Source of the DNA: Haliotis rubra | Taxonomy: Eukaryota | Reading direction: 5' to 3' | Length of the DNA: 64,000 nucleotides | NCBI RefSeq assembly: GCF_003918875.1 | Contig: NW_025767036.1 | Coordinates: 744,001-808,000 of the forward strand | Part shown: positions 1 to 64,000 of the stretch, piece after piece | How the letters are laid out: every line of letters starts with the position of its first letter | Numbering within the stretch: position 1 is the first letter of the stretch | Program-made: the position numbers and the translations under genes | Notes under the pieces: model-generated | What the model was told of the DNA's origin: nothing | Database searches by the model: none | The model's input: only the letters and a program-made list of their open reading frames with translations

Positions 1-1800
1 GATGATTTAATATGTGTTTACCACTGCAATTTCGACTAGGTAAGTCGATAATCCATGGTAATCTGTCAACACACTTGGGATACGATTCCATGCCAGTATG
101 ACAAGTATATCAAGGAAGGCGATAATCTATGCGAGAGCTCAATCCATCGACCAATGCTGCTTGTGAACATCCGTGTTCAGCAACCCATACCAAGAGGTGA
201 CTAACATCATCAGGCTCGCTGAATTTCTTTCATGCCTGTCAACGTAACACAATTGCTAAGACTGGTGCTGACGATGTCAATCACTGGATTGTCTGGACTA
301 GACTCGATTATTTACAGACCGCCGCCATATAGCTGGAATATTGCTGATTGTAACCTTAAACGAACACACATCGACCGACTGTTTTCTTATCAGCTTGTTA
401 TACAATCTCCAGGATAAATGTTTTAATGACTTTGTTTATTCACATAAAGAGCCACATTGCCCACCCAAACAAAAGTATCATCTGTCACTCGATATTTTAG
501 TGAAACATTATATGAGACAGTGATCTGTCGTTTGATTGGTCTGCACCTTCCTCAACATGAAATGTAATCACATAAAAAGATTTGTAAAAGCCAGCTAAGA
601 ATTTCCTCCCGACAGTCGGTGGCACTGTGACAACAAAGAAACTGTCGACTTGAAACTCACAGTCTAAACAAAGGTTGTACTTGTAAGTATTGTTAACTTT
701 CGCATTCACTCAGGCATGCCTTTCCTGAATCAATTCAGCGATTCCTACCACATATATTATCAACGATAAAAGTGAAATCGTGATGAATAGAGGTTTTCGG
801 TAAAGAATATCTCAATGTTTAAAAGTATTTAACATTTTCTTTAAACGTTGTTTGTATTGTATATTGTTTCCCGATATTGTGTATCTGACCATAGACTAAC
901 AACTAGTCTCTGAAATGAACATATTTTACAGAAAAAAGGCTCATAGTAAAACAAAATATCAAAATATAATAAAAAGGAGCCCTGAGACTTCCTAAAGCTG
1001 TCGAAATCTAGACTTGCCACATTTTCTAGACTTGCGTGGGATTTCTTGGATATATTTGATTCAGGGTCTGTGTGACAGACTAATCTGACCACATAAGCTG
1101 ACATCGTGCAATGCAAGAACAATATAAAATGTTAATTGTATTGTATGGTGCTCAAGGGAATATGATTAATATATGCAGCATATCTGTATAATCACGATGA
1201 ATAGGACATTTAATGTCATCAATGTATTAACATGGCATAACTGTATTCAGGAATGCAGGCATATTACCATGACTTATCTGTGTGGTCAGGAATGCAGGGA
1301 TAGTAACATGAAATATCTGTGTTATTTTGAATGCAGGGATAGTACCATAGCATATCTGTGTAATCAGGAATGCAGGGATAGTACCATAGCATATCTGTGT
1401 AATCAGGAATGCAGGGATAGTAAAATGACGTATCTGTGTTATTTGGAATGCAGGGATAGTACCATAGCATATCTGTGTAATCAGGAATGCAGGGATGTTA
1501 CCATGACATGTCTGATTGTTTGATGGGAATTCTAGAAGTTGGTGACTCAAAAATGATACACAGTATGTTAATCTGTTGTTGTCAAACATACTGTGTATTA
1601 TACCCCTCTACCTCTGGTTGTATTTACTTTTAGCTTGATAACGATGTAAGAATCTACATCGAAACGTCGCTCTATGCAATAAATAAGAAGATGTCATCCA
1701 TAAAGTTGTATGTTTCATTTATGACATATCTGTGCAATCAGGAATGCAAGGATATTACCATGACATATCTGTGTTATTAGGAATGCAGGGATAGCAACAT
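1..1800 (+). repeat. Segmental duplication: copy of the TLR-C upstream region (43737-43790, 44034-44770, 46307-47400)
   Basis: Near-identical colinear sequence: 55-750 vs 44034-44770 and 757-1760 vs 46309-47300. The second copy carries an extra Tc1 insertion and about 240 bp extra at 43791-44033. Confidence 0.95.
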
Positions 1801-2654
1801 GACATATCTGAGCAGTCAGGAATGCAGGCATATTATCATGACATATCTGTGCAATCAGGAATGCAGAAATAGTAACCTGTGTGATCAGGAATGCAGGGAT
1901 AGTAACATGACATATCTGTGTAATCAGGAATGCAGAAATAGTAACCTGTGTGATCAGAAAGGCAGAGACAGCAGCATCACATATCTGTGTAATCAGGAAT
2001 GCAGGGATATTACTATGACATATCTGTTTAATCAGGAATGCAGGGATATTACTGTGACATATCTGTGTAACCAGGAATGCAGGGATATTGCCATGACATA
2101 TTTGTGTAATCAGGAATGCAGAAATAGTAACCTGTGTGATCAGGAAGGCAGAGACAGCAGCATCACATATCTGTGTAATCAGGAATGCAGGGATATTACT
2201 ATGACATATCTGTATAATCAGGAATGCAGGAATATTACTGTGACATATCTGTGTAACCAGGAATGCAGGGATATTGCCATGACATATTTGTGTAATCAGG
2301 AATGCAGAAATAGTAACCTGTGTGATCAGGAAGGCAGAGACAGCAGCATCACATATCTGTGTAATCAGGAATGCAGGGATATTACTATGACATATCTGTA
2401 TAATCAGGAATGCAGGGATATTACTGTGACATATATGTGTAACCAGGAATGCAGGGATATTGCCATGACATATTTGTGTAATCAGGAATGCAGAAATAGT
2501 AACCTGTGTGATCAGGAAGGCAGAGACAGCAGCATCACATATCTGTGTAATCAGGAATGCAGGGATATTAATATGACATATCTGTATAATCAGGAATGCA
2601 GGGATATTAGCATGACATATATGTGTAATCAGGGATGCAGGGATAGTAACATGA
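1230..2654. repeat. 39-bp minisatellite in two arrays (1230-1510, 1720-2654) with a 186-bp higher-order repeat
   Basis: Unit approximately CATGACATATCTGTGTAATCAGGAATGCAGGGATATTAC. The variant GCAGAGACAGCAGCATCAC recurs at about 1962, 2148, 2334 and 2520 (period 186 = 4x39 + 30). Confidence 0.95.
1632..1671 (+). ncRNA. Minimal type I hammerhead ribozyme motif (Penelope-like retroelement type)
   Basis: AGC-TTGATAA-C-GATGTAA-GAAT-CTACATC-GAAAC-GTC-GCT. It shows stem I (AGC/GCT), a U3-A8 core variant, stem II, GAAA, palindromic stem III (ACGT) and a GUC cleavage triplet, followed by AATAAA. Confidence 0.65.
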
Positions 2655-2790
2655 CTGATTATTATGATGGAGCACATTCCAACCAACCAAATCCCAGAGG
2701 AAATATTGTATCATATACAATGGGATTCGTATTTGGAATATCCAGAAGGTGATGTTCTGGAGAAATCTTATTGGAAGTCTGAAAGAATAA
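2655..2790 (+). pseudogene. TLR remnant: last ~45 codons of the TIR domain of a TLR-A-like gene, with an 11-nt deletion
   Basis: Near-identical to 14757-14903 (LIIMMEHIPTNQIP.EILYHIQ.DSYLEYP...MFWRNLIGSLKE*). It lacks CTGGAAGGAGA and is joined directly to the minisatellite. Confidence 0.92.
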
Positions 2791-3411
2791 AGAACTTGAC
2801 ACGCCTTAGACTTGGACATGCATAGAACTTACTGAAACGTACCAGCATGTATCCCCGACAAGGTACATAAAATACAATGGAAAATGTTATATTTGGAGCA
2901 GCTGCAGCTGGTTGAAAAACGTGATCGAATGGTATTCGATTCCCGGAAATTGCAAGAGTATTCACTGCGTATTGACACGTACAAATATCGCACACAATTG
3001 TATTGTTGCGTCGTCAGCAGTGGTGACGTCATTCAAATCATATTGCGACGTAAAGTCGGAATGACGTCACAAATGAACAGATCCATATGCTACCATGGGA
3101 ACCAGCTGAAACTGCCAGCTGATGACACTTTACTGCTGTACCCGTACTCGATGTTAATGAGTGCAGACAGTAAAACTCATGTGGGCCTTTTGGTTTACTT
3201 TTGTGTTTACAATGTCGACAAACATCATGTGTTGGTCAATTTCCGGGTGTTATTAAGTATTTGGAACACGGGAATATTTCATTTCAAACCTTCGGCTAAC
3301 ACCGTCGGACCCAAATGAATTGCCGTGCTTCAAATACTCAATAACGCCCGGAAATTGGCCAACACATGATGTTTATCTCCTAATTGAATCGTTTAACGAG
3401 CTGTACCGTCA

Positions 3412-3612
3412 NNNNNNNNNNNNNNNNNNNNNNNNNNNNNNNNNNNNNNNNNNNNNNNNNNNNNNNNNNNNNNNNNNNNNNNNNNNNNNNNNNNNNNNNN
3501 NNNNNNNNNNNNNNNNNNNNNNNNNNNNNNNNNNNNNNNNNNNNNNNNNNNNNNNNNNNNNNNNNNNNNNNNNNNNNNNNNNNNNNNNNNNNNNNNNNNN
3601 NNNNNNNNNNNN
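3412..3612. other. Assembly gap (run of N)
   Basis: 201 consecutive N. Confidence 1.
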
Positions 3613-5609
3613 GACAGAATGTACCCATGTGGGGAATCGAACCCGGCTCATTTCAGTAACGAGAGTACACGTCAGCCAATAGGCTAGCTCACCGGGCCTA
3701 TTGTTTGAAAAGAACGTGTCATTGAAATAAAGTAACCCTTGTGATAAATTTATGGCTGTAGCTTGATCATTTATTGAAACTTGAAACTTGATTTCCTAGA
3801 TGTAGCTATAGAGATAGTGGTTTCAAACATAGTAGGTCATTGCCACACAAAGAATAAGGTGTATTTACCGTGCAAATGTTGTGGAAGTTACTTCAGGACA
3901 CAATTTTCCTTCATTTGGGTACATGCAACTATGAGAAAACTTCAAGGGGTCGGAAACTTCATTGTTTGTTTTCATGTCCTGAACAAAATCTGAAATGATA
4001 GGCATCAGTATGAGATAATGTCATATCTTGAAAGAGCGAGGAGTATTTTTATAACGGTGTGACAAAGCATGAAAAAGAATTGTTATCCATCAATCGTGTA
4101 ACTTATTCGTGGTCTTCAAAGTTCTAAATGCTTGTCAAATACTTTAAGAAGAATATAATTGGCCTTGCCCGACCAATGTTGTAACATGCGTAGCTTGTAC
4201 AGAGAGTGAGTGAGTGTGTTTTGTTTTACGCCGCACTCAGCAATATTCCATCTATATGGGGGTGGCCTGTAAATAATCGAGTCTGGACCAGACAATTCAG
4301 AGATTAACCAAGTAGCATTAATATTGATCCATATTAACATGATTGCACTCCGAGACGATGGGATAGCCTAGTGGTTAAAGCGTCCGCTCGTCACCCTGAA
4401 GACCCGGGTTCGATTCCCCAAATAGGTACAATGTGTGAATCCCATTCCTGATGTACCCCACAGTGATATAGCTGGAATATTGCTGAAAGCATTCTAAAAC
4501 CATATTCAGTCACTGAGTTGGGAATCGAACCCGAGTCTCCTGAGTGACGAGAGGGCGCTTCAACCAGTCATACATGTTAAATTTCCCTCGATAAGATTGG
4601 GGCAATTATATTTCCAAGTTTTAATTACCGGGCCTGTATGCCTATTAATTCCTGATCCATGAATATATCAGGAACACTTCCAGGTGTTTGAAGTTATTAA
4701 TGCACTCCGACCAGAGCAATTGTAATCTTTCAGTTCATCATCTCTGAAACGTATCTAGCCAAGGTCATGTCACATCCTGGTGTCAGAACAATGGTTTCCC
4801 TGTGGACTCCTGTGGTCTCAAGCAGGAAACAGATCAAATTGGCTCAAAAGATAAAGTCTGCTTTTTGTCTGATGCTACGAGGAAATTGCGACACACAAGC
4901 AGCCAAGTTAGAGAATTTGATCAATCGACACCATTTTTTAAACAATCAAGAAAGACAAAACATTAACGTTTACATGATTGTATCAGTGATGGGTCTTACA
5001 GCTCGTTTATCTATCATGCTGCAAATCGATTTCCCAATGAAGATTTGAGCAGCCTTGTTGGAATATCCACTTCTGTTGCAGTGTCTTCACCAGTGTCTTA
5101 GCGTGTGGTCATTGAGGCTCGTTTGATCATGGCCCTGAAGTGTTCTATTTTGGAAGGGGAAGGGTCAGAGCATATATCTTGCTGTTGCATTCTGGTAATG
5201 TTTTGCTGCTGAGACAGTGAGTTTCGGTACGAGCTCGGTTAGATCTTTTTAAAAGGCAAAGCATGGTCCAGAGCATCATTATTAGCTGACGTTAATACAG
5301 TTATTGGTTGTAGTCCAGGTAGTACTTTTAAATGACCCTTCCATGGACAATAGACAACAGTGTTCTGGTAGTACTATTGATCCCCAACCATATAACACAT
5401 CCACCACCAAATGTGCCATGTTGTCTTACAATTACATGAAATTCCTTTTGGCGCCTCAACAGACTATCCAGAGTGAACCTTCGGTTGGCAGGCACTCAAC
5501 ACCACTGGCTTGTTGATAGAATGTAGATCTGTGTTCATCACGTTTTAGATGATGGTTATTGAGAAAACAATATGTGAAATGTTGGACAGCCTCATGGATA
5601 ACATTCATG

Positions 5610-5922
5610 TAAAACTTTAAGGGTAAAACATTCAGTCTAGAAGCAATCATGCAAAGGCTACTAACGGTGCCCGCTCCTTGCGACCCTGTTTCTTTACACA
5701 TGAACATGAGAATGGAAAACTTGAAGGGTAAACCATTCAATCTAGAAGCACTCATCCCATGTCTACCAACGGTGCCCGCTCCTTGAGAACCTGTTTCCGT
5801 TGAGATAGGAATCAGAAAGTAAAAATTGGAAGGGTGAAACATTAGTCTAGAAGCAATCATCCCATGGCTACCAACGGTGTCCGCTCCTTGAGAACCTGTT
5901 TCCTTCGACTTAGGAATCAGAA
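5610..5922. repeat. Tandem repeat, 105-bp unit x3
   Basis: TCTAGAAGCA at 5636, 5741 and 5846, each followed by AACGGTG.CCGCTCCTTG.GA.CCTGTTTC. Confidence 0.9.
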
Positions 5923-6669
5923 TATCAAAACAGTAATATAACCAAGATGCCTAACTTCAGCTTCAGGTATAACGATATCTGATAACCATCAAATAGACAA
6001 TTCACTGATATACCAGCCAGCACTTGCAATAAATTAGAGTAGTGAGACAACCTCATGTTTTTCATATGACGATTTATCTGAAGATTCAGGATTATAAAAA
6101 AAAACAATTTTAACAAGTCAATATGTTGTTTACATTTAATGTCGAGCAATGTTAAAGGTGAGGTACAGACGAGCATGCTCTCTTTACTAACATTTCAAAG
6201 ATATATCATACGGCTCTTAAGTTCTATCAACGATAAACATAAACAGGAGATTGAAACCTTGGGAAGTCACCCCAACCGGAAAGTAGAAGGTCGGTAGTGT
6301 CACATTTTGTGTTTGAAAGTAATAATATATCAATTGTATGGTATTTTGCGTGGACAAACACAATGAAACCGACATAATAAGAACTATTACAAACAATCAA
6401 ACACAAGTACCTGCATGCTGCAACATATATGAATAACCTTGAGTGGAGCGTTAAACCCCATTTCTCTTCACACAGTGACCTACTTGCACAAGGCGGGTTA
6501 GCACGTGATGAGGATAATTTCAAAATTAGATCTATTTTGCCTGTGGGGGAATACTTTCTGGTAGTCGATGAAAGAGTCATAGAGACGTTGGGGTAGGTCA
6601 AGTCATGTCGGGTCGTAGTAGTTCCTCGTTGTTATGTTTTATATTTGTGAGTGAGGAAAAACACCATAA

Positions 6670-6880
6670 TAATTTTGAATATATAATGCGCCTTTTCAAT
6701 GTACAAGGCACATACATGCTCAGATCGCTAACACACAATCTGATTATTATTACCCCGGATAACCCAAGTGGCCTGTGAGGCGCTAGAAGGTTAATAGTCA
6801 CAATACTTATCCCACCGGGTACCCATTTTCTGGTGGGTGAACAGAGGCAAGTTTGAACAAGCTCACTTGCCTAGGGTGAG
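6670..6880 (-). mobile_element. CORE-domain-like SINE fragment (second copy at 39836-40071)
   Basis: The block GGTACCCATTTTCTGGTGGGTGAACAGAGGCA is shared with 40016-40050. The 39836 copy has a (TAT)n tail. Family assignment is from recalled CORE consensus. Confidence 0.55.
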
Positions 6881-7144
6881 ACACACATACATATTTATGA
6901 TAACGGTCTGCGTGGTTTTGTATTGAGACTCGACCGATATAAAAGTAAAGTCATCATTCTGTCCTATATTTTGTGACATAAAAGTACATCTCTTTTATTT
7001 CTATTTACTCTCTGTTCACACATACAATACAAGCGTAGGACCGGCAAATGGTTGGTTATTGTTCAAATAGAACAGCGTTGGATATTATGGATCAAATCCT
7101 AGATATACTGTGTGTAAAACGGAGTAATCGACTTCGAGAAAATA

Positions 7145-8655
7145 TACTACGCAAATAAAGAAACTGTGCATACAAAAATTTAAAATCTAAATTTATCAAA
7201 CCTGTGTAGACACATAAGGATTGAAACTCAGAGATTAGTGACATGTATCCAACATGCATGCACGTGCCACGTTCCGTGACGTCAGTGGGTTCGTCCTTGA
7301 GACGTGCAATACGTTGTTGCACGTGCATTCTGGGAAAGAGAAACAGAGCAAATGAATGCCACACAATCCTCTCACTTTGGAAAGCTCAACCCCTGCCCTT
7401 ACGATCGTTCAAAAAATTAAACGGCTATTGAAACGCATAGCATGCCAAGGCTCACGTCTGCACAACGTCATGAGGCCATTGGGATAGTCCGTGGGGGAAT
7501 GTCTCAACGACAAGTGGCTGCACATTTCCACTGCCACCGGAACACCATTTCTGCACTGGTGAGACGCTACCAGAACACAAATGACGTCATCGATCGGCCA
7601 CGTTCTGGACGTCCACGTGTAACAACGCCAAAACAGGACAGATGGATAAGGGTGACCCATCTTCGCCACAGGTTTCAGACTGCAGTGATGACGGCCCGAA
7701 CCATCCCAGCACTTCGCCGTATCCACCCCAACACAGTTCGACAACGTTTACGTCATCACGGGATCAGACCACGACGTCCCGCCATACGGCCTATCCTGAC
7801 ACAACGTCATCGACAAGCTCGCCGAATGTGGTGCCGAAATCATGTCCGCAGACCCTTGTTTTGGTGGAGAAATGTTGTTTTTACAGATGAGTCCAGGTTT
7901 AACATTTCCCATAGTGATGGACGTCAACGTGCCTTTAGACGCGTGGGAGAACGTTATGCACAGGCCTGTGTCTTGGAGAGGAATCGCTTTGGTGGTGGTT
8001 CTGTGATGATTTGGGGTGGAATAACAGCACGCCAGAAACTTCTTTGGTGATTGTTCAGGGCAACTTAACTGGTGTGGGATACAGGGATCAGATTCTTCGA
8101 CCTGTGGCAATTCCTTTTCTGCAACGTCATGGCCCTGGGTTAACATTCCAACAGGACAATGCCGGCCCTCATACGACAAGGGTTGCTATGGATTTATTGC
8201 AACACCACAACGTTGACTTACTGCCTTGGCCTACAAATTCACCGGATCTCTCCCCGCTAGAGCATGTTTGGGACGAGATGGATAGACGTCTACGCCGTCT
8301 TCCTCATCCGCCAGATAACGTCCTTGACCTTGCAACAGAACTCGAGAGAATCTGGCGTGTCATCCCACAAGCCTTCCTTGCGCTTTTGATAGGCTCTATG
8401 CGTCGTCGATGCACTGCTGTTCTCAATGCCGATGGTGGACATACCTGTTATTGAGCTTGTGACATGGTCGTTTGACCCCTGACCCGCTTGTGGACTCGTG
8501 ACGTCATTGTGATTGGCTTTTCAACTGAAATTCTCCCGACTTGTTATGGTCTCATGATCCCTCCATTAAAGTTTATATGTTCCTTTGACATTGTTATCGT
8601 ACTTATCAACTGGGATAATATTTTGACAATGCACAGTTTCTTTATGTGGCTAGTA
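7145..8655 (+). mobile_element. Tc1-family DNA transposon (DD34E), full length, frameshifted transposase 7442-8454
   Basis: TIRs TACTACGCAAATAAAGAAACTGTGCA / TGCACAGTTTCTTTATGTGGCTAGTA with TA flanks. Paired-like HTH, GRPR motif, FTDESRF, QQDNAGPH and DLSPLEHVW with 34-aa D-E spacing. One frameshift at about 8036. Confidence 0.95.
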
Positions 8656-9774
8656 TATATTTCAAGCGAGGTGTTTAGTGAAACATAAAATATTGTTTGC
8701 AGAGTATCCTTATATTTCCATATGCAATCACACATAATAAACTACTAACTGGTAACCTAACTTTATGTAAGTGAAAATATAAAGATTCGTCATTTAGATT
8801 ATCAAGCATTTCCAGACAACAAATGAAAATGTTTAACAGGAAAAATGCTTGGAATATGTTCGTTGCGATGTCTCATTGTTAATAAGATGATACAATATGT
8901 TTAATTTCCTCGTGTGTACTCAACATTATGCCTGTGTGAATGAGAAACCTTGCAAGCGGTAGTCAAGGTGTCAAGGTGCCCTTGCATTAATGATAACTGA
9001 GTTTGACACATGTATAGGCCAAACAGATTATATGTATTTGCACAGACCGTCGAAAATATATTTTGACATATGAAATCAATTCTGTTTTGCCACCTAAATG
9101 TACACAAGACATCTTCCAAATGTTGTCGTTGCATAACCATGGAAACAGACAAAAGATCATAATTACAGTTAGTCAAAAGGTCACGTTGTCGCATTATGTC
9201 CAGTTTTTCACGTTTTGTCCCTTCCAGTATTCCATACATTTCTGACGGCTTTGGCAACATAATTGACTGAGTGCAGGTGCAGAAAACCATCTCAAAACAT
9301 GACCACGTGGCCGAATTTATTAGCATATTGTATTGTAAGATTTGCATTTCCTGCTATTGAAAACATAATCGTGGCAAGTCGTTTGGCATTCCCACCTTTT
9401 TGTTGATAGAATAATTGTTGATTCGGTTTACCCACATGGGTACAATGTGTGAAGCCCATTTTTGGTGTCCCCCGCAGTGATATTGCTGGAATATTGCTAA
9501 AAGTGGCGTAAACCTCTCACTCACTCACATTAATCTCTCTGACTATCACATTTTCGCGATTGCGAGTGGCAAGTGACTGCTTCTGGGCAGCAATAAAGAA
9601 GCCTTCTACACTCTATTTCACTTGCAAGACCAGTCGACTTCATCCAGGCGTAGGAGAAGGGAAGGATTGCTATTCTGTTCCATACACTTCATATACACAG
9701 GGTGCAGTGGCTTCCCAGTTCCTGAACCTCATTATTTTCCATACTGCATAGCCCTCCCTCCAATGCTTAAGCCC

Positions 9775-9890
9775 AAAATGAAGCAAGTCTAGACTTCCTC
9801 AGGTTCTGAATCTCCCATCTCACTTGGGCTCCTTTTCAATTTAAATGGGTCTATCTGTTACCCCAAAAGTATATATTCAGAGACTAAGCG
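9775..9890 (+). repeat. Interspersed repeat family starting AATGAAGCAAGTCTAGA(T/C)TTCC; copies at about 30865-31000, 40405-40510 and 63938-63990, inverted at about 940-1025 and 46480-46570
   Basis: A recurrent ~100-bp block, probably the end of a DNA-transposon family. Confidence 0.65.
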
Positions 9891-10029
9891 TTAATTTACG
9901 GTTTCCCGCGTCTTCGGCGCATTCACTGACTTTGATTATGTTGATAAGTTTTAATCATTTTTTTCATCTTCATTGTAAAGATTGTCATGGTACATTGTAC
10001 TCTGTATTTAAAAGTATAAACACCGATGT

Positions 10030-10135
10030 CCAGGAGTGAGTAAAGCCAGTATCTGATAAAAGTTCATATTCTGAAACCACCACCGGTGTCCCCCAAGGTC
10101 GTGCACTTAGTCCTGTATTATTTATTCCTTTTACA
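10030..10135 (+). mobile_element. Short non-LTR retrotransposon (CR1/L2-like) RT fragment
   Basis: ACC ACC GGT GTC CCC CAA GGT CGT GCA CTT AGT CCT GTA TTA TTT reads TTGVPQGRALSPVLF, the RT GVPQGS.L.P.LF motif. Confidence 0.6.
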
Positions 10136-11485
10136 TATTTCCAATATCATAAGGCCAACGTGATTCTCGTGGAATTTTTGTATCTAAAAACAATTACAAG
10201 TTACTACTATAGTTTGCTAATGATATTTTTATGTTTGAACTGTTTCTAACGCGTCGATGTTTTGCAGACAGCCGCCATATAGTTACACATGTAGTACGTA
10301 AGGAGCGCGTTATAGACATGTTTGACCCATGATGTGTTCCTATCTCAAATCAAAATCTGTGACGAGGAAGTTGTTACCGTTTCAAAAAAACATCAATTTA
10401 ACTTCCTTTTGAACTACAGCACTCGGGAAACGCTACGAGCACACGGGTCGCCACAAGGAGCCTACATGTGAAAACAACGGGGTGAGTTTAATTATGTATA
10501 CATTTGGGATTGTTTATTTTGTGGGTAATAAACTATATGATTGTGTTCAGTTCATTTCAAATAATGGGTGTCCTTGGGACACCGCTATCGCATGATATGT
10601 ACTTGTCACGTGTGTGAGGCTGTACTCTAGCATAGTAGGACCTAATCGTTCGTTAATCACTGTGGCACATGCAGAATATTTTGACTGACGAATATGGTCT
10701 GTTCAACAGACAACATTGTAAAGTCCTTATCTGAATGTATCTTTTCTCATTTTGTAATTCTCTACAGTGTTTATTATTCGTTATGGCAAATGTATACACA
10801 CCAACAGCGGTATTAAATAGTTTAGAGGGTCACTAAGGATATGAAGTAGACATTGAACCGAGTTATAATATTAGTTAAACATTCATACAGCTGTGCGGGC
10901 GGTGGGGTAGCCTAACCTAGCCCATTTCTGGTGTCCCCTGGCGTCATACTGCTGGAATATTGCTAAAAGCGGCGTAAAACCCAACTGACTCGCTCACCCA
11001 TTCACATTAGTTCAGGCTAAAAGGGTTTAAAGTACACGGTGGTAGTGGATTTGCTTAATAGAGAGATAATGATAGGGTTTGTGAATTACAGCTCTGCTAC
11101 TTAACGGATAGACCTACGCCATTGGAGGGGAATATGTGTGTAAAGGCACAATTTGTGAGGGTAAAGATAATTCGTCGTCCTTTGCCAGTATCTGTGTTCA
11201 GGCATAGCAGAGTTTGTTGCAAGTGAAGTGCACATCGGCTACCAGTCACACTGAGCTATTGGATGATGATTTTCGCCCAAAGCAAAGCAAAGCCTGCAGG
11301 AAAGGTTAATTCTCCAATTTGTTCAGGGAGAGGCAGTTATGGGTCATATCGATAAGTTACCGTCCCAAGTGTTGACTTGACTGACCATTTTTGTTAGCAC
11401 TATGTCCGCTGATCCACTAGAGGTTTCAAATTGTCCCGTAGAGAAAAAAACAGAGGTTAAATGAAAACTTTCTGATCAGTGTCAT

Positions 11486-11614
11486 GACCAGGGCCTCCTT
11501 TCACAAAGCACTAAGGTGATCGTAAGTCACTAAGGTATCCTTAGAACAGTGTTAAAGAATGGGAGTTAAGGTTAACCTTAGTAAAAGGTTGCTTCATGAA
11601 AGGAGCCCCTGGTC
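11486..11614. mobile_element. Small MITE (~130 bp)
   Basis: GACCAGGGCCTCCTTTCACAAAGC and GCTTCATGAAAGGAGCCCCTGGTC form 24-bp imperfect TIRs. Lies about 770 bp upstream of the TLR-A ATG. Confidence 0.7.
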
Positions 11615-12386
11615 GATGGCAAGGTAGGTTTAGCTTAGGATAACCCAGGTTGAATTGTCAGGCCGTTGTAAATGTGTGTCTGGAATGCTTGGCGCGTTGT
11701 TGAGATTGGAGATATCTCTGCATCTATAGGTGATAAGGTAGACAATGAACGTTTCCGGGCTTCGGTATGAAGGGTACCTCAATTGGTCGGGAACAATGGT
11801 GCTTCCGAGTCTCATAAGTTGTCAAGAAAGTTTAGATCAGAAGAGATTGTTTCGTAAATTGTAATGTATTTAGAGGAAAGATTCGGTGGATGGGGGAATA
11901 AGAAAGTATATGGCAAGAGTGAATGTATCAGTTTATAATGAACATGGCCAGGGAGTCCTGGATGAGTTAGATAACAGATTCCAGTATTTTGTGACACCGA
12001 GAGGCTGCTGAAGGTATGCAGTCACTTATGCCATGCTAAGACGTACCATTTCATTTTAGCAGATTACGTTTTGCCGTGGATGTAACATAATTCTGAAGAA
12101 TGTCACAACACGGAGTAAATTCAACCGACAAATTTGTGAATACAGATGTCTTGATGCAGTAGTTACAACGCTAGCTCTTTTCAGTTCATTTCACACAGCA
12201 GCTTAAGCACTAAAACTATTTTAAGTCTTTGATGAAGTTGTATCAGCAGTCATGATTGTTGTGGATCCATGTCACTGTTGTTTCAGATTTAGAGGTCAGA
12301 ATAAGTTCAAGCAGATAATGTTATGTGTCACATTACATCTACAGTTTTGTTTTCATTTTAACGTAGGAAAACACCTCTAACCGACG

Positions 12387-14903
12387 ATGCTGCTGCTGGT
12401 ACACAATGCTGTGTGGATACAGATGCTTCTTGCCAGTGTTGTTGTGATTGATATGGTATTCAATCAACACCCATGTGCACCTTGCAAGTGTATGGTCAAT
12501 GGAACTGCGGACTGCAGGAATAAAGGCTTGGATATGATACCACGTTCCCTTCCAAATTATACCCAAGAGTTGCTATTCAGTGGAAACAAGCTGACGAAAC
12601 TCTGCAACGATTCCTTTGTACATCTAACTTTACTGATGCTTTTAGATTTGACAAATAACAGTGTAAACCTCATCGAAACGGCAGCATTTGATTCGTTGCC
12701 AAACCTACGGAATCTGTCTTTACAGGGAAATAACTTAACATACAAGGCTTTTTCCCCCTCATTATTTCAGAAGTTGCCAAACCTTAAAATCCTTATCATA
12801 AATAACAACACTGTCACAGATGACCCTACAGTGGAATACCCAAGTGATGCCTTAGCAAACCTGGTATCTCTTACCACTTTGTATATTGATGGTCTAAGGA
12901 ATAAAACATTTGGATTTGGGTTTTTTAAACTAAAATATCTAACTCATCTGGCAATCCAGAGTACAGGAAACAAGTGTGACATGACTGTGGTAACAGAGGA
13001 AACGTTTAAATACTTACCTTATCTTGAACATTTAAAGATTTTCAATTGTCATCTTCACTATATTGCAAAAGGATCTTTTGCTCATCAAGACAATCTCAAA
13101 ACTTTAGATCTGTCCTCTAATCATGATCTCACTTTCGAAGGTGTTACAAATGCTACGTATGGAATAGCTTCATCGCTTGAAGGGTTATTCATTAATGCAA
13201 TAGTAAGTCCATTTGCTGTTTGTGTTGTCATTGAAAGGCCGTTTTGTGAAAACCTTCAAAATACCAGCCTCACTGAACTGCATGCGAATAGAAACAGGGT
13301 GACAATCTTTCAAGAAGGCGCTCTGAGACTTTTCCCCAAATCACTGAAATACGTATATATGAAAGGGAGCAAATTTGAGTATGGTCCTTACATTGGAGAC
13401 CTTTCATCTTTGGTAGGTTTAGAAGTGATCAATATTAGAGGTTATGGCAATAGAAGACTGCCGTTTCCGTCATTGGATGATTTCAGACAAATGTTTTTTC
13501 TTTCTAAACGCCTTAGTTCTGTATACTTTGATGGTGACTATTCACCCCATCCTCCTTTTCTTATTCATCTACCCCCTAATCTACAGAAGGTAGATTTTTC
13601 GGTGTCACAATTGTTCTTTCATATCACAAGATTTCAAGTTTATAAGAACAACATTACTGAAATTGATGTTTCACGGAACCTGTTTACGAAGTGGATTGGC
13701 AATGGTATTGGATTTGAAAAACTTGAAACCTTAAATCTATCAGATAACATTGCGAAATTTGCCACTTCGCAATTTTTCGGGTCTTTCAAGAACCTTAAAC
13801 ATTTGAACATTTCCAAGAATCTTTTGGGAACTGTTCTGGGGAATATCTCTAATGGTAACATGTTCAGTGCCCTAAGCAAACTTCAAACGTTGGACCTATC
13901 AGCAAACTACATAAATAACTACTCATACGCTCTTTTCTCGAACCTATCATCACTGAGAGTGTTAAACATTTCTAAGAATACGATATATGCCTTACACTTT
14001 GATATAAGCCACATGAAGAACTTAAGTGTTTTACAGTGTTCCGGGAACCAAATACACTGGTTAACTAAAACGTTTACAACCAGTCTTGACAAACTCTCGG
14101 ATAATCACAATATAACGGTAGACCTTTCTGGAAACCCCATCTATTGCAATTGCAAAAACATTTGGTTTCTGTCATGGATGATAACAGCTAAAGCTAAAGG
14201 CACCATTTTCTTTGGAAATCTTTCAGATTATTTCTGCATTTATGATGATGAACGTTCCGTGGAACTTGATAACTTGGAAAAGGTTGTTGCAGATTTAACA
14301 TCCTGGTGTCAACATGTCTCTGTGCATTTTGGGTTGTTCGTTGGAATATCTTTAGTGGTCCTTGTTACTTTTAGTGTGCTTATTTGTTCTCTACTGTATC
14401 GATTTCGTTGGAAATTGAAATATGTTTATTATGCAGCACGTCACAGATACAGTACGACACACTCATTCAACCACACGTTCGTCTACGATGCCTTTGTTTC
14501 CTTCGCAGAAGAAGATCGTGACTTTGTTGTTAATGAGCTCCTGGTGAAGTTAGAGGAAGAATCAGACATGAGACTGAACTTCCATCAGCGGGACTTCACC
14601 GCTGGCCGCCCTATAGCTCACAATATCATTGAAGCTGTCAAAACTAGTAGAAGAACGCTGGTTATCTTGTCCAGTCATTTCTTAAAGAGCTCCTGGTGTG
14701 TCCACGAGCTTCAGATGGCTCACATGGAGAGTGTGTCTACTGGTAGGGACGTGTTGCTGATTATTATGATGGAGCACATTCCAACCAACCAAATCCCAGT
14801 GGAAATATTGTATCATATACAATCGGATTCCTATTTGGAATATCCACTGGAAGGAGAGAAGGTGATGTTCTGGAGAAATCTTATTGGAAGTCTGAAAGAA
14901 TAA
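12387..14903 (+). CDS. Toll-like receptor (TLR-A), 838 aa, single-cysteine-cluster type
   Basis: Hydrophobic signal peptide, LRRNT (CAPCKC...DCRNKGL), many LxxLxLxxN repeats, LRRCT (NPIYCNC...C...C), TM helix (FGLFVGISLVVLVTFSVLICSLLY) and TIR (YDAFVSF, RDFTAG, SSWCVHEL, FW). Splice acceptor TTTTAACGTAG ends at 12366. Confidence 0.97.
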   Translation: MLLLVHNAVWIQMLLASVVVIDMVFNQHPCAPCKCMVNGTADCRNKGLDMIPRSLPNYTQELLFSGNKLTKLCNDSFVHLTLLMLLDLTNNSVNLIETAAFDSLPNLRNLSLQGNNLTYKAFSPSLFQKLPNLKILIINNNTVTDDPTVEYPSDALANLVSLTTLYIDGLRNKTFGFGFFKLKYLTHLAIQSTGNKCDMTVVTEETFKYLPYLEHLKIFNCHLHYIAKGSFAHQDNLKTLDLSSNHDLTFEGVTNATYGIASSLEGLFINAIVSPFAVCVVIERPFCENLQNTSLTELHANRNRVTIFQEGALRLFPKSLKYVYMKGSKFEYGPYIGDLSSLVGLEVINIRGYGNRRLPFPSLDDFRQMFFLSKRLSSVYFDGDYSPHPPFLIHLPPNLQKVDFSVSQLFFHITRFQVYKNNITEIDVSRNLFTKWIGNGIGFEKLETLNLSDNIAKFATSQFFGSFKNLKHLNISKNLLGTVLGNISNGNMFSALSKLQTLDLSANYINNYSYALFSNLSSLRVLNISKNTIYALHFDISHMKNLSVLQCSGNQIHWLTKTFTTSLDKLSDNHNITVDLSGNPIYCNCKNIWFLSWMITAKAKGTIFFGNLSDYFCIYDDERSVELDNLEKVVADLTSWCQHVSVHFGLFVGISLVVLVTFSVLICSLLYRFRWKLKYVYYAARHRYSTTHSFNHTFVYDAFVSFAEEDRDFVVNELLVKLEEESDMRLNFHQRDFTAGRPIAHNIIEAVKTSRRTLVILSSHFLKSSWCVHELQMAHMESVSTGRDVLLIIMMEHIPTNQIPVEILYHIQSDSYLEYPLEGEKVMFWRNLIGSLKE

Positions 14904-17900
14904 ACAACCCGATGACATGCCTTAGACTTGGACATGCATAGAACTTACTGAAACGTACCAGCATGTATCCCCGACAAGGTACAAAAAATACAATGGAAAA
15001 TGTAATACTTTGAGCAGCTGCAAGATATTATGAAATGAATCGTTTAACCAGTTGTACCGTTACAGCTCAAGCACATCACCTAAATCAGCAAAGAGAGATT
15101 GATGTTGATTCAAATGTATCCACAGATGAACAGAATGAACACGATCAACGAATAAAAAGCAGATTTAAGATCTTTCATTCTCGATGCATTTATATCATAT
15201 AAGTTGCACTTCCCTCTGTTAACGTTTAGATCAAATTATTTCGAATTGCATGTATATTATAGCTTCATTTTGTGTTGCTTAAGTTGCTTAAGTTCTCATT
15301 GTAACTTCTTATGTGTACATCAATGTTGCATATATTGTACTTCTACATGTGCAATGGGCTGTAGATACTTGCAAGATTAAATGTTGCACTTGAACGACAT
15401 GATATTATTATATTTGGGACTCAAGAGGAAACACGGAAGTCGAACTGTTGGTGACACATGTTGTGTAGGCCATCATTATTTCAGTTATTTAGAATCTTTG
15501 AAAAACCCGAACTAAATAATAGCTGATGGTTTCTCTTACACCACTGACTAAGAATCATCCTCGTTGTCGTCGGCAATTATCTACTGGTGTTACAGGTGTC
15601 ATTTGAAAGGTGAGTGAGTGAGTTACTCCAACAATCTGGGAGACACCAGAACTAGGCTTGACAGAATGTACCCATGTGGGGAATCGAACCCGGGTCATTT
15701 GAGTGACGAGGGTACACGTCAACCAATAGGCTACCTTACGGTGCCTGTCATATGAATAGGTACGTGATAATATTGTGGAAGTTACTTCAGGAGCAATTTT
15801 CCTTCATGTGGGTACATGTAACTATGAGGAAAACTTCATGGAGTCGGAAACTTTATTGTTTCTTTTCGTGTCCTGAACTAACTCATGTCCTGATCATATC
15901 ACATCCTTGTTTCAGAGTATTTCCAGGTGATGTCACTGTCAACAGAATGCATTCATTCAGCATTGACCTGATGAAAGAGCAAGGAGTGCAATTTAACGTT
16001 GTGACAAAGCATGAAAGAAGTTGTTATCCATGATTCGTGTCATCTATTCATGATCTTCAAGGTTGTGAATGCTTGTCAAATACTTTAAGGTGAATATAAT
16101 TGGCCTTGCGCGACCAATGGTGTAACATGCGTAGCTTGCACAGAGAGATTACCCAAGTAACAGTATTACTGATCCATATCAACATGATTGCACACCGGGG
16201 TGGTGAGGTAGCCTAGTGGTTAAAGCGCCAGCTCGTCACCCTGAAGACCCGGGTTCGATTCCCCAAATAGGTACAATGTGTGAATCCCAGTCCTGGTGTC
16301 CCCCAGCGTGATATAACTGGAATATTTCTAAAGGCGGCATAGAACCATACTCACTCTCTGAGTTGGGAATCAAACCTGGGTCTTCTGAGTGACGAGAGGG
16401 CGCTTCAACCACTACGCTACCTCTCAGATGAACCCTAACACTAGTAGTCCAACAACATCTCATCTCCTCAAGAATAATCCTTGTCGCTACGAACGAACGG
16501 TTTAACTAATAGCCTACCCCTTGCCTTAAGAACAGTTCATATAGACAACAATATTATTGTATTTAATAAGTTTTAAATGTCACTTTCAAAGGGATGCATG
16601 TTGTATGTCAGTAGTATAATGTCATGCGTACAATAGGTGTGAAGATGAAAAGATGACAAATATGAATCCCATACTGAAACTAAATGAATAGTTTATACAT
16701 ATGAAGATGTTACTACCTTACATAAACCGCATACAAGACACTTTCTCACGAACGTATTCCAGTGCAAAGATAGTCATTTCATACATAAACCTATGCCAAT
16801 TATCACATGCATTAATTTCGAATTTCACATATATAATTCATGAAACGACCACAGTTGAGGATATTGGCGAGTTCTTGCTTTGTTTGCTTGTTGTTTATCG
16901 CCGAACTATAAAGCTATGATCGAGGCTGGACCAGACAATCCAGACATTTGTGATCCGATGACATGTGTCGACCAAGCCAGCGAGCCTGACCACCCGATCC
17001 CGTTAGTTGTCTCTTACGGCAAGCATGGGTTACTGCAGACGAATTCTAACCCGGACCTTCATGGGTATGTATTTTGTTATTAATATTTATGCACATGTAT
17101 GAATATCATCAATTATCTGTTATTTGTGACCATGCACATAATAAAATAAACGTTCACCAAGACAATGCAACTAAAAAAATAAAATCAATATGAGTTTATA
17201 TATTATCACGGACATGCATGTGTACATATGAAGAGGTGCTTTGAAATCTATGCAAACTTTAGGCAATGTGCAAAGGATGGTTTGGGTAGGGTGTGCTGGT
17301 ACAACGGTTCTATTATACCGTGCATGATGCACACAGCCGAGGTATGTGGTCTGTGAGCCTCCTAACAAACACGTATATTCCCAATGATAAAGGGTGGTAG
17401 GGTAGCCTAGTGCTTAAAGCGTTCAATTCCCAACGTGGGTACAATGAGTGAAGGTCATTTGGGGTGTCCCCCCGCCGTCATATTGCTGGAATATTGCATA
17501 AAGCGTCGTGAAACTAAACCCATTCACTCACTCAGTGATAAAGACAGGTTTTTTGTCGTGTTGTTACCTTAGGTTAACCAAGCCAAAACAGATACACATT
17601 CCGCGCTTTGATGAAATAGAGAAGTGTTATTGTAACTCCACAAATGTCACGTTGTCGCATTGCCGAATTTTGGTTTAGTTTGTCACTTCTGGTGACGTTT
17701 ATCAGGATTCCATACATTTCTGATTACATCCGTAACAGTTGATCACTGGATTGTCTGGTCCAGGCTGGATTATTTACAGACCGCCGTCGTACAGTTGGAA
17801 TATTACTGAGTGCAGCGTTAAACAACGAACAAACAAATATACATATGTAACGGGAAGATCAATTGTATTGCCACGGCAACAGAATATGTTTAGACATCAA

Positions 17901-18010
17901 AGGCAACCCTTTCAAGACGCGATCACGCCAAGTCACTAATTAGCACAATGCATGCAGTATTTACATTTCCTAGTACGGAAACCATCCTCATGGCAAAAAA
18001 ATTGATAGCC

Positions 18011-21000
18011 ATGCCTTGTTAGTGACAATCAATACTGCTTTACACGTATGATGCCGAGAAAATGTGACTTCATCATTCCCAAATGTAATGTAATGTCAGT
18101 GCTGGAAATATTTGAAAACTCGAAAATATGTCGAAACATCCACAATTCTTAATTAGACGGTTACGCTGGTTATGTGTAACAATGGACTGAGTTAATTTAA
18201 GAAAGTATAGAAAACCACAAATTTCGTGAGACCCAAACAAACCACAGAGTTTAGGAAATAGCTATAATCTTACTGTTTAAAATACAAATACTCTTGTGTC
18301 CACGTTGAAGAGACCTAAGTAAACACTTTGAATTATCCGAGTTTCCATATGTAACAAGTACAAAACAAGTGTGTAACAAGTACAAGATATACAAATTGTA
18401 AATTGTCCCTGAAAAGCAATCTATTGTAATATGTCTTGTTTTATGTTCCTGTTCGGAATCAATTCATAACACCTTACACAATACAATTGTCAGTGAAAAG
18501 TTTTACATTTTCACAAGTCCATGATTTGTTTATAGTCATCACTGGTTCATGGGTCGAGTAGTACTTCCTATGCAAATTAGCAAAATCTTAATGAGGTCGG
18601 GTCTGCTGTCTTGTCCTTAGTTTTCATTGGTTGAAAATGTGCAGCATCTTGATTGGATGTTGAATTTAGTTGCATTTGGAAAGTGTGAAGTTTGTTCACT
18701 TGCTGTCTTTCTCCCAACCTGGCAAGAGAGTTGGAAAGTCATAGATGGAGGATTGTGATTTTGGTGAATTACAGGTTAGTTCCACTTGGTTTTATATAAA
18801 AAAGAATAAAATACAAAAATATGTTGAATTGTTGAAAGGTTAATTCAGGATTAATTGTTGCTGAATTTATGTATTTGGTGGAGGTATACTTTTACTTGTG
18901 GTTAGCAGTTGTTGGTGTCAATAATTTCACTTTCAATTGATTCAGATTTATGTTTGAGTCAAAACAGATTGTACGTTTACTTTACTGATGAGAATTAGGA
19001 TTCCCATGCTAAGTTAGGCATACATATTTAGGTCCTTGGCTGGTGGTTTGTTGGTGCCTCACAACATGTGGCCAGTTTGAAACAAGGTGTCCCATAGATG
19101 GTAAGACACGTTGATGTTTCTTTATGTTCAGTGGTAGTACTGCAAGTGTTATCATCTGAACAATGTGCAATGAAATGAATGTGATGGAATAGATATTTTG
19201 ATGGAGAATTATATATCCATATGCATTGTTTCAGACTTGTATTTATACAAACTACAGTAATACGCCGGAACTACAACGATCCCCGTTAAAGACACATCCG
19301 AAAAATAGATTACAAAGGGACCAGGGTTTTACTTTGACACAACCGTAATTGCACACAGATCTTACTCACTCCAGATTATGACCACGTGATATTATTGAAG
19401 TGATGGAGTTTAGTTTTAAGCCGCACTCAGCATTATTCCAGGTATATGACGGTTGTCTGTAAATAATCGAATCTAGAACAGACAGTCCAGTGATCAACAG
19501 CATGAGCATCGTACTACGCAATGATGACATGTTTCTACCAAGTCAGCGAACCTGACCACCTGATCCCGTTAGTCGCCTTTTAGGACAGGCATGGGAGGCT
19601 GAAGATCAAATCATACCTGGATCTTCACGGGTTATTATTGAAGTAAGCATTACTGAAGGTATGTCACATTCAGCCACACTGTGTGGTCATCGCACGTACA
19701 CCTACCAGATATACATAGCGAAACATTTGGCTCCTTTGGGGAGGTCTTCTCTGTTTCCTTGTAAGTTTGGCTAAACTCATCAAATGTCGCCAGCGGCTGA
19801 AGGGATGCTGTAAATCTAGCAAGGGTCCATGCAGGTAGCAAAAGTACTGTACGTCCCCATGGTCCCTAGTATGGTGATCTACCTTTAGTTACTGGCGATC
19901 TATAGCCCATTTTTATATCGTCTTGTTGATTAATAATTATTTTGGTCTTTTAACTGCTTTCAGCTAGTTTTATAATGCACCTTTATATTCTAGCTATTAT
20001 ACTGTCCATCAATGACAGGCTTCTTATTAACACTATATATTATACTTCTATTCGATTTCTCATCATTTTATGGCTGACTATTGCCCTTGTGACGTTACGG
20101 TTTAATTTTAACTCACTCACTGTATCTATACTGAAGCCATTAAAAACGCAATTGGTATTTGTTGTACTGAAACTTACAACAGAGGATGTAGGGATAAAAG
20201 GCTGTTATTCTGGCCCAGAGCATTCCTCTCACATGAACTTTGATACTTAAAACTGAACCTTTGACATTTCTCGTAAACACAACCACATTCATGAAACACG
20301 TTGTGCACATTCATTACCTGCATCCAGGCCCTGTAAAAGCACAAGGAATTGTGGAACTCAATCTCTTTGAGAAAATGCCACACTTGACACAAGACGAAAG
20401 GAATCAGGTTATTGGTATGGTCAGCCAAGGAGCTTCAGATGTGATGATTGCCAGGCACTTTAATGTGCATCCACCCACTGTAAGTCGACTCAGACAACGT
20501 TTTCGTCCAACAGGAAGTGTTGCTGATCGTCGAGTCCGCGACCTGGTGCACCACCTGTAATAACAGCTCGACAAAACCGCAATATCCGAGTTTCACACTT
20601 GCGAAATCGGTTCCAAACAGCTGATGATGAGGCAAGGAGGACAATTGAGACAAGTCAACGTCATTTCAGCGCCCAAAAGGTGCAAGGACGCCTTGCTGCC
20701 TTCGGTGTCGTCACCCGAACCGTGGTCCAACCTTATTGCATCGCCACAGACTTGCCAGACAGCGATGGGCAGCAAATGGGGCCAATCTTGGCAACAGGAC
20801 ATGGCCAGATGTCATGGCCAGATGTCACTTTTAGACCGATACGACCGAAAATAGTTTCATATCATCAAGCTTTCAAAAGTTGATTACATGTTTGGATAAC
20901 AATCACGTTATACATGTATATATGTATATGTTATAAATGTATATTATACATGAATGATAGAGACTAGAATTTGTTTAAAAATCAGATTATGGAGCTCGTT

Positions 21001-22447
21001 TAATATACTCAGTAGGACAATATTGAAATTAGAACTCCAGTTTAAACAAAAGAAATATTTTACTCCTGAAAATGCAGGAAAGATATATTTTGCCTTTGGC
21101 TTCACAAAATATAAATACTGTCTTTAAGAAATTTAACCAATATATACTGTATGATATATGAATTCACGTGACTAAAACCTCAGCGGTAATCCTATTGTTT
21201 TAGGTATTGAGCCGGTTCACCACAGCTTAAACATTGCCAAATGATATAAAACCGAAATGTGTTTGTAAAATGCAGTTATATCCTTGCGTTCATATTACGT
21301 TCAGCATTGCAGCTGGGAAATCTTTGTCTCCCGCAAACACAGTGTTTTGAGAGTGAGTGAGTGAGTTGTAAATGTATGCAGCAAGTGCCTGACTTAGTCA
21401 CGTCTGGAGCTGATACAAGTAATATTTGACAACAAAATGATAGAAATACCGTATGGATTTAGTAGCACAAGAGTGAGTGAATATTCGCACCTAATAAAGA
21501 AACTGCTGCGATAAGCAAGTTGATATCATTACAGATGTTTACTGTGAAGTGGCTGAGTGGATGCATACAGGAAGATCCGGGTTACAATTAGTCTTCAGCA
21601 GCCCATGCTTGTCGCATGAGGCTACTAACGGGATCGGGTGTTCAGACTCACTGAAGTGGTTGACGTCTCCGTAACCCAGTTGCGTAGATCAATGTTCATG
21701 ATGTTGATCACTGGATTGTCTAGTCCAGCCTCAATTATTTACAAATCGCCGCTGTATAGCTGGAATATTGCTGGGTGTGTACTTTATGAGATTTTAGTTC
21801 AGAATAGTACATGTCTAAGCACGGTGGTCATAGCCCCAGCCCCGTGAAACGTAGTAGGTACGTCCATACACGTGTTCTACATGAGAACAAACAACAGGGT
21901 ACGTGTTTTGAAGCATGGCCTCACCTTTTGACCCAGTCGAATCCTTTTTGTAAGATGAGCGAGTCTGGTTTATGTCTTCCGTTGATGTTTATAATATACT
22001 TGAGATAATTCGCTAAAATTATGTGCTGTGTGATTACTACATTTGTCATTAGCATGTATGAAGGACGGTCTTCAGACAACACTGAAGCAGAATATGATTC
22101 TTTACGTTTAAAGAGCCTATGCAAGGAATTAAATGTTTAAAGCCGGTAGAATACTATATTCCGGTGGGGAGGTGGTGTAGCCATGTGGACAAAGTGTTCG
22201 CTCGTTACGCCGAACACCTGGGTTCGATTTCCCGCATTGGTACAATGTGTGAAGCCCATTTCTGGTGTCCCAGAAAACTCACCCAATTTATAACGCCAAC
22301 AGCAACCCAAACGTTTTTATCCATCACGATGTCGTCGAGATTTGTGAAAGATGGATTGAAGCTACAGTGGTGAGTGTATGCCTGAAACAGACCTTCAGTC
22401 TCCACGTCAAATCGGCGAAGTAGAGACTAAGTTATCATTAGTATATG
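18011..22447 (+). repeat. ~4.4-kb direct segmental duplication, copy 1 (copy 2 at 24220-28605)
   Basis: Long colinear high-identity matches, e.g. 19120-20123/25010-26013 and 20826-22447/27108-28605. Confidence 0.95.
20129..20825 (+). mobile_element. 5' half of a Tc1 transposon (degenerate transposase from ATG 20375)
   Basis: MPHLTQDERNQVIGMVSQG...IARHFNVHPPTVSRLRQRFRPTGSVADRR, then LRNRFQTA after a frameshift. Starts after a TA and is absent from the duplicate copy. Confidence 0.88.
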
Positions 22448-22639
22448 ATAATAATTAATGATAGTACTTGATTTCTTAAAAATTAACCCATTTATGCATA
22501 TCGTCCCTTTTTTCTTGGGGTACTTCAAGGGCCTTGTGTCCATCAACAGGTGCTCACTGGTTCACTGACAAAGTTAAATCAAATCTATGCCCACACCATC
22601 ATAAAAGTCTAGTGGAATGATGAGTGGAAAATGTGGGTT

Positions 22640-23050
22640 TAAGGAGGGACTTGAACATGTCTTTGCATTTGGTGTTTCTCAGTTAAGAAGCCAGAACTGC
22701 AGTTCCCCATAACACGGTCAGACATGGTAGAAGTAGACAGAAGCTGATTAAGTAGAGCACCTCTGGAGGATCGAAGTGCACGTTGAGGGGAATACAGGAG
22801 ATCAAGTCCTTAAGGTATGAAGGATAGTTATCATTGTTGAGGTAATCATGGGTGATAATACACATCTTGAAGATAATTCGAAGGGAGACAGGAAACCAGT
22901 GCAAGGTTTTGAGGCAGGAGGGAAGTGTTCAGTTCTAGGAATCTTTGCGATGCATCGAGCGGAAGAATTTTTTAATTCGCTGTAACTTGGCTTAGAGAGC
23001 ATTACAATAATCAAGCCTAGAATATACTTGAGAAGTTGCGATGTGACATG
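22640..23050 (-). mobile_element. L2/CR1-clade LINE ORF2 3' fragment
   Basis: ELKNSSARCIAKIPRTEH and HWFPVSLRIIFKMCIITHDYL..NYPSYLKDLI match the LQ.VQN.AAR and LHWLPV..RI.FK signatures. Confidence 0.75.
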
Positions 23051-23464
23051 ACCGTAAACTGTTCAGTATACCAGATGAGGAACAGATGAAGGGAGAACGT
23101 GTGTTAATTGTACTAAATATTCGCTTGATGAAGCGGAGATAGATAACCAAGAGATCTCATGCCGAGAAGTTGCATGCCAGTGAAAATACACATCAATTGA
23201 GTGCAAAATGTGAACTGGTGATTGATATTATGAGTGTCTTGTTTGTTTCAGGATTGTGTGGTAAATAATGCTTGTACCCTCATATACACATCAAATACTT
23301 TCTGTAATATAATTCAGAGCGGACATTCACATCATGGGTACTGAAAGATAAACATTTGAAACTAAGGAAGTCCGTGTGCCCGGAAGCCGGAATGTCGGCG
23401 CACGTGGCTCTAATTTGTGGCCAAGGGAAACCGAAAGATGCTGTCTGGCACTTGGGATTGAAGA

Positions 23465-23628
23465 GATAAATATAGGTTATCACGCGAGTGTGTTTTGGGA
23501 TGGTTAATATCCTGCATTAGGAATAATCATTGTATTTAGCGAGCCTTGGCGAGCTAAATACATAGTGTTTATTCCTAATGCAGGATATTAACCATCCCAA
23601 AACACACGAGTGTGATTACCTATTTATC
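23465..23628. repeat. Near-perfect ~164-bp palindrome
   Basis: GTGTGTTTTGGGATGGTTAATATCCTGCATTAGGAATAA and TTATTCCTAATGCAGGATATTAACCATCCCAAAACACAC are exact reverse complements. Confidence 0.92.
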
Positions 23629-24219
23629 ATACAATGTCATTTTTGCTTTATAATTTAAAAAATGCGATTTCAAATGCCACAAATCATGAAACTAAACTTC
23701 GTGGAATGTCTATGACGTCATAAATATGTGCGGAGTAATACGATACGTCACAAGCCCGGTGACATAATTTTCTCCTGATCACTCAGCTGACTGCGTTAGG
23801 TCATCTAGTTCCCAGTAAGCGTTTATGCTAAAGTATGTATTGTTGTCAACAAATCTTAGCTTACGTCTAAGAAACTTCAGAAACCTTTCATTAACCTTTT
23901 GAACAACAAACTGTGCTTTAATGTTCGCGTGACATTGTGCTCGTTCTCTCGCAAACGCTGACAGTCGGTCGGGGGACTGATGTTGGTATCTTCGTAAGCC
24001 TATGAATTTCTATCTTCGCTTTGTAATCTACTACATCTATCTTAACCAGGCATGAATTTTCTTGGATCAAAGCACTGACAGTACCGTAACCACGGCCGTC
24101 TATCCGGACACGACCGCCGACCCTTGACGCCATGTTTGTTTACACTGTGAAAGTAGACCCTGAAATTTGCATATGACCTCTCTAATTTGCATCGATATCC
24201 GTATATGACCCCAACGGAT

Positions 24220-27200
24220 ATGCCTTGTTTTGTGACAATCAATACTGCTTTTACACGTATGATTACGAGAAAATGTGACTTCAACATTCCTCAAATGTAA
24301 TGTAATGTCAATGCTTGGAATATTTGAAAACTCGAACATATGTCGAGACATCCACAATTCTTACGTAGACGTAGGCGCTTTTGGTTATGTGTAACAATGA
24401 ACTGAGTTAATTTAAGAAAGTATAGAAAACCGAAAATTCGTGACACCCAAACAAACCACCGAGTTTAGGAAATAACTATAATCTTAATGTTTAAAATAAC
24501 AATACTCTTGTGTCCATGTTGAAGAGACCTAGGTAACACTTTGAATTATCCGAGTTTCCACATGTAACAAGTACAAAACAAGTGTGTAACAAATAAAGTG
24601 TGTAACAAGTACAAAATATACAAATTGTAAAATGTTCCTGAAAAGCAATCTATTTTATTTTGTCTTGCCTTATGTTCCTGTTTGGAATCAATTCATAACA
24701 CCTTACACAATACAATTGTCAGTGGTTTACATTTTCACAAGTCCATGATTTGTTTATAGTCATCACTGGTTCATGGGTCGAGTAGTACTTCCTATTTGCA
24801 AATTAGCCAAATCTTAATGAGGAGGTCTGCTGTCTTGTCCTTGGTTCTCATTGGTTGAAGATGTGCAGCATCTTGATTGGATGTTGAATTTAGTTGCATT
24901 TGGAAAGTGTGAAGTTTCATTTGCTGTCTTTCTCCCAATCTGTCAGGGTGGTTGGAAAGTCATGGATGGAGGATTGTGATTTTGGTGAACCATTGATTTT
25001 GTTATGTCTATTTGTTTTGAGTTCTTATTTTTATGTTCAGTGGTAGTACTGCAAGTGTTATCATCTGAACAATGTGCAATGAAATGAATGTGATGGAGTA
25101 GATATTTTGATGGAGAATTATATATTCATATACATTGTTTCAGACTTGCATTCATACAAACTACAGTAATAAACCATCCCCGTTACAGACACACCAAAAG
25201 AAAAGATTACAAAGGGACCAGGATTTTACTTCGACACAACCGTAATTATACACAGGTCGTACTCAATCCAGATTATGACCACGTGATATTATTGAAGTGA
25301 GGGGGTTTAGTTTTACGCCGCACTCAGCAATATTCCAAGTATATGACGGTGGTCTGTAAATAATCGAATCTAGAAGAGCCAGTCCAGTGATCAACAGCAT
25401 GAGCATCATACTACGCAACGATGACATGTTTCTACCAAGTCAGCGAACCTGACCACCCGATCCCGTTAGTCGCCTTTTACGACAAGCATGGGATGCTGAA
25501 GATCAATTCATACCTGGATCTTCACGGGTTATTCATGAAGTAAGCATTACTGAAGGTATGTCACATTCAGCCACACTGTATGGCATCGCACGTACACCTA
25601 CCAGATAGATATACATAGCGAAGTCTGGCTCCTTAGGAGAGGTCTTCTCTGTTTCTTTGTAAGTTAGGCTAAACTCATCAAATGTCGCCAGCGGCTGAAG
25701 GGATGCTGTAAATATAGCAAGGGACCATGCAGGTAGCTGTAAGTCCCCATGGTCCCTAGTATGGTGATCTACCTTTAGTTACTGGCGATGTATAACCCAT
25801 TTTTATATCGTCTTGTTGATTAATAATTATTTTGGTCTTTTAACTGCTTTCAGCTAGTTTTATAATGCACCTGTGATATTCTAGCTATTATACTGTCCAT
25901 CGATAACAGGCTTCATATTAACACTAAATATAATACTTCTATTCAATTTCTTATCATGTTATCGCTGACTATTGCCCTGCTGACGTTACGGTTTAATTTT
26001 AACTCACTCACTGTTTCCTAGTAAGAAAGACACCTCGCCTTTTCGCGAACAACCGGGAACTATAATTTGTAGTGCTGCAAATGCACGTGCTTATGGCACA
26101 GTAGGAATTATCATACCACGGACCCTTCTTTTAGAAGAGATTTCTTATTATTTCATTATCGCTGTTATCATTTATATGTTTAATAGCAACATAATTATAG
26201 CAGATAGGGATTGGGTGATCCTGGTACTGTCAGGCTGGTTACGATCAGCATCAACTCAAGGCCCTTGCTTACCCCTTCTACAGGAATCCCAGACATGTGT
26301 GACGTTTCGTTGGAAAGGTGCGCATATATTGTTACGTTTTCAGTCTTGCCTATCACATTAGTGACTGTCAAAAGGGACAGAGAATAATGCAATGTTTTCA
26401 TCCGCATTCAGATTTCAGCGGGACTGTAAATAGATATTCAGAGGAAACAATTTATCTAATAATGTACACAAGTTGCTTAACAGGATGATACTGTTTCAAT
26501 AGAATACGGAACCATTATGCTGTTGTCAGATGACACGACAACGTCAACTGGATGTCGGAAATACTACCGGAATGGTGAGACACTGAATGTCATCGGTTAA
26601 AGGAAAACGGATACTCGCGCTTTGAAAATTATAACCTGACAGGTCACAAGCAGAGCGACCAAAACACCTTTGGAAGAATCACTTTGTTTGCCATGATAAT
26701 TGTAGAAATGAACCTTGTACTAAAACAAATACAGAAGATATTGTCAGTGTCCCTATGAGACAAGATGAAGCATTAATGGAATCCCGGAACAGAATGTATT
26801 ATTTAGGAATCCTTTGTGCATTCTATATATGAACTGATATTTAACAAAACTTTTGATGACAGAAGCATCATTATTGCATGGTTTAATGATATTTTACGGG
26901 CAGTGGGGTAGCCTAGTGGTTAATGCGTTCCCTCGTCATGCCTGGGTTCGATTCCCCACATGGGTACATTGTATGTAGCCCATTTCTTATATCCCCCGCC
27001 GTGATATTGCTGAATATTGCTAAAAATAGCGTAACATCAAATTATGTCAGGTGGAACAACCATACTATGTGTTTGCAGTAAAATATTTACTTTCATAATT
27101 ATCAAAACACTTTTAGACCGATACGACCGAAAATATTTCATATCACCAAGCCTTCAAAAGTTGATTACATATTTGGATTACAATCTCGTTATATATTACA

Positions 27201-28605
27201 CATGAATGATAGAGACTAGAATTTGTTTAAAAATCAGATTATGGAGCTCGTTTAATATACTCAGTAGGATAATTAGAAGTCCAGTAAATGCAGGAAAAAT
27301 ATTTTTTGCCTTTGGCTTCACAAAATATAAATACTGTCTTGAAGAACTTCAACCCATATATACTGTATGATATATGAATTCACGTGACTAAAACTTCAGC
27401 GGTACTCCTATTGTTTTAGGTATTGAGCCGGTTCACCACAGCTTAAACATTGCCAAATGATATAAAACCGAAATGTGTGTGTAAAATGCAGTTATATCCT
27501 TGCGTTCATATTACGTTCAGCATTGCAGCTGGGAAATCTTTGTCTCCCGCAAACACAGTGTTTTGAGAGTGAGTGAGTTAGTTGTAATGTTTGCAGCAAG
27601 TGCCGGACTCAGTCATGTCTGGTAGTTCGCACCTGATAAAGAACCTGCTGCGATAAGCAAGTTGATATCATTACAGATGTTTACTGTGATGTGGGTGAGT
27701 GGATGCATACAGGAAGATCCGGGTTACAATTAGTCTTCAGCAGCCCATGCTTGTCGCAAGAGGCGACTAACGGGATCAGGTGTTCAGACTCACTGAAGTG
27801 GTTGACGTCTCCGTAACCCAGTTGTGTAGATCAATGTTCATGATGTTGATCACTGGATTGTCTAGTCCAGCCTCAATTATTTACAAACCGCCGATGTATA
27901 GCTGAAATATTGCTGAGTGTGTATTTTATGAGATTTCAGTTTAGAATATTACATCTCTAAGTACGGTGGTTATATCCCCATCCCGTGAAACGTAGTAGAT
28001 ACGTCCATACACGTGTTCTACATGAGAACAAACAACAGGGTACGTGTTTTGAAGCATGGCCTCACCTTTTGACCCAGTTGAATTTTTTTTGCAAGATGAG
28101 CGAGTCTGGTTTATGTCTTCCGTTGATGTTTATAATATACTTGAGATAATTCGCTAACATTATGAGCTGTGTGATTACTATGTTTGTCATTAGCATGTAT
28201 GGAGGACGGTCTGCAGACAACACTGAAGCAGAATATGATTCCTTACGTTTCAAGAGGCAATCCAAGGAATTAAATGTTTAAAGCCGGTAGAATACTATAT
28301 TCCGGTGGGAAGGTGGTGTAGCCTGGTGGACAAAGTGTTCTCTCGTTACGCCGAACGTTCGATTTCCCGCATTGGTACAATGTGTGAAGCCCATTTCTGG
28401 TGTCCCACCGCCATACTTGGAATATTGCTGAGAGCGGCGTAAAACAAAACTCACCCAATTTATAACGCCAACAGCAACCCAAACGTTTTATCCATCACGA
28501 TGTCGTCGAGATTTGTGAAAGATGGATTGAAGCTACACTGGTGAGTGTATGCCTGAAACACACCTTCAGTTCCACGTCAAATCGGCGAAGTTATCATTAG
28601 TATGT
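24220..28605 (+). repeat. ~4.4-kb direct segmental duplication, copy 2
   Basis: Paralog of 18011-22447. It retains 26015-27107, which copy 1 lacks. Confidence 0.95.
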
Positions 28606-29974
28606 GTTATCATTAGTATATGTTATCAACGTTGTGCATGACAGGATGAGCCCTGTATATGATCATCTTAGCTCGTATACGTGCCGTATGCAGTCGATTC
28701 CTGATGGTCTGAGCTGAAGAATCTACCTGACCAACTGTCTGCTTGTGGAGGCTGCAGTCACACATCTTTTGTGGAAATTACGTAACCTGATTTGTACGTC
28801 ATTTTCATATGATCATGGACAAACTGCAAACGGTGCCAGTCAGTTGCACACGGGTCATCAGACTATCTAGTTCCTGACAACTAGAGCCCAGGGCATGTGC
28901 AACTGCTGCAGCAGATTGTCCAGCATCAAACATACCTACCTATGCCATGCTCACGTTGCTGAGTTGTAAGGTCGCGGCGTACTCTCCTTTTTATTCAAAC
29001 TTATAATTACCATGTATTTTCCTGTTTAATGTGTAGGATGACACACACACACCCCACCCTCCACCTTTCCAGAACAAAATGGGTGACCTCCCCTTAAAAT
29101 CATGATCACCCCTTGGCCATATTATGAACGGCCCCTACGGTGATCATACATCTCGGTGGACGTTGTGTTACACGCATGTTTCACGTTTTAAGGCCAAATC
29201 AAAAAGCCTACATGTCATTGTCACTGACACAGATACTGAAAAACAAATATTAACAATACTGTTGGGGTCAGGTTTTTTAATGTTGTAGATTATATACAGC
29301 TGAACGATACATTACAAAACGACGCGGGTATCTGTTTGAAGGTGGTACCACGCTTGGTTTGATGGAAACTTTTTCAGTTCCAGACATCTATTGATGACAT
29401 TGTACACATATTGTTGACGAGAACAACCAATAATTAATTCAATGGAAGGAAAACAAGTACGACAATCACAGAGAATAACGAAAATCGGTTATTTGATCAG
29501 TATAACTTCCTTACAAGCTATTTACATGTATACTACACGTTACAGGGCTAATTGTACACATGCATTACCTACTCCAACACGTTATTTACATATATGCATG
29601 TATGTACAAATAATCATATATAATAAATCAGTAAGCAATAAAGTAATAATACCAGCGGCTAATTTCTAGGAATACTGTAAGTGGTGCATTTACAGCAGGT
29701 ACAACGATATATACTACTCAGTGTGTGCTAAGGTTCACTACTATAAAACTGATATCATATGCATCTGTTGAAATACCCAGAGACATTATTGTACAGAAAA
29801 ATGTTCAAAGAACAAAGGTCCGTTTCATGGTCTACATAATGCGAGTCTGATCGCGTGACCAATAACCCTGTCACTCAGACCACAACCCTGTCACAATTAA
29901 AATATCTGATCATAAACAAAATACATTATTCGAAAATCATCTTTCTGTCTGGCGTATGTAATCCACCTGATGCT

Positions 29975-30222
29975 TTGGTTTGGTTTGGTTGTTGTTTTAC
30001 GCCGCACTCAGCAATATTCCAGCTATATGACGATGGTCTGTAAGTGATTGAATCTGGACCAGACAATTCAGTGATCAGCAGCATGAGCATCGTACTACGC
30101 AATTGCGATACGATGACATATGTGTCAACCAAGTCAGTGCACCTGACCACCCAATCCCGTTAGTCGCCTCCGACGACAAGCATGGGTTTCTGAACACCAA
30201 TTCTAACATGGATCTTCACGGG
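29975..30222 (-). mobile_element. SINE family B (Nin/Deu-domain-like). Other copies at about 170-360, 16880-17067, 19400-19632, 21570-21780, 25297-25530, 27710-27920, 39801-40280, 44150-44340, 48417-48602, 52653-53270, 54147-54297 and 57868-58108
   Basis: Shared consensus CCCGTGAAGATCCGGGTTAGAATT...CCATGCTTGTCGTAAGAGGCGACTAACGGGATCGGGTGGTCAGG...GCTGGAATATTGCTGAGTGCGGCGTAAAAC plus a simple-repeat tail. TCCACCTG flanks this copy. Confidence 0.85.
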
Positions 30223-31847
30223 TTCCACCTGCTGCGATCACAGCCTGACATTGTCGTCTCATACCCTCAGTAAAGGTCTGAATACATGACAAAGGAAACT
30301 CGTTCCACTATCGACTAAAAGTATTGGCACGTTCCTGTAGAGTTACCGAGTTCCTATACAAAGGGCGATCTTCAGCCTGTATGACACATGTGTCCGATGG
30401 GGTTGAAGTCCGGTGATCGAGCTGAGCTCTCAGCGCGAACAGTTGATTCCTGTTCTAAGTGGACACAAGAACTTTGTACGAAGGGGTCATGCGTTATCAC
30501 CCAGGAGGACAAAGTCCGATCCTAGAGCACCAGCAAGTGGTCTCAATGTGTGCTCAGTTGTAAGTTTGTCCCGTTGCATGACGGTTCTGACAGTTCTGTC
30601 GATCCAACCAAACACCACTACCTATCCCTCCACTTCTCCATTCACCGAGTACCATGAAACGTACTGGACCCCAATCCTGGTCTGTCCGAATGACTTGTTC
30701 TTCAATCAATACGTGATGTCTAGTCCTTGGAATGCACATGCATGCCTTCTGTAACCTGACATCAGTCTCATTGAGATGATTACTTACTCGCAGAGGAGGC
30801 ACTTGACTGTCTCACAGACCCTGAACCACATCGCCCCTATAGCCTAGCCCTCCCGGCAATGCTAAGGGTCTAAATGAAGCAAGTCTAGATTTCCTCAGGC
30901 TCGGGGAGGATCTGATTCTCTGGTCTCCCTGGGCCTCCTTTTCAATTGAAATCGGTACATTTGTAACAACCAAACTTACATATATTCCGAGAGTCTTAGG
31001 AGGTACGTTAACGCATATGGCCTTCAGCACGGTAATTCTGAGAGCCACGGCAGGCTCAAAGAGATAACGTCAGGAGAAAGCACTGCCAGTCTTCCCGTTG
31101 TGTATTGGAACATTGTCGACGACTAGTGTGTCTCCCGATAGCTGTTCCAAGCGTCCGGAATCGATTCCATGTACTGTTGATGACATCAAGCGTCAGGTTC
31201 TTTTGCCTATGTAGCGGCATAATTTAACGGTCGCCAAACGTCGTCTTTAGACACTGAATGGTCACAGATGCATTCCGTTGTTGCAATCCTCAGCAGCAAA
31301 TCATGTGACTTTGATGTGCAACGATTCTCTTTGAAACACCTCAAGTACATTTTTCCATCGACCCAATCATTAAAATATTGATGTACTAATGAGATTACCA
31401 AATCATTGCGCATCGGTATAATCTCTTTTCAATTGACCATCAAGACTTGATCACCCACCAAACATTGGGAAGGATATATTATCTCACATCAATGATGCGA
31501 TTTGATTGGCTCGCGTGAACGTGATCAGAACATACTAGCACATTTCTGAGCTTCAGATAACATCCCATATTCCCTATCGAGATGATATCCATGCTACAAA
31601 TGGATTTCTGTATTTTCTTGCTCCCTATTACTAAGCAAAAAGCTTCAAAGTTATGCTGTCATTGAAATTTGCGTAACACAGCAAGTAAACCGCAGCTCAA
31701 TCGAACAGCTGTTTTCTTTCAGTTTGTTTTCATCATGTCACAGATCGAAACATGTCAGCACATAAATTCATTGTAGCAGTATGGCCTTAAGATACTGATG
31801 CAACTTCTACGATCAGCGATTATCATACATTGTGAACTTAATACACT

Positions 31848-34409
31848 TTAAGTCGTTTTGATCGAATGTGACAAAGTCGTCCAAAATAAGTCAGTCTGTC
31901 CATCATCCGGGTATTCTAGATACGTGTTATTGTGTAAATGGTAGAAGATTTCAGGTGGAATATCACATTTGGGGATATGTTTTATTACCAGGATCAACAG
32001 GATGTCTCTATCAGTTGTGACACTTTCCATGTTGGCCATCTGCAGCTCATATCTGCACCACGTGCTCTTCAAGAACTCTGGGGTCAGTACCAACACTGTC
32101 TTCCGACTTCTTTGTATAACGTCAATAATACTCTCGGCAATAGGTCTCCCTGGTAGGAAATCCCGACTATGAATATTCAAATGCAATCCTTTCTCTGTCT
32201 CCAAGGATGGAATTAATTCCTCAAAAACAAAAGTTCTGTCCTCCTCAGCAAAGGACACAAATGCGTCGTAATCATATTCAGGTTCATTGGTTTTATCTAC
32301 TTTGAACCGTAATCTGGTAGCAAAATACCAGTAAGAAAGCTTCCATCGATATCGATATGCTATAGCTGAAAGAATAACGACTAAGGTCATAAAGAAAAGG
32401 ACTAGAACAATACCCATTGTAAGACCAGTATGTTCGCTACACGTCTTGGACAATTTACGGACAATGTCAACTCGATGCATTTCTATATTCAGGGTGAAGC
32501 CTTCATAAGTGCAGTTACAACGGTCATAATTTTCAATTTTCACTGACGTTGTTCCAAGCCAATTAAGGAATGGGATAAGGTCACAGTTACAGGAAAATGG
32601 ATTCTGAGATACATCTATGGTGAAATTAGGATTTTTCGTGATTTTTTCGATTAAGGCTAAGTCCCTAGTATTTATTGTCCTCATTTCGTTTCTGCATAAA
32701 ATGAGCGTACTGAGCAGCCTAGTATGAGCGATACTAGATGGAAAATTCCCAATTCTATTCATAGACAGATCTAAAGTGCTTAATGAGCGGAGTCCCCTAA
32801 ACAACCGTTTGGGTACCTTCGAAATACTATTTTGGCTCATATTCAAGAATTTCAACCTGGTTAGATTCTGAAATATTTCTCCATCGTGATCATTTGCAAT
32901 ACTTGTTCCTAAATAATTTAAAGATAGATCTAGGTGCTTGAGTTGTGGCAGCTGTGAAAAGAAGTTGGTGGAGACAGATTTGGCAATGTTGTTCGATAGA
33001 GATAAATGAGTTAATTTATGGAGACCATATATGGGGCCCTGCCATATTGTGAGGACATTGCTTGACAGATTAATAATTTGTAAGTTATTTTCTCCAAAGT
33101 GGACCTCTGAAATACAGGCTGACAGTTCAGAATATGTGTACTCGAACTTTCTTAAATGGGGCGGGACAGGAAAGGGATGTTTATGACTGGTTCTAAAACG
33201 ATGCAGTCCTGAGGACAAGGTTTGGAGAAACTCATCCTCGTGATTATCAATACCGTCTGAAGTATTAGCACATTTTACCTGTATATTATTCATGTTGGGT
33301 ACACGAAGCTTATAATTCATGTGTATTGCCCGACGCGGCAAAAATGTCCCATAGGGAATTATGCGAGAGGAATCAGGTTTACCATTCAAAATCAACACTT
33401 CAAGGCCAAGGAGGTGTTGGAGGTCATATATGTAAGGGCCAGATGAAAATCGATTAAACAGAAGGTAAGCACGTTTTAGTGATGGCGGCAGCACCTCAAA
33501 CGTTTTCTCACTAAATCCGGAAAGACCGTTACCATTTGCATGTATTTCCAAAATTGATGTATTCTGCAGGTTCCTTATGTGCTTTGCTTGAATAATATTG
33601 CAGATCGTTCGGATATTCATTATCTCATTGACAAAAAGTTTTCGAATGGTTGTGTCCTTTAAGCCATACGTTATATTTTCAAGACCTCCTAGTTTCAATG
33701 CGCGATTCTTAGATATGTCCAGCATTGTTAGGTTCTTCAAGGGTGTCAGTGCATCCGCCTCTATTGTGGTTACGTTGCAAGAAGAAACATTGAGTTTTCG
33801 TAAATGGATTACATTCCTGAAAGTGTCCTTGATTAACCATTGAATGTTGCATCTACCAGATAACATCAGCGTATGGAGCTGTGAGAGATTCCAATATCCA
33901 GGGCCAAAGGATCTGTTTTGGAGTCCATCCATCTTTAACTGTTGCAGAGAACTAAGATCGCTCAATACTTCCTCAGCATAATCGGACAAGTTGTTGTAAT
34001 GAAGAGTTAGATTTTCTAGTTTTCTAAGGGGTTTGAATATCTTTGCGTAAGAATTTGAAAAGTTCAGAGCATTATCATGTAAGAAAAGCGTCAGTAGCTC
34101 CTGTGCTCCCTCAAAAGCTCCATCTTGAATTTCATGAATCTTATTATGCGACAAGTCCAAGAGTGTCAACATTCTGTACCGTTTGATTGAACCTGCAGGG
34201 AACACTTAGATTTTGTTTCGTCGGAGATAAAGTTCACAGGTGTCACTTGGAAGAGACTGGGGTATTGATGTATTATGCCTTTGAGAGCAGTCGAATGCAG
34301 GGCATCCCATTGTGGCATTTACCTTTTTGCATCCATCATCTTCGTGAATGTAATGCATCGTCACAGACGACATCGTCATGGTCAGTGTGAGTAACAGCAG
34401 CCCATCCAT
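31848..34409 (-). pseudogene. Toll-like receptor (TLR-B) with one premature stop (TAA at 34208-34206) in the first LRR
   Basis: ORFs 34206-34520 and 31848-34205 are the same frame: MDGLLLLTLTMTMSS...CKKVNATMGCPAFDCSQRHNTSIPQSLPSDTCELYLRRNKI*VFPAGS..LTLLDLSHNKI. These are followed by LRRs, LRRCT (NPFSCNC), TM and TIR (YDAFVSF, RDFLPG). Acceptor TTTGCAG lies 3 nt before the ATG. Confidence 0.9.
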
Positions 34410-35044
34410 TTCCTGCAAATGATATGTCATCAAGTCATCTTTCAATCGTATTATTTGTAGATATATTACCTGTTTGCAAAACAGACATTGACAGTTAAAG
34501 GGGAATAAGTGACAGAGCATAATAATCTGAGAGGAATGTGTATCTTTGTTTCAGATTGAAAAATACTTGAATAACATTCGTTCATGCTTATCCAAAATAC
34601 CGTATGTTTCCAAGGCGCCTTCATGTCATATTGTCTCAGCAAACCTTCGATGTGAACGCCCTAATATTCCCTCCTGGGACCCTTACACCCCAGTTTAATC
34701 TATAAATGGTACTTTACATCTTTTCGAAAGCGACCTCAACGAACAGTCCTGCCTGAAATGGTCAACCAGAAGTTCAGGCCAGATGATCGACAGGAGCGGA
34801 CTGATGTCGTACGGTTAGAACCGTTGTATCACCAACAACCATGTCAACGTCCGATTGTTTTTGTATGTAATTACAGAGGCGTTTGACAGTCCAGGTTTAT
34901 TGGCCAGTCGATCCCGAGGTCCGCTCTGTCACTTGATTATTAGCCTGAAACTTTTCGAATATTATTCAACCACAAACCAGAGTCCTGATTTCGCGTTGAA
35001 CGGCCCTAACCGAGAACTAACATAAAATACTTTGGGACACATGC

Positions 35045-35622
35045 CAATCTAAGTAAACTTAGGTTCAGTATTATTCGTTACATTGCCATCCTGAGTCCAA
35101 CAAACCCTTGCAGCGGGTCACGTCAGCTCACCTCTGAGTGACCTATGACCTACTATTTAGGGCTCGGCGGGAATTACAAAACGATTTTAGGATTTTCTCT
35201 TCCCTGGTCGCTGACACTGATCCCTCACAACAAACGAAAATCATCATAAAACACACATATTTGCCCTGCAGTATATACGCTTAGGGGTTTCTGATGACTT
35301 GGTTACGGTTAGCTTATATTTCCGCAAGATGCCATCCAGGAATATAGACAAAAAGCTATTTTCAGCAACTGTTGAGTCGCTGTTGTGAATAATGCGTCAT
35401 CCATGTGTATCACTCGGAAGCGTTCGTGCTGAAATAGCATTCGGATTCGTTTGAGCTTTCGAGGTAAAAGTTCAAACGGTATGTGCGAATGGTAACTTTA
35501 GCGATTTGATAAGTTGTGTTCTCATTGGTCAGTTCAAAAGGTTAGCTGACGCGACCTTCTACTTGGGTTTGTTAGACTAATATTATTAACGAATAATATT
35601 GACCCTAACTTTACTTAGACTG
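35045..35622. mobile_element. Non-autonomous DNA transposon (~580 bp) with 36-bp TIRs
   Basis: CAATCTAAGTAAACTTAGGTTCAGTATTATTCGTTA vs TAACGAATAATATTGACCCTAACTTTACTTAGACTG. Flanked by GGACACATGC / GGACACACGC (8-10 bp TSD, boundary ambiguous). Confidence 0.85.
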
Positions 35623-36763
35623 GGACACACGCATAACAAGTCTGTGTTCAGAGTAAGATTTCATAATATGTTGACTGTTGCCAGAGCACTAGCTGCAGTA
35701 CTAAAGTAGATCTCCATGGAAATGGCTTTGTACACAAGAAGAGAAAGAAGCTCTCTCCCCTCTCCTTGGTACGTTTAGAACATGCAATCTTTGATTTGTT
35801 CGCCGAGGTGGATTTAAGTAATCCAGAAAGGTGTTGGACTTTAGCTTCGAAAGTTCAACATTCAAGCAGAGAACGATCAGTGTGAACAAAGAATAAAGGT
35901 ACCTGAATATTCCAGAAATACCAGAGCGGGGAACACAAGAAATGGGCCTTACATATTGTACCCATGTGTGGAGTGGAACCGGGACTTGCGGCGCGACAAG
36001 GACAAAATGCCCGACTATTAGGCTACCCTCGGGCATCGTAAAGGAAAAGATGGTACAGGCAGGGTTGTTCTTTGAGGACAATTTTCTCAAAAAGTGTTTA
36101 AGTTAGAGACCTGAAATTGTACCCATTTGTGTTACTGGCCACAATAAGTTCGGGGTGTTAAGGTATTTTACAGAGTTTTTGCTCCGTGCTGAATGCAAAC
36201 TGTTTGGAATTGGTACAGGTTTTCTGTGAAACTATTAAAGTCGCAATGTTGACTGTTTGCAAGCATATCGAAGAGATGTTTCCAGGGTGACCCGAATTTC
36301 GAATCTTTGTTTTTGTTTTGTTTTCGGGTTGTTCTTTTTCTTCTATTTTCAAGCATACACAGTTATAGACGAAGTGTTTAAATGGGAGTAGTGTGCGAGT
36401 GTAGTTTCTTGAGTGTGGTCCATTTACGCGAAGCTCTTGTGTATTTCTTAATTCTATAAATGACGGTTAATGTATGTATACAATTCGTTAGCGATCATCT
36501 TCGAAGATATTCTCACTGTCTCACATACCACACGTTGGAAAGACACACACTCATACACACAGGCACATACATCCACATGTAAATACTCACATGGACACAG
36601 ATAGAGATACGCACTCACAAACCTTATGGTATTTTTGGTCTCGGCGGGAAAAGTATGTAACATTAGACGTATCTGACTTGAATAGAATCAACAAAATCCT
36701 TTCCAAATCCATGAGAAATCTCTGCTAAACGCAGAGTCGATTGTGCAATTGTGACTATATGAG

Positions 36764-38113
36764 TGTGACAGTCACATATATTTGTGTTACTGTCAAATAA
36801 ACCATACACTGTACACCACTGTAATTAGTATTAGTATTAATAGTGACATTAGTATTTGCGTTAGTATTAGTACTAGTTATTAGTATATAGTGAATATAGT
36901 ATTGGTATTAGCATTAGTATTAGTTATTAGTTTTAGTTATTAGTTAGTAGATATACATATCAGTTATCATTACGGGTATGAAGGATTTTAATTAAGAGGT
37001 GATACTACACCTTAAATAGTTTAACTTGGATATGCTTGGGTCAGTCACTTACCTATCACTTCCTTTTGTTTAAACCAGGGCAAATATTCTGGCTGAGTGG
37101 CTGACCCTATTGTTCTTAGCTTGCATGCTTTTAACCCTCACCTGCACCTTAGTTACTGGACAGAAAAGTCACCAACAGACTGCAGCAAGTGTACTAATTT
37201 TAGTTACTTCACTACTGTCAAGGTATGTTTGTTTAAATAAATACATAAACATATATGTGTATATCTTTTCATAAATAAGGTTATATAAACATTATGTTAT
37301 GTATGCTAAATAAGGTAATTTGTACATTTGTGAGAGGTTTAGTCAATGGCAAAATCTCCTGGATAGGCAGGTATTTGAATGAGTATTTTGATTTATAAGT
37401 TTATGAAGCTTTTATCATGTATGTGTTGTGTATGTATGTGTATAATAGTATTAGGATGTTTGGTATTTTACTGTGTGCTATGCCAGATCTGTAAATATGT
37501 GCTTACAGTAATTCTGATTTGATGATAATATTTACGTGTGTAAGGATGTTGTGTAGAGAAGTTAGTTTTGAATTATTTCCACATTTGCAGGTATTTTCGG
37601 TGCCACTGTAGCCGTGACCATGTAGTTGTGGAAAACTGTAGTGTGACATACACCTAGAGGCCATACTTCTGGTATGTTGTATATTTTCATCACGTTAATA
37701 TATACCAGTATCTATTGATGACGTTTTACACACAGTAAGATGTGTGTATATTTCATATATTCTATATTTACTACTACATATCTGGACAACTGTAATTCAG
37801 GTTGTTGTATCTTACTTGTCAGTATTGTGTAGATGCTTGACTATGTTGCAAGGACACTAATATAACACTATGTAGTGATTCTATATTTACCGTCTTTATT
37901 TAATGATGCATATGATGTACGTGTTACGGTGTTGTCCATACTTTTGTTTGCAAGCCAAATGAATTATGCTCGGATACTGTTTATTATCCTCATCATTGTT
38001 ATTGTGTATTTCAGGGTGTAAAACAATGAACTAAACCCAGTCGTCGAATAAATCGAATCACACCCGTAGCTGTGTTGTCACCTTTATCAAGATGCACACT
38101 TGAAGCTGCTACA
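36764..38113 (+). mobile_element. Probable solo LTR (1350 bp) of an LTR retrotransposon
   Basis: TGT...ACA termini, 4-bp TSD TGAG (36760-36763, 38114-38117), AATAAA about 65 nt before the 3' end, internal (TATTAG)n and splice-like signals. Confidence 0.7.
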
Positions 38114-39277
38114 TGAGTATATATTTGTTTCATCACTATTGTAACTGAACAATGGTGTTTGTACACAAGTCGAGTATGGAACAGACAATCCAGTGATTGT
38201 CACCATGCGATACGAGGACAGAGCATGTGTTTACGATCACTGTGAAATGGGGATGATACCAGGTGTTCGTGAAAAGGTGAGGAGCGTATCCTGCCCCATC
38301 GGAGACGCCCGTCATAAACATGTGCAAACTCTTGTCACACAGTATTGATTAATAGTAACCTTCAACGCTGCATGGTTCTCAGATTCTCTTGTGAATCTCT
38401 ATTACAACACAATAACGAATGGTTCCGTGTGCTTGTAAAGATTCAGGACTACTTTCTGAAAATGAATTTCTCTTTTAAGGGACCGTTTTATGGCTAGGTG
38501 GATGGGGGTGATTGTTGGGTGGTGGGGGTTTGGGGCGATGATTTTTATGGAGTAGCATGTATAATGTGTATATAGCCCCAAGGATTTATGTACAAAGCAC
38601 CTCCCCCCACACACACACACAGACACAAACCGTAAGTCATGTATAAAATCAATTACCCCTCCTTCCCATAATTTTAAACATATTTTTTTAATATTACCAT
38701 ATACAAAATAGCTGACCCCCTAGACCGTGTGTACAAAATTGATAACAATACCTACTTTCCCAGAACAAAATGGGTGACCCACCGTTACAATCACCCACCC
38801 TCCAACCATATTGTAGTTACGGTCCCGAAACTCGCGCCAGTGTCCAAGTTTACAACATGGGAAACTGTGTAAAACTAGTTTCAGGAACTTCCGCGCATCT
38901 GACGGAACAGCGAAGACAGTTGTAAATATACACAGTATATACAATATACAATAGTACGCATTCCGATTTTGAATTCAATGCCTAGCCTACGGTGAACACC
39001 AAATTCTCACGGAGTTGTCCGAACTTCATTCCCGACTAATTATTAATAATTATGTTTTACAGATTAAAGATAGTATGCAGCAGAGAGTGTATTATCATTA
39101 TAAAATCTCCAAAAGAAATTATCATGAACTGTATTATGGTGTTCATTTATAGAACACAGTCACACAATTACCATACAATCGCTAAAGGATCACCAAGCTC
39201 AATGTGCATTATACATATGTGGTCCAGTAATTTTATTCCCAAAACAATAGTGCGGGCATAAAGAAAACACCCCGGCT

Positions 39278-39440
39278 GTGGGTGGTGTAGCCTAGTGGTT
39301 ACAGCGTTTGCTCGTCACGCTGAAGACCCGGGTTCGATTCCCCACATGGGTACAATGCGTGAAGCCCATTTCTGGTGTCCCAAGCCGTGATATTGCAGGA
39401 ATATTGCTAAAAGCGGCTTAAAACTAAACCCACTAACTCA
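39278..39440 (+). mobile_element. SINE family A (tRNA-derived, ~165 bp). Further copies at about 4357-4565, 9420-9530, 10896-11000, 15611-15740(-), 16197-16420, 17392-17533, 22166-22272, 26897-27035, 28305-28455, 35920-36030(-), 41219-41340(-), 52208-52375 and 63204-63340
   Basis: A box (TAGCCTAGTGG), B box (GGTTCGATTCC), body CACATGGGTACAATGTGTGAAGCCCATTTCTGGTGTCCCC and (ACTC)n tail. Confidence 0.9.
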
Positions 39441-41383
39441 TTATCACATGGAGGATTTTGATTCGTTAAAAACGTTTTCTTAGTTGCCCACACTGTACGC
39501 TTCCTGGTTCTCGATCGTGATGAACCCCGTGAAGGGGAGGAAGGATATTTGATTCGCAGAAAATTTCGATCGATTAAAAGGTGATATGAGGATGGTGTCA
39601 CGCCATATAGCAAGATGAGTAAACATAACGTTTCCTTTAATAAGGATAATGTGTTATCACACCACACCATCTATTTTACATCCCTGACATTGATTGGCAT
39701 CATATGTCAGATATGATATGGAGGAATTAGTGTCATGGCATGTCACTGAACGTGCCACAGAGCAAAATCTCAGATAACCATCTCATTTGGATACTAATGC
39801 GACCCGTGAATATCCTGGTTAGAATTGATCTTCATTACTAATAATAATAATAATAATAGTCCATTTATATTGCGCGTTTATCCATGCACATTGCATGCTC
39901 AAAGCGCTGAGATATTACCCCTGGTCAACGAGTACAGAACACTCCATGTGGAGAATACAACCGGTCGCCTGTCAGGCGCTCAAGGTTCAAATTCAGACTA
40001 CCATCGTATCATACCAGGTACCCAATTTTACTGTTGGGTGGACAGAGGCAATTTTGAACATATTCACTTGCATTAACCCATGTTTGTCGTTAGAGGCTAC
40101 AAACGGGATCGGGTGGTCAGGCTCTCTGACTTGGTTCATACATGTCATCGTATCCCAATTGCAAAGGTCGACGCCCATGATGAATCACTAGATTGCCTGT
40201 TTCAGACTCGAATATTTACAGACCGCCGCCATATAGCTGGAATATTGCTAAGTGCGGCTTTAAACAACAAACCAACCAACCAACATACTAGTGCATAAAT
40301 TTACATTCTAAAGCATAAATATTGCATCCACGATTTGTAGCTAAAATATCTAAATCTGTCGCACAGTCCCTGAATCGCAGCATTTTCGTTTATGCTTCTA
40401 AAACTCTAAATGAAGCAAGTCTAGATTTCCTAGTGCTACATCTCCCATTTGACTTGGGATCCAGTTCAAAAATGATTTTTTTCTATCCACTTTATATATA
40501 TTCAGAGACTAAGTTTTAGTCTACTGTAATGGTGCTGGTTATATATGTTACAGGGAATGTGTGGAACCAGTGATTTCACGTAATACCTAAAAGAGTCAGT
40601 GATTTCATGATTACAACCTGGAGTACGTGACATCCCTGGTTTCACACATTCCCTGTTACATATATACATGTAACACCAGTATATACACACTCCTACTTGA
40701 ATAACGCTTCATCAGGTCTTTGTTTGTTGGATTAACCCGTTACTTATCATTCTACCACGACTTTATCAAATACCCGATTGTGATTGGTTATTTAAAGTCA
40801 TTCAGAGGTATATAATCACGTTATAATATGCCGGTTCATTCGCGTTACGGCGCCATCAATTCAGTAAAACATGTCTCTGATTTTCAAACACACTAGGTTT
40901 ATCTCCTAAATAAACAAACATTGAGTATTAGTAGTATTTTATCCTATTCGGCCCCGGATACAATTTCACAGGTAACAAAATAAGGGATTATAGGGGATTA
41001 TCACACCCCAGTGATTTCTTCTTCTGAAACAATAGGAGTTGGGGAAGTGGGAAGACCCCACAGTGTTAGTGCTTGCTGTTTGGTACAATTGTCCCAGATG
41101 TGACAACAATAGTCGAAAATAGGTAAGATATATTGTTTGTACATTGTTTGTAAAGTTCTACGTGAGAGACGATATTTAAAACCTCTAAGACAGTTTACAA
41201 TGGGTGCAACTGTCTTTTCAGCAATATCACGGCGGGGGACACCAGAAATGGGCTTAACACATTGTGCCCATGTGGGGAATCGAACCCGGGCCTTCGGCGT
41301 GACGAGCCAACGCTTTAACCACTAGGCTACCCCACCGCCCAGGTTGTGGTCGAAGTAACGATAATATTGTAAGTAGTATTATA

Positions 41384-41735
41384 TTGACACCCGCCTCGCT
41401 GCCACGAGCGAAATTGTTATGTTATACGCTATGTCATGCAAAATCCTATTGGCCATCAATAAAATACATATTTTACTACCGGTGAAAAGTAGTTTTGATT
41501 TTGTAACTCGGTGAAAACAAACCTAAATACCATTTATCCTCAGACTGGCGGATGTTCCCGACAGGGCGCCGCCATTTTTAAAAATAAAAAAATCTGTTAG
41601 AATTAATTAGATTATAGTTTGTTTTCATCAAGTTAGAAAATCAAGACTACTTTCTACTCGTAGTTAAATATGTATTGGAATCATAACCAAACGGATTTTG
41701 CATGACACAACTTATAACATAACGATTTCTTCCAC
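41384..41735. repeat. Degenerate inverted-repeat (fold-back) element
   Basis: GTTATGTTATACGCTATGTCATGCAAAATCC and GGATTTTGCATGACACAACTTATAACATAAC are imperfect reverse complements. Confidence 0.65.
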
Positions 41736-43439
41736 GGAAGCGAGGTGGAGGTCGAAGTCACAATACTGCGCGATAAATTTCTTGCTACATTCCCATGGTT
41801 AATGTCCACTAACCAGTATGTAGATACTAGTCAATGTGCGTCTTTATATTTGTAAATATAATCCTAATTAGTTTATTATCATACATGTATGCATTTTGAA
41901 ACTAAATAAAAACAGAAGATCTGCTGATACTTATAGTGAATTTATAACAGAACTGTAATATCTAGACATTTTATAGTTTGCCAATGTGAATCATAATTCG
42001 CACACACACCCTAGTTGCATGTTGTCTGTCTCATTACCTTTCACGGCGAAAACAATGATTCTGTTGAATGCTACGACAAATGAATAAAAACAAAATGCAA
42101 ATATTAAAATTAAAACAGATTAAAGTTATAGGAACAATATCAGGCCATTACCTTGTTCGAGGAATGTATCCATCAATATCCACAAAACTGTTCCAAATGA
42201 TGTGTCTTTTAACAGTTTAATATACGAAAAAGTGATAAATCTTTTCAGGTATTGGTGTATAGTCTCATTGGTCACCCAAGATAGCACACCTGGCAACTAA
42301 TTGCATAATGTCCGCCTTTCTTTAACAACAGTAATTTAGTTAGCCAATAATGGGCAATCAATCAGTGTGTTGCCGGTTAATCCTTTGAAAGAAGGACGTT
42401 GTTTTTACGCAGACACCGACACGACAGAGTGTATTCAGTATAGATTAGTAAATCTACATACATAAACACTACCTTTTGACAATTCCGCTGTGTAAGATAA
42501 AAGTAATTAATCAATCAGCGTGTTATCGGTTAATCCTTTGATCGATGTTTATAATGTTGAATATTTACTCCAGTCACAAGAAATGCCAAATGTGAACCTT
42601 TGTCGGGTAATCTAAGTATGTTACCACTAATTATACTTGTTATAAATTCATTAACTGACCATCAAGTGAATGATGACAAATAACATGTGTAGGTTTATAC
42701 CACCTAACACGGGTTACAACAAGGGAGTATTAATTGCTGTATTGCATGTGAAAACTTATGGGCCGACACTGTTTTGAGAATACAAACAGATTTTTACATG
42801 ACATGATTAAATATCGAGGTAAAAAAACACAGAAATGGGATCAATTTGGATCAGTCATTATGCAAATAGGGCCTAATGACACCAATCGATTTTGACAGAA
42901 TCGTCTATGAAAACAAGTTGTAACTCGGAAACTAGGCAAAGCAGGAGACAAAATTAAATGACAGTAGATTGTGAGAACATATAGCTTTCATTTTCCACAA
43001 CAATTGTCACGATTTCAGGTTTATACAAGCCTGTAAACAAGATAATTTAACCCCTAAAATGTAGATGAATTCTACATCGGCCCTCAAAGCTATTCCTAAA
43101 ATGACGTCACAGAGGCGCGCCGCTCTGATTGGTTGAAATTTCGTTCGCGGGTGAGAATTGTGCACTGTTGTCAAAAAGGTCGATTTAAGTCAATTAAAGG
43201 TCGAAATGAGTAGTTTTAATGACGGGGTTTCATTTATAACGATGCCAGTTAGTGATTTATGTATTTGTACGCAAGTTTCAAAGCGTACGAAGCCCTTTCA
43301 GCATACTCGATGACAGAGACGTGCCCGGTGTCAAATCTGGTCTTCAAGTCATCCAGTTTCTTTGAAGGTCTTGATACTTCTTCTTTTTAGGAGGGGGGGC
43401 TTTGTGAAGCGGTGTATTGCACCAAATGCATTTCTGTTG

Positions 43440-43610
43440 TCTTGTGTTTCTTCATCCTTCACCGTTCCCTTACAGTCCTCCGTGGTGCACCTCCAATAAT
43501 CAACATGAAATTTTGCTTTTCGCTTACTTATACAATACATATAATTTCCAACACAGAGATATCTGCCATCTCTACAAGTGGAAAGATATTTGTACTTGTG
43601 CATTCGCCAT
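43440..43610 (-). pseudogene. FLYWCH-like zinc-finger fragment, probably a Mutator/MULE transposase remnant
   Basis: KYLSTCRDGRYLCVGNYMYCISKRKAKFHVDYWRCTTEDCKGTVK fits the G..L...G/N.Y....YWRC...C.G pattern. The terminal His ligands are not evident. Confidence 0.6.
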
Positions 43611-44770
43611 GATAGGGGTGGTGAACTTCGAAACAGGCCATTTATAAGAAACATAAATTGCCTTGCTATCATAGTTAATTGATATAAGCTCACGATGACA
43701 CATACTTGAAAAAAGTTCACTAAAACAAAACACATTGATGATTTAATATGTGTTTACCACTTCCATTTCGATTAGGTAAGTCGATAATCCTTTCGTTAAT
43801 CCCTTACACAAATATTACTAAAACAACACCAAACATCAAAGACTACCGCCAGTCGCCTTAACTCGAATACCCGAAACGAAAATGTCGCCTTAGCGCGAAT
43901 ACCCCAATATGCCTCTGATTTTCAAACACAGTATTTTTCATTCCTAAATATACCTGCTCTGTCTGTATTTAAAAAAATCTTAATAGCACGGTTATGGTAC
44001 GCGTTCTGCTTTAGATAATCCAGTGATTGGCAACATGGTAATCTGTCAACACACTTGGGATACGATTCCATGCCAGTATGACAAGTATATCAAGGAAGGC
44101 GATAATCTATGCGAGAGCTTCAATCCATCGACCAATGCTACTTGTGAACCTCCGTGTTCAGCAACCTATACCAAGAGGTGACTAACATCATCAGGCTCGC
44201 TGAATTTCTTTCATGCCTGTCAAGGTAACACAATTGCATAGACTGGTGCTGACGATGTCAATCACTGGATTGTCTGGTCTAGACTCGATTATTTACAGAC
44301 CACCGCCATATAGCTGGAATATTACTGATTGTAACCTTAAACCAGGGAGACTCTATAAGGTAGAGTATCCCTGCTTAAACGAACACACATCGACCAACTG
44401 TTTTCTTATCAGCTTGTTATACAATCTCCACGACAAGTGTCTTAATGGCTTTGTTTATTCACATAAAGAGCCACGTTGCCCACCCAAACAAAAGTATGTC
44501 AATCGATAGTTTGAGGAAACATATTAAAAGACAGTGATCTGTCGTTTGATTGGTCTGCACCTTCCTCAACATGAAATGTAATCACATAAAAGGATTTGTA
44601 AAAGCCAGCTAAGAATTTCCTCCCGACAGTCGGTGGCACTGTGACAACAAAGAAACTGTCGACTTGAAACACACAGACTAACCAAAGGTTGTACTTGTAA
44701 GTATTGTTAACTTTCGCATTCACTCAGGCATTCCTTTCCTGAATCAATTCAGCAATTCCTGCCACATATA

Positions 44771-46306
44771 AACTCAGGGGCATAAGAAACGCTGGTTTTA
44801 TAAACGTTGACACAGTTTTAATCTACACCTAAAATCATGGTTAGAGACATTCTGATAACATTCTTCCAAACGCAACAATCATTACTTTGGCCTCGTGGTG
44901 AATCTGCATCACGATTTTTCTGTGAAATATGGGTTGTTCGGTTTTTTCGAGAAAATGCATAAGAAACATTCTGTGCAAGGATCGGGTATAAATCATGCCC
45001 AGAATCCTTCCTTGGCATTGAATCGTTTAGATTTCACCAACAAGAATGCCACGTTTGACGTCTGAGCAGCGAGAGAGAGCGATAGGGATGTTGCAGATGG
45101 GGGCAACTCAGGCCAGAGTTGCACAAATCATGTGTTGCCACAAAACCACAATTGAGAGGCTGGTGAAACGTCTCAGAGATACTGGTCGGACATCAGACAG
45201 ACCACGAAGTGGAAGACCACGGGTGACCACGGCCAACGAAGACAGCCATCTTCGTCTGCTGCACCTACGTAACAGGTTCCTCACTGTGACGTCATCAACA
45301 CGTGATTCTTTACAACACCCCGTCAGCAGGAGGACTGTAGCCCGACGTCTCCGCTATTTTGGTTTGAGAGCTTACCGGCCCTTTAGGGGAATGACCTTGA
45401 CCCGGCAACATCGGCTGAACAGATTGAGGTGGGCTCGTATTGTGCAACGCTGGCAAAGACGTCATTGGGACAGAGTGCTGTTTTCGGATGAAAGCAGGTT
45501 CCAGCTGTACAGTGCTGACGGCCGAGTGTGAGTTTACCGGCGGAGAGGCGAACGAACGTCACGTTGCTGCGTCCAAGAAGTGCATCCACATGGCGACGGT
45601 GGTGTGAGGATCTGGGGTGGCATTTGTGGTGACACTAAGACCGACTTGGTGGTTATAAATGGTACCCTCAACGCTGACCGCTACATCAACCAGGTATTGA
45701 CACTAGTCGTGCTTCCATTCCTGCAGAATAACCCAAGAACGCTGTTCCAATAGGATAACGCCACTCCACATAATGCACGTGTTACCCGAGAATATTTCAA
45801 TGTCAACAACATACAAGTTCTTCCGTGGCCAGCCAGATCCCCTGACATGAATCCCATAGAACACCTCTGGGACCATCTTGGGAGACGGATTCGGCAACAT
45901 CAGCAACGTCCACATGACAGACAGACGTTGACGCAGGCACTGCAAGAAGAGTGGCGTCACATCACTCCAGCCATTGTGAGGAGACTAGTAACGTCTGTAC
46001 GACGTCGCGTCGGGGACTGCATACTTGTTAGAGGTGGACACACTCGCTATTAATGACGGAATGTGACTTTAACGGATTTGTGTAATGATAACATGAAATG
46101 GAATGTGAACGAATTACGGACAATTCAACACCTGTTACAAGAATGCTCACTGTTCTTTACAATGTCATCGTGTGGTTGTTAAAGTCGGTCAACCTGATGT
46201 TAATTGTTGTGTCTGTGAAATAGAATGATATCTGTTGCCATACCTTGTCATATGTTTTTATTGGATGCGAAAATTAGAAGCCAGCGTTTCTTTTGCCCCT
46301 CAGTTT
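44771..46306 (+). mobile_element. Tc1-family DNA transposon, full length; transposase 45046-46053 with two in-frame stops
   Basis: TIRs AACTCAGGGGCATAAGAAACGCTGG / CCAGCGTTTCTTTTGCCCCTCAGTT. The TA duplication is confirmed by the empty paralogous site CACATATATTATC at about 749-761. Motifs FSDESRF, Q*DNATPH, DMNPIEHLW. Stops at 45529 and 45751. Confidence 0.96.
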
Positions 46307-46779
46307 TATTATCAACGATAAAAGTGAAATCGTGATGAATAGAGGTTTACGGTAAAGAATATCTGAATGTTTGAAAGTATGAAAATTTTCTTTAGTTGCT
46401 TGTATTGTATATTGTTTCCGGATATTGTATATCTGACCATAGACTAACAACTAGTCTGTGAAAGGAACATATTTTACAGAAAAAAGGCTCATAGTTAAAA
46501 AAAAATCAAAATATCAAAAAAGGAGCCTGAGACTTCCTAAAGCTGTGGAAATCTAGACTTGCCACATTTTCTAGACTTGCGTGGGATTTCTTGGATATAT
46601 TTGATTCAGGGTCTGTGTGACAGACTTATAATCTGACCACATAAGCTGACATCGTGTAATGCAAGAACAATATAAAATGTTGATTGTATTGTATGGTGCT
46701 CAAGGGAATATGATTAATATATGCATCATATCTGTATAATCACGATGAATAGGACATTTAATGTCATCAATGTATGAAC

Positions 46780-47402
46780 ATGACATAACTGTATTTAGGA
46801 ATGCAGGCATATTACCATGACATATCTGTGTTATCAGGAATGCAGGGATAGTAACATGGAATATCTGTGTTATCAGGAATGCATGGTAGTAACATGGAAT
46901 ATATGTGTTATCAGGAATGCAGGGATAGTAACATGGAATATCTGTGCAATCAGGAATGCAGGGATAGTAACATGACATATCTGTGTTATTTGGAATGCAG
47001 GGATAGCACCATAACATCTGTGTAATTAGGAATCCATGGGTATTACCATGACATATCTGATTGTTTGATGGGCATTCTAGAAGTTGGTGACTCAAAAATG
47101 ATACACAGTATGTTAATCTGCTGTTGTCAAGCATACTGTGTATTATACCCTCTACATCTGGTTGTATTTACTTTTAGCTTGATAAAGATGTAGGAATCTA
47201 CACCGAAACGTCGCTCTATGCAATAAATAAGAAGTTGTCATCCATAAAGTTGTATGTTTCATTTATGACATATCTGTGCAATCAGGAATGCGGGGATATT
47301 ACCATGATATATTTGTGCAATCGGGAATGCAGGGATATCACCATGACATATCTGTGCAATCAGGGATGCAGGGATATCACCATGCAGGGATATCACATAT
47401 CT
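46780..47402. repeat. Second locus of the 39-bp minisatellite (46780-47060, 47265-47402)
   Basis: Same unit as 1230-2654. The second array has only about 3 units. Confidence 0.92.
47176..47215 (+). ncRNA. Minimal type I hammerhead ribozyme motif, second copy
   Basis: AGC-TTGATAA-A-GATGTAG-GAAT-CTACACC-GAAAC-GTC-GCT. Confidence 0.65.
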
Positions 47403-48715
47403 GTGTTAATAGGATGGATGTGTGTTATTAAACAACCAATGTCACCTCTGGAAAAAAAAATAGAAACTGAAATGCAGAAACCCGCGGCTAAACCTTGATA
47501 AACCGAACTGGTGAGGACTGAATGTGTTCTAATGCTTAGGTACAGTCCGGGTCTTGTCTCCAACCAAAGAACGACCGCTCTGTGATCGCATCGAACGATG
47601 CTAAAAGATCCAAAAGGACATTAAGTGTGAACTGTTAGCAACATTGATATTGTCATGGATACACTCGTACATTTTAGAACATATGGGACAGGCTGGAAAC
47701 CCGGGTTATTAACCTATTGCTTATTCAGAATAGCTTTACAATGTCTTATGTGTGTTTTGACAAGGATAATGTTTTTTATTGCGAATATAATTCTTTTTAT
47801 ATATACTGATGTTTTTCATGTGTGATTCTATCTGTATTGCCCTTGTGGTCTAAAGGATAGAGTGTTTTCCCGGAGAGCGGGAAGTAGGTGTTTCGATCCC
47901 ATAACCGCAGTATACAGAAATTAGAAGGTGGTACATGTTGTTACCCTGACGCAAAGCATTAAGAGGATACAACAGGGACTGTCGGGAGGGCTCGCTGTAT
48001 CTGAGTTGGATACTAATGTTAACCTACGACACGTAGCTATGGTAAACGCGACGTTAAAATCTGTTTTCATCTCAACCGAGTCTTGTAACAGAAATGTTGT
48101 GCTGCAGCGCTTTTCAGATTGAAAGAATGTTTGAACTCTATGCATATTCCCTTACACTGTATGTGCTATTATATATTGGACAAAAATAGTTAGGGATATA
48201 TCTACAGTTTGAAATTATGAATAAGGATCTATTTATTCATTGTCAAACTGATAAAATATCAATCATAAAAATACCAATACCCCTAACTTATTTTTTCTAG
48301 TATATATTTACATTTTGCGAACATCCATAGACATGCCTTTCACATATTAATGTTAATTATATTTAACCTAGTATGATTATATATTACTTAAAATGCAGTC
48401 ATTTGCCCTAACAATCTCACTGACTTGGTTGACACATGTCATCGTATACCAACTGATCGATGCTCATGCTGTTGATCACCTCCTTGTCTGGTCCAGACTC
48501 GATTATTTACAGACCGCCGTCATATAACCGGAATATTGGGAGTGCGGCGAGCAAAAACCCAACTCAATCCAACCCAACCAAACCAAACCCAACCAAACCC
48601 AACCTAACAATCGCCTCTTTTCCGTTCTTTTCAGTTGCCAGTTCCATGTCATATATGGTCAACCTGTCCAGATTCCTCTGAAAGATTTCATCTTGAAATA
48701 CAAGCTTGTTCAACC

Positions 48716-51178
48716 ATGGAACTGTGGACAAACATATTGGTGATACTGATTTCAAGATTAGCTTCCACGAGTTTGGAGTTTCTTGACTGCCGACCTTGCA
48801 AGTGTTCTGGTGGGAAAGGAAATGTCACAGCAGATTGTACAAACCGCAACTTGACGGAAATTCCTTCCTCGGTCCCACATGGGACGAGCGTGTTGCTGTT
48901 TGCTGGAAACCAATTGAAACTGAATAAGAACACGTTCGAAAACCTGACGTATCTTAAAACTTTAGATTTACGTAGAAATGGTTTAGCATATACAAATGAA
49001 AGTTTTCCATCGTCTGTGTTTCAAAATCTTATTAATCTGACCATTCTTAAAATCAATGTTAACAATGATGATTCTCCCAACCGTGTACTAAAGTACCCAA
49101 TTAATGCGTTAGAGAAGCTGCAATCTCTCGAATGGTTAAGTATTGACGGTCTGGAATGTCAGGCATTTGCCAGTGGGTTCTCCAAACTAAAACGTCTTAA
49201 AAGACTATCAATAAAGGGTAACCGTACTTCCTGTAACATTTGTTCTGTAAATAAGACTACATTCAAATACTTACCAATCCTTGATTACATTGACATAGTC
49301 AATTGCAACCTACGTGTCGTTGAACCGGGGACATTTGTTCACCAAAAGCTTCTTAAAACATTAGATATTTCAAAAAACCATTACCTGCGGTTTGACGGTG
49401 TCACGAATGCAACACAAGGGATATCTGAATCACTTGAGAAATTAATTATTAACGAGGTTGTCCCACCACATGCACTTTGTGTTGTAATTAAAGATCAATT
49501 TTGCAGAAATCTTCAAAACACTAAACTTGTTGAACTGCACGCGAAAAACAACCGCGTTAGTATTTTCAATGGTACCGCCCTGGAACTCCTACCAGACAGT
49601 CTTAAAAGGGTATATATGACTGGAAATAGGTTTAAGTATGGAATTTACATTGGTTCCATTGCATTTTTAAAAGGATTAGAAGAAGTCTACTTAGGTGGCC
49701 CATTTAGTTCGGAAATGCCATTTCCACACATTCCAGAGCTGTTACAAACATCAACCTATAACGACTGCAGTGATTGTGAAAATTTACACTTTGCATATAC
49801 GCCTGACAAACACTCTTCTTCTCCTCTTGCAATGCCCAATCATTATCCCGTTAAAATCAGTTTACCACCGAACCTCAAAACGGTGTCCTTTACTTCTTCC
49901 CAAATGTATTACCATATACAGAACGTTAGGGTGAGCAATAACAGCATCACAGAAATTGATGTTTCAAGGAATCTTTTAACGGAATGGAACGGCAACATTT
50001 CGGGACTTGAAAAGGTTGAAAAATTAAATATTTCAGGAAACATTGCACATAATGTCGGTGTGGGTTTCTTCCCATCGTTTAAGAAGCTAATAACCCTTGA
50101 TATTTCACATAACCAATTAGGAGGTGTGTTAACAAAGAGTGACATTTTCCACGGCTTGAGTACACTTCAGACTTTGAACCTTTCACATAACTTCATCACG
50201 AAATTGTCACCTAAAGTCTTTAGCGATCTGTCATCATTGACTGAGCTAAAACTGTCAAGGAATAGCATTCAAGAACTGCAGTTTAACATCGCTCATATGA
50301 AAAACCTCACAGTCCTAGAATGTTCAAAGAATCAAGTACAAAAGCTCAACCGCAGGTTTAGGGCGAACCTGGACGAAATCTCGAATGATCACGTAATTAA
50401 GGTGGATCTATCCCAAAACCCTATTCTCTGTACATGTTCTAACCTTCCTTTTCTATCCTGGATGAAAACATCCAGTATGAACGGTAGAATTTCATTTGGA
50501 CATCTTGAAAAGTATGAATGTCATTATGAATATGGTCACAGAGTAAACCTGCATAATCTTGAGGAAGTTGTAAGAGAATTGGAGATGTCTTGCTATTCCT
50601 ATTCCGGGTTCTTTATTGGTAGTTCACTAGTTTTATTTGTTTGTCTCTCTTTCTTAACGTGCTCACTGCTGTATAGATTTCGTTGGAAGTTGAGATATAT
50701 TTACTATGCAGCAAGACATAGATACAGTTCAGATGAGCCATCAAACCATGAATTCGTTTTCGATGCCTTTGTTTCCTTCGCAGAAGAAGATCGCGACTTT
50801 GTTGTTAATGAGCTTCTTGTGATGCTAGAGAACGAGTCACACATGAGACTGAACTTCCATCAGCGGGACTTCACCCCTGGTCGTCCTATAGCTCATAACG
50901 TCATCAAAGCTGTCAAAACTAGTAAAAGAACACTGGTTATCCTGTCCAGTCATTTCTTAAAGAGCTCCTGGTGTGTCCACGAGCTTCAGATGGCTCACAT
51001 GGAGAGTGTGTCTACTGGCAGGGACGTGCTGCTGATTATTATGATGGAACACATTCCAACCAACCAAATCCCAGTGGAAATATTGTATCATATACAGTCG
51101 GATTCCTACATTGAGTACCCACTGGAAGGGGAGAGGGACGTGTTCTGGAGGCGTCTCATTGCTTCCCTCAAGGAATAA
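48716..51178 (+). CDS. Toll-like receptor (TLR-C), 820 aa
   Basis: Start is most likely the ATG at 48716 (ACCATGG context; signal peptide MELWTNILVILISRLASTS). LRRNT CRPCKC..DCTNRNL, LRRs, LRRCT NPILCTC, TM and TIR with RDFTPG follow. Acceptor TTCTTTTCAG ends at 48634. Confidence 0.97.
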   Translation: MELWTNILVILISRLASTSLEFLDCRPCKCSGGKGNVTADCTNRNLTEIPSSVPHGTSVLLFAGNQLKLNKNTFENLTYLKTLDLRRNGLAYTNESFPSSVFQNLINLTILKINVNNDDSPNRVLKYPINALEKLQSLEWLSIDGLECQAFASGFSKLKRLKRLSIKGNRTSCNICSVNKTTFKYLPILDYIDIVNCNLRVVEPGTFVHQKLLKTLDISKNHYLRFDGVTNATQGISESLEKLIINEVVPPHALCVVIKDQFCRNLQNTKLVELHAKNNRVSIFNGTALELLPDSLKRVYMTGNRFKYGIYIGSIAFLKGLEEVYLGGPFSSEMPFPHIPELLQTSTYNDCSDCENLHFAYTPDKHSSSPLAMPNHYPVKISLPPNLKTVSFTSSQMYYHIQNVRVSNNSITEIDVSRNLLTEWNGNISGLEKVEKLNISGNIAHNVGVGFFPSFKKLITLDISHNQLGGVLTKSDIFHGLSTLQTLNLSHNFITKLSPKVFSDLSSLTELKLSRNSIQELQFNIAHMKNLTVLECSKNQVQKLNRRFRANLDEISNDHVIKVDLSQNPILCTCSNLPFLSWMKTSSMNGRISFGHLEKYECHYEYGHRVNLHNLEEVVRELEMSCYSYSGFFIGSSLVLFVCLSFLTCSLLYRFRWKLRYIYYAARHRYSSDEPSNHEFVFDAFVSFAEEDRDFVVNELLVMLENESHMRLNFHQRDFTPGRPIAHNVIKAVKTSKRTLVILSSHFLKSSWCVHELQMAHMESVSTGRDVLLIIMMEHIPTNQIPVEILYHIQSDSYIEYPLEGERDVFWRRLIASLKE

Positions 51179-52809
51179 TGGACCCGATAGGAACTGTTTG
51201 CAGTGTTTATATGTTGTGGATTGATATGGCAGACACAGAAGTGGATATTCTCGTATGTCCTCAAATGCATCGGGAGTTAACAAACACACGTGCACAGGGA
51301 ACAGCTATGTTCTATTTATACAATATTGTATTTATGCATTATGTGGTGCTGTGCACATACGATATGTTCGTAAATCTATTCCGAATGATTAAATGTTTGT
51401 ATAAAGATGTACCCTCTGTACATTATGAAATACATTAATTTGTAGTTAAAATGGAAGATATTGATGTGATGTTCATGTATAAACACATGTGATTTTTGCA
51501 GGTTCAGTTAATGGAATTACACAGTACATGAATAATTATGCATGTATGCAAGTATTGGATCACGTGTAAGTTAATGTTGGCTTTGAATTGACTACACGAT
51601 TCACTTATGAACAGGTGTTCACAAGGCAGATTGGTCTGAGCCTGTAAATAATCAAGTATGATTATTAAAACAACGGACTGAAATCATGGGTCCCGCCCTG
51701 ACGTTCAGCCAAGTCAGGGAGTGAGTGAGTGAGGTTTACCGCCGCCGTGAACAGTATTCCCATTATATCCTGGTGTGTCAATAATGCGGGAAGGGGCGCA
51801 GGTATCAGATTGACGTTTACCAGTCTGAGATTTAAACCCACAAAGATGTTCCGGGAGGGCCGATGGGACACAACTCTGCATAACGCCTCAGGCGACTATA
51901 CCATGCGTGATCCAACCAAGTCAAGAAGTCTACCATTCTATTTATTTTAGTCGCCACTTACGACAGGCAATATGGAGGTGGTGTTTTTTGTGCCTATATC
52001 ATGTACAGTTTTATTTATTGTGCATATTATGATTCAACAGCTTTGATTGATGTTTGACATTTTAAGAGGCTGTACATACCCTGTTTATTGTAACCGTTTC
52101 ATATATCGTGATATGTATTTTTTTCTGAAGTAAACTAGAGACGCATATATGTTTTGTAGAAACCTAATGGTTATTCGATGGTGATGCATTTCATACAGGC
52201 ATCACAGTGCCGTGGGGTAGCCTAGTGGTTAAAGCGTTCGATCGTCACGCCAAAGACCCGGGTTCGATTCCCCACATGGGTATATTGTGTGAAATCCATT
52301 TTTGGTGTCCCCCGCTGTGATGTTGCTGGAATAATGCTAAGTGTGGCGTTACAACATATTCAGTCCCTCATTCACTGGAAATAAGACAAGTATAACTTTC
52401 ATAAGTATCTCAAGATTGAGTTGTCTGACAAATTGCTCGGACCACATCTCTTTTCATATGTACATGTTCTTTTGCCTGCCTGTTTATATTACTGCACTTA
52501 CGTTGTCTAGTGTATTATTATTAGATGTCATTTGAATTATTATTTGAAAATAGATGCCAGTTGTTTACGAGTCAATAAAATGTCACAAGCCACCTATTTT
52601 ATGTTGTTTGATTTACAAGTGATAAACTGCAACACCGACTTCAAATAGTTGGCCCCGTGAGGACGGGTCGTCAGCAACCCATGCTGGTTGTAAGAAGGAG
52701 ATCGGGTGGTCAAGCTCGCTGACTTGGTTGATGCATGTCATCGTATCCCAGTTGCTTAGATCGATGATCATGATGTCAATCACTGGATTGTCTGAACCAG
52801 TCCCGATTA

Positions 52810-53208
52810 TAGTCCGTTTGGATCAAAATCGGACCGATGAATTGCAATCGAACTCGAAACTACTAAACATAGAATACGCAATGAAACACTGATCATAATC
52901 ATAACATCAGACCAACTCTCTGATTTTCTTGCTGAATTTATTACCTAAATATAACAAAGTTGTTTAGCAAATTATCATTAAAATTTTAACACAGTTAACT
53001 ATTTGTTACGAGGGAGGACTGCAAAGGGAGGAACTGTGTCAAGATTTTAATGATAGTTTGTTAAACAACTTTTTTAATTTTATGACATAAATTCTGCAAA
53101 AATATCACAGAGCTGGTCTGATGTTTTGATTATGATCAGTGTTTCATTGAGTACTATATGTTTAGTAATTTTCGAGTTAGAATTGCAATTCATGGGTCAA
53201 ACGGACTA
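52810..53208. mobile_element. Fold-back MITE (~400 bp) inserted in a family-B SINE
   Basis: TAGTCCGTTTG...CAAACGGACTA termini, arms of about 180 bp, TA on both flanks. The SINE resumes after 53210. Confidence 0.88.
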
Positions 53209-53368
53209 TACCCACGGTAACAGCTGAGATGTTGGTAAGTGCGGCGTAAGAAACAAGAAACAAACAAACAAATAGTTCAAAAGCTCACCTTGTCACCAGA
53301 TATACTGAACCACACAAGGATTTACGTCACGCAGCCTTGTATTGGTGTGTAATTTTGTGAGGCCATCT

Positions 53369-54125
53369 TAGACTAGTCAAATTTCTCAGAAATATGAATA
53401 CATGAGGCATTTTTTAGTAAAAGCAAGCAAACAACATGTTCTGGGGTAGTTTTTCGTGCTGAATACGAATCTGTTGTTTCCTAAGCTCAACAATGCCTAA
53501 TTAGGTCACAAATTGGGTTCAAAGGTCAATGAGTGCAAAATTCAATTTTTTTTTAAAAGCATAAGTATAAAAGCATTCGTGTGGCATACATGTAAAAATG
53601 CCTATCGCTTCCTGTCACACTCATTAACCTTTGAAGTAATTATGCGCTTAATATGCGATTTTTGTGATCTAAACAGTTTGCCTGGAATAATACTGTCAAC
53701 AAAAGGAAGAGATTCAGCCTTGCTTTGCATTTTAAGCAAAAATGCTTGTAAAAAGTAGCCCTTCACACAAATACTAAAAGTCGCTCCATAAGGGAGATAT
53801 TTGCAAAAATACGAAATTTTTCCTTCAGCATTTCCATGAAATCCAACATTTTGAAATCCTGTGGTACCTTTATTAATCAATATATTGTAAACTGAGTCAT
53901 TGTATGGATGGAGAATGATAAATAAAACACATATTTTAAAAATTGTTTGCACTCATTGACCTTTGAACCCAATTTGTGACCTAATTAGGCATATTTGAGC
54001 TTAGCAAGCAACAGATTCGTATTCAGCACGAAAAACTACCCCAGAAAATGTTGTTTGCTTGCTTTTACTCAAAAATGCCTCATGCATTCTTAAAATCCAC
54101 ATTTCTTAGAAATTTGACTAGTCTA
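53369..54125. mobile_element. Non-autonomous DNA transposon with ~190-bp TIRs (possibly Academ-like)
   Basis: TAGACTAGTCAAATTTCT...AGAAATTTGACTAGTCTA, long near-perfect arms, TCT on both flanks. The superfamily is inferred from the TAG termini and 3-bp TSD. Confidence 0.85.
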
Positions 54126-56984
54126 TCTGACATTATTGTACAAAATACCCGTGAAGGTCCGGGTTAGAATTGGCCTTCAGTAACCAATGCTTGTCGTAAA
54201 AGGCGACTAACGGGATCGGGTGGTCAGGCTCGCTGGCTTGGTTGACACATGACATCGGTTCCCCATTGCGAAGATCGATGTTCATGCTGTTGGTCACTTA
54301 TTGTACAAAAAGTCACTCATACAATGGCACAAGACAGGGAACATTTGCTTTACACATGGTACCCATTTTGAGTATACGAATCAGAATTGTCAGTTTAAAT
54401 AGTGACACCTGACTACCATAGGCCAAAGAACAAATCCGTTGTAAGACAGATTCGGCAAATAAAGTTACCATGGCTTTCTTCCACCCTCCAAAAAGATGTG
54501 TTAAAACTCCATTTTGAATATTTACTAATATGCTGATGAACCTTATTGACATTAGAAATAATGATTAATACTGCTCCAAACCCTGTCAAGTTCAACCACA
54601 TTGCAGTCAGCAAATCTTTCATTTTTCGATCTCCACACCCGTCTCCTTCCATCATGAAAATCTGGATTCGCCTGCGAACAAAATGTTCATCTACATTCAC
54701 TTGTTATTGTACAAATTCAAGTCGATTTCTTCTGTGATGTACAACTGGTCTACGGGCACGCAGATTGTGAGAGTGAAGTCTATTCCTAACGGTCTTATCA
54801 CGGATCCGAATGCCAGTCACATTTCTGAATTCAGAATTTATCGTTTAACAGTTATGTCTGTTCTTTTGGCAATGTCTACCATTTGTCGGTCCTTGAGTGG
54901 AGTAGTTCTCCTGCAACGTCCGCTCCTATCTCTCTTCTTAACTGATTCCTATGCTGTTCACGTAGTCTGACATTAAGCCTTCCCTGACTTCCCTAAATGT
55001 AAGACAGGCGTCCAAAAGGCCAATGGCTTGGGCCGCTTCTTCTGTGCCTTCTATTAGGCATTTTGGGGGTTGATTTTACAGAACCTAGCTCATCAAAAGA
55101 CGGCCATTCAATGTGATTTGTGTAGGCTAAGCAACTCTAACATGTCCTGTCTGTCTCTGGAAATCCGTGTGTTTCCTTTATAACGATCATCTTCAACTGT
55201 CACGAACTACACGAACTATGTAAGAAAGATAACTATGGTGGTGGACTGGGGCCATAATTTCAAAATTCAAACTTCGGAAAATAATGTCACCATCCCAGAA
55301 AGATTTAGTGGTCCTTAACTTGTTTTGCTCAGTATTGACAGATATATTATTCAGTTAAATATTTTCTTTATGGGCACATGTATCCAAAATGTCACTAATT
55401 AGTGGAGTTCTTTATGGTCATCCAAATGGTAGCAAATAGAACATAGAACAACTACGAACGGAAGATACCAGTACGGAAATGACTCTTGCTAAAAACAATA
55501 CTCTACTGGGTGAATCACAGTTTAAATGTCTGACTCGGTGAATGCATTCTCTGAGCGACGGATATCCCTGTCCGAATGGGCTTATCACGCCTTAACAATT
55601 GGCCAAAGCCTGTCACAGTTACCTCCCTTTTCCTAAACCTCTACGAAGCCTGTGTAGATTCTTCACTGACGGCTGCGATCGATAAGACCCCAACAGGGTG
55701 CAGTTTTAAAGAGGACAGTGGCATTTTACAAGAGACGCCGACATAACCTGTGATACACAATAAGGTATGTGCTGTACAGCCAGTAACTGTCGTCCGTGTA
55801 CGAAAGATCGGGAAGTGTCTCCGTTTGTCACAACTTGTCAGATTGTGAGATACTGGCGAGGGAAGGTAAATCGAACTCTCAGATAGTGAGTTGTATAACT
55901 AATCGATAATGTTCTTAGCACGCTCGTCCCTGCGTGAAAGTATGAGGAAATGGAATAATCTGTGTTTATCAACATGTGATCACTCAACAACACACTGCCA
56001 TGGGCGTGGCCCGCTCACACAGTCACCAGGTTGTACACCTTACTGGCACACGATTGCGCATGGGCACAATACAGGTCATGACCCCAGGCGCTACACGGCT
56101 GTTGAAATGAGATTACCACTGCGCTACTCTGATAGCTGGTCCTTGAAACCTGACTATATACCATAGAAAGCTGATGATATACCTAGAAAGCTGATTATAT
56201 ACCTTAGAAAGCTGATTATATTTGGTGGTAATATTTGGATTTTGACATTAATACTGATCATGAAAACGGAAGCAGTGAACAGTGTTGACAATTCGTCTCA
56301 GCTTTTACATTTACAACTTAGGAACTACAAAATGTTTGGGGGTAGACATTACTGAGTTAGTCAAAGTCCCGTATTACTCCTAGGCCAAATGTAGAGATAA
56401 CCTCATTATCAGGTAATATGATACACCAGGCCTTATCACCCATACTGCATATATCCTGATCATGTTGAACATCAGTGCTTGTCACCGTCCATTTAACCAT
56501 GCGGTTAATACTCATGAAGATGGTCTATGAACATGTGGACACTGTTTCAACAGCGGGGTAATCCTTGTTTGTTTTCAGCAACCTGATACATTCTGTGTCT
56601 AGTTGACATGAATCTCTGGAGTGTGGGAGTTGTCATACCAATTACTGGATAACGCTTTTACTGCTGCTGAGAGATCCTAAACGACTTTTCTAACATTTGG
56701 CTTAGGACTAGTATGTGTGCCCAGATTTCTGTCGTTATGACTTTATTGAAGAGGTGTCTGTGTTGATGTTGTTGTTGTAATTATTTGAGATAGGGAGAGA
56801 GTACTGCGAGTGAGTGTATGCATGTATGTGTCACCGTATTATGCTCTGCAGAGTTGCGTCCCTTTAGTTAAACAACAACACTTTCTTTGACAGTGGGTTC
56901 GATAACCCCCACCCCACCCCCCTTAATATGTATCCGTGTTTTCAAATTTACATTACATAGGGTTAACCGCTCAAATTAAGCTGA

Positions 56985-57149
56985 GGGCGGTGGGGTAGCC
57001 TAGTGGTTAAAGCGTTGGCTCGTCACGCCGAAGACCCGGGTTCGAATCCCCACATGGGTACAATGTGTGAAGCCCATTTCTGGTGTCCCCCGCCGTGATG
57101 TTGCTGGAATATTGCTAAAAGCGGCGTAAAACCAAACTCAGTCAGTCAG
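56985..57149 (+). mobile_element. Young full-length SINE family A copy
   Basis: Consensus-like, with a perfect 14-bp TSD TCAAATTAAGCTGA (56971-56984, 57150-57163). Confidence 0.95.
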
Positions 57150-57385
57150 TCAAATTAAGCTGATGTTATTCAAGGCCCACATTCACGCACTTACCCACAC
57201 TCATCTTAGTATTCAGTGTAGAAATCACGGAATTTAATTATAAATCTTGGCAATTAATGCGATCTGTACATTCATAGACGGTGGATACAAATCTTGTCAC
57301 CATTTAACAACATTGGCACTATATTGTTACTGTATTTGCACAATATGTCATATTGGAGTTTGTGCAGAGCATTAATCATAGGCGT

Positions 57386-57440
57386 CACACACACGCACGT
57401 ACGCACGCGCGCACACACACGCACACACACACACACACAC
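57386..57440. repeat. (CA)n/(CG)n microsatellite
   Basis: Direct reading. Confidence 0.95.
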
Positions 57441-57541
57441 ATGCTCAGGACTGTGCACCTCCACATTCTCAAAAAGCTGTATCCGCCCCAGTTAATACTG
57501 ATATCATATCGTTTTCCAGAGCTCATGTAGTGCTGTTCCAG

Positions 57542-57842
57542 ATGTCGGGATCAGTGGAAGAGAAGCCCGTTGACTTCCTGACTTGTCGAGTGTGCAATAC
57601 TGTATACAAAGACCCGTGTACACTGAGGTGTGATCACACATTCTGCAGGAAATGTGTCACCTCATACATCCAAACCAGACCAGATGCTGTACAGGCCAAG
57701 ACCATCCCTTGTCCCTGCTGTCGACAAGACACCGAGGTCCCCCACCCCAGCAGGCCGGTGGGGGAGTGGGCGGGGCAGATCAAACCCAGCATCATTATAC
57801 AGCGGTTGACAGACATACACGACACTGAGCATATGAGAACAG
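57542..57842 (+). CDS. TRIM E3 ligase, coding exon 1 (C3HC4 RING)
   Basis: MSGSVEEKPVDFLTCRVC...CDHTFCRKC...CPCC. Acceptor-like CAG just before the ATG and a phase-1 donor G|GTATTT at 57843. Confidence 0.9.
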
Positions 57843-57867
57843 GTATTTCGTTCATAATGCTGTTTTA

Positions 57868-58108
57868 GTGAGTGAGTAAGTGAGTTTAGTTTTACACCGC
57901 ACTCAGCAATATTCCAGCTATATGGCGGCGGTCTGTAAATAATCGAGTCTGGACCAGACAATCCAGTGATCAACATCATGAACATCGACCTGCGCAATTG
58001 GGAACAGATAACATGTGTCAACAAAGCCTGCGAACCTGACCACCCGATCGCCTCTTACGAGAAGCATGGGTTTCTGACGGTGCATTCTAACCCGGACCTT
58101 CACGGGTG
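57868..58108 (-). mobile_element. Family-B SINE in the TRIM intron
   Basis: 13-bp TSD TAATGCTGTTTTA (57855-57867, 58109-58121). Confidence 0.92.
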
Positions 58109-58413
58109 TAATGCTGTTTTAAAACTTGAGATATATGAATGATTATAAAGAGGGGTATGTCGCTATGTTTAATTTATGTTTAATGTATGATAAGGGAAAT
58201 ACATTCAAGTCAGTGCAATTCGCTTTAACTGCATTGTCACAGATGTGACATACAACAGAGTAAATGTTTCATCTGAAATGCTGTTCATTCAATATTAACA
58301 AAATTCTACATATGTTATAAGGTTTGGTACATCATTGAGATTACATGTGTCAAACTGATGGTTTATTTTTAATTCAAACAGTTTTATAACTCACTGAAAA
58401 TGTTCGCTTGCAG

Positions 58414-60062
58414 ATACGACTGAGACACAACACTGCTATGTGTGTTGGGAACTAGGGGAGACAACTCTTGCAGCTCTGTGGTGCCCTGACTGTGAAGTGC
58501 CGCTCTGTGACAGATGCGTACGGACACATCGTGCAACCCCTGCTTCTCGTGAGCACCAGCTTACCGATTTTTCTAGGAAGCCCAGGCGGAAAAGGAACCG
58601 GAATTTGTTGTGCACAGAGCACACGGATGAGCAAGTAAAATTTCTATGCATGGATTGTAGAAAACTGATCTGTCAGTCGTGCAGTGTTCTTCACCATCGG
58701 AAATGCGAGGCTGTTGTCACGATCAAATCACAGCTTCCGCTGCTGAAGTCTGGGTTAGTCATGAAAAGGAAGATCATTCAAAACGCTCTTCAGAACAAAA
58801 GGACTAAGAAATCAAATCATGAATTAAAAATGAAACGATTGGCAGAGACGAATCGGTTCATATGTGGAAATATTCGGGCGACTACGGAAGCAATTGTTGA
58901 AAACATTAAACTCAAGGAACAACAGCTGTTAGATGAACTGGATGCCATAACGAGAAATATCTCCAGTGACACTCGTGCATTTTTGGAACTCGAAGAGATT
59001 GAGATGCAGGTGTACAGACAACATTGTGAATTCATCGACCACGCCTTGGTATCGGACTGTGAGATGGACCTGTATGACGCGTATCAGGCCTGGGAGTCTG
59101 GAGCTAAAGACTCAGGTGAGTGTTCTTACAAGGAGGACACAAGGAAAATGGATGACATCAGGTTTACACCAAACCTTGACAACGTCCAGAACATCCTAGA
59201 TGACCTTCAGCTGGGAAAGATTGATGTAACGTATGAAGAGGAGCAGAAAGCACCTTCTCATTGTTTGTTATATGACGCGATGGACGGACGGACAGACGCT
59301 AATGAACCGGAACCGTACCTACGTGACAATACTGTTCTTGTCGTCAACGACACGGAGACAGTTGTAGTCACCGACTGGAATGAGCAGAGCGTGAAATCTT
59401 TCTACACAAGAAAGGATAATTTATGCCACAGCAAAATATCCCTCCACAACTCTCCATTTGCAGTGGCCCATTTCAAGGAAGACCAGGTTATTGTCACGAT
59501 ACCAAGATCTCGTCAGATGGTAACAGTTCAAGTAACCCCTGATCTACATCTGCTTTCAACTATCCACAGCACGAAGGGGTACTACAGCGTTGCTGTCCTG
59601 AATCCCTCGTCCTTAGTTGCGGGCGCCATTAACTGTGTGGACATCTTAGATATGAAGGGCAACGCTTTAAGGTCTATCACCGGGCCTGGGGGTGAGTTAC
59701 CCTTCACCTACCCGTACTACATCAACGTAACCAGCAAGGGTAACATACTCGTGTCTGACTGTTGGAAGGGTGTAGCAAAATGTCTGACGTCAGAGGGTGA
59801 TGTTGTGTGGACATACGCTCCAGGGGACGACAAGGCAATCAGCGATCCTTGTGGAGTCGTGGCGACCCGCACAGGATATGTTCTTCTTGCAGACAGGCGT
59901 TTGAACAAGGTCGTGCAGCTGACAGAGAAGGGGAGGTTTGTCCGAGATGTAATTACAACACGGGATGATGTCAAGTCACCATTGGGGCTCTCTGTGGACA
60001 GACATGGGTCCTTATGTGTGTGTGATAAAGACGGCATCAAACGATATATTCTGATGTTATGA
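58414..60062 (+). CDS. TRIM E3 ligase, coding exon 2 (B-box1, B-box2, coiled coil, NHL-like beta-propeller); spliced product ~649 aa
   Basis: Acceptor TTCGCTTGCAG ends at 58413 and the phase-1 join gives D-TTETQHCYVCWE in frame. Motifs CPDC..LCDRC..H, CTEH..CMDC..CQSC..HH and propeller repeats (YPYYINVTSKGNILVSD, DPCGVVATRTGYVLLAD, SPLGLSVDRHG). Confidence 0.93.
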
Positions 60063-60648
60063 TACTGATACACGTACCTGGAACTCACATGGATATGTCG
60101 TATCTTCGACGTGATGATCACGACTTCACTAGGACTGCAAGGTATTACCGGTATACCGCCATAAGTTTCAAACAATACGTATAATTGTAATGCTTTTTCT
60201 GAGAACCGATCTATAGGGTAAAGAACATGTATGAACTTTTTGTGATTATATTATGGTTTAAATTATAATATACACAGACTTTCATTCACAACAAATGTTT
60301 TACTTCGTTATTCGATGACAAAACGACTTACTGTAAAACTATTAAAAAACTATAAATTTAGAAAATAGGATCCCTGGCTATGCAACTTAAGTTTAGTTTG
60401 AGAATGCTGTTATCACAACCATAACGTATATTTTTTAGGGACTTAAAATGTAGCTCGACATGTACAATTGATGTCAGCTAACACCTAAGTTCGCAATACA
60501 ATTTACTTGAAAACACACTGCCCTAGTCATCACTGGGTCTCTCTCTCTCTCTCTAGATAGAGTGTATCAGTGAAATTTATCAAAATAATAAGTTAAGTTA
60601 TAAGATCCATCCACAACCCAGCCCTGAGAGTAGTGGATCTCAACTGTA

Positions 60649-61004
60649 GGTGAGGTGAGGTGAAATTGGGTTAAACGTCGTGCTTAAGAATATTTCGCTC
60701 ATATGACGACATGCTGCGTCTGTATGTGTATGTGCGGCTGCTTGTACTAGCCCAGACTGAAGCTGGTTTTAAAGTGCTAGCCCACTGAGATACCATGCCG
60801 CAGTGAAGCATGAATACCCCACTCAGACACATTATACTGACTCCTAGCCGACCAGTCCTTGTTGTACCCATTTAAGCCGAGCGCCAGGCAGGGACCAACA
60901 AGTACCATATTTTAACATATTTTGGTATGACGCGGTCGGGGATCGAACCCGCGACCTTCCGCTCTCCGGGCAGACGCTCTAACCACAACACCACGGAGGC
61001 GGTC
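60649..61004 (-). mobile_element. Full-length tRNA-headed SINE family C (Meta/RUDI-like, ~355 bp); degenerate copy at about 47838-48060 (+)
   Basis: A/B boxes (GTGGTTAGAGCG...GGTTCGATCCCC), central GGTACTTGTTGGTCCCTGCCTGGCGCTCGGC, (CACCT)n tail and a 14-bp TSD GGAT(C/A)TCAACTGTA. Confidence 0.85.
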
Positions 61005-61730
61005 GGATATCAACTGTAATAATTATGTTTGTAATTGTAATCAAAACCAAGTAAAATTGAAGTCATAATAATTATGTTTGTAATACTTCAATAGCGCGCA
61101 AGGAGTATGCTCTAAGCGCAATGGGCAGTGTGCACAACAACCCAAGATGCCTCTAAGACGAATTTTTGACAAAGTTACATGTGAGACCACGTGTGCTTCG
61201 TTGATGGGCAGAACTGAAGTCCAAGAAACTCTCAAGAGACAAGCGGCCAAACATATGGTTTACTTATCCAAAGGCTTGAACAACGTTGCTTAACTCAACT
61301 GACTTGTGACCAGTGCTCATTGCACGGAACCACACAGGACCACACCCATCAGAAAGTAAGTGCTAAATCAATACATGCTGGTTATAAGAATTATTGATTA
61401 CTCACGGCGAGGCCATTAAGGGAAAGCAAGATCCCGAGGTTCAGACCACAGAACACAGGCCTTGTTGAAACAGCCTCGCACAATCACGTGACTGCTGATC
61501 ATCCGTCGGAGTGAGTGAGTGTGGTTTTACGCCATTTTTAGCAATATTCCAGCAATATCACGACAGGGAACACCAGAAAAATGACACATTTCCTCGACTA
61601 ACTCCATTTGTATTGAAAAGGAGAGTTAGATAATCAAATTATTTGTTTTGTTAGTTTGTTGTTTAACGCGGCACTAAGCAATATCCCGGTCTCTAAATAT
61701 CTGAGTGTCGACCAGGCTCTCGCATCTTGA

Positions 61731-61895
61731 GTGAGTGAGTGAGTTTGGTTTTACGCCGCTTTTAGCAATATTCCAGCAATATCACGACAGGGGACACCAG
61801 AAAAATGGGCTTCAAACATTGTACCTTTGTGGGGAATTGAACCCGGGTCTTCGGCGTGACGAGCGAACGCTTTAACCACTAGGCTACCTAACCGC
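61731..61895 (-). mobile_element. SINE family A copy (inverted partner of 61987-62151)
   Basis: Reverse complement of the family A consensus. Confidence 0.93.
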
Positions 61896-61986
61896 GGACT
61901 ATAACCACCACATCAAAACTAAATGATGATGTTTATCGCCAGAAAAACCAGACTTTATTTCATGATTCTGTTTCAAGATGCGAGAG

Positions 61987-62151
61987 GGGCGGTGGGGTAG
62001 CCTAGTGGTTAAAGCGTTCGCTCGTCACGCCGAAGACCCGGGTTCGATTCCCCACATGGGTACAATGTGTGAAGCTCATTTCTGGTGTCCCCCGTCGTGA
62101 TATTGCTGGAATATTGCTAAAAGCGGCGTAAAACCAAACTCACTCACTCAC
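61987..62151 (+). mobile_element. Young full-length SINE family A copy
   Basis: 14-bp TSD TCAAGATGCGAGAG (61973-61986, 62152-62165). Confidence 0.95.
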
Positions 62152-63754
62152 TCAAGATGCGAGAGCCGTACTTCCACACTGTATTATTATGAGGTCGCAC
62201 TTCCCTCTTAAGGACGTCATGTCTTCAACGTGATGACACTCTCTATACACTCGGAATCTCACACCGCTACAGTAATCATCTACGATTCGATCCTGGAACC
62301 ATCGTTTTCATGAGATTTGGTCGCTTGTGACTCCCCACGAGTCGGGAATTCGCAGTTAGCTCCCTTATATATTATGCAGACGAGGCAGGTGGGCACTGTT
62401 GAAGATATCGGCAGCGTTTCTATTTTAACGCTTCCAGGAATGACTGTAAACCGCACGCAGTACATATGATGAACTAGCGTTTGTTAAGAACATCCAAATA
62501 GTCGTTTCTAAAGGTATGTATTGCTCAAAGACTGATCGTGTTGTGTATTCACGCAGGCATGCCTGATTGTAACTTCATTCGAAGAGAGTATCATGCCAGC
62601 TAGTATTTCTTGTATGAACATAGGTTTTGTTAAATGCAAGCATACTGACAACGTAACGGTTTCATATTATTAAGAATTTCATATTAATGCACACAACAGA
62701 AATATAATGACTTGTCACGCATACGATCGATCGCAGTTACTACTGAGTTACCTCCCTTGTATATTGACAGACTGGTGTGAGGAATCCTTGGTGCTAGCGG
62801 AAGTGGGTTAAAATCCCTTCAAAAGACACTTTGCGTTATATGTTTATGTATCAATAACTACACTCCCACATTCGCTCCAGTGTATTACTGCGATTAATGT
62901 AATAAAATATGGTATTGAACAAATCAAACGATACATACGTCTCGGACTGCTAGTTTAGCATCATGTAAAAATAACACATGTAAAATAATGTATTCCAGCA
63001 TCACTGTGGAATTTTTTAACAATTACATGGAACAGTTCTTCTCTATTATTCTATAATTTCTATATCTTTGGTTGATTTCATGAGACTATTGAAACAATAT
63101 CGGATATAACGAGTGACTACTGATATTGGGTTGAATATAACCTCAGTATTCGAAGCGTATCACAAGGTAGACTAAAATATTAAACGTTTATTTCAAAGTA
63201 ACTGGGGCGGTGGGGTAGCCTTGAGGGTACAGCGTTAGCTGGTCACAACAAAGATCCGGGTTCGATTGCCCACATGGGTAGCCCATTCCTGTGTCCTCCG
63301 CCGTGACACGGCTGAAATAAAGGGGCTTAAAACTTAAGTCACTGACACCCTAACGTGGCTGTGTATCCCCGAAGCCCCCTTGTTACTAGCGCTTAGAGCA
63401 CCCACTAAGTGGTTGGATTTAGCGCTGTATACATTTTTAGTATTTTTAATATTATTATTAGATTCGGCGTTCATGCTATCGGCAGCTGATTTTTTATCGG
63501 TACTCCACAAATACAGGCAGCCTTCATGTATTAGACATATGTACTGCTGCGGCCTAAAAAAATATTCGTTTATAAGATACAAACTCGCCGTTTTACATTG
63601 ACAACAACACATATGTTGAACTCAGTAAGATAGTCTTAGATTGTCTACACCAACCTTTTATTATGTATGATAAACTACATATACAGCGACGGGAACAGCT
63701 GTTCCGCCAGAGTAAGTTGTGTGACTTTTCATACCAACATATGCTGTTTTACAG

Positions 63755-63862
63755 ATGGCGTCGTGGAATGAGAAAGTCACAGAATTCCTGACCTGTGTGA
63801 TCTGCCAGGAACTGTACACAGACCCGTGTACACTTAAGTGTGATCACACATTCTGCAGGTAA
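63755..63862 (+). pseudogene. Second TRIM paralog, RING exon broken by a stop
   Basis: TTTTACAG|ATG then MASWNEKVTEFLTCVICQELYTDPCTLKCDHTFCR*, homologous to 57542 onwards (AAA>TAA, TGT>TTT). Homology is lost soon after. Confidence 0.8.
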
Positions 63863-64000
63863 TTTGTCTCGCAGCCCCTGAACTACATTAGTTTCCCATC
63901 CGCCAAACTCTGGCCAAACTTTTCCCAACACATCAGCCTTAATGAAGCAAGTCTAGATTCTAGATTTCCCTCCCCAGGATCTCCATCTCCGACCCGTGAA

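Follow-up and report, generated by a model that had tools for sequence, protein, structure and literature searches.

The question raised by this locus is how two Toll-like receptor (TLR) genes with anciently diverged ectodomains can carry TIR domains that are closely similar in DNA, silent sites included. The window (the whole stretch of 64,000 nucleotides of DNA of Haliotis rubra, the blacklip abalone, that was analysed) carries three TLR genes and the relic of another, and we consider it highly probable that two of them, TLR-A and TLR-C, share a 377-nt TIR tract through gene conversion. The genes are the following.

12387–14903, plus strand: TLR-A, an intact single-exon Toll-like receptor ORF of 838 amino acids (AA), with an LRR ectodomain, a transmembrane segment (TM) and a TIR domain.
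31848–34370, minus strand: TLR-B, a distant TLR paralog that sits between TLR-A and TLR-C.
48716–51178, plus strand: TLR-C, an intact single-exon Toll-like receptor of 820 AA counted from the ATG at 48716.
2655–2906, plus strand: a relic A-type TIR tail, corresponding to TLR-A from 14757 onward.

TLR-A, TLR-B and TLR-C are all LRR–TM–TIR receptors, with Pfam LRR_8, LRR_4 and TIR matches above the gathering scores, and with a hydrophobic stretch before 'YRFRWKL' that corresponds to the transmembrane helix. In TLR-A the LRR_8 match is at 3e-33 and the TIR match at 1e-17 (AA 700–801); TLR-C has LRR_8 and TIR matches, the latter at AA 682–782, and its ORF as called mechanically begins at 48635, before the ATG at 48716 that was taken as the start. 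The NCBI label of the Haliotis orthologs, 'toll-like receptor 4', is an automatic name and no evidence of orthology with vertebrate TLR4. More than 60 TLR-like loci were matched in the H. rubra genome. TLR-A belongs to a tandem array of six A-type copies on contig C2146, the five others lying upstream of it (C2146:652–694 kb) with TIR identities of 96–98%, and TLR-C is the only C-type gene of the genome. The ectodomains of TLR-A and TLR-C are 50% identical in amino acids, and no copy in the genome falls between 36% and 50%. The two genes lie on the same strand 36.3 kb apart; in H. asinina A and C are also on the same strand, about 72 kb apart, and the C ortholog (P0001) is 80% identical to TLR-C. 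TLR-B is 35% identical to TLR-A (tblastn), has a near-identical twin of its own 60 kb upstream, and is interrupted close to the 5' end by an in-frame TAA ('RRNKI*VFPAG', where the twin L037 reads 'RRNKIEVFPAG').

The region of similarity between TLR-A and TLR-C is divided as follows.

14486–14862, plus strand: putative conversion tract in TLR-A, codons 701–825, the TIR from box 1 'DAFVSF' to 'PLEGEK'.
50761–51137, plus strand: putative conversion tract in TLR-C, collinear with 14486–14862 of TLR-A at an offset of 36275, with no indels.
14668–14833, plus strand: tract core, in which TLR-A and TLR-C differ at 4/166 nucleotides.
51138–51178, plus strand: gene-specific 3' end of the TLR-C coding sequence, 'DVFWRRLIASLKE' plus stop, common to H. 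asinina C and not to A.

Over the tract the two genes differ at 31 of 377 nucleotides (91.8% identity). The limits originally predicted for both stretches were off by 2–3 nt at most, and an identical run put at about 75 nt measures 76 nt (A 14668–14743, within the core). The description of these stretches as near-identical is apt for the core and slightly generous for the 5' half, where 20/182 nucleotides differ. The whole blastn match extends from A 14385 to 14913 at 85.8% and stops 10 nt past the stop codon; outside the tract a single further match was obtained, of 110 nt at 75%.

Four-taxon site patterns were scored among the A and C genes of H. rubra and H. asinina (HrubA, HrubC, HasiA, HasiC), informative sites being gene-type or species-type. 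Outside the tract there are 533 gene-type and 3 species-type sites, compared with 0 and 5 inside (Fisher p = 1.5e-10), where one further informative site is of another type. The regional counts of gene-type/species-type sites are 488/3 in the ectodomain, 18/0 in the TM, 14/0 in the juxtamembrane region, 0/5 in the tract and 13/0 in the 3' tail, that is, 520:3 upstream of the tract and 13:0 downstream. The last gene-type site on the 5' side is A 14485, the second position of the Y/F codon preceding DAFVSF, and the first on the 3' side is A 14863, 40 nt ahead of the stop, so that identity does climb at TIR box 1 and drop near the stop, as predicted. The 13 gene-type sites of the tail lie between A 14863 and 14897, and the tail differs at 14/35 positions between A and C vs 3/35 between HrubC and HasiC. 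The tract edges thus coincide with the TIR domain, and the tract has a history different from, and much shallower than, that of both flanks.

Silent divergence follows the same limits. By the Nei–Gojobori method, pS between TLR-A and TLR-C is saturated in the ectodomain (0.75, with pN 0.34), 0.67 in the TM and 0.59 in the juxtamembrane region, while in the TIR pS is 0.30, dS 0.39 and pN 0.06 (omega about 0.16). Tract pS ranges from about 0.23 to 0.30 over estimates, with a minimum of 0.13–0.16 in 40-codon windows, and the approximate synonymous counts of TIR and ectodomain differ with a Fisher p of about 2e-16; at third positions the paralogs differ at 162/271 sites of the ectodomain but at only 19/126 of the tract. 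Silent divergence along the genes gives the predicted picture of a low TIR and a saturated LRR region. TLR-B, taken over 31848–34205 of the minus strand, is indeed not homogenised: it differs from A and C at 152–155/377 tract nucleotides (about 40%), with a pS of 0.86–0.89. Among 719 TLR pairs of the genome with ectodomain pS > 0.6, the A–C pair has the lowest TIR pS (0.23), the median being 0.81 and the first percentile 0.52. A Sawyer-type permutation of concordant runs (a fragment test of the GENECONV type) gives a longest run of 9 of 1096 polymorphic sites, with p = 0.0003 for the whole gene and p = 0.08 when restricted to the tract. Chance is excluded as the source of the A–C tract similarity. 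Within the A family, third-position divergence is about 2-fold lower in the tract than in the ectodomain, the A–A2 comparison not being significant (p = 0.11).

Separate trees of the two regions are discordant. The ectodomain tree groups sequences by gene, with HrubC and HasiC together at 100/100 and 0.62 substitutions per site separating A from C. In the tract tree this grouping breaks and the A/C split collapses: HasiC joins HasiA at 92/91 and HrubC falls in a polytomy with HrubA. The expected clustering of TIRs within species appears in this tree for H. asinina, with a polytomy for H. rubra; the AU test of C-ortholog monophyly in the tract is borderline (p = 0.052), and whole-tract distances of paralogs (31 and 36 of 377) and orthologs (33 and 45) are about equal. 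The four tract sequences are about equidistant, and this star-like pattern means that homogenisation is not very recent, except in the H. rubra core. Together, the low TIR vs saturated ectodomain pS, the 0:5 vs 533:3 sites and the discordant trees support the gene conversion originally proposed between these paralogs 36 kb apart.

The five species-type sites, polarised by the A genes of H. cracherodii and H. rufescens, bear on the number of exchanges. Three of the five (14546, 14730, 14766) carry derived letters common to asinina A, A' and C, and one (14831) a derived letter common to rubra C and rubra A, A4 and A5. In the core, the 4/166 differences between HrubA and HrubC compare with 13/166 and 15/166 between orthologs (Fisher 0.04 and 0.016) and with the 20/182 of the 5' sub-tract (Fisher 0.002). 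At the asinina 3' edge paralogs differ at 2/29 positions vs 3–5/29 for orthologs. These patterns suggest more than one conversion event, and exchange probably ran both ways between A and C, because the C tract nests within A-type diversity and asinina A carries C-type letters at 14834–14862. The core would be the most recent H. rubra exchange, as judged from assembly sequence in which the C core is unconfirmed by short-read contigs. A donor for it was sought among the six A copies and none was singled out, all being almost identical there. No North Pacific C-type ortholog was part of the comparison, none from H. rufescens or H. cracherodii appearing among the protein matches, and the species compared do not polarise the oldest event as to its donor. 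Post-speciation conversion draws on the five sites, the 92/91 tree, the borderline AU test and the rubra core, in the two species with both genes.

The alternative that survives best is a single old conversion, or a chimeric duplication, shortly before the H. rubra/H. asinina split, with no later exchange, the species-type sites being homoplasy and the rubra core an effect of chance or assembly. The rough equidistance of the four tract sequences (31–45/377), the AU value and the unconfirmed C core speak for it. We nevertheless regard it as unlikely: 5 species-type sites stand against no gene-type and one other (Poisson about 0.004, an estimate, if 'other' gauges homoplasy), three derived letters recur in each of the asinina genes A, A' and C, whose assembly is independent, HasiC groups with HasiA, and asinina A carries C-type letters.

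The H. rubra assembly is a hybrid one, and reads of the A-type copies, which outnumber C 6:1, might have overwritten the true TLR-C TIR. This was checked in public short-read contigs (Logan), the stretch being present in none of the RNA runs. Contig depth rises 7–19 fold inside the tract, where the interior contigs are shared multi-copy unitigs that break within it, and the C-private core letters 51019, 51029 and 51049 are absent from the contigs examined, 51049 from all four runs. Against such an artefact, TLR-C retains 31 tract differences from TLR-A, of which 20 fall in the 5' half and many are private, and single-copy C-specific contigs cross the tract edges from both sides (50300–50790 and 51079–51500), entering the tract by 30 nt (X1, X4) up to 100 nt (X9) and leaving it over 59 nt. 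A-type juxtamembrane sequence appears as an alternative contig branch at 50753, in three organisms. Moreover, the independent chromosome-level assembly of H. asinina shows the pattern confined to this tract and bounded at the same sites, which counters assembly collapse, named beforehand as a possible refutation, for the overall pattern. An artefact is thus very improbable as a general explanation and would threaten at most the recent core event.

Unequal crossing-over within the TIR, giving a hybrid gene with the other gene's 3' end, appears slightly less probable still. It finds a precedent in the chimeric relic, which matches A 14757–15022 at 91% (blastn) and has on its upstream side a minisatellite and then a copy of TLR-C upstream DNA, while its flank at 3613–4566 matches the 3' flank of TLR-A; positions 54–1840 of the window match 44034–44770 and 46307–47384 at 90–92%. 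In this structure upstream DNA of C type is followed by a TIR tail and 3' flank of A type, a sign of rearrangement or ectopic recombination between units of the two types, and such rearrangements therefore do occur at the locus. A single crossover would, however, carry the entire 3' end, whereas 13 gene-type sites follow 14862, A/C similarity does not run on through the 3' UTR into the downstream flank, and both the last 40 nt of the coding sequence and the 3' UTR are specific to each gene, with their orthologs in the corresponding H. asinina gene. The TIR swapping mentioned in the original prediction as an equivalent of conversion is thus disfavoured if it means a crossover; because the last 40 nt of the coding sequence are gene-specific, the tract is internal, which points to conversion.

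Conservation of TIR DNA, silent sites included, through strong constraint (for instance from codon usage, mRNA structure or an overlapping element), with no exchange at all, is the least credible reading: low TIR dN and a TIR GC3 above that of the ectodomain would fit it, but orthologs diverge equally at third positions in the tract (22/126 and 26/126, 17–21%) and in the ectodomain (47/277 and 53/279, 17–19%), for which reason synonymous constraint is rejected and silent sites of the tract are under no extra constraint, the TIR of A or C is at pS 0.86–0.89 from that of TLR-B, other TLR pairs of equal ectodomain divergence show TIR pS of 0.52–0.95, and gene-specific silent differences abound on either side of the tract, in the adjoining juxtamembrane region and 3' tail. 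GC3 is 0.49–0.56 in the tract vs 0.37, and is also raised in unconverted TLR-B (0.46), so that comparing tract and TLR-B gives no clear signature of GC-biased conversion.

The escape of TLR-B is better explained by its great divergence than by its orientation. It belongs to another TLR lineage, differs by 40% of TIR nucleotides and has a near-identical twin of its own, and orientation is needless as a cause.

We propose that interlocus gene conversion acted as follows. TLR-A and TLR-C would be old tandem paralogs whose ectodomains split long before the Haliotis radiation. The internal 377-nt TIR segment would have passed non-reciprocally by ectopic conversion, a break in one gene being repaired without crossover with the linked paralog as template. 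A first event, near or before the rubra/asinina split, may have covered the whole tract and been followed by shorter events in each lineage, the later one in H. rubra corresponding to the core at 14668–14833. Confinement to the TIR could result from purifying selection (omega about 0.16), which would keep only this domain similar enough for heteroduplex formation, every conversion in turn renewing the similarity; the edges may be sharpened by selection against hybrid ectodomains or tails.

In consequence two different sensor domains, or seven with the A array, are coupled to almost identical signalling domains. The original functional interpretation, in which variable sensors would act through a common signalling module, is a reasonable one, and for abalone aquaculture immunogenetics it makes the A-type and C-type receptors probable inputs to a single signalling interface. 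It is possible, although we hold it as a tentative idea and rather doubtful, that A and C are no isolated case and that TIR-restricted concerted evolution recurs, perhaps under selection, across the expanded TLR repertoire of molluscs. Other clusters have TIR silent divergence 3–4 fold below that of the ectodomain (C2189, C2155, and L031 on C2624 compared with C2189 genes). An A–C exchange that is present in two abalone species, two-way and exact to the domain at its boundaries is also cited for recurrence. If this were true, conversion would be a general device by which many diverging sensors retain a single signalling module, co-adapted to shared adaptors (MyD88, for example), in an invertebrate with innate immunity alone. 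The TIR is commonly used for molluscan TLR phylogenies since it aligns best; TIR-based trees can accordingly misplace paralogs and understate their age, and short-read or hybrid assemblies of such clusters are error-prone precisely within the converted tract.

Gene conversion between mammalian TLR1 and TLR6 has been described (Kruithof et al., 2007, PMC2077338; Huang et al., 2011, PMC3125219). As in abalone, these are tandem paralogs on the same chromosome, tens of kb apart, in which N-terminal ligand-binding LRRs group by ortholog and a C-terminal segment with most of the TIR is homogenised, with conserved boundaries and a gene-specific extreme C-terminus. Mammalian events are independent in different species, of which the abalone counterpart is suggested by two species. 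The abalone tract differs in being 377 nt long vs about 900 nt, in covering the TIR only, without the last LRRs, LRRCT and TM, and in its identity of about 92% overall and 97.6% in the core vs more than 96% protein identity throughout; its genes are molluscan TLRs with no relation to the TLR1 family, and an array of six copies makes up one of the partners. Avian TLR1A/TLR1B and TLR2A/TLR2B also undergo gene conversion (PMC6107061; schematic in PMC8788240, Fig. 1A), with diverged ectodomains and converted C-terminal regions including the TIR, regions also known to confuse short-read assembly. Those genes are from vertebrates and another TLR family and have larger near-identical tracts, whereas the abalone tract is older and partly decayed, with a younger core. 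Molluscan TLR repertoires are expanded by lineage-specific, tandemly duplicated and mostly intronless genes (Saco et al., 2023, PMC10279657), and the abalone genes fall within such expansions; TIR-limited conversion is not described in that survey. The present case extends the mechanism of the vertebrate TLR1 family to an unrelated, lineage-specific molluscan expansion, which suggests that vertebrate and molluscan TLRs converged on the same evolutionary solution. In conclusion, the abalone locus is a molluscan instance of the kind of conversion known in mammalian TLR1/TLR6 and avian TLRs, real and not unprecedented.

The window (C2146:744001-808000 in the 1.38-Gb genome of Haliotis rubra) contains three intronless TLR genes, all with LRR and TIR Pfam matches:

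12387-14903, + strand: TLR-A, ORF of 838 aa
31848-34205, - strand: TLR-B, ORF; similarity extends to 34370
48716-51178, + strand: TLR-C, 820 aa counted from the ATG

TLR-A is the last of six copies of an A-type array, the other five lying at C2146:652-694 kb; these copies show 90-94% DNA identity over the genes with their flanks, and several of them are no longer intact. TLR-C is a singleton in the genome. Within the array, the 3' two-thirds of A6 (L011, C2146:654500-660000, a broken copy in which an insertion lies at A position 13123) and of the intact copy A2 (L012, C2146:667700-673700) differ at 4 of ~1775 nt, compared with 4-10% for other A copies, a similarity that points to a very recent duplication or conversion inside the array. 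TLR-B carries an in-frame TAA at 34206-34208 (minus strand), 55 codons into the frame (RRNKI*VFPAG). The corresponding codon of its near-identical twin L037 (C2146:715091-716995) encodes Glu. The TAA may mark TLR-B as a pseudogene or may be an assembly error. The window also holds a 540-aa TRIM-like ORF downstream of TLR-C (58440-60062, + strand; with B-box zinc fingers and, weakly matched, an NHL repeat) and a Tc3-like transposase HTH fragment at 7442-8050.

The original prediction held that the TIR-coding segments of TLR-A and TLR-C are near-identical, synonymous sites included, and this is what we observe. The two segments are collinear and indel-free at a constant offset of 36275, and differ at 31 of 377 nt (A 14486-14862 / C 50761-51137); the identical run predicted at about 75 nt is 76 nt long (A 14668-14743). 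By the Nei-Gojobori method, A-C divergence is saturated in the ectodomain (pS 0.75, pN 0.34) and remains high in the TM (pS 0.67) and juxtamembrane (pS 0.59) regions; in the TIR, pS is 0.30 and pN 0.06 (p about 1e-16 against chance), with pS down to 0.13 in 40-codon sliding windows. TLR-B had been described as not homogenised, in agreement with its TIR pS of 0.86-0.89 against A and C. The tract spans A codons 701-825, from TIR box 1 (DAFVSF) to PLEGEK, a span that corresponds almost exactly to the TIR domain.

We regard comparison with orthologs as the decisive test of the history of this tract. In H. asinina, the orthologs of A (P0122, 82% amino acid identity between the two species) and C (P0001, 80%) share a chromosome and a strand and are about 72 kb apart. 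Informative sites were classed in a codon alignment of the four genes, with A-type genes of H. cracherodii and H. rufescens as outgroups, according to whether they group sequences by gene (gene-type) or by species (species-type).

Informative sites by region
Ectodomain: 488 gene-type, 3 species-type
TM: 18 gene-type, 0 species-type
Juxtamembrane: 14 gene-type, 0 species-type
Tract, A 14486-14862: 0 gene-type, 5 species-type, plus one third-pattern site
Last 40 nt of the CDS: 13 gene-type, 0 species-type

The counts differ sharply between the tract and the rest (Fisher p = 1.5e-10). The nearest gene-type sites are A 14485 and A 14863, which places the predicted limits, 14487-14860, within 3 bases of the actual ones. 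The sole third-pattern ('crossed') site of the tract, 14601 / 50876, where rubra A equals asinina C, encodes a BB-loop residue; this loop reads RDFTAG (Ala) in the H. rubra A-type copies, TPG in rubra C, KPG in asinina A and TVG in asinina C.

These patterns support the interpretation of the A-C tract as an internal gene conversion tract. Constraint on silent sites would also preserve similarity, but third positions of orthologs diverge equally in the tract (A-A 22/126, C-C 26/126) and in the ectodomain (47/277 and 53/279). Tract silent sites therefore evolve at a normal rate, and constraint cannot account for the drop in third-position differences between paralogs from 162/271 in the ectodomain to 19/126 in the tract. 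The original prediction had left open gene conversion or TIR swapping. Site patterns and trees favour the former, while a swap by single crossover is excluded because the tract is internal: beyond it, A and C each have their own CDS 3' tail and 3' UTR, and they share the tail with their H. asinina counterparts (14/35 differences for A-C vs 3/35 between the C orthologs). An assembly artefact is rejected because many C-private letters survive in the 5' half of the C tract and because the boundaries are identical in the independent H. asinina assembly. Among short-read Logan contigs of public runs, single-copy C-specific ones reach into the tract at its 5' edge (50300-50790) and at its 3' edge (51079-51500), with a depth of about 131 in X1, and a 2.3-kb contig from a third coded organism extends from the C ectodomain 100 nt into the tract. 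These contigs bear on the edges of the C tract. An alternative contig branch at 50753 carries A-type juxtamembrane sequence. Contig depth is 7-19 fold higher inside the tract, as expected for sequence common to seven or eight copies. None of the public RNA runs compared contained this sequence.

Conversion probably occurred in several events of different ages and in both directions. The four tract sequences are about equidistant (rubra A-C 31/377, asinina A-C 36/377, A-A 33/377, C-C 45/377), with North Pacific A genes outside this group (37-54/377). Separate trees differ: the ectodomain tree groups by gene, with a deep A/C split of 0.62 substitutions per site and C orthologs united at 100/100; the split is collapsed in the tract tree, asinina C joining asinina A (92/91) and rubra C lying in a polytomy with rubra A. 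An AU test gives a borderline result for monophyly of the C orthologs (p = 0.052). From this near-equidistance and collapsed split, the main homogenisation would be about as old as the rubra/asinina split. Later, shorter conversion events are indicated by several observations. Derived letters are common to all three asinina genes at three of the five species-type sites (14546, 14730, 14766), and to rubra C and rubra A, A4 and A5 (the latter two further A-type copies) at 14831. In the rubra core (14668-14833), paralogs differ at 4/166 sites vs 13-15/166 for orthologs (Fisher 0.04, 0.016) and vs 20/182 in the 5' sub-tract (p = 0.002). At 14834-14862, asinina A genes have C-type letters (asinina A-C 2/29, rubra A-C 7/29). 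Finally, a fragment-based test of the GENECONV type, by Sawyer-type permutation over the whole gene, gives p = 0.0003. We give less weight to the rubra core, which depends on the H. rubra assembly: its C-private letters 51019, 51029 and 51049 were seen in none of the short-read contigs compared, and 51049 was absent from four of four runs. The letters at 14834-14862 point to transfer from C to A, and the nesting of the C tract as a whole within A-type diversity points to transfer from A to C.

With 40 further TLR genes of the genome, ectodomain and TIR pS were compared over 741 pairs. Ectodomain pS exceeds 0.6 in 719 of these; the TIR pS of A-C (0.23) is the lowest among them (median 0.81, 1st percentile 0.52), and pairs matched for ectodomain divergence (pN 0.31-0.40) range from 0.52 to 0.95. 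A-C stands clearly apart in pairing long-separated ectodomains with a TIR of shallow divergence. The next lowest values (0.33-0.37, ectodomain pS > 0.6) identify, at the sequence level, a second such case, between L031 (C2624:462000-465800) and, on a different contig, L028, L047 and L049 of the C2189 cluster (5.19-5.29 Mb). In the younger clusters C2189 and C2155, pS is 3-4 times lower for the TIR than for the ectodomain (p about 1e-3), and other young TLR pairs show the reverse; in such TLR clusters, patchy conversion appears to be common.

Mechanistically, the best-supported reading is non-allelic gene conversion, the two paralogs being linked and on the same strand. With an omega of about 0.16, purifying selection on the TIR would keep this segment alone close enough in sequence for pairing, and every round of conversion would renew that closeness; the other parts of the gene (ectodomain, TM, juxtamembrane region, tail) are presumably too diverged for pairing. 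Such homology dependence is the simplest explanation for the restriction to the TIR; selection for a common signalling interface, as argued for TLR1/TLR6, may be an added factor. GC3 is 0.49-0.56 in the tract and 0.37 in the ectodomain, but it is also raised in the unconverted TLR-B TIR (0.46), so that a signature of biased conversion is not established. The 5' end of the window carries a relic composed of:

54-756 and 755-1840: copies of TLR-C upstream DNA (44034-44770 and 46307-47384, 90-92%)
to about 2654: minisatellite
from 2655: A-type TIR tail, matching A 14757-15022 at 91%
3412-3612: N gap
3613-4566: A-type 3' flank

The relic is evidence that A and C units of this cluster have recombined in other ways too, and the composition of 54-4566 suggests an A/C recombinant gene, later deleted.

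A limited literature search found no account of TLR gene conversion in Haliotis, molluscs or invertebrates, an absence that is not proof, and a large molluscan TLR survey does not mention conversion or recombination (PMC10279657). The abalone case, which bears in practice on TIR-based phylogenies and on the assembly of molluscan TLR clusters, adds a molluscan instance to an already known mechanism. In mammals, conversion homogenises the C-terminal part of the tandem paralogs TLR1 and TLR6, including most of the TIR, in independent events per species with conserved boundaries, leaving the N-terminal LRRs orthologous and the extreme C-terminus gene-specific (PMC2077338; PMC3125219); birds show conversion of the same kind between TLR1A and TLR1B and between TLR2A and TLR2B (PMC6107061; PMC8788240). 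The mode of operation is the same in abalone A/C, but the tract is much shorter, confined to the TIR and less fully homogenised, the TLR lineage is an unrelated, molluscan one, and one of the partners is a multi-copy array.
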